Shown here piece after piece: positions 1 to 43,474 of a stretch of DNA of 43,474 nt (the first letter of the stretch is position 1; each line of letters starts with the position of its first letter). A program made the position numbers and the translations under genes. This stretch comes from Verrucomicrobiota bacterium (GTDB lineage Bacteria > Verrucomicrobiota > Verrucomicrobiia > Limisphaerales > CANJXF01): contig JBBQRQ010000040.1 of NCBI GenBank assembly GCA_038214755.1, forward strand, positions 1 through 43,474, given 5' to 3'. The notes under the pieces are model-generated. The model saw nothing but the letters and a program-made list of their open reading frames with translations. It was not told where the DNA came from and made no database searches.

Positions 1-245
1 AGAGACGGAGCGCGCGGAGTGACGGGCCGAAGAATGTTTTGCCATGACCGCAGCGTGAAAAACTTTGACGGCAAAGTCCAGCACGATCGATCAACTGACT
101 TCCAATCAGCCGCTTATACCGCCAGAAGAATTTTCCGTGCCACACCGGGTAGTGTTCGTCAATTACTAGCCAAGAACGCCGGAACCGTCACTGGATTTTC
201 ATGCCCCAGCTTGGGGAAAATGTTTTGGGCCAGACGAATGATCTT

Positions 246-475
246 TGCTTATCCGGTTGCTTGACAAAACCGATTTTATTGGAATAATCGGCAGTCTTGG
301 AAACACCAGAACAAAACCGACAGGCTCAGTTCGCCTTTCAAGAAAGTTTGCTAAAGCTGGCTGGTGCGACAAAAGCGTAATTGTTGGCGATGGGTTCGAT
401 TTTGAGTTGAACGAATTCGGACAACAGGAAATTAAACCCACTAAATTCCGATTTTGTCAACCAACCGGATAAGCA
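246..475. mobile_element. MITE-like element (~230 bp) with long terminal inverted repeats
   Basis: 246-272 TGCTTATCCGGTTGCTTGACAAAACCG matches the reverse complement of 449-475 at 25/27; no credible ORF inside; no clear target-site duplication. Confidence 0.55.
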
Positions 476-570
476 TGGAATGATCCTCTCCCCGCAGCCA
501 CTCGTTTCAATTTCAAAAACTCTTTCACAAACTTTGCCCAACCCCTATCTTTATTCCGTTTTCAAAATTT

Positions 571-3543
571 ATGGTTAATTTCTTTTCCGCGGCGATCAAA
601 GTTACGGTTCTTCTGCCTTTGGCGTCCATCACACTTCTGGTTCCGCAACCCGTGCGCGGCGTTGACGGCCCCCTCACGCCGGAGGAAGCCATCGCATCAT
701 TCCAACTTGAACCGGGTTTGAAAATTGAACTCGTGGCCGCGGAACCGCTGGTGATTGACCCCGTCGCGGTCGCGTTCGACGAACAAGGCCGGATGTTTGT
801 CGTGGAAGATCGCGGCTATCCCATCGGCCCAGGAAAAGGAAATCCCCCTGTTGGAAAAATCGCATTGCTCGAAGATACGGACGGCGATGGAAAATACGAC
901 AAGCGCACCACTTTCGCCGACGGTCTCACTTTTCCGAATGGCGTCCTGCCGTGGAAAGGCGGCGTGTTCGTCACTTGCGCGCCGAATGTTTATTATTTTA
1001 CAGACACCAACGGCGATGGCGTGGCCGACGTGAAGCAAATTGTTTTCAAAGGGTTTCAGGATCTTTCCACGACGCAACTTCGCGTCAGCCATCCGACGCT
1101 GAACATCGACAACTGGGTTTATCTGACGTGCGGTTTAACCGCCGGGAAAATCACTTCGCCCATTTACACAAACCATCCCATGGTTTTTGCCAACCGAACG
1201 GATTTTCGTTTTCGCCCCGACGAACCGATCTTCGAAGAAACCGCCGGCACTGCGCAGTTTGGCCAGACCTTTGACAAGTTTGGGCGAAGATTCATCTGCT
1301 CCAATCGCAATCACATTCAGCACGTCGTCATGCCACTCAATTATCTCCGGCGAAATCCGAACTTCGCCTTTTCCGATATTGTTCAGGACATTCCCGATCA
1401 CGGCCCCGCCGGAAAACTTTTCCCGCTCAGCGCCAACATTACCACCGCCGCTTTTCACACTGGATTTTTTACCTCGGCTTGCGGCGTGACCATTTACGAC
1501 GGCACCGCGTTGCCCGAAAAATATCGCGGCAATTCGTTCACGTGCGAACCGGCGGGAAATCTCATTCATCACGACATTCTTTCGCCATCCAATGAAACTT
1601 TTGTCGCCAGGCGCGCTTACGAAGATCGCGAATTTCTCGCCTCACCGGACAATTGGTTTCGCCCCGTGAATCTCGCGACCGGCCCGGACGGCGCTCTTTA
1701 CGTTTGCGACATGTATCGCAAGACCATTGAGCATCCCGAATATTTGCCGGAAGCGACGCGAAAAATCACCGACTTCGAAAGCGGCAAAGACAAAGGGCGC
1801 ATCTACCGCATCAGCGCGGCGAATGAAAATTTTAAGGAAGCGCGGAGGCCGAATTTGGCGAAGGCAAACGTCAAAGAACTTTGCGCCGAGTTGAAAAATC
1901 CCAATCGTTGGTGGCGCATGACCGCGCAACGTTTGCTCATCGAGCGCCAGGACAAATCCGCTGTGCCGATTTTGAAAACTTTGCTCAACGACGCGAAAAC
2001 TCCCGAGACTCGAGTTCATGCGCTGCGAACTCTCGATGGACTCGGCGCGTTGCAAAATGCGCAAATTGATTTCGCGTTGCGTGACAAAGATCCCGCCGTC
2101 CGCGAACATGGAATTCAACTTGCCGAATCGCGTTTGGGCCAATCGCCGAAACTCGTCGCGCAAATTCTGAAATTGTCCGACGACGAAAATGCGCGAGTTC
2201 GTTTTCAAGCCGCGCTCACTCTCGGGGAAGCGCAAAATCCGAAAGTGATCCCTGCTCTCGCGAAAATCGCGGAGCGCGACAGCGCGGACCGCTGGGTGCG
2301 CGCCGCCGTCTTGAGTTCGGTCAAAGGACGCGCCGACGAGTTGCTCAAAGAACTTTTGCCGGTCGTAAAAAAGGTCAGTCGCTATAAAAATTCTGATGGA
2401 GAACTCGCGTTGCTTCCGCTGATGAATGAATTGGGAAAACTTCTGGGAGCGGAAAAAACCAATTCCATTTTGGCAACGTTGCGAACGATGACTTCTTCGA
2501 GCGACGAACAGGATTTCGATTGGCAACTGGCGTTGTTGAGCGGATTTGCCGATGGACTTCGCATCGCTAAACAAAATGTCGGAGAACATTCGGCCTTGAT
2601 GAACGCGGTCATGCTGGATTCTTCCGACACTCCAAAACGCATTGATGCGATGATGCAACGCGCGTCGAAAATTTCCGTCGATTCCACGCAACCCGCGGAA
2701 CGCCGTTTGGTTGCGCTCGGCTTGTTGAGTCAGGCTGATTTTTCTGTCGCGGGCATTGCGCTGGGAAATCTGCTCGATCCGCAACAACCGTCCGAAATTC
2801 AAATCGCCGCCGTGCGCGCGCTGACGCAAATGCCCGGCAGCGGCGCGGGCGCAATGTTAGTCCGCAAGGATCATTGGAACGGTTACACGCCGGCGGTTCG
2901 CGAAGCCGTTTTGTCGGCGATGATGGCGCAAACAAATTTGCTGCAAGCGCTGCTCACTGGCGTCGAGAGTGGCGATGTCCCGCCTTGGAGTGTGAATGCG
3001 GAGCGCAGGAATAATTTGATGAAGAACAAAGATGATTCGATTCGCAATCGCGCAGTCGCGTTGTTCAAAGATTTGCAGTCGGGAGATCGAATGAAAGTTT
3101 ATGAAGAGTATAAAGCGGTGCTCGCCTTAAAGCCGAATCCGACAAACGGTCATGCTATTTTCACTCGAACTTGCACCTCCTGCCACGTTGTCGCCGGTGA
3201 AGGAAAAACCGTCGGACCCGATTTGACCGGCATTCGCAATCAGCCCGCCGACGTTTTGCTGCTGCACATCATTGTGCCCGAATACGAAATCATGCCGATC
3301 TACACGACCTACAACATCGAAACCAAAGATGGCCAGACTCTCACTGGATTGCTCGCGGCGGAAACGCCTTCGAGCATCACCTTGCGCCAGGCGTTGGGAA
3401 TCGAACAAGTGATCCCGCGCGCCAACATCGCGTCGATGTCCACGAGCCGTCTCTCGCTCATGCCGGATGAATTGGAGAAAACAATGTCCAAACAAGACCT
3501 CGCCGATTTGGTCGGATTTTTAAAAGGTGGAGAGACACACTAA
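571..3543 (+). CDS. PVC-type heme-binding CxxCH protein (beta-propeller dehydrogenase-like domain, HEAT repeats, C-terminal cytochrome c)
   Basis: 990 aa; signal peptide; 'LTPEEAIASFQLEPGLKIELVAAEPLVIDP', 'DTDGDGKYD', 'FRPVNLATGPDGALYVCDMYR'; HEAT-like helices; 'CTSCH...GPDLTG' and 'SLMPDELE'. Confidence 0.9.
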   Translation: MVNFFSAAIKVTVLLPLASITLLVPQPVRGVDGPLTPEEAIASFQLEPGLKIELVAAEPLVIDPVAVAFDEQGRMFVVEDRGYPIGPGKGNPPVGKIALLEDTDGDGKYDKRTTFADGLTFPNGVLPWKGGVFVTCAPNVYYFTDTNGDGVADVKQIVFKGFQDLSTTQLRVSHPTLNIDNWVYLTCGLTAGKITSPIYTNHPMVFANRTDFRFRPDEPIFEETAGTAQFGQTFDKFGRRFICSNRNHIQHVVMPLNYLRRNPNFAFSDIVQDIPDHGPAGKLFPLSANITTAAFHTGFFTSACGVTIYDGTALPEKYRGNSFTCEPAGNLIHHDILSPSNETFVARRAYEDREFLASPDNWFRPVNLATGPDGALYVCDMYRKTIEHPEYLPEATRKITDFESGKDKGRIYRISAANENFKEARRPNLAKANVKELCAELKNPNRWWRMTAQRLLIERQDKSAVPILKTLLNDAKTPETRVHALRTLDGLGALQNAQIDFALRDKDPAVREHGIQLAESRLGQSPKLVAQILKLSDDENARVRFQAALTLGEAQNPKVIPALAKIAERDSADRWVRAAVLSSVKGRADELLKELLPVVKKVSRYKNSDGELALLPLMNELGKLLGAEKTNSILATLRTMTSSSDEQDFDWQLALLSGFADGLRIAKQNVGEHSALMNAVMLDSSDTPKRIDAMMQRASKISVDSTQPAERRLVALGLLSQADFSVAGIALGNLLDPQQPSEIQIAAVRALTQMPGSGAGAMLVRKDHWNGYTPAVREAVLSAMMAQTNLLQALLTGVESGDVPPWSVNAERRNNLMKNKDDSIRNRAVALFKDLQSGDRMKVYEEYKAVLALKPNPTNGHAIFTRTCTSCHVVAGEGKTVGPDLTGIRNQPADVLLLHIIVPEYEIMPIYTTYNIETKDGQTLTGLLAAETPSSITLRQALGIEQVIPRANIASMSTSRLSLMPDELEKTMSKQDLADLVGFLKGGETH

Positions 3544-3559
3544 GCAGGCTCTTGAAAGA

Positions 3560-3635
3560 GTAGCCGACGACATGAGGAGGCGGAAAAAGATGCGTTGTGT
3601 CCCGCCGTAATCCGCCTCCTCACGTCGGCGGCTAC
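3560..3635. repeat. GTAG-terminated palindromic (REP-like) element, family A
   Basis: GTAGCCGACGACATGAGGAGGCGGA ... TCCGCCTCCTCACGTCGGCGGCTAC inverted arms; second copy at 34535-34610. Confidence 0.85.
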
Positions 3636-3719
3636 AAGCGATGGGAACCGAAAGAAACCATTTCGGCCATCGCAGAAAGAATGTTGCAACCAACCCCGCG
3701 CCAGTTTTTGATTTCTTCG

Positions 3720-4601
3720 ATGCAAGACCTCATCGCCAAAGCCGCAACCTTGCTCGAAGCGCTGCCTTACATTCAGAAATTCAGCGGGGAAATTTTCGTG
3801 GTGAAATATGGCGGGAGTTTTATGGATTCGCCGGACGTGTCCATTCGAAATGGCGTGGCGCGCGACATTGTTTTTCTCGAAGCGGTGGAAATAAATCCGG
3901 TAGTGATTCACGGAGGGGGCAAGGCAATTACTCGCGCCATGGAACGCGCCGGATTGAAAGCCAATTTCATTCAAGGCCAGCGCGTGACCGACCAAGCCAC
4001 GGTGAAAATTGTGGACGATGTCCTTTCACGCGAAATCAATCCGGAGATCGTCGCCACCATCAATTCACTTGGCGGCGCGGCCAAAGGTTTTTCTGGAACA
4101 GAAATTTTCCAATGCCGAAAACTTTGGCTCGGAGAGAAAGATAATCCCGGAGCGAAAATCGACATCGGCTTCGTCGGCGAAGTTTTTTCGGTGAACCCAA
4201 AACCTTTGTTGGAATGTATTGCGAAAGGCATCACGCCCGTCATCAGTCCAACGGCGCGCGGGAACGATGGAAAAATTTACAACTGCAATGCGGACGTCGC
4301 CGCCGCGCAGGTGGCCATCGCGCTCAAGGCCAAACGCCTCGTTTTTATGAGCGACGTCCCGGGCTTGATGCGCGATCCGAAAAATCCTTCGACGGTTATT
4401 TCGCATTTACAAATCAGCGAAGTGGCCGCGCTTAAAAAATCCGGCGTGATCGATCAAGGAATGATTCCTAAAGTGGACAGCGCGGTGATTGCAATTAAGT
4501 CAGGCGTGGAAAAAGTTTCGTTCGTCGATGGCCGCATCGAACACTCGGTGCTGCTGGAAATTTTTACTGACGCAGGTGTCGGAACAGAAGTTGTCATGTA
4601 A
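3720..4601 (+). CDS. argB: acetylglutamate kinase
   Basis: 'LLEALPYIQKF...VVKYGGS', 'VIHGGGKAI', 'NCNADVAA', 'GMIPKV', 'LLEIFTDAGVGT'; ATG 3720 preferred because the upstream ORF extension is repeat-derived. Confidence 0.95.
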   Translation: MQDLIAKAATLLEALPYIQKFSGEIFVVKYGGSFMDSPDVSIRNGVARDIVFLEAVEINPVVIHGGGKAITRAMERAGLKANFIQGQRVTDQATVKIVDDVLSREINPEIVATINSLGGAAKGFSGTEIFQCRKLWLGEKDNPGAKIDIGFVGEVFSVNPKPLLECIAKGITPVISPTARGNDGKIYNCNADVAAAQVAIALKAKRLVFMSDVPGLMRDPKNPSTVISHLQISEVAALKKSGVIDQGMIPKVDSAVIAIKSGVEKVSFVDGRIEHSVLLEIFTDAGVGTEVVM

Positions 4602-4661
4602 AACGGCGTCTAGTCCGCCAAAGGCATTGAATCTCTATAGCAAAAATGCGACTCTTTCGGC

Positions 4662-5228
4662 GTGACTGATACCGAGGCAACTTTGCTCCGCGAAAACACC
4701 GGAACTTCCGGACTCGAGGAAACTGCCCGCAAGGTGGCGTCCACTCTGGCGGATTACGATATCCCGCATCTCTTCGTTGGAGGTTTGGCAGTGCAGGAAC
4801 ACGGCTACGCCCGCGTCACGCTCGATGTCGATGTGGTCGTGCCGGATGTTTTGGAAGCGCTCGAATTTCTCACTGCGGATGTGACTGGTCCATTTGTTCG
4901 AGTTCCGAATTGTGAAGATCGGTTGAATGACCGGCGCAATGGCGTGAAAATCGATTTGCTCCCCTCCGGCCGCGTTTTGAAAGCCGGATGCAAAATTCCT
5001 TTCCCTGAACCAAAAAAAGTTTTTGCAACGCCTCAAATCGTCAGTCTCGAAGATTTAATTTCGCTGAAACTTGATAGCTGGTCGGGTAGTCCTTTGCATC
5101 GCCTCAAAGATAAATCAGACGTCGTCGAGATCATAAAAAACCGCCACTTGCCTCGTGACCTGGCGGTCGCGCCGGCGATTCGTCATCTCTACCTCGAAAC
5201 CTGGGATGGCCTGCAAGCGGAACGGTGA
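4662..5228 (+). CDS. standalone nucleotidyltransferase (Pol-beta superfamily, MNT/AbiEii-like)
   Basis: 188 aa, GTG start; 'FVGGLAVQEHGYARVTLDVDVVV' (GG...DxD), 'SLEDLISLKL', 'RLKDKSDV'. Confidence 0.75.
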   Translation: MTDTEATLLRENTGTSGLEETARKVASTLADYDIPHLFVGGLAVQEHGYARVTLDVDVVVPDVLEALEFLTADVTGPFVRVPNCEDRLNDRRNGVKIDLLPSGRVLKAGCKIPFPEPKKVFATPQIVSLEDLISLKLDSWSGSPLHRLKDKSDVVEIIKNRHLPRDLAVAPAIRHLYLETWDGLQAER

Positions 5229-5261
5229 ATCGCTTTGATCCACCCATCGTTTCCATTGACG

Positions 5262-5327
5262 ATTTAGGATTTGGGATTTACGCACTGCTCGCTTATTGGA
5301 TTCCGTGATAAATCCAAAATCGTAAAT
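5262..5327. repeat. inverted pair of short heptamer-type arrays immediately upstream of argD
   Basis: ATTTAGGATTTGGGATTTA (5262-5280) vs reverse complement of TAAATCCAAAATCGTAAAT (5309-5327), 17/19. Confidence 0.55.
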
Positions 5328-5329
5328 TG

Positions 5330-6706
5330 ATGAAAAACATTGTTCCTCCACCTCCGGCCATAATTCGAAGCGACGTTGCCGCGATCAAAAGCCTTTTTGA
5401 AAAAAATGTGGTGCCGAGTTATGCGCGTTTCGAAATCGTTTTGAGTCACGGCGCGGGAAGCTGGCTGTGGGACGTTTCGGGAAAACGCTATCTCGATTTC
5501 GGTGGCGGCATCGCGGTTTCTTCGCTCGGCCACGCGCATCCAGCCATCACCGACGCACTCATTGAACAGTCCAAAAAACTCATTCACACCTCGAATCTTT
5601 ATTTTCACGAGCCGCAGGGACGCCTCGCTGAAAAACTGGTGAACGAAATTGGCGCCGGAAAAATTTTCTTTTGCAACAGCGGCGGTGAGGCGAATGAAGG
5701 TTTGTTCAAAGTCGCGCGCAAATTTGGTCACGATGAAGGGCATTTTGAAATTCTCACCGCGCACAATTCTTTTCACGGACGCACGCTGGCCGGAATTTCC
5801 GCGACGGGTCAGGAGAAAGTGAAAAAAGGTTTCGAGCCGATGGTTCCCGGATTTCGCCACGTTCCGTTCAACGATTTGACGGCGATGCAAAAGGCCATTT
5901 CTCCAGCGACAGTCGCGATCATGATCGAGTGCGTGCAGGGCGAAGGCGGCATCACGTCAGCCACACCGGAATATTTATCTGGTCTGCGAAAGTTGTGTGA
6001 TGAAAAAAAACTTTTGCTCCTGCTGGACAGCGTGCAGGACGGACATTTTCGCACAGGAAGATGTCAGGCGTTTCAGAGGATTTTGGAAGATGTAGGGCAG
6101 GCTTTCCAGCCTGCCGGTGCCGGGGACTTTTCAGTCCCCGGCAACACGGAGCTGGAAAGCTCCGTTAACCGGCAGACAAGAATGTCCGCCCTACAGAATT
6201 TTTTGCCCGATGGAATCTCAATGGCGAAATCGCTTGGCGCAGGTTTTCCGATTGGCGCGTTTTGGGTGCGCGAGCCGTTTGCGGATTTGTTGAGCGCCGG
6301 TTCGCACGGCTCGACTTTTGGCGGTGGCCCGCTCGCTTGCGCCGTGGCCTTGAAAGTTTTTGAAATCATCCAGCGCGAAAAACTCGGCGACAACGCTCGC
6401 GAGATCGGCGAATTTTTGAAAAACGAATTACTGCGGATAGGCCAGAAGTTTCCGCAACTCATTAAAACAGCTCGCGGACTTGGCTTAATTATCGGCTTGG
6501 AACTTGCGCCAAACATTGCCTCTTTTGCCGGGAACGAAAAATCTCACGCGATTCAATTCGTCGCCCGTTTGCACGAAGCCGGTATGCTCGCTATTCCCTC
6601 GGGCACGCAAGTGATTCGACTTTTGCCGCCGCTGAATTTGCGTCGCGATGAAGCGGAGCAGGGAATAAAAATCATCGAGTCGATCGCGGAAAAATTGGCT
6701 TCATAA
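5330..6706 (+). CDS. argD: acetylornithine aminotransferase (class III PLP) carrying a 35-aa insertion
   Basis: 'YLDFGGGIAVSSLGH', 'NSGGEANE', 'SFHGRTL', 'ECVQGEGG', PLP-lysine 'MAKSLGAGFPIGA', 'HGSTFGGGP'; lies between argB and argF. Confidence 0.93.
   Translation: MKNIVPPPPAIIRSDVAAIKSLFEKNVVPSYARFEIVLSHGAGSWLWDVSGKRYLDFGGGIAVSSLGHAHPAITDALIEQSKKLIHTSNLYFHEPQGRLAEKLVNEIGAGKIFFCNSGGEANEGLFKVARKFGHDEGHFEILTAHNSFHGRTLAGISATGQEKVKKGFEPMVPGFRHVPFNDLTAMQKAISPATVAIMIECVQGEGGITSATPEYLSGLRKLCDEKKLLLLLDSVQDGHFRTGRCQAFQRILEDVGQAFQPAGAGDFSVPGNTELESSVNRQTRMSALQNFLPDGISMAKSLGAGFPIGAFWVREPFADLLSAGSHGSTFGGGPLACAVALKVFEIIQREKLGDNAREIGEFLKNELLRIGQKFPQLIKTARGLGLIIGLELAPNIASFAGNEKSHAIQFVARLHEAGMLAIPSGTQVIRLLPPLNLRRDEAEQGIKIIESIAEKLAS
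6091..6195. repeat. branched palindromic GTAG element inserted in frame in argD
   Basis: 105 bp, TGTAG...CTACA; 28-nt terminal arms match 22/28; internal hairpins GCCGGGGAC/GTCCCCGGC and ACGGAGCT/AGCTCCGT. Confidence 0.85.
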
Positions 6707-6710
6707 AAAC

Positions 6711-7607
6711 ATGAAACACCTTTTGAGCCTGGAAAAATTATCGCGCGCCGACATGGAAACGATTCTCCAAAATTCCGGCGTGCTAAAAAAACAGCGCGGC
6801 GACAGCCAGCACCAACCGCTCGCCGGTCAAACCTGGGCGATGATTTTTACGAAATCTTCCACGCGCACGAGAGTTTCGTTTGAGGTCGGAATTCACGAAC
6901 TGGGTGGCAACGCGCTTTTCCTCCACGCCAACGATATCCAGCTTGGTCGCGGCGAACCGATCAAAGACACCGCCCGCGTTTTGGGTCGAATGGTTCACGG
7001 CGCTATCATCCGCACCTTTGCGCAAAGCGATGTCGAGGAGTTTGCCGAGTTCGCAAAAATTCCGACGATCAACGCGCTGACCGATGACGAACATCCGTGT
7101 CAGGTCCTCGCGGACATTTTTACTTTTCAGGAAAAGCGCGGATCAATCGCCGGGAAAATTGTCACGTTCATCGGCGATGGCGCGTGCAACATGGCGAACT
7201 CCTGGATTTTTGCCGCAGCCAAACTTGGTTTTGAATTGCGGATTGCTGCGCCAAAGAATTTCCAACCCTCGCCGGAAATTTTGAAACGCGCCGGTGGAAA
7301 AATCATTGTCACGGATGATTTGAACTCTGCTGCAAAAAATTCGGATGTGCTTTATACGGACGTTTGGATTTCGATGGGCAAAGAATCGCAAACTGCCGAA
7401 CGCATCAAGGAGCTTTCGGGTTATCAAATCAACAAAGCGCTGGTGAAACTAGCCAAACCGGATGCGCTGGTGATGCATTGTCTTCCAGCCTATCGCGGCA
7501 AGGAAATTGATGACGAAACTTTTGAGGCGCACGCCCAAACCATTTTTGACGAAGCGGAAAATCGGTTGCACGTGCAGAAAGCGATTCTGAGTTGGATCGT
7601 GAGTTAG
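6711..7607 (+). CDS. argF: ornithine carbamoyltransferase
   Basis: 'KSSTRTRVSFE', 'INALTDDEHPCQ', 'YTDVWISMG', 'MHCLPAYRG', 'AENRLH'. Confidence 0.96.
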   Translation: MKHLLSLEKLSRADMETILQNSGVLKKQRGDSQHQPLAGQTWAMIFTKSSTRTRVSFEVGIHELGGNALFLHANDIQLGRGEPIKDTARVLGRMVHGAIIRTFAQSDVEEFAEFAKIPTINALTDDEHPCQVLADIFTFQEKRGSIAGKIVTFIGDGACNMANSWIFAAAKLGFELRIAAPKNFQPSPEILKRAGGKIIVTDDLNSAAKNSDVLYTDVWISMGKESQTAERIKELSGYQINKALVKLAKPDALVMHCLPAYRGKEIDDETFEAHAQTIFDEAENRLHVQKAILSWIVS

Positions 7608-7616
7608 ATATTTTGT

Positions 7617-8012
7617 TTGCCAGGCGGGTAACATCAGCCTGCGGCGGGTGCGAAGTAATAGAGCGAGAAGGAATGCGTGGCCGGAGCAAAGTGCTGCCGA
7701 CATTCTGTCGGCAGAAATGAGGAAAACCAGCGCGCAAGACTTTTTATAAAGCTTAAAAATTCCCGCGTTCTCTGACGACCGAACGCCGGGGGTGTGATTT
7801 AAACTGGTGGTCAGAACAAGAGCGCCAGAGGACTGGCGCACTCCAAGACGCTTCGCGGCATTCGTGCGCCATCGAGATTCGCGCGAGCGTCTTGGACTGC
7901 GGCGGCCCTCCGCCGCTTTTAACAGCACCGCTCGTGAGTGCCACTCGGAATCACACCCGAATGTCGGCAGCACTTTGATTCGCACCCGCCGGAGGCAGAT
8001 GCTACCCGGCAA
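7617..8012. repeat. nested composite of palindromic elements between convergent argF and the RluA-family gene
   Basis: Outer arms 7625-7654 / 7979-8008 (27/30); CAAAGTGCTGCCGACATTC 7687-7705 / 7959-7977 perfect inverted repeat; inner element 7818-7920 with TCCAAGACGCT/AGCGTCTTGGA arms. Confidence 0.8.
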
Positions 8013-8802
8013 GAAGCCGTAAATATTTCACCGCGACTTTTAAATCTTTTGGCCACGCCGCTTCGATGCAAATTTCATTCCCAGTCACCGGATGAGCGAG
8101 CGACAATTTTTCAGCATGAAGCGCCAGAGTGGAAATGAGCGGGCGTTCCACTTTCTTTGGTTTTAAACGAAAATCTTTTTTCAACTGCGAAAGAAGCAAT
8201 TGCGGCCCTCCGTAAATACTGTCGCCAAGAATCGGCAGACCTAAATATTGCAGATGAACGCGAATCTGATGGGTGCGCGCGCTGACCGGGCGACATTCGA
8301 GAAGGGAAAATTTTTTATACCGTTCGCGAACGGTGAATTCTGTGCGCGCCTGTTTTCCATCTTTTTCATCGACGCGCATCACGCCGAGTTTCACGGGATG
8401 CGGCGCGAGCCTGGCCTTAATTTCAAAAGTGTCCTGCTGCATGGAACCGCGCACCAGCGCCGCGTAAATTTTCATTGGTGTCTCCGCGCCAAATTGGTTG
8501 GCGAGCGCGACGAGAACCGCTTTTGTTTTGGCGAGTAAAATAATTCCAGTCGTTTCAAAATCGAGCCGGTGCGCATTCATTAAATAAGCGAGACCGATTC
8601 TTTTTTTCGCCCACGGCGCGCTGCGTTGAATGTCGCGATGAAGCAAAGTCAGCAAGTTCGGTTTTGAGGGAACGTCGCGATCGGGCGAGACCAGGAGGCC
8701 AGTCGGTTTGTTCAACGCCAATAAATGTTCATCCTCGAACAGCACTAGGATTTCCCAGAACTCGCGCGTGTGGGGCCAGGAAAGTTTGATGACATCAATC
8801 AC
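8002..8802 (-). CDS. RluA-family RNA pseudouridine synthase
   Basis: 'LFEDEHLLALNKPTGLLV', catalytic 'HRLDFETTG', 'RTHQIRVHL...PILGDSIYG', 'LHAEKLSLAHP'. Confidence 0.92.
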   Translation of the reverse strand: MIDVIKLSWPHTREFWEILVLFEDEHLLALNKPTGLLVSPDRDVPSKPNLLTLLHRDIQRSAPWAKKRIGLAYLMNAHRLDFETTGIILLAKTKAVLVALANQFGAETPMKIYAALVRGSMQQDTFEIKARLAPHPVKLGVMRVDEKDGKQARTEFTVRERYKKFSLLECRPVSARTHQIRVHLQYLGLPILGDSIYGGPQLLLSQLKKDFRLKPKKVERPLISTLALHAEKLSLAHPVTGNEICIEAAWPKDLKVAVKYLRLLAG

Positions 8803-8823
8803 AGGTCACCGGGGCGGAGGGTG

Positions 8824-10503
8824 TCAGGATTTGCCGGCGGCATTTTTGACCGGCATGGCCAGCTTCAGTTCCTGCGGCAATTTTTGGAACCATTCACCGA
8901 AGGCGGCGGACATGCGTTGTTCGCGCTGGCGGGCGAGGAACTCCGGCAATTCGGTTTTCATCCGCGCTTCGTCCACCGGCAATTTTGATTTGAGATGTAA
9001 AACGAAACCGCCACTGGCCGTGGGAACGAAGCTGCTGGCTTTGCCGGGCGACAGGGAAGCGGCCACATTTTGCAAGCTGTCGAGCGTGGCTTGTCCGCCA
9101 AGCTCCGGCAGCGTCCGCGTGCTCAAAGAAAATTCCGGCAACGAAATGGCCTTCACATTCATCTGCGCACAAATTTCCGAAAATGTTTTCGCCGTCTCAT
9201 TGGTCACCGCTTTGTCAAAAGCCATGCCGGCCTGGTGCGCCAGCCGCACCGATTGTTCGGCGCGATAATCGTCGGCGACCTGCTTCTCCACTTTTTCAAA
9301 GGGTTGAATTTCACTGGGAAAACGTTGCCGGACCGCGATGACATAAACGCCATCTTCGGAGAGAATAGCTTTTTCACGGTCTTCCGAAAGAGAGCTAAAA
9401 GCGGCTCGAACAAATTGAAGTGGAACGTTCAATTGATTTGTTCCGTTGCGCAAATCGAAGGGCGGCGTGGTTTTGACTTCGAGTTTTTTTTCTTTGGCCA
9501 GCTTCTCCAAATCTTCCGCAGTGAATGGATTATTTTCGTCATGCCCTTTCATCAACTCTCCCAAAAAAGGATTGGCCTCTTTTCGAACCGCGAGAGCATA
9601 AGCGCGCCGTTTGCGTTCTCCTTCTTTCATTTTATTTTTAGCCGCCTCCATCGAGAGGGGTTTTCCATTTTCATCTTTAAAGGCGTTGGCGCCTTGTCGG
9701 AAATAAGCGGCATCAACCTCTTTCGAGAAGTTGGTTATTTTGCTGAGTTCCTCGTCCGCTTCCGCCAGAAAATTCGTCAACTCCCATTTCACGTAGCTGA
9801 CTTGCATGCGCTCGGGCAAACGATATTCCGCCATGTTGTTCGTGTAAAATTGTTGAAGACCGGCGGGCGTGCTGGAAACCTGGCCCAGATAATTCGTCGC
9901 GGAAAAAAACACGGCCTCGGTGGACAACGGTTCATTCAACCGGCGATAAAATGATTCCGCTTCCTGCGGAGTAATGAGTTTGCCCGCCAAACCAAAAACG
10001 GAAATGAGGTGTTGCTGCGCGACCTGATGGCGGGCGAAGCGATAAAAATCATCCGAGGTCAGACGATGAGGCGCGAGTTCGTTTGTCGCAAAGGCTTTGT
10101 AACGCTGCATGGGCGGCGTTTGATCCTCGTTACTGCGAAAAATATCGGTGATCCATTTCGCGGTGGCCTCCAGAGTGGGCTGGACGTTGAGTTCTTTCAA
10201 TTTTTCCACGAGCACGATCCGATTGTAGGTTTCGCGCTCGATGTCAAAGCCGGATTGTTGGGCGTCCTCACGTCCGGGCCATTTGCCAAAGCGAAGAAAA
10301 TAAAACAATTCGATCTCGGCGGCGGCGTCGCGATATTGCGGACGGGTGATGGCCTTGCCTTTGATGGTTCCGAAATTATCGCGGCCTTGATCTTCGAGGA
10401 GGTTTCGGCTGTTGGGAGAAAAATAGACGACGAAGCTGACAATGATGGCCAGAATAATAATTGCCCAGAGCCATTGTTGATGCTTACGAATCGTTCCAAT
10501 CAT
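8824..10503 (-). CDS. PpiD/SurA N-terminal-domain membrane-anchored periplasmic chaperone
   Basis: 'MIGTIRKHQQWLWAIIILAIIVSFVVY' N-terminal anchor; 'QQFYTNNMAEYRLPERMQVSYV', 'PFEKVEKQVADDY' typical of PpiD-like proteins. Confidence 0.75.
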   Translation of the reverse strand: MIGTIRKHQQWLWAIIILAIIVSFVVYFSPNSRNLLEDQGRDNFGTIKGKAITRPQYRDAAAEIELFYFLRFGKWPGREDAQQSGFDIERETYNRIVLVEKLKELNVQPTLEATAKWITDIFRSNEDQTPPMQRYKAFATNELAPHRLTSDDFYRFARHQVAQQHLISVFGLAGKLITPQEAESFYRRLNEPLSTEAVFFSATNYLGQVSSTPAGLQQFYTNNMAEYRLPERMQVSYVKWELTNFLAEADEELSKITNFSKEVDAAYFRQGANAFKDENGKPLSMEAAKNKMKEGERKRRAYALAVRKEANPFLGELMKGHDENNPFTAEDLEKLAKEKKLEVKTTPPFDLRNGTNQLNVPLQFVRAAFSSLSEDREKAILSEDGVYVIAVRQRFPSEIQPFEKVEKQVADDYRAEQSVRLAHQAGMAFDKAVTNETAKTFSEICAQMNVKAISLPEFSLSTRTLPELGGQATLDSLQNVAASLSPGKASSFVPTASGGFVLHLKSKLPVDEARMKTELPEFLARQREQRMSAAFGEWFQKLPQELKLAMPVKNAAGKS

Positions 10504-10528
10504 AAAATATTTTTGTAAATGGGCGCGC

Positions 10529-10558
10529 AAACTACCCGCCGCTCTGCGAAAGGGTCAA
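10529..10558 (-). promoter_or_regulatory. putative sigma70 promoter for the ppiD-like/rluA unit
   Basis: Minus strand TTGACC-18 nt-TAGTTT, about 25 nt upstream of ATG 10503. Confidence 0.35.
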
Positions 10559-10686
10559 ATGTTAAAAAAAAATTTAGGGCTGGCGTAAGGCGAGCGGAGT
10601 GTTTCACGTGGGGAAAGAACAGTTTGAAAAATTATGAGGGAGACTGGAGCGCGGCGGAGGCGTAACCCGACGAGCGCCCCTTTTTA

Positions 10687-10870
10687 ATCCCGAAATCCGA
10701 TATCCGAAATCCGAAAGAAACCCGAAGCCCGAAAAGTGCCGGGGTCGCAAAGCACTTTCCTGGGCGGTGGCAGCAAGTCGTTTTCGGTATTCGGATTTCG
10801 GACTTCTTTCGGATTTCGGTATTCGGATTTCGGATTTCTTTCGGCTTTCGATATTCGGTATTCGCATTTC
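10687..10870. repeat. inverted degenerate heptamer arrays (ATCCGAA)n ... (TTCGGAT)n
   Basis: Left arm ~10687-10735 'CCGAAATCCGATATCCGAAATCCGAAAGAAACCCGAAG'; right arm ~10782-10870 'TTCGGTATTCGGATTTCGGACTTCTTTCGGATTTCGG...'. Confidence 0.85.
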
Positions 10871-10937
10871 GCTTAATCGCCGATCGCACCCGACTTTGAA
10901 TTTGAACTTTGTTTTTTAAACTTCATCATTTGCGCCC

Positions 10938-11834
10938 ATGAACTCACCGCTTCTTCAGCTCGATTTGCCCGGGATCAAAAAAGTTAAATCCGGGAAAGTC
11001 CGCGAAGTTTTCGATCTGGGCGATTCGCTGCTGTTCGTCGCGACCGACCGCATCTCTGCGTTCGACTGCGTGATGCCCAACGGCATTCCCCGCAAAGGCG
11101 AAGTGCTCACGCAAATCTCGCATTTCTGGTTCGAGCAAACGGCCGGGTTTCAGCCTAACCATTTGCTCGCCGCCGCCAATGACCCTTTGCCATCCCGCCT
11201 CGGCGGGATGCAGCCGTTTGCAAAACAATTGGCGCGCCGCAGCATGATCGTAAAAAAGGCGCAGCCGTTGCCGATTGAATGCGTGGTGCGCGGCTATCTC
11301 GCTGGCTCCGGCTGGAAGGAATATCAAAAGTTCCAGACCGTTTGCGGAATCAAACTGCCCGCTGATTTAAAAGAATCCGCTGAATTGCCTGAACCGATTT
11401 TTACTCCCGCCACGAAAGCCGAAACCGGTCACGACGAAAATATTTCGTTCAACGAAGCCGCCAGACTCGCCGGTTCCGAAATTGCGCAACAAGCCCGCGC
11501 GGCCAGTTTGAAAATTTACAACTTCGCCCGCGATTACGCCCGCCAGCGGGGAATCATCATCGCCGACACCAAATTTGAATTCGGGATTTACGAGGGAAAA
11601 TTGATTCTCATCGACGAAGTTTTGACGCCGGACTCCTCGCGCTTCTGGCCCGCCAACGAATATCACCCCGGCAAATCCCAGCCGAGTTTCGACAAACAAT
11701 TCGTCCGCGATTATCTCGAAACTTTGGATTGGAACAAACAACCTCCCGCGCCTGCGCTGCCAAAAAATGTCGTTGAGAAAACGACGGAGAAATATTTGGA
11801 GGCGTTTGAGAAATTGACGGGGAGAACGCTTTAG
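10938..11834 (+). CDS. purC: phosphoribosylaminoimidazole-succinocarboxamide (SAICAR) synthase
   Basis: 'SGKVREVF', 'ATDRISAFD', '[15 protein letters not shown]', 'IADTKFEFG', '[12 protein letters not shown]', '[11 protein letters not shown]'. Confidence 0.97.
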
Positions 11835-11893
11835 TCTTACTTCATCCCCACTTTTCATTCGCAATTTTGTTTACCCAAAGTAAAATTCCTCAC

Positions 11894-12166
11894 ATGAGTG
11901 TAAAGCAAATTGAAGCGACCATTGGAGCAATGTCCCCCAACGAGCGGTTAAAATTTGTCCGCTGGTTTGAGACGCATCGCCACGAGTTGATTGGCGCCGA
12001 AACAGACGATGACTTAAGCGAGGCACAGAAAGCCGAACTGCTCCACCGGCGCCGCGAATATGACGAACACCCGGAGCGGTTTGTCCGCATGGATAAAAAA
12101 TCCCTCGACCAAATGTTCAGGCGTGTCCGCAAAAATGTTGCCGCTCGACTTTCATCCACTCGTTGA
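11894..12166 (+). CDS. putative addiction-module antitoxin
   Basis: 90 aa; 'MSPNERLKFV...LSEAQKAELLHRRREYDEHPE' resembles TIGR02574-type antitoxins; overlaps the downstream ParE-like start. Confidence 0.7.
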   Translation: MSVKQIEATIGAMSPNERLKFVRWFETHRHELIGAETDDDLSEAQKAELLHRRREYDEHPERFVRMDKKSLDQMFRRVRKNVAARLSSTR

Positions 12167-12441
12167 GTCGGACCTCGCCGACAGCGCCGAGTGGTATGCC
12201 CGCAGGCAGCCCGGTCTTGAGAAACGTTTTCTCGCGGAAGTCCGCCGGCGTTTCGACGGTCTTCCCGCAGGAGCCAATCTGTATGCCGTCCGTTTTGCTG
12301 ACATTCGCCGAGTGAATTTGCCCGTCTTCCAGCATGGCGTTTTTTATTTTATCGCCGAGGAAGCCGTCGTCGTGCTGGCGTTTTACATGGCCACCGTGAT
12401 TCGGAAGTCGAATTGTAGCGACGCAGGAAAAAATATTCCTA
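12135..12441 (+). pseudogene. ParE/RelE-family toxin, frameshifted near its C-terminus
   Basis: 'LDFHPLVESDLADSAEWYARRQPGLEKRF...RRVNLPVFQHGVFY...VVVL'; the canonical end 'GVLHGHRD' lies in another frame after ~12378, and that frame has a TAG at ~12416. Confidence 0.65.
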
Positions 12442-12466
12442 ACGAGCAATATCCCCTGCAGATTTG

Positions 12467-12596
12467 CAGTTCGTCCGCGATTACCTCGAAATGTTGGACG
12501 AAGATAAACAACCTGCCCGCGCTGCCAAAAGATGTCGGAAAAATAACGGAGAAATATTTGGAGGCGTTTGAGAAACTGACGGGGAAAACGCTTTAG
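12467..12596 (+). repeat. degenerate direct duplicate of the purC 3' end (11697-11834)
   Basis: Last 51 nt match at 49/51 (11784-11834 vs 12546-12596, including TAG); upstream 'TTCGTCCGCGATTA(T/C)CTCGAAA' shared, with indels between. Confidence 0.92.
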
Positions 12597-12607
12597 CGCT
12601 TCCAGAT

Positions 12608-13039
12608 TTATTTCCAGAACACTTCTTGCCCGAACGGTGGCCTAGGATCGAAGTGTTTCAGAAATTTTTTTCGGCCTAAGTCTATTAGGAACCAAAGCGT
12701 TTTACGCTTCTTGAGGATTAAGAAATATCTGACTTTGACCATGCCATATCCTGACCAGAATTCCACCGCTTCTGCACTGGTCGTAGATTCGTTAACGAAA
12801 TCCAATCTTTCCTGGTTAAACTTTCTCAGCGCGTGATTTATTTTCTGCCCTTCGATTATCCTGAGCTTTTTCTCCAGAATAGATTTGAACCCTTCGGGAT
12901 TTGAAAGAAATCCAAACGAAAAATCTGAGACTGAGAGATCATTTGCCTGTTCGTGTTCCAAAAGTTTAGTTTCGCTATTCCTCAAGACTTCTGCGGGAAG
13001 TTCGTTACGAATTAACTCAATGGCATCTCTTAGGCTCAT
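12608..13039 (-). CDS. hypothetical protein (143 aa, AT-rich)
   Basis: ATG preceded by GAGGA, 14 nt after the antitoxin stop; no recognised motif. Confidence 0.6.
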   Translation of the reverse strand: MSLRDAIELIRNELPAEVLRNSETKLLEHEQANDLSVSDFSFGFLSNPEGFKSILEKKLRIIEGQKINHALRKFNQERLDFVNESTTSAEAVEFWSGYGMVKVRYFLILKKRKTLWFLIDLGRKKFLKHFDPRPPFGQEVFWK

Positions 13040-13053
13040 TCCTCAAAATAAAA

Positions 13054-13407
13054 TCATGCCGCCGCTTCCAACACAATCTTCGGATGTTCGGCGGCGATGC
13101 GGATCAACACGCCCGCCGCTCCACTCGGTGCGCGCCGTCCTTGTTCCCACTGATGCAAAGTGCGAACACTGATTCCCAGCAGGTGCGCAAATTCCGTTTG
13201 CGAAAGTTCCAGCTTGCGCCGGATTTCCACAATTCGATTTTGCCAATCCTCTTTCTGGCGGCGTTGAAATTTTTTCGGGCTGATTTTGCTGCGAGAGAAA
13301 CCGCCTTTTCCATTGGACAAAATTTCCCAGACACCGGCCGGAGCGGTTTCGCCCCGTTCAATTTTTTGTTTGGCGCGAATGAGAGATTTGATCGTGCGAG
13401 GTTTCAT
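13054..13407 (-). CDS. HigA-like XRE helix-turn-helix antitoxin
   Basis: 'IRRKLELSQTEFAHLLGISVRTLHQWEQGRRAPSGAA...AAEHP'; ATGA overlap with the upstream toxin. Confidence 0.88.
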   Translation of the reverse strand: MKPRTIKSLIRAKQKIERGETAPAGVWEILSNGKGGFSRSKISPKKFQRRQKEDWQNRIVEIRRKLELSQTEFAHLLGISVRTLHQWEQGRRAPSGAAGVLIRIAAEHPKIVLEAAA

Positions 13408-13718
13408 GGGGCAATTTTTCCTTTCAGTTTTTTCAGTTCGTCGTGTGTTAAATTTTCTTTCGCGTTCTTGGAATAGATGTCGAGCAACAGAATTCTGTCA
13501 TCCGCAATCCACCAAAAATAAATGATACGCACTCCGCCGCGTTTTCCTCGGCCCTTTGCCGCCCAACGCACTTTTCGCAATCCGCCGGAACCGGGAATGA
13601 CATTTCCCCCATCTGGTTTTGACATCAGCCAAACGACAAAGCGGAAAAATTCGTCTTCATCCAGCAACTTTGATCGACGTTTGTAAAAATCGCCGTCCTC
13701 AATGAAAATCACCGACAC
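13404..13718 (-). CDS. HigB-2/RelE-family mRNA interferase toxin
   Basis: 'GNVIPGSGGLRKVRWAAKGRGKRGGVRIIYF...LLDIYSKNAKENL'; toxin-first order; start may be GTG 13712. Confidence 0.9.
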   Translation of the reverse strand: MSVIFIEDGDFYKRRSKLLDEDEFFRFVVWLMSKPDGGNVIPGSGGLRKVRWAAKGRGKRGGVRIIYFWWIADDRILLLDIYSKNAKENLTHDELKKLKGKIAP

Positions 13719-13828
13719 ACCCTACTTCTCTGGCGCATAGCGTCAAGAATCTTGCTTCACCTTCCGTCGTCGCAACCGAAGCGTATTTGCAATCATCATG
13801 AAATCCGAAAAGCCCATCGCTGCGGCGC

Positions 13829-13921
13829 AGAGGCCAGCCAATTCTGCCGGCAGAAAACCTGGCGATCTTCCTACGTCGGGTGGAAGCCGCGATTCTGCCG
13901 ACAGAATGTCGGCAGCACTTT
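13829..13921. repeat. palindromic element related to the 7687-7715 copy
   Basis: TCTGCCGACAGAATGTCGGCAGCACTTT (13894-13921) is the reverse complement of 7688-7715; degenerate left arm CCAATTCTGCCGGCAGA. Confidence 0.75.
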
Positions 13922-14059
13922 CGCGGGATGGCCCGTGGCAAGAGGAGCACAAACACTGCGCTCGCAACTTTGGAATTTGTATTTATACCCGGGAAATGGT
14001 AAAACTTTGTGAATTAATTCCCGAAAATTTTCGCGATGCAAAATATTTATTTTCGTTCG

Positions 14060-17000
14060 ATGTCTGGAATCAAATGGTTCGTCCCATCTTTTTTCCTCCT
14101 TTGTTTTTTCCATCTGGCCGGAGTTTTCGCCGCTGTGTCCGCGGAAATGCCCGCGAATTTTCCTCAGATCAATTTGCCCTCCAAGCTGCGCGGCGACGCA
14201 GCCATCGCCGCGCTCGGAAATAAAATTCCAGCGCTGGCCGCGTTTTATCGCACGACGGAAGCGGAACTAAAAAACCGTTTACGCCGCGATAAAATGTTGT
14301 GGGTCGATGAACTCGGCCGCCTTTTTTATGTCTGCCAATTTGAATTTCCTCCCCCTGATGACAACGAGGAGGTGGTCGCGGAAACTTCGCCGATTGACAC
14401 CGGGGCGGTGGATCGGACGCAAACTTTTTTGCTCCACAGCCGCCCGGGTGCGACCAAAATAATCTATTTGGATTTTGACGGACATGATGCTTCGGCCACG
14501 AGTTGGGGCGCGGATGCAATTGGTCTTCCATTCGATTTGGATGGAAACATTTCCAGTTTTAGCAGCACGGAACGCGACCGCATTCAATACATCTGGCAAA
14601 GGGTCGCCGAAGATTATGCGATCTACGACATCGACGTGACGACGGAGGATCCGGGAGTGGAAGCCTTGCGCAAAAGCAACACGAGCGACGCGGCGTATGG
14701 CATTCGCGTCGTCATCGGCGGCGGGAGCACCGATTGGTTTGTCTCGTCGGGCGGCGTGGCTTACGTCGGTTCGTTCGATTGGAATTCAGATACGCCGTGT
14801 TGGGTGTTTCCAAAGTCTTTGAGCAGCACGGAAAAAAATATCGCCGAAGCCATCAGCCATGAAGTCGGGCACACGCTCGGCCTGAGTCACGATGGGAAAA
14901 CCGATGGAACAGAATATTACGCAGGCCAGGGAAATTGGGCGCCCATCATGGGCGTCGGCTACAGCGAACCCATCACCCAATGGAGCAAAGGCGAATATGC
15001 TCTGGCCAACAATACTCAGGATGATTTGACCGTGATGTTGACGCATGGCGCAGCGTATCGGCTGGATGATTTCGGCAATTCGACAGCCAACGCGAGAATG
15101 CTGCCGGGAGTTTCATTCACCACCAATGGAGTGATCGAGCGGACGACCGATGCGGATTTTTTCAAATTTCAAACGGGCGCGGGCCGCGCGATCCTCACCA
15201 TCACTCCCGCGCCGCGAGGTCCCAACCTGCACATCCTGCTTTCACTTTATAACAGCAGCGGAACACTTTTAGTTTCCGCCAACGCTGCCGACACTTCCGC
15301 CGGTGTTCTGCCAGTGACTATTTCCACGAACCTGCCGACGGGGATTTATTATTTTTCAGTCGATGGCATCGGCTACGCCAATCCCGCGTCCGACGGCTAT
15401 TCCGAATACGCGAGTCTCGGCCAATATATCGTTTCGGGCACGCTCATTCCCGACACCGCGTGGCTCCCGACATTGGCCGGAGATTTTTCCTGGACGAATA
15501 CGGCGAACTGGCTTTCCAACAACGTCCCTGATTCCGCCGATGTCACCGCGCGGCTGAATAACAATTTGGCCGGCGATCAAATCATCACTCTCGATAAACC
15601 GATCACGATTGGCTCGCTGATTTTGGGCGACACCGATTCGACGCATTCGTTTACCGTGCAAAATGGAGCGGGCGGTTCGCTCGCGTTGACTGCGACTTCC
15701 GGCGCGGCGTCCATCGTTAAAAAAGTTGGCGTGAACGATTTCATTGCAGCCGATTTGATTTTGCAAAGTGATCTGGTCATCAGCAACAGCAGCCTCGGCT
15801 ATTTAATTTTCTCCGGCTCCACGACTGGCTCCCGCAGTGTGACGAAGGACGGCGGCGGAAATGTTCTTTTCGACGCCGCGCAAAATTTTTCGGGGGTAAC
15901 AATTATTCGCAACGGAAGTCTTCAGTTGTCGGCTGCGGCTGCGCTGCCCAACACGCCCGAGATTCGCATTTTGGCGGGAGCAAGTTTTGACGTATCGGCC
16001 GCTCTGCCCGACTGGACTCTGCGCGCCAATCAAATTCTCAGCGGCAACGGAAACGTTTTCGGAAATATTGTTGCAACCAACGGCGCAAAAATTTCTCCCG
16101 GCGATGCGTCTGCCGGAACACTTTCCTTGAGCAACAATTTGATTCTAAACGACGGCGTGCAGTTGAATTTTGATCTGGCGGATTCAGATGGCATCGGCGT
16201 CGGCACAAATGATCTGCTGGTGGTCGGCGGCGATCTTTCTCTGAATGGAACGGTGACTCTGAATTTTAATTTTCTAAATTTTGCGCCGCTCAGTCCGGGC
16301 AACTACACGCTGATTCGATACGGCGGAATTCTCTCCGGCAGCGCGGCAAATTTTTCTGTCGCGAATCTCTCGACCCGTTTTTCTTTTCTGGTCGATACGT
16401 CCGTGGCAGGTGAGGTGCGAGTGCAAGTTTCGGGGACGCCGGACAGTTTGGTCTGGCAAGGCGACGCCGTTTCCAATCGCTGGGAATTGAGTTCCACCAA
16501 TTGGCAATTCGCCGGATCGCCTGCTCCTTTTTTCCAGCTGGACAATGTGACGTTCGACGACGCTGGCTCGGAGAGTCCCGCGATCAATCTGCTCACGAGC
16601 GTCAGGCCGGCTTCCGTTTTGATTTCCGGCGCGAAAAATTATACTTTCTCCGGCGCTGGAAAAATCAGCGGCGCGACCGGCCTCGCCAAACAAGGTTCTG
16701 GAATTCTCACGCTCAACACGACCAATGATTTTACCGGCGCGATTGTTATTTCAGGCGGAACTTTGAAAACCGGAAATGGGTCCGCGCTGGGGAGCAGCAC
16801 AACCGGAACAACCATTTCTTCCGGCGCGCGCCTGGACCTCAACGCACAAAATCTCGGAGCGGAACCAATCGTTGGGGCGGGCAGCGGAATCTCCTCGGCG
16901 GGCGCGATCATCAATTCCAGCGCGACTGCGCAGACCAACGCCTTGCGCTTCGTCACGTTGTCGGCCGACACCACTTTTGGCGGCACCGGGCGATGGGATG

Positions 17001-19717
17001 TTCGCGCCAATCCCACCGCGAGTTTTTCCGGAAATAATTTTGCCCTGGCGAAAACGGGTTTGAACGATGTCTGGCTGGCGAACCTGGGCGCGACGGGACT
17101 GGGCGACATCATCGTCAATCAGGGATTATTCGGCGTGGAAGGAACGACGACGTTGGGAAATGCGACGAACACTTTGACCGCCGCGGCGGGCGCGAAAATT
17201 GGAATCGCCAACACCGACGTCAATGTGCTCAACAAAAAATGGATGTTGAATGGCGCCATTTTGCAAAGTCTCAGCGGCAACAATTCCATCGCGGGAACGA
17301 TGACGCTTTCGGGCAGCAACCAGATGAGTTCCACCGCGATTCTCGAAGTGCAAAGTCAGATTGGCGGCACCGGAAGTTTGACGAAAACCGGCAGCGGCGT
17401 TTTGGCTTTGGCGGCGATCAATTCTTTTTCAGGAAATGTGTTGGTCAGCGCGGGCACGTTGCGACCAGGAAACGCCGCCGCGTTGGGCGACACCAACGGG
17501 ACCACGACCATCGCCAGCGGCGCGCGGCTCGATGTGAATGGATTTAATCTCGGCGCGGAACCAGTCAACGCTCAGGGCACGGGCCTCGGAAACGCGGGCG
17601 CGATTATCAACAGCGGCGGATCGCAAAATAACGCGCTGCGTTTCGTCACGCTTTCGGGCAACACAACTTTTGGCGGCATCAATCGCTGGGACATTCGCGC
17701 CAATCCGACGGGCAGTTTGGTGGGAAATAATTTCACGCTGACCAAGACAGGGATCAACACGATTTACCTCGTTGATCTCGGAAACACCGGACTCGGCGCC
17801 ATCAGCGTCAACGAAGGTTTGTTCGGCGTGCAGGGAACTTCCACGCTCGGCACTTCCGCCAGCACTTTGTCGATTGCCGCGAATGCGACGTTTGGAATTT
17901 TCGCCACCGGAACCAACACGCTTGCCAAAATCGTGACGATGAGTTCCGCCCGCATCAGCAATGGCAGCGGTTCCAACACACTCATCGGCGCAACCAGTCT
18001 GAGCGGCACCAACGCCTTCGACATTTCGTCGGGGACAACTTTGGTGATGGGCGGCAACATCAGCGGCTCCGGCTCCCTGGAAAAAATTACCACGGGGACA
18101 TTGATTCTCACCGGCACTAATCTCTACACCGGCCCGACGACGATCAGCGCGGGCCCATTGCAAGTTGGCAACGGCGGTCCCGGCGGAACGCTCGGAACAG
18201 GGGCTATCACCAACAAAGCGACCTTGATTTTCAAACGAACGAATGATTTTTCCGTGCCCAACTTCATCACCGGAATTGGCAGCCTCAATCAAAATGGCAG
18301 TGGCGCGGTGATTCTTTCCGGCAACAATTCCTACACTGGCCACACGATAATAAGTTCCGGCGTCGTCGCTGTCCTGACCGATGCCGCGCTCGGCGCCAGT
18401 GTTTTGAATTTTAGCGGAAACAACGGCGGCTTCCGCTCAGCCAATGTCAGCGCGCGCACTTTGAACAACGAAATAATTTTAGGGGGATTGACTGCGACTT
18501 TCGGAAGTGCGGGAACCGGAGATTTAATTTTCAACGGCGCGGGAGTGAACAACGGCACCGTCGCCAAAACCATCATTGTTTCCAACGCCACTACCACGAT
18601 CAACAATGCCATCGCCAATCGCGGTGCCATTCTCAAGGACGGTCCCGGCACTTTAGTTTTGGGCGGCAACAATTCTCACACAGACGCCACCACTGTTCTG
18701 GCGGGCGCCTTGCGGATCGATTCGGAAGCGCGTCTCGGTTTGAACCCGGACGCATTCGATCCGGCGCATTTGACGCTCAACGGCGGCGCGCTGCAACCAA
18801 GCGCCAGCTTCAGCATCGCTGACGTGAACCGCGGCCTAACCTTGGGCGCAAATGGCGGGACGTTTAACATCAATTCCGGTTTGGTGCTGACATTGTCGCA
18901 GCCCATCACTGGTTCCGGCGCGCTCATCAAAACTGGTGCGGGAACATTGTGGACCACCATCTCGAATAATTTTTCCGGCGCGACCTTTATCAGCGCAGGG
19001 ACGCTCGCGTTGAGTGGCGCGGGTGCGCTGGTTGCCACGCCGACGATTGATGTGGGTTCTCCGGCGATACTCGATGTCTCTGGAATTTTCGGATTTGTCC
19101 TGGGCAGCAGCCAAACCCTTTCTGGCAACGGCACGATCAAAGGCACAGCGCAAATTGATGGAGCCGTTTCACCCAGCGGTGCAGCGGGACGATTGACTTT
19201 CCAAAACGATTTGCTCCTGCGCGGCTCGGCTTTGATCAATGTGAACAAAAATGGTTCGGCGCTGACCAATGATTCTCTCGCGGTCAGCAATTCGCTTTCG
19301 CTCGGAGGCTCGTTGGTCGTCACCACGAGCGGCGATGCATTGGCTGACGGCGATCAATTTCGGCTGTTCGATGCCGCGAGCTTTTCCGACGTATTTTCCA
19401 ATCTCAGTTTGCCCGCGCTTTCCTCCAATTTATTCTGGGACGCGAGCAACCTCGCCACCGATGGAACTTTGCGCGTGGCTTCGATTGCGCCGCCGGAAAT
19501 TTTTCCGCCAACTTTGAGCGGAACAAATCTTCTCATCTCAGTGAACGGGCAAAGCGGCCTGTCTTACATTTTGCAAGCCAGCACAAATCTCGCTCCGCCG
19601 ATTGCGTGGTTTGATCTTGCCACCAACAGCGGCGCGGGGGCGGTCTTGACCTTCTCCATTCCAGTCGATGCCTCCGAGGCGCAAAGCTTTTTCCGCGTGG
19701 TCGTGAGGCAGCCGTAG
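14060..19717 (+). CDS. large secreted metzincin Zn-metalloprotease with PPC-like domain, autotransporter-associated beta-strand repeats (PATR) and C-terminal putative sorting domain
   Basis: Signal peptide; 'TFLLHSRPGATKIIYLDFDGH'; HEVGHTLGLSH (14858-14890) and Met-turn 'APIMG'; many 'LxKxGxGxLxLxxxNxYTG' repeats; ends 'QSFFRVVVRQP'; start could be 14036. Confidence 0.88.
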   Translation: MSGIKWFVPSFFLLCFFHLAGVFAAVSAEMPANFPQINLPSKLRGDAAIAALGNKIPALAAFYRTTEAELKNRLRRDKMLWVDELGRLFYVCQFEFPPPDDNEEVVAETSPIDTGAVDRTQTFLLHSRPGATKIIYLDFDGHDASATSWGADAIGLPFDLDGNISSFSSTERDRIQYIWQRVAEDYAIYDIDVTTEDPGVEALRKSNTSDAAYGIRVVIGGGSTDWFVSSGGVAYVGSFDWNSDTPCWVFPKSLSSTEKNIAEAISHEVGHTLGLSHDGKTDGTEYYAGQGNWAPIMGVGYSEPITQWSKGEYALANNTQDDLTVMLTHGAAYRLDDFGNSTANARMLPGVSFTTNGVIERTTDADFFKFQTGAGRAILTITPAPRGPNLHILLSLYNSSGTLLVSANAADTSAGVLPVTISTNLPTGIYYFSVDGIGYANPASDGYSEYASLGQYIVSGTLIPDTAWLPTLAGDFSWTNTANWLSNNVPDSADVTARLNNNLAGDQIITLDKPITIGSLILGDTDSTHSFTVQNGAGGSLALTATSGAASIVKKVGVNDFIAADLILQSDLVISNSSLGYLIFSGSTTGSRSVTKDGGGNVLFDAAQNFSGVTIIRNGSLQLSAAAALPNTPEIRILAGASFDVSAALPDWTLRANQILSGNGNVFGNIVATNGAKISPGDASAGTLSLSNNLILNDGVQLNFDLADSDGIGVGTNDLLVVGGDLSLNGTVTLNFNFLNFAPLSPGNYTLIRYGGILSGSAANFSVANLSTRFSFLVDTSVAGEVRVQVSGTPDSLVWQGDAVSNRWELSSTNWQFAGSPAPFFQLDNVTFDDAGSESPAINLLTSVRPASVLISGAKNYTFSGAGKISGATGLAKQGSGILTLNTTNDFTGAIVISGGTLKTGNGSALGSSTTGTTISSGARLDLNAQNLGAEPIVGAGSGISSAGAIINSSATAQTNALRFVTLSADTTFGGTGRWDVRANPTASFSGNNFALAKTGLNDVWLANLGATGLGDIIVNQGLFGVEGTTTLGNATNTLTAAAGAKIGIANTDVNVLNKKWMLNGAILQSLSGNNSIAGTMTLSGSNQMSSTAILEVQSQIGGTGSLTKTGSGVLALAAINSFSGNVLVSAGTLRPGNAAALGDTNGTTTIASGARLDVNGFNLGAEPVNAQGTGLGNAGAIINSGGSQNNALRFVTLSGNTTFGGINRWDIRANPTGSLVGNNFTLTKTGINTIYLVDLGNTGLGAISVNEGLFGVQGTSTLGTSASTLSIAANATFGIFATGTNTLAKIVTMSSARISNGSGSNTLIGATSLSGTNAFDISSGTTLVMGGNISGSGSLEKITTGTLILTGTNLYTGPTTISAGPLQVGNGGPGGTLGTGAITNKATLIFKRTNDFSVPNFITGIGSLNQNGSGAVILSGNNSYTGHTIISSGVVAVLTDAALGASVLNFSGNNGGFRSANVSARTLNNEIILGGLTATFGSAGTGDLIFNGAGVNNGTVAKTIIVSNATTTINNAIANRGAILKDGPGTLVLGGNNSHTDATTVLAGALRIDSEARLGLNPDAFDPAHLTLNGGALQPSASFSIADVNRGLTLGANGGTFNINSGLVLTLSQPITGSGALIKTGAGTLWTTISNNFSGATFISAGTLALSGAGALVATPTIDVGSPAILDVSGIFGFVLGSSQTLSGNGTIKGTAQIDGAVSPSGAAGRLTFQNDLLLRGSALINVNKNGSALTNDSLAVSNSLSLGGSLVVTTSGDALADGDQFRLFDAASFSDVFSNLSLPALSSNLFWDASNLATDGTLRVASIAPPEIFPPTLSGTNLLISVNGQSGLSYILQASTNLAPPIAWFDLATNSGAGAVLTFSIPVDASEAQSFFRVVVRQP

Positions 19718-19770
19718 AATTAATTTTTTAAGAAGGCGGTTGGCGGAGGGCGTGGTGGCCTAAACGACCT

Positions 19771-19866
19771 GGAGCGCGGACCGCCTTGTCCGCGCGTTTC
19801 GGAAACGCACAAAAACCCAGGCGTTTTCATCCTCGCGGATCACGCGGACAAGGCTGTCCGCGCTCC
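19771..19866. repeat. GGAG-terminated palindromic element between convergent genes
   Basis: GGAGCGCGGACCGCCTTGTCCGCG vs reverse complement of CGCGGACAAGGCTGTCCGCGCTCC, 23/24; each arm is itself a hairpin. Confidence 0.85.
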
Positions 19867-19905
19867 TTTTCTTCTGGCAAACACGCGCTTTACGGTAAAG
19901 AGAAT

Positions 19906-20553
19906 TTATGTCTTCGGCACCTTCGCCCAATCTTTCAGAAAAATGTCGATGCCGATGTCGGTGAGCGGATGGTGATAAAGTTGTTCGAGCACTTCGTAAC
20001 TCAGCGTGCAAACATCCGAGCCGCACAACGCTGCTTCCAACACATGCAACGGATGACGCACTGCCGCGGTCAGAATCTGAGTTTTGAAATCGTAGTTGTC
20101 ATAAATCACGCGAATTTGCCGAACGCAATCCATCCCGATGTGGCCAATGGCATCGAGCCGCCCGACAAACGGGCTGATGTAAGTCGCGCCGACTTTCGCG
20201 GCGAGCAACGCCTGTAGCGGAGAAAAAGTCACCGTGACATTTGTCCTGGTTCCTTCGGCGGTGAGCGCTTTGACAGCTTTCAGTCCCTCCCGCGTGTTGA
20301 CGATTTTTACGACGACATTTTTGTGAACCTTGGCGAGCACACGGCCTTCTTCGATCATTTCCTTCGCGGTCGTGGTCACCGTTTCCAAACTGATCGGCCC
20401 ATCGACGATGTCGCAGATTTCGCGATAAACATCCATATGCTTGCGTCCGGTTTTGGCGACGTGCGAAGGATTGGTCGTCACTCCATCAATGATTCCCCAA
20501 CTCCAGGCTTCTTTAATTTTGGGAACGTCCGCGCTGTCGATAAATAGTTTCAT
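19906..20553 (-). CDS. tal: transaldolase / fructose-6-phosphate aldolase family (TalC/MipB type)
   Basis: 215 aa; 'MKLFIDSA', 'DGVTTNPS', 'NVVVKI', '[11 protein letters not shown]', '[10 protein letters not shown]', 'HHPLTDIGI'. Confidence 0.88.
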
Positions 20554-20721
20554 AATTTAATTCTTAAGGTTTGTTGGAAAGAAAATACATGCCGCGCGTT
20601 TTATACAAAGATTATTGTCGCGGAGTGTCTGCGACTATCGTTTAAACAAATATTCCTCATGCTGGAGAAGATGACGGGACGCCCGCATCCGAGTTATCCA
20701 AAACCCTAGGCGCGTGAGCTA

Positions 20722-23499
20722 TTGTATGCTAGAACATTGCTCGTGAGATTTATCCCATCTCAATCTGTTTTCAGGCTTCTGCGCGGAGGAATCCTATTTC
20801 TTGCCTTCACCATTTCTTTCTCCGCCATTGCCCAAACGGGTTCGGTCGTGACAGTGGATGCGGACAAGGTGCTTGTGTTGAATGGGCGCAAAGTATTTCC
20901 GATTGGTTTTTCACCCGGCCCGCCTACGAATGGGAAGACACCCGATGGCAATGATGCGCTCCAGGAGTTCCACGATGCCGGTGCGCTTCTCTTTCGCATC
21001 ACACAGACAATTAACTGGAATAGCCAGTTGATCACCAACCAGCAAGCCGCGCTAGATTGGGCGGCGCAACACGGGATGTATTGCTGGCTGAACCTTCGCG
21101 AGTTATCGAAGTTTGCAGCGGGCGATACCAACACGGAAGCATCACTGCGCAACATAGTCGATACCTTCAAGAATCATCCGGCTCTGGGTCTATGGAAGAA
21201 CTTCGACGAAGCCTGGTGGGGCGGTGTCTCAGCCGCCGACCTTCAACGGGGTTACAACGTCATCAAGCAACAGGATACCAACCATCCGATAGTTCAAACC
21301 CATGCGCCGCGCGGAACCGTATCAGACCTCCAACCTTATAACGTTGCGACCGACATACTCGCGCTCGACATCTATCCAGTAGGTGTGCCTCCCGGCGCGA
21401 ACTCCCTTCTTACCAACAAGGAGATCAGCATGGTAGGCGACTACACGCAGTTCCTCGATCAGGTTGGCAATGGGCAGAAAGAAATCTGGATGATCGAACA
21501 GATTGCCTGGAGTGGCGTAACGCCTCCGAGTAAGACGCTGGTCTTTCCTACCCTCAGGCAAGAGCGCTACATGGCCTACCAAGCTATCATCAACGGCGCG
21601 CGTGGCTTGATGTTCTTTGGCGGTAATGTTGCCGCAACCTTGAATGCGCAAGACGCCGCTCTCGGTTGGAACTGGACGTTTTGGAATGAGGTGCTCAAGC
21701 CGGTAGTCAGGCAACTGGGCGATAATAGCGTTCTTGCCGCCACCTTGGTTCAGCCAAACTCCACCTTACCCATTACGATAAGCGGCGCGACCTCACCGGA
21801 CTTGGAATTCTGTGTCCGCGAAGCGTCGCCCTATCTTTACATCCTTGCCAGCAAGCGGGAGGGCGCCACGGTCAACGTTACCTTCAATGGCCTGCCATCA
21901 TGGGTGGCTGGTGGAGAGGTTCTCTACGAATTGCCCCGCACCGTCCTCGCGACCAACGGGCAGTTCTCCGATGTCTTCGCGCCATTCGATGTCCACGTTT
22001 ATCGCTTCTCACAGACCAACCAGGTTCCAAACATCCTTGTCCAACCTCGCAGCAGGACAAACTTTTCCGCAACAGCGGCTACCTTCAGCGTTACGGCCGA
22101 TGGAACCGGGCCTTTGACTTATCAATGGAAAAAGGATGGTTCAAACGTGGTGGATGGCAGCAACATTTTTGGCGCGACCTCGCCAGACCTGACGCTATCC
22201 AATGTTTTGCAAGCTAACGCAGGCAACTATACCGTCGTGGTTGGGGGATATGGCAGTGTCACCAGTGCCCCTGCAACTTTGACGGTCATCTCCAATCAAG
22301 CTCCTATCATCATCACCCCACCTCGTAGCCGCACCAACGATCCCGGAACCACCGCTACCTTCAGCATTACGGTTGCTGGAAGCGGTCCTTTCACCTATCA
22401 ATGGAGAAAGAATGGTTCTAACCTCGCCGATAACGGCACTACGATTGGCTCTACCTTGGCGACTTTGACCTTGTCCAATGTCGCGCTATCCGATGCGGCT
22501 GGTTATACCGTGGCAGTCACCGGCTACGGCAGCATAACAAGCGCGCCACCAGCGACGTTGACAGTTGTATCTCCTCCGTCCAATTCGTTGATTCTCTACG
22601 AGCCATTTGACTATACGAACATCGGTGGGCAAGTGGGCAGTAACACGCCCGCGAACTGGACCTACAACGGCAGCGGAACCAACGACCTAAACGTGACCAG
22701 CGAAAACCTTGCTTATGCCGGTTTGCGTTCTTCGACCGGCAATAGCGTGACCAATGGCGGGATCGGTTTGGGAGTGCGTCGCTTATTCGGCACAGTTGTC
22801 AGCACGGGCGCCGTTTATTTTTCCGCGTTGTTCCGAATCAATGACCTTGGCTACGGCGTTTGGAATGGGGCCGCTTCGCAAGTCGGCGCGCTGACTGCGC
22901 CGGACAACACCAGCTTCCGTCTGGCTGTCATGGTTCAATCGAATAGTCCGATCAGTTATCTCATCGGCGCGCAGAAAGGTGGAACCGGCGCTACTACAAC
23001 GCTTGATGCTACCGCACATTCCGCCGGACAAACTATTTTTCTGGTGGGTAAATATGATTTTGGCGCGTCACCCAATCGCGTCTCTCTTTGGATCAACCCG
23101 CCCGCTTCAACGTTTGGCAATGGCGCTGAACCAACCAGCGGCTTTACATCCGCCACAACCGGCACAGATGGGTTCACCATCGACCGGTTTAATATGCGGC
23201 AGAATACGGTGGCGAGCGTGCCTGCCGCAATGCAATGGGACGAGTTGCGCATCGCGAACTCATGGGCGGCAGTGACCCCTCCAACAAGTATGCTGCTGAC
23301 GGATGTAAGAAAACCTGGATCGTTTCAATTTAGTTATACGAACAGCAATAACCAAAGCTATACCGTCTATGCTTCCACCAACTTGACGACCTGGTCATCC
23401 ATTGGCACAGCGACACAAAGTCCACCGGGCTGGTATAAGTTCATCGACACTTCACCGACTAACTATAGCAAGCGCTTCTATCAACTGCGTTCACCTTGA
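20722..23499 (+). CDS. secreted modular protein: glycoside-hydrolase-like TIM barrel, two Ig-like domains, beta-rich domain and C-terminal putative sorting domain
   Basis: Signal peptide ending 'SAIA-Q'; 'LVLNGRKVFPIG', 'FKNHPALGLW..FDE', 'DILALDIYP', 'MAYQAIINGARGLMFF'; two 'P.I..QP.S.T...G...F.V...G.GP.TYQW.K' repeats; ends 'KRFYQLRSP'; start uncertain. Confidence 0.75.
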   Translation: MYARTLLVRFIPSQSVFRLLRGGILFLAFTISFSAIAQTGSVVTVDADKVLVLNGRKVFPIGFSPGPPTNGKTPDGNDALQEFHDAGALLFRITQTINWNSQLITNQQAALDWAAQHGMYCWLNLRELSKFAAGDTNTEASLRNIVDTFKNHPALGLWKNFDEAWWGGVSAADLQRGYNVIKQQDTNHPIVQTHAPRGTVSDLQPYNVATDILALDIYPVGVPPGANSLLTNKEISMVGDYTQFLDQVGNGQKEIWMIEQIAWSGVTPPSKTLVFPTLRQERYMAYQAIINGARGLMFFGGNVAATLNAQDAALGWNWTFWNEVLKPVVRQLGDNSVLAATLVQPNSTLPITISGATSPDLEFCVREASPYLYILASKREGATVNVTFNGLPSWVAGGEVLYELPRTVLATNGQFSDVFAPFDVHVYRFSQTNQVPNILVQPRSRTNFSATAATFSVTADGTGPLTYQWKKDGSNVVDGSNIFGATSPDLTLSNVLQANAGNYTVVVGGYGSVTSAPATLTVISNQAPIIITPPRSRTNDPGTTATFSITVAGSGPFTYQWRKNGSNLADNGTTIGSTLATLTLSNVALSDAAGYTVAVTGYGSITSAPPATLTVVSPPSNSLILYEPFDYTNIGGQVGSNTPANWTYNGSGTNDLNVTSENLAYAGLRSSTGNSVTNGGIGLGVRRLFGTVVSTGAVYFSALFRINDLGYGVWNGAASQVGALTAPDNTSFRLAVMVQSNSPISYLIGAQKGGTGATTTLDATAHSAGQTIFLVGKYDFGASPNRVSLWINPPASTFGNGAEPTSGFTSATTGTDGFTIDRFNMRQNTVASVPAAMQWDELRIANSWAAVTPPTSMLLTDVRKPGSFQFSYTNSNNQSYTVYASTNLTTWSSIGTATQSPPGWYKFIDTSPTNYSKRFYQLRSP

Positions 23500-23592
23500 G
23501 ACATACGGACACCAGATAACCTGCAACCCTCGAAAAAAATTCGACCTTGTTTGTGGCCCGCAGAATATTGGGATTCAGACCAGCTTCCCGGA

Positions 23593-23717
23593 TTAAACGC
23601 AAAGGACGCGAAGGTTCACGCAGAGGTCGCAAAGGCAAGCGGCAAAGAGAAAAGAGCTTGGCAAAAGGTTGTTACTCTGCGTTCCTCTGCGAAAACCTTT
23701 GCGCCCATTGCGGTAAA
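23593..23717. repeat. palindromic CGCAGAG/CGCAAAG nonamer-type element
   Basis: TAAACGCAAAGGACGCGAAGGTTCACGCAGAGGTCGCAAAG ... CTCTGCGTTCCTCTGCGAAAACCTTTGCGCCCATTGCGGTAAA; related copy at 25654-25745. Confidence 0.75.
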
Positions 23718-23724
23718 AAACGAT

Positions 23725-23766
23725 TTCGAGGTTCGAGGTTCGAGGTTCGAGGTTCGAGGTTCGAGG
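23725..23766. repeat. perfect heptamer tandem repeat (TTCGAGG)x6
   Basis: Six exact copies visible in the sequence. Confidence 0.95.
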
Positions 23767-23798
23767 TTCAGGCATCAAAAAAAAATAACGTCTATCTT

Positions 23799-24173
23799 AT
23801 GAACCAGACTACCCTATCTTTTCTCTTCTCCGACGTTTGGCAGGTCGCCGCCAGACTTACGGTACTTGGCACCGACTCCCATGGGAGACTTCGAGACGAG
23901 TGCGGAAGCCGAATAACTCTTATGTTTACATTTGTTATGAACAATCCTATCTCAAATCATGACGCCTATGGCTTGGCAGCAGGGTGCGATTATTTTCCAG
24001 ACGAATATGAATCTGACTGTGTGCTCGAGGCCTGTGATAGGCATGACGCGTGCTGGGCAAGAAATCATTGTACGCCCTGTTCATGGAGTCCATACTCGTT
24101 GCCGTTTACTCGATGTGGTTGGTGTAATCTCCAAGTAGCTGCTGACATCGCCGCTTGCCGCTCTTGTGGATGA
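23799..24173 (+). pseudogene. orphan Rhs C-terminal fragment with Cys-rich PLA2-like toxin tip
   Basis: 'FVMNNPISNHDAYGL' matches the Rhs core-end PxxxxDPxGL; followed by 65 aa with 10 Cys and 'ACDRHDACW'. Confidence 0.65.
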
Positions 24174-24194
24174 CGGAGGCTGATTAACCCCTTT

Positions 24195-25091
24195 ATGAAT
24201 CCATTAACTATTCCTTCATCAGCCTTGGCCGCTTGCCTGCTTCTCTGTGGCTGTGGTCGAGCGGAGCAGAAAGGTCTGGAGGCTGGCGGCGCGCCGCAAA
24301 TTCAAGAGGCGAATATTCTATCTCTGCGGGAAGGGATCACCCGTAACGAAGTGGAGACTATTTTAGGTGGGCCGGGTCATTACCAATTCTCTGCCCGCAT
24401 GGCCACGAATGATTATTTTTGCGTGAGTTATTCATTCGAGAAACCTTACGTGTATTACTATTTTCTTTTTCGGAGTAATTCATTGGTGAAAATATTACCA
24501 CCTCCGGCCTTTGATGTTGAGTTGGAACTCTATGACGATTTTTTCCGCGAGATTCAAAAACCGTGTAATGCGGAAAAGCGCATCGAAACGGTTTTGCTAG
24601 GAAACAAATTATCTCCTGGCGAATTGGTCGGCTCGTTACGCGCATCGCTCTCCAAGAATTCGGAGACATTCAGTGTACTCCCCGCGTTGATTATAACCGC
24701 ACCTTTGTTTGCTATCAAATCAGAAGCAAGAAGATTGAACTATGAAAAGAACGCTTCCCTGACGAAATATTTCGATCCAGCAAAAACCAAGCTTGGTGAT
24801 ACGGAGGATAGCTTGATTTCCAAATATGGCCAGCCGCTAACACTCATTACCGGAGGTGCGACTCACACATACCAGTTTGGATCGAATGAGAGATTGACTG
24901 TCAATCCCGCTCACCGGTTTTCTGGGGTTGCGGTGGTAGCAGAGAATGGGCTTGTCACCCGTGTTTTCTGTCACGATTTTTTTTGCGCTTCAGGTGCAGC
25001 CAAGATTGAGAGGCGACCAAATCCCAGATACTTTTGTTCAGTTCATAAAGTATATTTCGACGATCCCCAGAGTCCGCACATGAATCACTGA
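24195..25091 (+). CDS. lipoprotein with two SmpA/BamE-like (BLIP-fold) segments; probable immunity protein
   Basis: Lipobox-like 'LLLCGC'; 'LREGITRNEVETILGGP' and 'KLGDTEDSLISKYGQP'; 21 nt downstream of the Rhs tip. Confidence 0.65.
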   Translation: MNPLTIPSSALAACLLLCGCGRAEQKGLEAGGAPQIQEANILSLREGITRNEVETILGGPGHYQFSARMATNDYFCVSYSFEKPYVYYYFLFRSNSLVKILPPPAFDVELELYDDFFREIQKPCNAEKRIETVLLGNKLSPGELVGSLRASLSKNSETFSVLPALIITAPLFAIKSEARRLNYEKNASLTKYFDPAKTKLGDTEDSLISKYGQPLTLITGGATHTYQFGSNERLTVNPAHRFSGVAVVAENGLVTRVFCHDFFCASGAAKIERRPNPRYFCSVHKVYFDDPQSPHMNH

Positions 25092-25126
25092 ATCTGAGTC
25101 AGGGGGAACGTAAAGGGGTCGGTCCT

Positions 25127-25196
25127 GAATGGCGCTTAGTTAAGGGCATGCTTCGATGGTTTTTGTGGTTTTTGTAATTGCTTGCGGTTGCGTTCG
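25127..25196 (-). mobile_element. possible IS4-family right-end remnant
   Basis: GAATGGCGCTTAGTTAAG (25127-25144) resembles the IS4 terminal repeat TAATGCCGATCAGTTAAG as recalled (14/18); a basic minus-strand frame '...RNRKQLQKPQKPSKHALN*' stops inside it. Confidence 0.4.
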
Positions 25197-25197
25197 A

Positions 25198-25332
25198 CGA
25201 GCATGATTGATTCATGGGCTAACAAAATATATGTACACCGCTGGCAATCAATTGCTCACCGAAGACGGCCCATTGGGGAGCGACATTCTGACTAATACCT
25301 ACAACAATAGATTGCGGACGCGGTTGGATTTG
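25198..25332 (+). pseudogene. Rhs/YD-repeat core fragment (frameshifted)
   Basis: 'TSMIDS' then, in another frame, 'TKYMYTAGNQLLTEDGPLGSDILTNTYNNRLRT', a YD-repeat pattern. Confidence 0.6.
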
Positions 25333-25352
25333 CCCGCTTCCTTTTCCTTTAC

Positions 25353-25544
25353 TTATTTTTCCAAATCGAAGCCGAGCTTGTGCGCCACTTTGGAAAGACG
25401 CAGATGGACGCAACAAATCCGATGCGTGTCCATCACCTTGCCGCAATGCACGCAGAGAACGACATGCGTCCGATGGGCATCGTCAATGACTTCCTCCTCC
25501 AACAGTTCAAAGGAAGTTTTGCCGCAGCACTTGGTTTTTTTCAT
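25353..25544 (-). CDS. small Cys-rich, zinc-ribbon-like hypothetical protein (63 aa)
   Basis: 'MKKTKCCGKTSFELLEE...VLCVHCGKVMD...ICC..L.K.A.KLG'. Confidence 0.5.
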   Translation of the reverse strand: MKKTKCCGKTSFELLEEEVIDDAHRTHVVLCVHCGKVMDTHRICCVHLRLSKVAHKLGFDLEK

Positions 25545-25604
25545 GCGGGCAACTTACTTATCAATTTGAAAAATACAACCCCAGGAGAGGACAGGTCGGG
25601 AAAT

Positions 25605-25875
25605 AACCACAGAGGCCCAGCGCGGCGGAGCCGCAACCCCAATGACCACCGGATTTAAACGCAGAAGTCGCAAAGGTGTTCGCAGAGGCGCGCAGAGGAT
25701 GACCTTCGCGTCCTTTGCGTGAACCTCCGCGTCCTCTGCGTTAAAATCATTCGTCCCAAACAGCAGGGGAAATATCTTGTCGCAAATGCGCGATCCTTCG
25801 ACATTGTAGGACAGAGACCCAGAGTTTCCCAACATGCTTTCGATTCTCCCTTGTGTCTCTGCGCCTCTGTGGTTG
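25605..25875. repeat. nested nonamer-type palindromic elements
   Basis: Outer AACCACAGAGGC (25605) / GCCTCTGTGGTT (~25864-25875); inner TTTAAACGCAGAAGTCGCAAAGG ... CCTCCGCGTCCTCTGCGTTAAA (25654-25745). Confidence 0.7.
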
Positions 25876-26011
25876 AGAATCCTCTCTTCCCGCAAAAAAA
25901 AAACACGTGACACCCACGCGAGAGTTTTGGCATAAGCAGACAGTCACTGGCATCGCAGGCCGATAGGTTGCGAGGTGACGGTAGGTTCACAATTTACTTT
26001 GCGGTGCGAAT

Positions 26012-28153
26012 ATGAGGACTCATTTCTTTTTTCCCACGGGCGCGATCGCTGTCGCGCTGGCCGGACTGTTGGGTCTTGGTTGTCATAAAGCTTCCAAGAC
26101 TTCTCTGCGCGATGACGCCGAAGGCCGTAAGCCGAAAGATTTCCCCGAACTGGCCCTCGACATTTTCCAGCCGATGGATGGCGGAATCAAGTTGGGGCCG
26201 GAGGAAATCAAGGGACGCAACACCTGGAACCTCTGGTGCGGCGGCGACGAACAATTTTGGGAACGGATGTCGCGGGAAAGTTTTGGACTCATCGATTTGC
26301 TCAAGACAATTGATTCGCGTAATCGCTCGAAGCGCTTCAAAGAAATGGGTCTGATCAACGAACCCGGTTTCCGCGCAGCGACCAGGCCGGACAAGCATGG
26401 TCTCTGGATAGATGAACCCATTGAAGGACAAGGTGAGCCTGCGGGTATTGACCCGAAGGTTTATGGCAGGCCGAGTGGTGTGATGGGCTTCAGGATTTTT
26501 GATAACCCGGACTTCAAAGGTGAAGCGGTGAAAAAATGGGAAGGTTCCCGTAACTACAGTGACGGCGACTATGCTGTGAGTCGTGAACTGATTCGTCCGT
26601 ATCGAGTCGGTATCTCGTGCGGCTCATGTCATATCGCGTTTCATCCGTGCAACCCACCGGCTGACCCGGAAAACCCGAAGTGGGAGAACCTTGCCTCAGC
26701 CATTGGTAATCAATACATCCGTGAAGGAGCGGTCTTTGCCCATAACGTAAAACCCGGCGGGCTTTTTTGGGAAATGCTCAAGACCCAACCGCCCGGCACT
26801 TCCGATACCTCCCGCATCGCGACCGATAACATCAATAATCCGAACACCATCAATCCTATCTTTCAATTAGGCGCGCGACTCTCCGCTGCATCCGAGGAAA
26901 AAATCGCGGGCGATAGCTTGAACCTTCCTACTGTGACCGCTTCGATGAAGGTCCCGCATGTCTTGAAGGATGGAGCGGATTCAGTAGGAGTGCCCGGCGC
27001 GACCTTGCGTGTCTATATCAACATCGGCAGCTATTCGCAGCATTGGTTGCAACAACACAACGCGCTTATTGGTTTACGAAAGCAACAGCCATTCAGCATT
27101 AAAACCGCGCAGGCCAACTCTGTTTACTGGCTTGCCACGCAGGAGAAGTTTGTGAATGTCGCGAACTTTTTCAAGCGTCTCCAATCCTATCGGCTCGAAG
27201 ACGCGCCTGGAGGGAAGGACTACCTTACGACTGACGAAACGCAGATGACGCGAGGCAAGATCGTGTTCGCCGAGAATTGTGCGTCGTGTCACTCGAGCAA
27301 ACGTCCGCCGAATGGTGTTGATGATGACGAATGGTTTCGCAAAGAAGTAATGAAAGAGGATTTTCGTCAAGGTAACTTTTTCTCCGATGACCGGCGTTAT
27401 CCTATTACCAAGATCAAAAGTAACGCATCGAGAGCCTGCGCCACCAACGCCAAACGCGGACATATCTGGGACTCGTTCTCCTCTGAAACCTATAAGAACC
27501 TCCCATCGGTGGGCGACATCGAGGTATGGAATCCTTACACCGACCAGAAGGAGAAGTTCACTGTGCCGGGTGGAGGGACAGGTTATTATCGAACGCCGTC
27601 GCTGATTAGTGTCTGGTCGTCCGCTCCATTGCTGCATAACAACGCCCTGGGCAAGTTCACCGGTGATCCATCGGTGAAAGGTCGTTTAGAAGCTTTTAAT
27701 GATGCGATGGAGAAATTGCTCTGGCCGGAGAGGAGATTGGACAAGAACTCCATCTGGCGCACCAGTCAGGAATGCAACCTGCAGATACAAGGATCGGTGC
27801 TGCCCCAACCATTACGCACCCTACTCAAACCACACCTTGATTCAGATGGTTACTTCCGGCTGGGTCCTATTCCAGAAGGGACACCGATCAACCTGCTCGG
27901 CAATCTCGACCCGGATACGGACCCATTGGAGTTGGTCGCTCTCTGTTTGAAGATAAAGAAATCATTTTTGAAAATTAAGTTGGAACATCTCGATTCCACT
28001 GAAGGAAAAGAGCTATTGAGAAATGAGGTAGCGCCCGCATTATTCAAAGCCAGTAAGTGTCCCGACTTGATTGAGGACCGTGGTCATTACTTCGGCACGG
28101 AGTTGAGCGATACCGACAAACGCGCGTTAATCGAATTCATCAAGACGTTGTAA
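26012..28153 (+). CDS. di-heme c-type cytochrome lipoprotein, RoxA/CCP-MauG superfamily
   Basis: Lipobox 'LLGLGC'; CGSCH (26618-26632) and CASCH (27278-27292); 'YRTPSLISVWSSAPLLHNN'; C-terminal 'RGHYFG...DKRALIEFIKTL'. Confidence 0.82.
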   Translation: MRTHFFFPTGAIAVALAGLLGLGCHKASKTSLRDDAEGRKPKDFPELALDIFQPMDGGIKLGPEEIKGRNTWNLWCGGDEQFWERMSRESFGLIDLLKTIDSRNRSKRFKEMGLINEPGFRAATRPDKHGLWIDEPIEGQGEPAGIDPKVYGRPSGVMGFRIFDNPDFKGEAVKKWEGSRNYSDGDYAVSRELIRPYRVGISCGSCHIAFHPCNPPADPENPKWENLASAIGNQYIREGAVFAHNVKPGGLFWEMLKTQPPGTSDTSRIATDNINNPNTINPIFQLGARLSAASEEKIAGDSLNLPTVTASMKVPHVLKDGADSVGVPGATLRVYINIGSYSQHWLQQHNALIGLRKQQPFSIKTAQANSVYWLATQEKFVNVANFFKRLQSYRLEDAPGGKDYLTTDETQMTRGKIVFAENCASCHSSKRPPNGVDDDEWFRKEVMKEDFRQGNFFSDDRRYPITKIKSNASRACATNAKRGHIWDSFSSETYKNLPSVGDIEVWNPYTDQKEKFTVPGGGTGYYRTPSLISVWSSAPLLHNNALGKFTGDPSVKGRLEAFNDAMEKLLWPERRLDKNSIWRTSQECNLQIQGSVLPQPLRTLLKPHLDSDGYFRLGPIPEGTPINLLGNLDPDTDPLELVALCLKIKKSFLKIKLEHLDSTEGKELLRNEVAPALFKASKCPDLIEDRGHYFGTELSDTDKRALIEFIKTL

Positions 28154-28299
28154 GCCGAAATCATCTTATGAAACGAAATCGGTGAAATTACATTGAACAC
28201 ATAAAATGAACGAGATGATTACCGAGCGAAAACATATTCAACGAAGTCTTGCGCAGCGCGCTCCCCAGTCCTTGTCATTACCTATATCTCATCGTACCT

Positions 28300-28525
28300 T
28301 CTTCAATCCTGTAGGGATTGTGTCACTTAGCCCAGGGTTGCGAGGCACGAGCTACCCTGGGGCGAGGGTAGGAAATTCTTCCAACCCCATCGGGGTTGCA
28401 TCTCATCTTAAATTTGCCTGCCGCTACAACCCCTTCAGGGTTGAGGTTACTGGGTGCGGTCCACCCAGGGTAGCTCGTGCCTCGCAACCCTGGGCTGACC
28501 GATACAATCCCTTTGGGATTGAAGA
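28300..28525. repeat. 226-bp multi-hairpin palindromic element
   Basis: AGCCCAGGGTTGCGAGGCACGAGCTACCCTGGG / CCCAGGGTAGCTCGTGCCTCGCAACCCTGGGCT perfect arms; terminal CAATCC..GGATTG and internal AACCCC..GGGGTT hairpins. Confidence 0.9.
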
Positions 28526-28693
28526 GGTCTTCGACAAGCTGGTAGGAACCAGGGTCGCTGCCCACCGATTCGATATGACAACGGCGAAGCAAACTAGATA
28601 CGCGCTTCAACACTTATGAATCAATTCCAATTACAACCAAAACAACGTTCTGCATAGTGATGCTTAGCGGAACCAAATTAAAAAGGAACTACC

Positions 28694-29131
28694 ATGGCCA
28701 CTACCGTAAAACAACTACTCAAAATGTCCGGTGAACAACTGGACGAACTCTTCAAGAACAGTCCTGCTGGACCTATCCCCAACGGCGAAGCGACAGGCAC
28801 AGCTATCGTTGCGCCGGGAAGTGAGTTGACTGGCATCGCGGCCAAGCTCGTCCATTTGTTTACCTGGCAGGGCAAAATATTCGACGGCAAGAACGGGACG
28901 TTGCGCAATAAAATTCTGCCGCTCGGACACAAAGCCATCGTCGCTCAGGTATATAAAGACAAGAGTTGGTTCGACGGCAAGGAATGCATCGTGCTCGACT
29001 ACTCGAAGACCTCGCTACTCGCCCAATGGGTGCGAGACGAAATCCGGCTAGTGGGTCCGAACACTTACCTCGGTATCGTCTATTGGAAGAAAACCAAGAC
29101 CATCGACTTTGCGCTGGAGTTTCCTAATTGA
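28694..29131 (+). CDS. conserved hypothetical protein, probable lipocalin-like beta-barrel (145 aa, no signal peptide)
   Basis: AAGGA RBS; 'LDELF...G.IP.GE..GTA', 'WQGKIF', 'SWFDGKECIVLDYSKTS', 'VRDEIR.VGP..YLG'; paralogous to the N-terminus of the next gene; fold is inferred. Confidence 0.8.
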   Translation: MATTVKQLLKMSGEQLDELFKNSPAGPIPNGEATGTAIVAPGSELTGIAAKLVHLFTWQGKIFDGKNGTLRNKILPLGHKAIVAQVYKDKSWFDGKECIVLDYSKTSLLAQWVRDEIRLVGPNTYLGIVYWKKTKTIDFALEFPN

Positions 29132-29164
29132 TGGGTAGTCGCCGCCTGCCAACGAAAAAAATAT

Positions 29165-31060
29165 ATGGCTCTGGATCGCGCGCAGTTAATGAACCTTTCG
29201 CAGGCTGAGTTGGACGATTTGTTCAAGCGATCTTCCGCAGGCAACATCCCGGAAGGCGAAGGTAGTGGAACGGCCTTAGTCTGCCCGGCCACTTGTTGTG
29301 GAAAAATCATAGCGTGGTTCGCGCGATGGTTCTGTTGGCAAGGCAAAGTTTTTCATGGCAAAGAGGGATGGTTGGTCAACCGTGTTTCTCCCTTTAGTTT
29401 CCAGGCGATCAAGGCCAAGGTTTACCAGGACAAGAGTTGGCTGGATGGCAATGAGTGCATCGTGCTCGACTACTCCAAGACTTCACTCGTTGCGAAAATG
29501 GTCCGCGATGAAATCCGCGAAGTAGCGCCGGGACTCTACCTGGGAAAAGTCTATTGGGGACGTAAACGGTTGATCGACTTCATGGTCAGTTTCCAATACG
29601 AGCCTGCGCGCAAGTGCTGGCGTCGTACTTGGGCGACGTTGGGTTTGCTTGGAGTTATTGTCATCACCTATCTGGGAGTGCGTTTGACGAGTGACCGTCC
29701 CGTGACTTACGACAATCTCGTCGAGCATTTCAAATACGGTTCTACCGGCGGCGAGCGCACCTCCGGCATTCCTATTTCACTTTGGAAAGTGATTCCGAAA
29801 CTATTTGCGGGCTACCTTCCTGGGAACGGCTTGCAGTCTCTCGGCTTTGTTTACGAGGAAGGAAAGGAATTTCCCATCGGCACCTCCCGCCGCACTGTTC
29901 AAGGTATAGACCGCATCTTTCTTAACTGCGCCGTTTGTCATGTCGGCACCGTGCGCGATACGGCAGAGAGCAAGCCTCGCATCATCGTTGGCATGCCGGC
30001 TAACACGGTTGATCTCCAGGCATTCCAACGCTTCCTTTCCGCCTGTGCCGCTGATGAAAATTTCAATGCCAAACGAATCATGGATGAAGTGGCCAAGCAG
30101 AAGACCGATGACAGACTCAATCGTGTGCTGCTCCGATTCCTTGGTATAGACCTGATGCGTCAACGGCTGCTGACCTTGCGGCAAAGGTTTACCTTCATGG
30201 ATCGCGAACCTGATTACGGACCCGGCCGGGTAGATACCTTCAATGCCCCGAAAGTCCTGCTGAACTTCCGCATGGATAACCTGCCTACCAATGAGTGGGT
30301 AGGCATCTGCGACTTTCCTTCGGTATGGAACCAACGCAAACGAAAAGGGATGCACCTTCATTGGGATGGCAATAATGACTCGGTGGAAGAACGCAATCGC
30401 AGCGCAAGCTTCGGCACGGGCGCTACTCCCCCTACCCTTGACCGCGCCTCTATTAAACGCATGGAAGAATGGTTACTCGATGCCGCGCCGCCGCCTTATC
30501 CCTATTCCATTGACCGTGCGTTGGTGACCAAAGGCGAACCTCTCTACCTGGAATATTGCGCACGCTGTCATGGCAAGAATGGGAGCGACTTCACTGGCGA
30601 ACTGGTCGGCAAGGTGACGCCGATTGAGGAGATCAAAACCGATCGCCATCGGCTCGATTCCTATTCGTCCGACCTCTGCGCGAACCAGAACCTTCTCTAT
30701 GCGGCCTATCCCGAAGATCGCTTCAAACATTTTCGCAAGACATTCGGTTACGCCAACCAACCACTCGACGGTCTTTGGTTGCGAGCGCCTTATCTGCACA
30801 ATGGCTCGGTGCCGACGCTGCGCGATTTATTGGAGCCAACCGAGCAGCGCCCAAAGGTCTTTTATCGTGGTTATGATGTTTATGAAGCAAAGCGCGTTGG
30901 GTTCGTCTCAAACGTGGCTCAAGAAGGTCCTAAAAAGTTTTTCAATGTCGATACGGAACTTCCGGGCAATGGTAACTTCGGCCACGACGGAAAAGAATAC
31001 GGAACCGATCTCAGCGCGGAAGATAAGGACGCCATTGTCGAATACATGAAAACTTTTTAA
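29165..31060 (+). CDS. fusion protein: barrel-like domain, transmembrane helix, RoxA-like di-heme c domain
   Basis: Residues ~1-145 are paralogous to 28694-29131; TM 'WATLGLLGVIVITYLGVRL'; 'EHFKYGSTGGE'; CAVCH (29927) and CARCH (30557); 'PLDGLWLRAPYLHNGSVPTL'; 'GNGNFGH...AIVEYMKTF'. Confidence 0.85.
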   Translation: MALDRAQLMNLSQAELDDLFKRSSAGNIPEGEGSGTALVCPATCCGKIIAWFARWFCWQGKVFHGKEGWLVNRVSPFSFQAIKAKVYQDKSWLDGNECIVLDYSKTSLVAKMVRDEIREVAPGLYLGKVYWGRKRLIDFMVSFQYEPARKCWRRTWATLGLLGVIVITYLGVRLTSDRPVTYDNLVEHFKYGSTGGERTSGIPISLWKVIPKLFAGYLPGNGLQSLGFVYEEGKEFPIGTSRRTVQGIDRIFLNCAVCHVGTVRDTAESKPRIIVGMPANTVDLQAFQRFLSACAADENFNAKRIMDEVAKQKTDDRLNRVLLRFLGIDLMRQRLLTLRQRFTFMDREPDYGPGRVDTFNAPKVLLNFRMDNLPTNEWVGICDFPSVWNQRKRKGMHLHWDGNNDSVEERNRSASFGTGATPPTLDRASIKRMEEWLLDAAPPPYPYSIDRALVTKGEPLYLEYCARCHGKNGSDFTGELVGKVTPIEEIKTDRHRLDSYSSDLCANQNLLYAAYPEDRFKHFRKTFGYANQPLDGLWLRAPYLHNGSVPTLRDLLEPTEQRPKVFYRGYDVYEAKRVGFVSNVAQEGPKKFFNVDTELPGNGNFGHDGKEYGTDLSAEDKDAIVEYMKTF

Positions 31061-31070
31061 GACCTTAGTT

Positions 31071-32567
31071 ATGACCACTCAAACCAAACGGAGAATTATC
31101 AAGGCGCTTGTCGTTCTGGTATTGCTCGGCGGAGCGGGCGCTTTGTTTGGATGGTATAAATTTTTCCGTGAAGTCGAACAGCCAGCTTTCGCCGACGAAT
31201 CCGAAAGGTTCAAGTATGGTTCCATCGGCGCCGAGTTTTCTCGCGGCATTCCGTATTGGATATGGGTCGTCATGCCCCGCATCTTTCCCGACCTTATGCC
31301 TGGCCCTGGCGGTTATAAGGCGTTCGGATTGGTTTGGGAGGAAGGGAAGGAACTGCCTGTCGGCTTCAGTAAGAAAGTCGTTGGCTTTCCCCGTGTCGCG
31401 AATAACTGCGCTATCTGTCATGTCGGAACCTGGCGCAGCAAGGAGGAGGAAGTGCCCCATGTCGTGGTCGCAGCGCCGTCGCATACCGTCGATGTGCAAG
31501 GTATGATTCGCTTTCTCGCGAAGGCCGGTAGCGATTCGCGTTTTAACGCCGGCAACATTCTCGCCGAGATTGCTCGCGAAACCAAACTCTCCTTCATCGA
31601 CAAGCAACTCTATCGCTTCGTTATCATTCCGATGATGAGAACCGCGTTGCGACAGCAGGAGAAACAATTCCTCTGGATGAACCGCCCCGGCTGGCCGAAT
31701 TGGGGTCCTGGTCGCGACGACCCGATGAACCTCACGAAATACTTTATGACTTCGCAACCAGTGGATAACTCGACCGGCCAGGCGGACTTCCCGAGTAACT
31801 GGAACCTGCAATCCCGCAAAGGCACGAATTTATTTCTCAACTGGAGTTGTGATACACCTTCAGTCCATTCGGTCTTGATCGACTCCGCGCTCGGTCTCGG
31901 CGCAGCGCCCGATAAAAACAATCGGTTGAGTTATCCGATAGATTTATTGAACTGGAAACTGACGCGGCGCGAATGGTTCAAAAAAAGAATGGATGACCTC
32001 GACGATTTTCTCAGCAAGCTACCACCGCCCAGGTATCCATTTCCTATCGACGCTTCCTTAGCTGCTCAAGGGAAACCTATCTATAATCGCTCCTGCTCTG
32101 AATGTCACGAGGTAGGCAAACCGCGCACCAACAAACCTATTCCCATCGACGAAATAGGCACCGACCGTGAACGTCTCGATACCTGGACAAAAGCCGCCGC
32201 TGATCAGGCCAATGAAGCCGTAAAGAACCTTGGCATTGTGCGTCCTGACATGGTGAAAAACTTCGGTTATTGTTCTCCGCCTCTCGATGGCATCTGGATG
32301 CGCGCTCCCTACCTTCACAATGGTTCCGTGCCGACCTTGCGTGACTTGCTTGAACCTGTGGCAGCGCGACCGGCTTCCTTCTATCGCGGCTTTGATGTGT
32401 ATGACCCAATGAATGTTGGATTCGTCACACAAGGTCTTTCCGCCGCGCGCACCGGTTGGAAGAATGATGTGAAAGAACGTGGCAACGGCAATCAGGGTCA
32501 TAACTATGGAACGACTCTCAGTTCAGACGAGAAGAAGGCGCTATTGGAATATTTGAAAACGTTTTAA
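31071..32567 (+). CDS. membrane-anchored RoxA-like di-heme c protein
   Basis: N-terminal anchor; 'ERFKYGSIGAE'; CAICH (31407) and CSECH (32094); 'PLDGIWMRAPYLHNGSVPTL'; 'GNGNQGHNYG...ALLEYLKTF'. Confidence 0.85.
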   Translation: MTTQTKRRIIKALVVLVLLGGAGALFGWYKFFREVEQPAFADESERFKYGSIGAEFSRGIPYWIWVVMPRIFPDLMPGPGGYKAFGLVWEEGKELPVGFSKKVVGFPRVANNCAICHVGTWRSKEEEVPHVVVAAPSHTVDVQGMIRFLAKAGSDSRFNAGNILAEIARETKLSFIDKQLYRFVIIPMMRTALRQQEKQFLWMNRPGWPNWGPGRDDPMNLTKYFMTSQPVDNSTGQADFPSNWNLQSRKGTNLFLNWSCDTPSVHSVLIDSALGLGAAPDKNNRLSYPIDLLNWKLTRREWFKKRMDDLDDFLSKLPPPRYPFPIDASLAAQGKPIYNRSCSECHEVGKPRTNKPIPIDEIGTDRERLDTWTKAAADQANEAVKNLGIVRPDMVKNFGYCSPPLDGIWMRAPYLHNGSVPTLRDLLEPVAARPASFYRGFDVYDPMNVGFVTQGLSAARTGWKNDVKERGNGNQGHNYGTTLSSDEKKALLEYLKTF

Positions 32568-32800
32568 AGTAGCGCAGTGCGGCTCGCTGTGAAGATGGGG
32601 CAGAGTTGTCGTTTTGCCGTGACTTCGCTTCATTCGTCCTTGCAGGAGTCTGGGCGGAGCGGCAACTCCGACCTACTGTGGTGGTTGTGCAAGATGCGCT
32701 CGATATTCCCATTTCATTCAAAAAATAGTGGAGCGCTGTGGGTAAAGCGGTTATTGTCCCACCTATGTATTTTCTATCGCGGCGATCAAAGTTACTTCCC

Positions 32801-34450
32801 ATGACTTTTCCTCTCCCCATCCATCGGCTTATCGGCAACGTGTTTCTATTTCTTTTTTTTGTAAGCGAAGGACACGCGCAGGTCACGCTTCAGATTGGGC
32901 AGAACTTCACCGGGAGTACTTACGGAGTTCATTCGCAATCTCTCCCGCCGGATTCCAATGGAGAAATCGGCCCGCGCCACTTCATGGAATTTATCAACGG
33001 CACCGTATCCGTTTACAACAAAACCAATGGAGTAAGTATCCAACGTAAAACGAATTTGAAGTTTTGGTCCGACTCCGGCTTGATCATATCGCCGGACTCT
33101 GGAGTTTCCGACCCACGGGTCATTTACGATCCCACCGTGCAGCGTTGGTTCGCCGCGCAAGTGAATTACAGCGGCAACTCCACCGACCCCAGCTTGCAAG
33201 CAAACGACTTCTTGCTCGCCGTCTCTGCTACATCCGACCCAACCGGCTTATGGCGCGGATTTCAATTTCAAGCCGACCCGGACGCAGGCAGTTTCGCCGA
33301 CTTCCCGACCTTGGGGGTGGATGCAAACGCGGTCTATCTATCCGGCGACTTTTATCACGGGATGACCAACCCGCTTGGCGCAGGGTTGGTTTCCATTCCC
33401 AAAGCGGACCTGATTGCGAGCACGCCCACCATAGCGAATCGGACCTGGCATGGAGTCATGAGCTATGATGAGCGCGGGCAGGTTTTACAACCGGCAACTT
33501 GTTTCGATGGCACCAGCAGCGGCAATATTTTGGGCATGGGCGACATCGGAAATGATAGCGATCCGCATTCGAACATTGTGAACTTTGCCGTGCAAAATCC
33601 GGGGACGACCAATCCAACTCTCAGCGCTTCTTCCCACATCACGGTCAGTCCGTATGTAGTGCCTTTCAACGATCTCGTAGGTGTCCCGATGTTCAATCCG
33701 GTGCAACCGGACGGAACCCGTCACATCACCGCCAATGAAGCGCGATTGAGCGCCAAGGTTTACGCAGTGGCAGGGGTTCTTTATGCAGTCCATAGCACGG
33801 AAGTAAATGGTCGCATCGCCATTCGCTGGTATCGAGTTAATGCTACGACTCATACCCTTCTGGAATCGGGCACCATCGCCGACTCCAACCTCGACCTGTT
33901 TTTTCCTTCTATCGCTGCAAATAATAACGGCACCGTTGTCATCGGTTGCAATGGTTGCAGCGTCAACACCTTTCTTAGTTGCTTCGCCATTGTCGGCCAG
34001 ATTGTCAACGGCGTTGCCACGTTTGGCAGCCCTGTTCTGCTTAAAGCGGGAGCAACCAGTTATCATGGCGTTGATGAATTCATCGCCGAGTTACTCGACG
34101 AACCTCCGATCAGCCGATGGGGTGATTACAGTGCGATTTCGGTTGACCCTTCCGACCCATCTCGTTTCTGGACGATTCAAATGTATCCCTCCGACACGGA
34201 TGTCTGGTCCACGCAAATTACCGAACTGTTGACCACTTCCACTCCGACTTTATCCATCACGCTTTCCAATAATTTCGTGGTCGTCTCGTGGCCGGTAACG
34301 TCCTCTGGTTTTAATCTCGAATCCAAAACCAATCTCACCGGCGACGCATGGACCTTAATCAGCCAAAATCTTTCGACCAACAACGGCCAGATTTATTTTC
34401 AAACTCCTCGAACTAACGCCGCCACCTTTTTCCGTCTGCACAAACCTTGA
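32801..34450 (+). CDS. secreted beta-rich (propeller-like) protein with C-terminal putative sorting domain
   Basis: Signal peptide ending 'GHA-Q'; 'PPDSNGEIGP', 'SDPRVIYD...RWF', 'FADFPTLGVD', 'RWGDYSAISVDP...FWT'; ends 'ATFFRLHKP'. Confidence 0.8.
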   Translation: MTFPLPIHRLIGNVFLFLFFVSEGHAQVTLQIGQNFTGSTYGVHSQSLPPDSNGEIGPRHFMEFINGTVSVYNKTNGVSIQRKTNLKFWSDSGLIISPDSGVSDPRVIYDPTVQRWFAAQVNYSGNSTDPSLQANDFLLAVSATSDPTGLWRGFQFQADPDAGSFADFPTLGVDANAVYLSGDFYHGMTNPLGAGLVSIPKADLIASTPTIANRTWHGVMSYDERGQVLQPATCFDGTSSGNILGMGDIGNDSDPHSNIVNFAVQNPGTTNPTLSASSHITVSPYVVPFNDLVGVPMFNPVQPDGTRHITANEARLSAKVYAVAGVLYAVHSTEVNGRIAIRWYRVNATTHTLLESGTIADSNLDLFFPSIAANNNGTVVIGCNGCSVNTFLSCFAIVGQIVNGVATFGSPVLLKAGATSYHGVDEFIAELLDEPPISRWGDYSAISVDPSDPSRFWTIQMYPSDTDVWSTQITELLTTSTPTLSITLSNNFVVVSWPVTSSGFNLESKTNLTGDAWTLISQNLSTNNGQIYFQTPRTNAATFFRLHKP

Positions 34451-34483
34451 GCAGCCAACGAATCTCTGTCAGCATTTGCGAAT

Positions 34484-35191
34484 ATGAAGACGCACCTGTT
34501 CGCTTACCTCCCGTTGGAAAAAGTCGCTCTGCTCGTAGCCGCCGACGTGAGGAGGCGGAGAAAAGAGAATGGGTTGCCCAGGAAACCCGCCTCCCCACGT
34601 CGGCGGCTACTTTTTCAACGGGCTGCAAACTCGATCAAGATTCTCTGCCTCACCATTTCAACAACGCTTTTCGTCAACTGCACTACCTCCCATCACAAGA
34701 ACGCGCCGCAACCCGCTCTCAGCGTCTCACAAAAAAGCGAAGGTTACGCGATCTTGTATGACTTAGTTTCGGACGAGAAAAATATCAGCAAACTTTCGTT
34801 CATCAAAAAAGAGCGACCAGAGTTTAAGGCGGTGCTGAAAAAAATCGCGGCTACGGCGAAGGAGACGGCTGAAGGTCTGGAAACTTTCGCAAAAAAGGAT
34901 GCGCAGATGAATTTGAAAATCACTCACTTGCCCACCGTAGAACAAAAGACGCGCGAGTCGATTGCCGCCGAGACCCAGAAGCAAATTCTGAAAAGCTCGG
35001 ACGACGTGTTGGAATCCAAACTGTTGATGACCCAGGTCGAGAGTATGAATTACGCGGCGCATCTGGCAAAAGTTTTGGCGGCGCTGGAAACGGATCTGTC
35101 GCGTAAACAATTTTTGCAAAACGCTTCCTTGAAATTCGCCGCGCTGCATGACGAAGTTTATCAAATGTTGCTCAATCGGCAGAGGCGATAA
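34484..35191 (+). CDS. hypothetical helical (ferritin-like?) putative lipoprotein with a repeat-derived N-terminal insertion
   Basis: Hydrophobic 'ILCLTISTTLFVNC' followed by amphipathic helices; codons ~10-47 derive from a palindromic element. Confidence 0.65.
   Translation: MKTHLFAYLPLEKVALLVAADVRRRRKENGLPRKPASPRRRLLFQRAANSIKILCLTISTTLFVNCTTSHHKNAPQPALSVSQKSEGYAILYDLVSDEKNISKLSFIKKERPEFKAVLKKIAATAKETAEGLETFAKKDAQMNLKITHLPTVEQKTRESIAAETQKQILKSSDDVLESKLLMTQVESMNYAAHLAKVLAALETDLSRKQFLQNASLKFAALHDEVYQMLLNRQRR
34510..34622. repeat. family A GTAG palindrome with extended CCCGTTG(G)AAAAAG arms
   Basis: Core 34535-34610 GTAGCCGCCGACGTGAGGAGGCGG / CCGCCTCCCCACGTCGGCGGCTAC; outer CCCGTTGGAAAAAGT / ACTTTTTCAACGGG. 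Confidence 0.85.
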
Positions 35192-35200
35192 TGAATTTTT

Positions 35201-35312
35201 GAATCGTGAATCGTTGAATCGTGAATCGTTGAATCGTGAAACGTGAAACGTGAATTGACGCTCCAACGCTTCAACGCTTCAACGCTCCAACGCTCCAACG
35301 CTCCAACGCTTC
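35201..35312. repeat. adjacent microsatellites (GAATCGT/GAATCGTT)n and (ACGCTCCA/ACGCTTCA)n
   Basis: Visible tandem 7/8-mers; the octamer array overlaps the last codons and stop of cbiX. Confidence 0.9.
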
Positions 35313-36149
35313 CCCCACTCTCTCCAAAATCACTTCAACGATATGCGGTTCGTCGCCGATGCTTGAGGAATACCAAACGAGTTTGTCGTGTTTCTCCGTC
35401 GGATTGCGCCAGGTCGGCTGGCCGAGTTTGAAACGTTTCTGAACCAGTTTTTCCGGCTCGCCCAGCATCACGGGAATGTCTTCATAGGAATGCAATCCGT
35501 CGCTGATGAAAAACGGAACCATCACAATATTTTTTGTCGGAGCAAGTTTGTAGCAATCGCCGATGCGCGGATCTTCTTCCATGAACGCCGGAAAAACGTC
35601 CGCGTAAATTTTCATAGCGCGAATCAATTGGACCTGGCGCTCGATGGCTTTGCGGGAATTTTCATTGTTGCCCGTGCCGTGACCCGCGATGAAAAGCGTC
35701 GTCTCGCTCGGCTTGGGCGCGCGGGGGAACGGAAACTTTTCAACCACTTCCTTCGCGCGCGCGAGCAACACGTTGGTCATGCTGTCGTGTGTTCCGACTG
35801 GCCCGCAGTAAAAAAATATTTGATCACCGCGCTTTTCCACGAGCGGAAAACTTTGAACTTTAAACTTTAAACTTTGAACCTTGAACCCCAATTCCCGCGG
35901 AATCACTTCCTCGGTAAAATAGCCTTCGCTGATGAACAGGGGCACGATAAAAACGCGCGGCGCAAAAATGCCGCGCAACACTTGCGCCAGATACGGTTCC
36001 TGTTTCCAAAAAGTTTCCTGCACTTGCGCGAAAATTTTCCGGCGGCGGAACTCGTCGGCGTGTTGATAGGTCGGCGCGGATGAATCCGCGTTCAAGGTCG
36101 AGCCGTGACCAACCAGGACCAACCCCGCATCTGAAAAATTCTCGCTCAC
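35271..36149 (-). CDS. cbiX: CbiX/SirB-family sirohydrochlorin chelatase (two-domain form)
   Basis: 'LVLVGHGS', 'VPLFISEGYF', 'FIAGHGT', 'AFMEEDP', 'VPFFISDGLHSYEDIP'; GTG 36149 preferred start. Confidence 0.8.
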   Translation of the reverse strand: MSENFSDAGLVLVGHGSTLNADSSAPTYQHADEFRRRKIFAQVQETFWKQEPYLAQVLRGIFAPRVFIVPLFISEGYFTEEVIPRELGFKVQSLKFKVQSFPLVEKRGDQIFFYCGPVGTHDSMTNVLLARAKEVVEKFPFPRAPKPSETTLFIAGHGTGNNENSRKAIERQVQLIRAMKIYADVFPAFMEEDPRIGDCYKLAPTKNIVMVPFFISDGLHSYEDIPVMLGEPEKLVQKRFKLGQPTWRNPTEKHDKLVWYSSSIGDEPHIVEVILERVGEALERWSVGALKR

Positions 36150-36192
36150 AAAGAAATAAACCGCCAAGACACGAAAATAAAAATTCGCTCTT

Positions 36193-37293
36193 TCATTCCG
36201 GCGGAAAATGGTTTTCGGTCGAACTAGATTGACGCGGACCGTATTCTAAATTGCGGGAGCCAGTAGGATTGATGGCATACGTGAGCCGAGCACCGCCCAT
36301 CATAATGGAGGTTTCCAACTGCAATCGGGCATATCTTGGGGGATTCCCGAATCTAATGTAATAATTCTTTTTGAGATTTAGTGTCCAATTCGGTTGATCT
36401 TTCTCAAACTTAAATTCAACGACCGATTGATAATCGTCTTGCGGCGCTTCAAATGGGAATTCATAGTTATGCTCCACAAAACCGCCGTCAGGAATTTCCA
36501 TGCGAAACGACCACTCGTTTGCCTGTTTCCATTTTTTGGATTCGGGTTTGATTTGAGTGATGGTCAATGGGCCTTCGCCTGTTTTACGTTCCAGTAGGTT
36601 GACCCGAACAGGCATTCCATCGACGGGAGTACTGACGGCAAAAGAATCTCTCATCCCATATTGGGAAGTAATCAAATCAACTCCATTTCTTTTTTTTCGC
36701 AGGTGAAAAACCACTGGTTTATTTGCGTATGGAGTAAACCGTCCTTCAAACGGGTCGGCGTATTCAAAACTTTGCCGGGCATCTTTTGAATCGTAATAAC
36801 CTTCTTTGCTGACACTGAGGGACAGTCGTTTGCCCGTGCGATCTAGCAGAGAAAACAAGCCGCCGCCATCACTGATTGTGTTTGCCTGGGAAGTGCCTTT
36901 TTGAGAAGTATCGTTCCAACTAAAATAAATCTGCGCTTGTTGCACCGGCAGTTCATTTTCATCCACCACTTTCCCCCAAAAATTGATCGGCTGCTTCCAA
37001 TCGAAGTTGGGGTCAATTTTCATTTGCTCATACCGATACTTCGCAAACGAAGGATCGGTGGCCGTGGCAAAAATCTCAGCCAATTTAATTTCTTCCTTTG
37101 ATTCCGTTCCCTTCTCTCTCTGCGTTTCGGCAATTGAACTCGTGATTGTTTCTTTTGCTTCAGGATTTGGAACGGATGAAAGATGTCGCGCCTTTTTGCC
37201 GTTCAAACTTGAGATAAACAAAACCAATCCACAAATAAGCAGCACTGCCGATATTATCAGAATTTTAACGGAAAATCTCCGGCTTAATTTCAC
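36193..37293 (-). CDS. membrane-anchored protein with carboxypeptidase-regulatory-like domain; putative immunity protein (paralog 2)
   Basis: N-terminal TM; 'PINFWGKVVDENELPV..A.I', 'SKEGYY'; ends 'YAINPTGSRNLEY'; GTGA overlap with paralog 1. Confidence 0.75.
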   Translation of the reverse strand: MKLSRRFSVKILIISAVLLICGLVLFISSLNGKKARHLSSVPNPEAKETITSSIAETQREKGTESKEEIKLAEIFATATDPSFAKYRYEQMKIDPNFDWKQPINFWGKVVDENELPVQQAQIYFSWNDTSQKGTSQANTISDGGGLFSLLDRTGKRLSLSVSKEGYYDSKDARQSFEYADPFEGRFTPYANKPVVFHLRKKRNGVDLITSQYGMRDSFAVSTPVDGMPVRVNLLERKTGEGPLTITQIKPESKKWKQANEWSFRMEIPDGGFVEHNYEFPFEAPQDDYQSVVEFKFEKDQPNWTLNLKKNYYIRFGNPPRYARLQLETSIMMGGARLTYAINPTGSRNLEYGPRQSSSTENHFPPE

Positions 37294-38369
37294 TCAAACA
37301 CCTTCGGCTTGGGCTGAACGGACTCGTCGTATTCCAAATTACGGGAACCGGATGGATTCAAACAGTATTTCATGCTGATCGCGGCGTTTTGACTGTATTT
37401 AGGAATGATTTCAGCTTCGATTCGACCGAAATTTTTACCCCCTCGGCTCTTGACATAAAACCGATAACCCCAATCCGTTTTCCATTTTGGATCATCTTTG
37501 CTCTTTTCGATTTCAATTCGTTCGTAGCCAGACTCAGGAGCCAAAAACTTAAATTCGTCGTCGGTTTCAATAAGCCCTCCGTCGTTTCCTTCCAGCACAA
37601 CTGACCAATCAAATATTTTGCCTTCCGAGCGGCGGAAGCGAACCGCAACATCCCATTCCAGAGGTGGCGTGTTGGTATATTTTTTTCCCGCTATTAAATC
37701 CAAGTAATATTGTGTTCCGTCCGCCTTGAACCCGAAAAGTTTTTCTCCACAAATCAACGGTTCCCCCCCCGCTTTTTTTCCCAGATGAAAAACCACCGGC
37801 TTATTCGCGTCCGGCGTAAACCGTCCTTCAAATGGGTCGGCGTATTCAAAAGTTGAGTTTCGTGCCTCACGACTGCCGTAATAACCTTCTTTCTCAACAT
37901 CCACGTAAAGCCGCTTTCCCCGTCGATCTTTAAGTGAAAAGAAACCGTTGCCGTCACTTTTTGTATCTGCATTCGAAGTTCCTCTCTCCGATGTGTCGTT
38001 CCAAGTAAAATGAATTGATGCACCAGTTACCGGTTGTTCGTTTTCATCCACGACTTTCCCCCAAAAATTTATTGGCTGCCTCCAATCAAAGTTAGGATCA
38101 ATTTGCATTTGCTCATACCGATACTTCGCAAACGAAGGATCGCTTGCCTCAGCAAAAATCGCAGCTAATTGAATTTCCTGTTTTGATTTTTCCTGCGTCG
38201 CATTTCTAAGTTTTGATGGATTCTGGGTTCTTACAACTGTTTCTTTGGAAGATGTGTCCGTTGGTGTTTTTTCTGCGGTCGAATCTCCCGAGTGACCATT
38301 TCTCTTGAAAAACCACCACATGACGAAAAGACCAAGTAGTATGCAAATGAAAAACTGACTTCGCTTCAT
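37290..38369 (-). CDS. membrane-anchored protein with carboxypeptidase-regulatory-like domain; putative immunity protein (paralog 1)
   Basis: ATG 5 nt after the hydrolase stop; TM 'FFICILLGLFVMWWFF'; 'PINFWGKVVDENEQPVTGA', 'EKEGYY'; 'YCLNPSGSRNLEY'. Confidence 0.78.
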   Translation of the reverse strand: MKRSQFFICILLGLFVMWWFFKRNGHSGDSTAEKTPTDTSSKETVVRTQNPSKLRNATQEKSKQEIQLAAIFAEASDPSFAKYRYEQMQIDPNFDWRQPINFWGKVVDENEQPVTGASIHFTWNDTSERGTSNADTKSDGNGFFSLKDRRGKRLYVDVEKEGYYGSREARNSTFEYADPFEGRFTPDANKPVVFHLGKKAGGEPLICGEKLFGFKADGTQYYLDLIAGKKYTNTPPLEWDVAVRFRRSEGKIFDWSVVLEGNDGGLIETDDEFKFLAPESGYERIEIEKSKDDPKWKTDWGYRFYVKSRGGKNFGRIEAEIIPKYSQNAAISMKYCLNPSGSRNLEYDESVQPKPKVFE

Positions 38370-38374
38370 ATGAT

Positions 38375-41300
38375 TTAATCCTCTGGAATCACGCGTAATT
38401 TTTGTCCAAGCGTTTTGTAAAAACTCCCAACTCGTTGAATATTCCAATTGAACTGAGCGCTGTGCTCATCCTGGTTTCCACGAAAATTGAATGCAGCAGT
38501 CAAATCGATTCCCCCGCTTTGAATTACTCCGGTTACTCCGCTGGATGCTCCCGCTGCTTTTGATCTTGGCCTCGCCGCAAAAGCCATTTTTTCTCGCGAG
38601 TCAGTGATAACCAAAGAGAACTGCATAACGTTTGTGCCGTCGAAAGAATAATAACCGCGCGTATCCGGCTTGTAGATTGTTTCATTCCCCTGCCAACTCA
38701 CGTTCACACCCGCAAAGGTTGCTGTCGCCAGAGCATAATCGTTCGTGTTGAAAAAGTTCACGATCGAGTTGTTTACGGCTGCCGCAATATTAGTCGAGTA
38801 ACCACGATAGGTATCGGGCGTTGGTGATGTGACTTCTTTGGTCGTGAAAACATTGAAACTCGCAAACGAGGTATCATAACAGTGCGCGGGAACCGCGGCC
38901 TGCATGAGCACGTAATTATCGATCGCCATTACATTGCTGGCCGCGTGTTGTTTGAGCGCTTCCATCATCACAATGTTCCCCATGCTATGCGCCGCGACAT
39001 TAATGGAGTAATCCGGCAGACGCTCATGCTGCCAGTTGAGATAACTGGCCATAGCTGTGCCCGATTGAAACGCGCGGAACTCACTTTGGTTGTAGGTGAA
39101 AAGAGACTGCGTATCCGAAAAGAATTTAAAATCACCTTGGGAAAGGGCCGGCCAACGCACCGCAGCAAACCTTCCTTGATAACCCTGCCAATAGAGCCGC
39201 TTGAACATGGTTTGGGAAAAGCTTTCGTAATCCCACTGCCCCATGCGCCAACCATGCACGAAGACAATCAATTGTTTTTCTTCCGCGGAATCGTTGCCTA
39301 AAATGCGGTCGGATTTGAACGTGGCTGTTGCCGTGCTCGGTGTGGTGTCATAAACATTTTCCACATGTGCCTGCTCATATATCTCTTTGATGTCTTTTAT
39401 CTGAATCGATATTAAGGTTCCGGCGATCACTTCACCATTTTTATAGATCGTCAACACTAAGTCCCCCTTGCCTGGTGCTGAACCTTCAAACAGAAAATGT
39501 TTTCGGGTTCCATTGAAGTAACTGGCGGGAAAAGTAAGGGGAGAACCAAGCGAAACTTCTCCCATGCTTTGCCCGGGACTAATCTGGCCGTTGAGAAGAA
39601 TCATCTGCTGCGCTGCAATCGTGGAGTTGGTCAAGTAACCAATGCCTCCATCCGATTCTGTAGCTGGATAGATTTTAATTTTGACGTTGTCGGAATAATC
39701 CGACCAACCCAAGCTGACGCTGTAACCCTCCGCAGCAGGTAGTGACGGTACCCCGGAAATCCAGAGACGGGCAAAATCTTCCAAGTCGCGTTCCGACGTA
39801 ATTTTTCCGTCAAGGTAATCTCCACCGTAGTCAATATCCTTTCCGATTCCGATAAAATCATCGTCGTTATTTACCCAAAAGGTAAACGGCTTTTTGTAAG
39901 AGGTATTATCCGATCCAGTGATAGTTCGGTCAATCGTACCATCGTGGTTAGCATCTACTTCCAGTTTGATAACATGCACCAGACAGGAACCCGTGTTGGT
40001 TTCACCAGCGGAGGGGGGTTTAGTAGTCAGAAGCACGCGGCCCGGCTCAAATGGAAAATATTCTCCATATTCGGAAAGAAGCCCGTTCTGATTTGTGCTG
40101 ATGGTTCCGTCCAGATTCACCTTGTAGGCTTTGTCAAAATAGAGGCCGAGATAGCCGAATTTATTGGTGTCGCCGTTGTCAATGGCTTGTTTGGCATAGC
40201 CCGCCACTCGGAACGAGTCATAGTAAGGCCCGAACTCGTCCAAGAATAAAAAGGGATTATTGCCTGAAATAATTAAGATCGGGGTGGAGTTGGTAATAGA
40301 AAAGTCTGTGGTTCCAGGAATCGGATTAATACTAGGCCGAGCGAAGTAATAACCGACCGTCCGCAGGACTGGCGGTAAGACCACCGGATACAGATTGTTA
40401 AGATTCGTAATGTAGTGGTTCGGATAAATATCTGTCCCCGCTCCGTACCACTCTTGGTGGATAAACGAATAGGCAAGCCCAAAAATGTTGGTTGGTGAGG
40501 GCCCGAAAAACCTATCATAATCAATGCCTATTCTGTCGGGACTAAAGGGGAAATAAATACCGGCGGATTCAGCGGAGGATAATACCCCTGGAATTGTAAT
40601 TACATTGGTCGGCGCTTGAAATCGGTAAGTAGCTCCGGCGTTGGTCAAAGTGAAGTAATTACCCAAATAACCCGAACTGAAGCCTCCATTGGTCAATCGA
40701 CCATTGTCGTTTAAATGGTTTAGATCAAAGACGAAATTGCGATAGTTATTGTTTTCTAAAAAAGGGCGGAACTCTGCGAGAGCCGAGCCATTATAAATGC
40801 CAGCATAAGCGTAAGTGGCCGGATTCGAGTGATACCTGTAATCCATTTGGCCCGTAGAAATCAGTTCAAAATAAAAGGCTTCTTCAGTATTGGCCGCTCG
40901 TAACAGAAAACTCAGATTCTGTTTCAGCTGTTCTCGACCATCATAAAATCGAATGCTTTGTTTGTAGGTGGATCCGGCGTAGAGGAATTGCCCGACCGTG
41001 CCATTGCCTGCAATGGTTTGCACCCAATAGGAATCGCTGATGTTCGTTGAAACCTGCTCTTGCGAAATTTGGGCGACATTGTTCGTGAAGTTGGCGCGGG
41101 AGAGGGTGAAAACGTTCGTTGCTAATGAGTAACTATTGAATCTGGTAACACGCAGGGCAGAAACGTCGTCCCGCCTGTCGGTGGCAATTAAATAAGAAAA
41201 TCCCCCGGTGCCGCGTGCTATCCAAAAAGAGGTCGCTGAACCGGGCGGATGCAGTGATACATATCCACTCCAAGCGGAACTTCCCGCCGAATAATTGGCG

Positions 41301-42340
41301 CGAATACGGTAACGTGGAGGCATCTCATAAAGGATGTTGTGAGCCGGTGGTTGATAATCCGTCATCGTGCTGCTGTTCGGTGCTACTGAAAAACTGCTGG
41401 TATTATTAATATACGTTCGTTCCACGGTGTAACCTGTCACGGACCCGCCCGATGGATTCCAACTAAGATTCGCAATCGTTTCACTGGAATTGGGAACAAC
41501 CGTTAATCCTCGTGGCGCAGGTGGCGTGTTGAAAGCACTTGGTGAAGTTCCATTCTGATATTCCTCGATGTTACTCCAGCCGTCACCATCCGCGTCCTTA
41601 TAGCCATCCGGTGTTCCCGTGTTCCCCGTATCGGCAAGGTTCGGATTAAGGCCATGTTCCACTTCCCACCAGTCCGGCAAGCCATCGCCGTCGCTGTCCA
41701 AACTGGTATAACGAGCCCAAAAGAAAAAATTCGTGCGACCGGGAAGCCAGATGGAATTGGCTAACGTCGAATTGTCCTGCCCAATAAAACCGTGATCCAC
41801 CGTCCAATTCGTTTCTGATAAATTCGTCTTCGTCAGGATTTCGTAGTAGCCGCCCTCGACTGTGCCATGCAATGTCAGCGTCATCCAATTGGAATCGTAA
41901 CTGTAGATGCTCAGCCACAAACCATTGGTGTAGTCAAAAGCTAATGGCGGGTTTGGAGTAGGACCTTCTTCCGCGTCGCCTTCGCCGGGTGGAGTGGGGC
42001 CGTCTTCCATTTCATTGAGCAACCGAGAAAACTCCCTCTGCGCTTTTTGCTCTTCTTGCAGCGCGACGTAATCGACTTTGCGGTCATCGTAAATGAATCC
42101 TCCGGAGAAGGAATAAATATCCAAGTTTAGCTCCTCGAGCGGATTCATCGGCCACGGTGGGAGATTGAGTTGTGCTGAAAAAAATGTTCCCTGAGTTGGC
42201 GGAGAGGATAACAGGACGGGTACTTCCACATAATTCTTCTCGACCGATTCAGTTTCGTCGAATTGGAAGTTGTAGTTTTGTTGGGCGTCAGCAAAAAACG
42301 GCAGAAGGAATGCAAACGCGAGGAGTGGGATTAGTTTCAT
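38375..42340 (-). CDS. large Sec-exported multidomain protein with C-terminal alpha/beta-hydrolase (DUF900/lipase-like); putative polymorphic toxin
   Basis: Signal 'MKLIPLLAFAFLLPFFADA'; Ca-binding 'DSDGDGLPDWWE', 'DADGDGWSNIEEY'; FN3-like 'APRGLTV...LSWNP..GSVTGYTVER'; 'DANHDGTI..FWVNNDDD..DLEDFARL'; 'VFVHGW', 'AAHSMGN', 'NDYAL', 'DEHS'. Confidence 0.85.
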   Translation of the reverse strand: MKLIPLLAFAFLLPFFADAQQNYNFQFDETESVEKNYVEVPVLLSSPPTQGTFFSAQLNLPPWPMNPLEELNLDIYSFSGGFIYDDRKVDYVALQEEQKAQREFSRLLNEMEDGPTPPGEGDAEEGPTPNPPLAFDYTNGLWLSIYSYDSNWMTLTLHGTVEGGYYEILTKTNLSETNWTVDHGFIGQDNSTLANSIWLPGRTNFFFWARYTSLDSDGDGLPDWWEVEHGLNPNLADTGNTGTPDGYKDADGDGWSNIEEYQNGTSPSAFNTPPAPRGLTVVPNSSETIANLSWNPSGGSVTGYTVERTYINNTSSFSVAPNSSTMTDYQPPAHNILYEMPPRYRIRANYSAGSSAWSGYVSLHPPGSATSFWIARGTGGFSYLIATDRRDDVSALRVTRFNSYSLATNVFTLSRANFTNNVAQISQEQVSTNISDSYWVQTIAGNGTVGQFLYAGSTYKQSIRFYDGREQLKQNLSFLLRAANTEEAFYFELISTGQMDYRYHSNPATYAYAGIYNGSALAEFRPFLENNNYRNFVFDLNHLNDNGRLTNGGFSSGYLGNYFTLTNAGATYRFQAPTNVITIPGVLSSAESAGIYFPFSPDRIGIDYDRFFGPSPTNIFGLAYSFIHQEWYGAGTDIYPNHYITNLNNLYPVVLPPVLRTVGYYFARPSINPIPGTTDFSITNSTPILIISGNNPFLFLDEFGPYYDSFRVAGYAKQAIDNGDTNKFGYLGLYFDKAYKVNLDGTISTNQNGLLSEYGEYFPFEPGRVLLTTKPPSAGETNTGSCLVHVIKLEVDANHDGTIDRTITGSDNTSYKKPFTFWVNNDDDFIGIGKDIDYGGDYLDGKITSERDLEDFARLWISGVPSLPAAEGYSVSLGWSDYSDNVKIKIYPATESDGGIGYLTNSTIAAQQMILLNGQISPGQSMGEVSLGSPLTFPASYFNGTRKHFLFEGSAPGKGDLVLTIYKNGEVIAGTLISIQIKDIKEIYEQAHVENVYDTTPSTATATFKSDRILGNDSAEEKQLIVFVHGWRMGQWDYESFSQTMFKRLYWQGYQGRFAAVRWPALSQGDFKFFSDTQSLFTYNQSEFRAFQSGTAMASYLNWQHERLPDYSINVAAHSMGNIVMMEALKQHAASNVMAIDNYVLMQAAVPAHCYDTSFASFNVFTTKEVTSPTPDTYRGYSTNIAAAVNNSIVNFFNTNDYALATATFAGVNVSWQGNETIYKPDTRGYYSFDGTNVMQFSLVITDSREKMAFAARPRSKAAGASSGVTGVIQSGGIDLTAAFNFRGNQDEHSAQFNWNIQRVGSFYKTLGQKLRVIPED

Positions 42341-42370
42341 AGTTGTTTTTTTCCGGGCAGCAATCACCGC

Positions 42371-42402
42371 AAAATAAAAGGGGCGTGACTTACTCACGCC
42401 CC
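42371..42402 (-). terminator. intrinsic terminator within the 5' leader of the hydrolase operon
   Basis: Minus strand GGGGCGUGA-GUAAG-UCACGCCCC-UUUUAUUUU; perfect 9-bp stem ending 30 nt before ATG 42340. Confidence 0.8.
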
Positions 42403-42512
42403 GTTCCAGGTACTGGTGCACCTTTCAAGCAGCGCTTTCAGGCACGCCTTTTTGGGGCGTGCGCTCAGCGCCGCGTTGAAGTCCTTATGAAATCACCAGT
42501 TTCGGAACGGAC
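42371..42512 (-). ncRNA. putative structured cis-regulatory leader RNA (attenuator/riboswitch-like, class not recognised)
   Basis: Five nested stems across 42401-42510 plus an alternative 8-bp antiterminator pairing with the terminator 5' arm. Confidence 0.6.
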
Positions 42513-42716
42513 CTGCGGCTGAAGCTCGCAAAATGTTTAAGTTGTTTTTTGGTTACATGTTTTTCGGAACGCAGATGTTTTACGCATCATGGGAAAAGTT
42601 TTCAATCGAATTTTTAAAAAATATTCGAAAGCATATTGCGCTTTCCCAACCGAACGCCGCGAGCAATCAAAAATTCCATTGACCGAGCCACCGGCGGCTT
42701 TTACCAATCTCGCCTT

Positions 42717-42806
42717 ATGTTGAAAGCCACGTTCCCTTTTCTTTTGTTCGCATTTTTTTCCAGCGCGTCGCAGGGACAAGTTCCCGAATGGATTTGGCCC
42801 TCCCAC
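42717..42806 (+). other. truncated N-terminus (signal peptide) of a secreted protein, cut by a probable misassembly
   Basis: 'MLKATFPFLLFAFFSSASQG-QVPEWIWP', then an abrupt switch to high-GC minus-strand sucA sequence. Confidence 0.5.
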
Positions 42807-43336
42807 ATGACGAGCACGTCGGGGTTCGTGAACGAGTAGCCGTACTCGAAGCCGAGCACCGCGTACTCGGACAGCAGTGAGTCGTAGATCCACAACCGGG
42901 TGTCATCGTGTTCGAGCTTGGAGAGGAGCAGGTGCTCGTCACCGGTCTGGTAGTCGACCATCGTCGAATGTCGCTGGCTGAACGTGCCGCGTCGAGAGTC
43001 TTGTCCGGAGAGTCGCACCGACGTGCCCTCGAGGAGGAGCGATCCGAACGCCAACGATTCGGCCAGTGCCCAGTCGACTTCGCCGCCGCGGTACATGGCC
43101 GTCCGAGTCTCGAACTGACGGGCGAGCTTCGGGTGGATCGTGAACCCCTCGGGGACCGTTGAAAGCGCCTCGTAGACGGTGTCGAGGACCTGCTGCGAGA
43201 CGCCGGTCGGGGTATGGGGGACGACACCGACAGCCGGCGGGTGGGGGAGAGCGATGACCTGGCCCTCGGGGGCTGACTGGCGGGTGGCGTCGAGCGCTGC
43301 CTGGAGCTTCTCGTTGAAGTCGGCGAGCGCCTGCTC
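42794..43336 (-). CDS. sucA: internal fragment of 2-oxoglutarate dehydrogenase E1 / kgd (actinobacterial-like, high GC)
   Basis: 'PEGFTIHPKL', 'DWALAESLAFGSLLLEG..VRLSGQDSRRGTFSQRH', 'YDSLLSEYAVLGFEYGYS...LVMWEGQ'; lacks both ends. Confidence 0.85.
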
Positions 43337-43474
43337 GTGCTTCTTGCTCTCTTTGTAAATCACGCCGCGGTTGTTGAACCACGCGGGCCGGGGATCGCGT
43401 TTGATGGCGGCGTCGTACGCCGCGATGGCGAGGTCGTGCTTTTGCAGCTCCTTGTACGCCCAGCCGAGATACGC
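43310..43474 (-). CDS. tetratricopeptide-repeat fragment (runs off the window end)
   Basis: 'AYLGWAYKELQKHDLAIAAYDAAIKRDPRPAWFNNRGVIYKESKKHEQALADFN' fits the TPR consensus. Confidence 0.75.

Follow-up and report, generated by a model that had tools for sequence, protein, structure and literature searches.

A window of 43,474 nucleotides (the whole stretch of DNA that was analysed) contained a cluster of four genes, here called A, S, B and C, and three of the encoded proteins were assigned to the RoxA branch of the CCP/MauG superfamily of di-haem proteins. The chances are about even that the cluster encodes a membrane relay, in which a fatty acid is oxygenated and the resulting hydroperoxide is converted. 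The substrate of the pathway is likely to be membrane fatty acids. The closest characterised system is the OdsA/OdsB pair (PA2077/PA2078) of Pseudomonas aeruginosa, and the chemistry of the cluster is probably an extension of that of the pair.

Organization and conservation of the cluster

The four open reading frames were intact and co-oriented on the + strand. The features of the cluster were as follows.

26012..28153, + strand: gene A, a 713-aa predicted lipoprotein (lipobox Cys24) of the di-haem c type with CxxCH at 203-207 and 423-427
28270..28541, no strand: palindromic dispersed repeat with 62-nt arms (28300-28361 and 28464-28525) that are 89% complementary
28694..29131, + strand: gene S, a 145-aa protein modelled as an eight-stranded calycin-like beta-barrel, without a signal peptide
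29165..31060, + strand: gene B, 631 aa, with an S-type barrel (1-145), a predicted membrane helix (157-175) and a RoxA-like di-haem domain
31071..32567, + strand: gene C, 498 aa, with a predicted N-terminal membrane anchor (9-27) and a di-haem domain paralogous to that of B

The 540 bp gap between A and S contained the palindromic repeat, which was dispersed throughout the genome (60 blastn matches on 25 contigs) and lies outside the conserved module. A 137-aa open reading frame at 28206, which overlies the repeat, is probably spurious. The scan for promoters and terminators gave no excess over shuffled sequences. The genes of the cluster occurred together elsewhere: B was followed by C in 65 of the 69 loci, with A near B/C in all 17 wide loci. 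The cluster was distributed among Verrucomicrobiota, Acidobacteriota, Planctomycetota, Chloroflexota, Cyanobacteriota and rhizobia, and one copy is held by Rhizobium 3841 (pRL110490-496). No paper on the A-S-B-C operon was found in the literature searched, which was largely outside the subscription journals. The preliminary description, to which no characterised system with this layout was known, agrees with this result but had overlooked the two-gene OdsA/OdsB relay.

Predicted haem-binding features and folds of A, B and C

Two widely spaced CxxCH motifs were found in each of the three proteins, as had been described, at 203/423 in A (spacing 220), 255/465 in B (spacing 210) and 113/342 in C (spacing 229); the chance expectation was <=0.004 per protein. 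The MauG-type motif had also been ascribed to all three. It fitted the exact pattern in A (at 529, motif His H542) and C (at 403, H416), but that of B, QPLDGLWLRAPYLHN, departed from the pattern only at its first letter (motif His H545). The motif His of A was kept in only 39 of 68 aligned rows. The C-terminal GH motif was present in each protein and contained H692 in A, H607 in B (where three residues are inserted behind GH) and H477 in C, which were invariant or nearly so among homologues. This conserved His aligned with the GH motif of RoxA. H692 is predicted to be the sixth ligand of haem 2 in A, and an open haem 1 and a bis-His haem 2 are predicted for each of A, B and C. The anchoring proposed earlier, with one lipoprotein and two membrane-spanning proteins, agreed with the predictions. 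The lipobox of A ended at C24, Cys occupied this column in 57 of the 68 rows of aligned loci, and the strict lipobox pattern was present in 82 of 119 close homologues. The predicted helices of B (157-175) and C (9-27) had positive charge on the N-side, and an N-terminal helix was predicted in 118 of 119 homologues of C.

The model of B matched RoxA with a Z of 20.8 (rmsd 3.5 over 378 aa), and lower values were obtained for hydrazine synthase (13.3), MauG (12.0) and BthA (10.2). The RoxA-like fold of C is predicted from its 40% identity to B over 472 aa. In the alignment to RoxA (4b2n), F301-W302 and F317 corresponded to H399-W400 and F416 of B and to N257-W258 and L274 of C. The residue at the RoxA-301 position was His in all 22 B orthologues (invariant His399) and Asn in 9 or His in 3 of 12 sequences of C. 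The bridging Trp was kept in 22 of 22 sequences for B (W400) and in 10 of 12 for C (W258). The all-hydrophobic distal pocket of the RoxA type (F301 and F317) was thus found neither in B (H399/F416) nor in C (N257/L274). In RoxA, F301 is located 4.1 Å from the bound O2 in an all-hydrophobic site, and its exchange lowers the activity to 14-21% (PMC6797691). A Tyr at 301 left the iron unligated, whereas a Tyr at 317 ligated it (PMC6797691); hence, 301 is a second-sphere site.

A had no Pfam or NCBIfam match above cut-off. The best Foldseek match of its model was RoxA (E 5.7e-5), and RoxA, MauG and hydrazine synthase were tied in VIA-align (Z 9.3-9.8 for MauG/RoxA). On the basis of the model, A is predicted to be a divergent family with the RoxA/MauG fold. 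A had only motifs in common with B and C, and the profile-profile alignment anchored the haem-2 half alone. Restricted alignments of the distal pocket of A gave conflicting low-confidence registers, in which the position of the bridging Trp was K319 (one register, by eye) or W345 (the other, low-confidence hhalign). In RoxB, the bridging Trp is missing (PMC10837239). The matches of A and B, together with the motifs, sustained the earlier placement in the RoxA branch.

The small barrel S

The duplication of a small domain reported earlier was recovered, with 55% identity between S and residues 1-143 of B. S had a conserved Trp and no Pfam match. Its model matched Tcur_1030 (PDB 4mve) with a Z of 13.3 over 132 aa at 17% identity, and the nearest named Atlas cluster was GXWXG/DUF4334 (0.87, 166 shared features), which serves as a lead. 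The likeness of S to these barrels is the modelled eight-stranded calycin-like fold, and the differences are the low identity and the lack of a Pfam match for S. No functional paper on the Tcur_1030 or GXWXG/DUF4334 barrels was found in the literature searched. In this version of the cluster, the S-type domain is predicted to lie on the cytoplasmic side, on the opposite side of the B helix. Hence, the system would not be purely periplasmic, unlike in the preliminary description.

A tblastn search of 12 loci from rhizobia, Ralstonia and cyanobacteria detected no S. Two candidates for S were rejected, namely, a small gene that separates B and C in Rhizobium/Sinorhizobium and the domain at the N-terminus of the Ralstonia homologue. 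The alignment gave 13-20% identity, with a hydrophobic 4-helix protein found instead.

Relation to known families

The scores of A (16 bits), B (57-79) and C (73-87) were below the NCBIfam cut-offs for RoxA, RoxB and RoxC (1000/900/900). For NF040606, the scores of B (181.6) and C (173.1), each from two partial stretches, exceeded 150, and that of A (37.1) was below it; core full-length members score 400-610. In a midpoint-rooted FastTree tree that left out OdsA, OdsB and RoxA, 18 of 19 core NF040606 rows (members of full length in which the pocket motif Q-(W/Y)...RNxGE is present) formed a clade of their own (support 100, branch 1.06), and B and C fell outside it. Judged from their sequences, B and C are a sister subfamily of NF040606, which is taken to be the oleate-diol-synthase type of P. 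aeruginosa (FadCcp) according to its name and motifs. PF21419 was present in B and C, and PF03150 had no match at E <= 0.01 in A, B or C. PDB 9zau (E 0.067) was absent among the listed fold matches and was dropped.

OdsA and OdsB, that is, PA2077 (10S-dioxygenase) and PA2078 (7,10-diol synthase), are tandem RoxA-like di-haem enzymes that work as a relay, in which a fatty-acid hydroperoxide is made and then isomerised (PMC4496055). The pair resembles the cluster in the tandem arrangement of RoxA-like di-haem c genes within a single operon, the two CxxCH motifs, the MauG motif, the C-terminal His and the polar residue at RoxA 301, which is Gln in OdsA/OdsB and His/Asn in B/C (residues of OdsA, OdsB and full-length RoxA were taken from papers and partial alignments to 4b2n). 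However, the pair has two haem proteins instead of three plus a barrel, and cleaved signal peptides instead of predicted membrane anchors or a lipoprotein. RoxA and RoxB (PDB 4b2n; NF050033, NF050034) share the modelled fold, the predicted His/bis-His haem plan and, in B and C, PF21419 with the cluster. In contrast to RoxA, RoxB and RoxC (NF051462), A, B and C fall far under all three cut-offs, the distal residue is polar, the haem domain is about 170-200 aa shorter in B and C, and rox-type context is absent. RoxC is a predicted lipoprotein like A. RoxC lipoproteins did not cleave rubber (PMC10837239, cited there as unpublished), and a role of RoxC in the oxidation of fatty acids of the cell wall has been proposed (PMC10837239). 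A distal Gln/Pro/Glu set has been described for bCCP, MauG and BthA, and a Tyr sixth ligand for MauG and BthA (PMC6405878); the distal set was not recognised in B or C. The likeness of the cluster to bCCP, MauG, BthA, MbnH and the hydrazine synthase gamma subunit lies in the modelled di-haem core (Z 7-13) and, in B and C, the bridging Trp, whereas the cluster differs in the missing PF03150, the predicted His instead of Tyr as the sixth ligand and the much larger insertions.

Neighbouring genes and exchange of B and C

The neighbours in 79 A loci were S (51), catalase-like (26), DyP (25), B (24) and GMC (21) genes and, more rarely, patatin (8), animal-haem peroxidase (4) and OYE (3) genes. GMC adjoined A in its 21 loci, often as the sole partner found, and the GMC sequence examined began at the FAD motif without a signal peptide. 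Among five fetched cyanobacterial pair loci, OYE was located 5' of B in all five, a lipase-like hydrolase flanked A in four and a lipoxygenase was present in two; two further lipoxygenases occurred in loci L064 and L069. Fusions joined OYE to B (P0315), the catalase-like domain to B/C (P0323), S to GMC and S to animal-haem peroxidase. Among 80 B-centred metagenome loci, many of them short, patatin was present in only 6, GMC in 10 and an animal-haem peroxidase in 3. The window's own cluster had no adjoining lipase, GMC, OYE or oxygenase. None of the queries for catalase-like, DyP, GMC and animal-haem-peroxidase genes matched the genome of the window, in which a patatin homologue and a lipase-like one were located on other contigs. 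The lipid-related neighbours support the probably hydrophobic substrate of the preliminary description. In Rhizobium 3841, the order of pRL110490-495 is patatin, GMC, A, C, 4-TM protein and B (PMC11406972). All of these genes drop by 1.5-2.6 log2 in one mutant in RNA-seq with the flanking genes unmoved, the OYE gene is also unmoved (+0.1, +0.25), and the mutants concerned shift hundreds of genes (PMC11406972).

Beside A in the 79 loci, which are kin, B/C occurred in 24, catalase-like/DyP in 29 and both in none. A search for B found none in any of 10 genomes with catalase-like/DyP, and the search for the catalase-like gene detected it in all 3 controls but in none of 12 B/C genomes (completeness was not stated for the 20 genomes). 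The module label switched 7 times on the FastTree tree of A, with >=5 switches forced. The exclusion was not absolute, as P0323 joins both kinds of domain and one genome with A beside catalase-like/DyP (G224) had a distant 113-bit B/C-like match on another contig. This mutual exclusion suggests that B and C consume peroxides. Sequence searches of Pfam, NCBIfam and PDB gave no match for the catalase-like neighbour; its label is based on a RefSeq 'catalase family protein' with 32% identity and on an Atlas match with PF00199 on 11-17% of members, and Asn replaces the distal His in the family examined. P0349 and P0370 are presumably catalase-like according to their motifs.

Reportedly, a cyanobacterial linoleate 10S-dioxygenase and a catalase-related hydroperoxide lyase were described by Brash et al. 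in 2014. Both are b-haem enzymes of other folds. The pair likewise combines an oxygenase with a hydroperoxide-converting haem enzyme, and A loci include genes of the catalase-like and animal-haem-peroxidase kinds; the difference is that c-type di-haem B and C here replace the catalase-like gene.

Proposed function and alternatives

In the proposed relay, a hydroperoxide would be formed when lipoprotein A oxygenates an unsaturated fatty acyl chain. The membrane-anchored proteins B and C would then convert or reduce this hydroperoxide, and the S barrel may carry lipid or product on the cytoplasmic side. The lipid substrate is suggested by the neighbours and the OdsA/OdsB precedent. The division of labour is proposed from the exchange of B and C with catalase-like/DyP and from the polar His/Asn in place of the hydrophobic F301 of RoxA; the exact roles of A, B, C and the barrel are nevertheless tentative and more doubtful than the relay itself. 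Because a lipoxygenase or an animal-haem peroxidase is present in some loci, A need not be the oxygenase.

Four other explanations were weighed. The CCP/MauG fold of the models, the exchange of B and C with catalase-like and DyP enzymes, the GMC gene beside A and the bridging Trp of B and C would also fit general peroxide defence or use, in which H2O2 or organic peroxides are reduced by A, B and C, or the three proteins act as peroxygenases that use GMC-made H2O2 to oxidise a hydrophobic compound other than a lipid; no defined oxylipin would result. This explanation is possible but rather unlikely: the distal Gln/Pro/Glu set and PF03150 were not found, and the repeated linkage or fusion with patatin, lipases, lipoxygenase and OYE would be left unexplained. 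The invariant His399 of B could instead close haem 1, such that A, B and C transfer electrons in the periplasm between a GMC/OYE flavoprotein and the membrane, similar to the cytochrome subunits of membrane dehydrogenases. The predicted bis-His haem 2, GMC 3' of A in many loci and the OYE-B fusion are consistent with such transfer. However, a Tyr at 301 of RoxA does not ligate iron at this second-sphere site (PMC6797691), the position is Asn in 9 of 12 sequences of C, and GMC was unmatched in the window's genome and lacked a signal peptide where examined, so we regard electron transfer as improbable.

Oxidation of a partner protein, such as S or a 433-aa neighbour, in the manner of MauG/MbnH would agree with the equal match of the A model to MauG and RoxA and with the frequent presence of S and its conserved Trp. 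It is very improbable, as haem 2 is predicted to have His as its sixth ligand, versus Tyr in MauG/BthA (PMC6405878), and S is without a signal peptide and predicted on the opposite side of the B helix. Cleavage of rubber or polyisoprenoids as by RoxA or RoxB is scarcely to be expected. RoxA was the best structural match of the models, and the W302 and F317 equivalents are kept in B. However, the scores were 16-87 bits against cut-offs of 900-1000, F301 is replaced by His/Asn at a position where exchange leaves RoxA with 14-21% activity (PMC6797691), and tethering to the membrane rather than secretion is predicted for A, B and C. Moreover, RoxC lipoproteins, which are much closer to RoxA, did not cleave rubber (PMC10837239, cited there as unpublished).

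Implications

In the papers found, the established activities of the RoxA branch were only rubber cleavage and the oleate dioxygenase/diol synthase of P. aeruginosa, and the operon adds three uncharacterised subfamilies to this branch. In its broadest form, which we consider unlikely, the cluster would represent a widespread undescribed oxylipin pathway of c-type haem enzymes on the outward side of the membrane, with A as a new class of lipid oxygenase whose peroxide product passes to interchangeable unrelated modules, either B and C or catalase-like and DyP. With patatin upstream and a cyclase-like barrel and OYE downstream, such a pathway would be a convergent parallel of jasmonate synthesis in plants, which proceeds by a lipase, a lipoxygenase, an allene oxide synthase, a barrel-type cyclase and an OYE reductase. 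The copy in the tractable strain Rhizobium 3841 makes the cluster open to testing now. If B and C share one job with catalase-like and DyP, one assay would assign a function to both, and a natural substrate would be provided for a group of bacterial DyP peroxidases.

Gene Organization and Topology

The cluster consisted of four intact open reading frames (ORFs), and a dispersed palindromic repeat was located within its first intergenic gap.

Features of the cluster
26012-28153, forward strand: gene A, 713 aa, predicted di-heme lipoprotein
28270-28541: dispersed palindromic repeat inside the 540-bp A-S gap, 60 blastn hits across 25 of the genome's contigs
28694-29131, forward strand: gene S, 145 aa, predicted small barrel protein
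29165-31060, forward strand: gene B, 631 aa, predicted barrel, helix and heme domain
31071-32567, forward strand: gene C, 498 aa, predicted anchored di-heme protein

The S-B and B-C gaps were 33 and 10 bp, respectively. A second, different dispersed palindromic repeat was present on the other flank of A (25600-25874; 34 blastn hits, 24 contigs), and we take both to resemble REP-type elements. As the preliminary description had proposed, the co-oriented A, B, and C each carried two CxxCH motifs, 210-229 residues apart (at most 0.004 expected by chance per protein), together with the MauG-type and C-terminal GH motifs. Its reading of one lipoprotein and two membrane-anchored proteins agreed with a lipobox in A and a single predicted helix in each of B and C, and the duplicated small domain was recovered as 55% identity between S and residues 1-143 of B. 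The positive charge of the B and C helices lay on the N-side. Because of this orientation and the lipobox of A, the heme domains are predicted to lie outside the membrane, and S and the N-terminal domain of B inside. B and C were 40% identical; A had only motifs in common with them, and its closest named relatives were mostly from Verrucomicrobiota.

Elsewhere in the window, 571-3543 encoded a 990-aa DUF7133/HEAT/cytochrome c protein, and the ORF at 12060-12596 matched the ParE toxin marginally (26.9 bits, cut-off 23). Genes for three large predicted surface proteins were also present: a reprolysin-like protease carrying passenger repeats of the autotransporter type (14036-19717), a protein with Ig repeats (20722-23499), and one of 570 aa that matched no Pfam family (32738-34450). 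On the reverse strand, 36193-42421 encoded a pair of carboxypeptidase-regulatory-like paralogs and a TSP3/DUF900 hydrolase of 1348 aa; this stretch, possibly acquired, had a lower GC content (0.45-0.47 across 36-41 kb).

Family Assignment and Active Sites

The placement in the RoxA branch of the CCP/MauG superfamily held. PF21419 matched B and C, the model of B (pLDDT 95.7) matched RoxA with a Z of 20.8, and RoxA was the sole Foldseek hit below E 0.001 for the model of A (pLDDT 88.2), for which VIA-align gave RoxA, MauG, and hydrazine synthase tied at Z 9.3-10.6. The N-terminal barrel of B matched Tcur_1030 (Z 13.3). For NF040606, the family equated with FadCcp, B and C scored 182 and 173 bits (cut-off 150) and A 37, and full-length members scored about 400-610. 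Against the RoxA, RoxB, and RoxC profiles, B and C reached 57-87 bits, below the cut-offs of 900-1000. In the tree, 18 of 19 full-length NF040606 rows formed a clade separate from B and C. This tree also makes B and C sister subfamilies of early origin, as one gene of each rhizobial and cyanobacterial pair fell on the B side and the other on the C side. The A and C families are sizeable: among 8000 scored candidates, 6684 proteins for A and 7604 for C passed E ≤ 0.001, the latter count taking in distant relatives.

In alignments with RoxA (PDB 4b2n), F301-W302 corresponded to H399-W400 of B and F317 to F416. H399 and W400 were retained in all 22 B orthologues. C had Asn (9/12) or His (3/12) at the F301 position and Trp at that of W302 (10/12), and core NF040606 members had Gln at the former, as was reported for PA2077 and PA2078 (PMC4496055). 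The RoxA pocket was described as entirely hydrophobic, with F301 at 4.1 Å from the bound O2; Tyr in place of F301 was reported not to ligate the iron (PMC6797691). His399 of B probably acts in the second sphere, as an acid-base or hydrogen-bonding residue, a role that would fit peroxide chemistry. The second ligand of RoxA heme 2 is a C-terminal His (PMC10837239), whose counterpart was conserved in A, B, and C.

Conservation and Spread

An A-type gene occurred in 10 of the 301 genomes of the class (own genome counted), and the four with at least 69% identity to A all had adjacent B and C. The preliminary description had made its proposal depend on co-occurrence elsewhere, which was found in the B-centered metagenome set (best 80 of 584 matches): C lay directly 3' of B in 65 of the 69 loci with enough sequence and elsewhere in the locus for three of the four exceptions, and A was found in all 17 loci with wide flanks. 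B-like genes were present in only 8/251 genomes of the cyanobacterial phylum and 2/401 Pseudomonadota genomes; the distribution is therefore patchy.

A five-gene arrangement, with two genes between A and B, was observed in L165 (6780-7688), L211 (7733-9928), and about 20 other metagenome loci. One extra gene, present in 12 loci, encoded a lipoprotein homologous to S (26% identity, E 2e-14), and the other an unrelated di-heme protein (CxxCH at 201 and 618, 22 loci); neither had a Pfam match, and the barrel was predicted to be exported. In rhizobia and cyanobacteria, in which no S was found, an unnamed four-helix membrane domain lay beside B/C or was fused with it.

Four-helix domain
L087:14504-14935
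L088:14486-14917
L061:4869-5273
N-termini of proteins P0259, P0263, P0285, and P0305

The gene order in Rhizobium 3841 and Sinorhizobium fredii was OYE-B-(four-helix protein)-C-A-GMC, without S; in Rhizobium, an annotated patatin gene came next. For the Rhizobium genes, the root-attachment class NE stands for neutral. In a published supplement, pRL110490-495 (patatin, GMC, A, C, four-helix protein, and B) dropped jointly, by 1.5-2.6 log2 upon mutation of RL3453 and by 0.8-2.0 log2 upon mutation of pckR, without a drop in the OYE gene or the other two flanking genes that are listed; all these genes were classed NE for root attachment (PMC11406972). Both mutants alter hundreds of genes, and pRL110495 is absent by name from the main text (PMC11406972); the co-movement is therefore modest evidence for a single transcript.

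Neighboring Genes and Apparent Module Exchange

Among 79 A-centered loci (from the best 80 of 318 matches), the neighbors were S (51), catalase-like (26), DyP (25), an unnamed 433-aa protein (25), B (24), GMC (21), C (18), S8 peptidase (9), patatin (8), hydrolase-like (7), animal-heme peroxidase (4), and OYE (3). Cyanobacterial loci additionally held lipoxygenase (4 loci), lipase-like hydrolase (4), and heme-c assembly (2) genes. The B/C domain was fused with OYE or a catalase-like domain, and S with GMC or animal-heme peroxidase. By contrast, the window cluster had none of these lipid or peroxide neighbors, and its genome yielded no more than a lipase-like homologue and a patatin encoded away from the cluster. 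This patatin-like protein (L091:6781-9963, contig C2) was polytopic, 1060 aa long, and 57% identical over 348 aa to patatins adjoining the cluster in other genomes. GMC-patatin fusions of about 1560-1660 aa followed A-type genes in L227 (11025), L228 (11488), and L090 (17825). Plasmid core or near-core NF040606 genes (L092, L093, L095, and L096) adjoined patatin, cytochrome P450, oleate hydratase, catalase-family, and peroxidase genes, and the lipid context therefore covers the whole branch.

B/C occurred in 24 of these 79 A loci, which are kin, catalase-like or DyP genes in 29, and both in none; the 26 with neither included several truncated loci and 10 with GMC. No catalase-like or DyP gene was found in the 80 B-centered loci. 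In genomes of unstated completeness, B was not found in any of the 10 catalase/DyP genomes searched, nor the catalase-like gene in any of the 12 B/C genomes (controls positive, 3/3). The module label switched seven times on the A tree, and at least five switches, two sister pairs included, were forced by strong branches. The exceptions were P0323, which joins catalase-like and B/C domains in one protein, and genome G224, with a distant B/C-like gene elsewhere. The two modules seem to replace each other beside A, and we infer that B and C perform the role of two peroxide-consuming heme enzymes, downstream of or alongside A. In the catalase-like partner at L026:12614-13843, Asn took the place of the distal His of a RefSeq catalase-family protein.

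Proposed Mechanism

A lipid relay through A, B, C, and S is the favored explanation, with about an even chance of being correct. A would oxygenate an unsaturated acyl chain to a hydroperoxide, B and C would convert or reduce it, and S would carry the lipid or product; these exact roles are less likely than the relay itself. The PA2077/PA2078 (OdsA/OdsB) pair of the Pseudomonas aeruginosa oleate-diol-synthase type, in which the second enzyme is reported additionally to clear toxic hydroperoxide (PMC4496055), is a precedent for the relay from A to B and C. RoxC lipoproteins, with a proposed oxidation of cell-wall fatty acids (PMC10837239), resemble the cluster in its proposed lipid role.

General use of peroxide, with H2O2 supplied by GMC proteins, is rather unlikely. 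Electron transfer by the two-heme proteins A, B, and C is improbable, and protein modification of the MauG type (PMC6405878), a family that tied with RoxA for the model of A, is highly improbable. Rubber cleavage, despite the RoxA-like fold, is the least probable reading, given the sub-threshold rubber-oxygenase profile scores. The earlier statement that no characterized system has this layout stood in part: no description of the operon was found in the mostly open-access literature searched, but the PA2077/PA2078 precedent exists. The window cluster is real, conserved, and uncharacterized, and it is of the RoxA/FadCcp kind.
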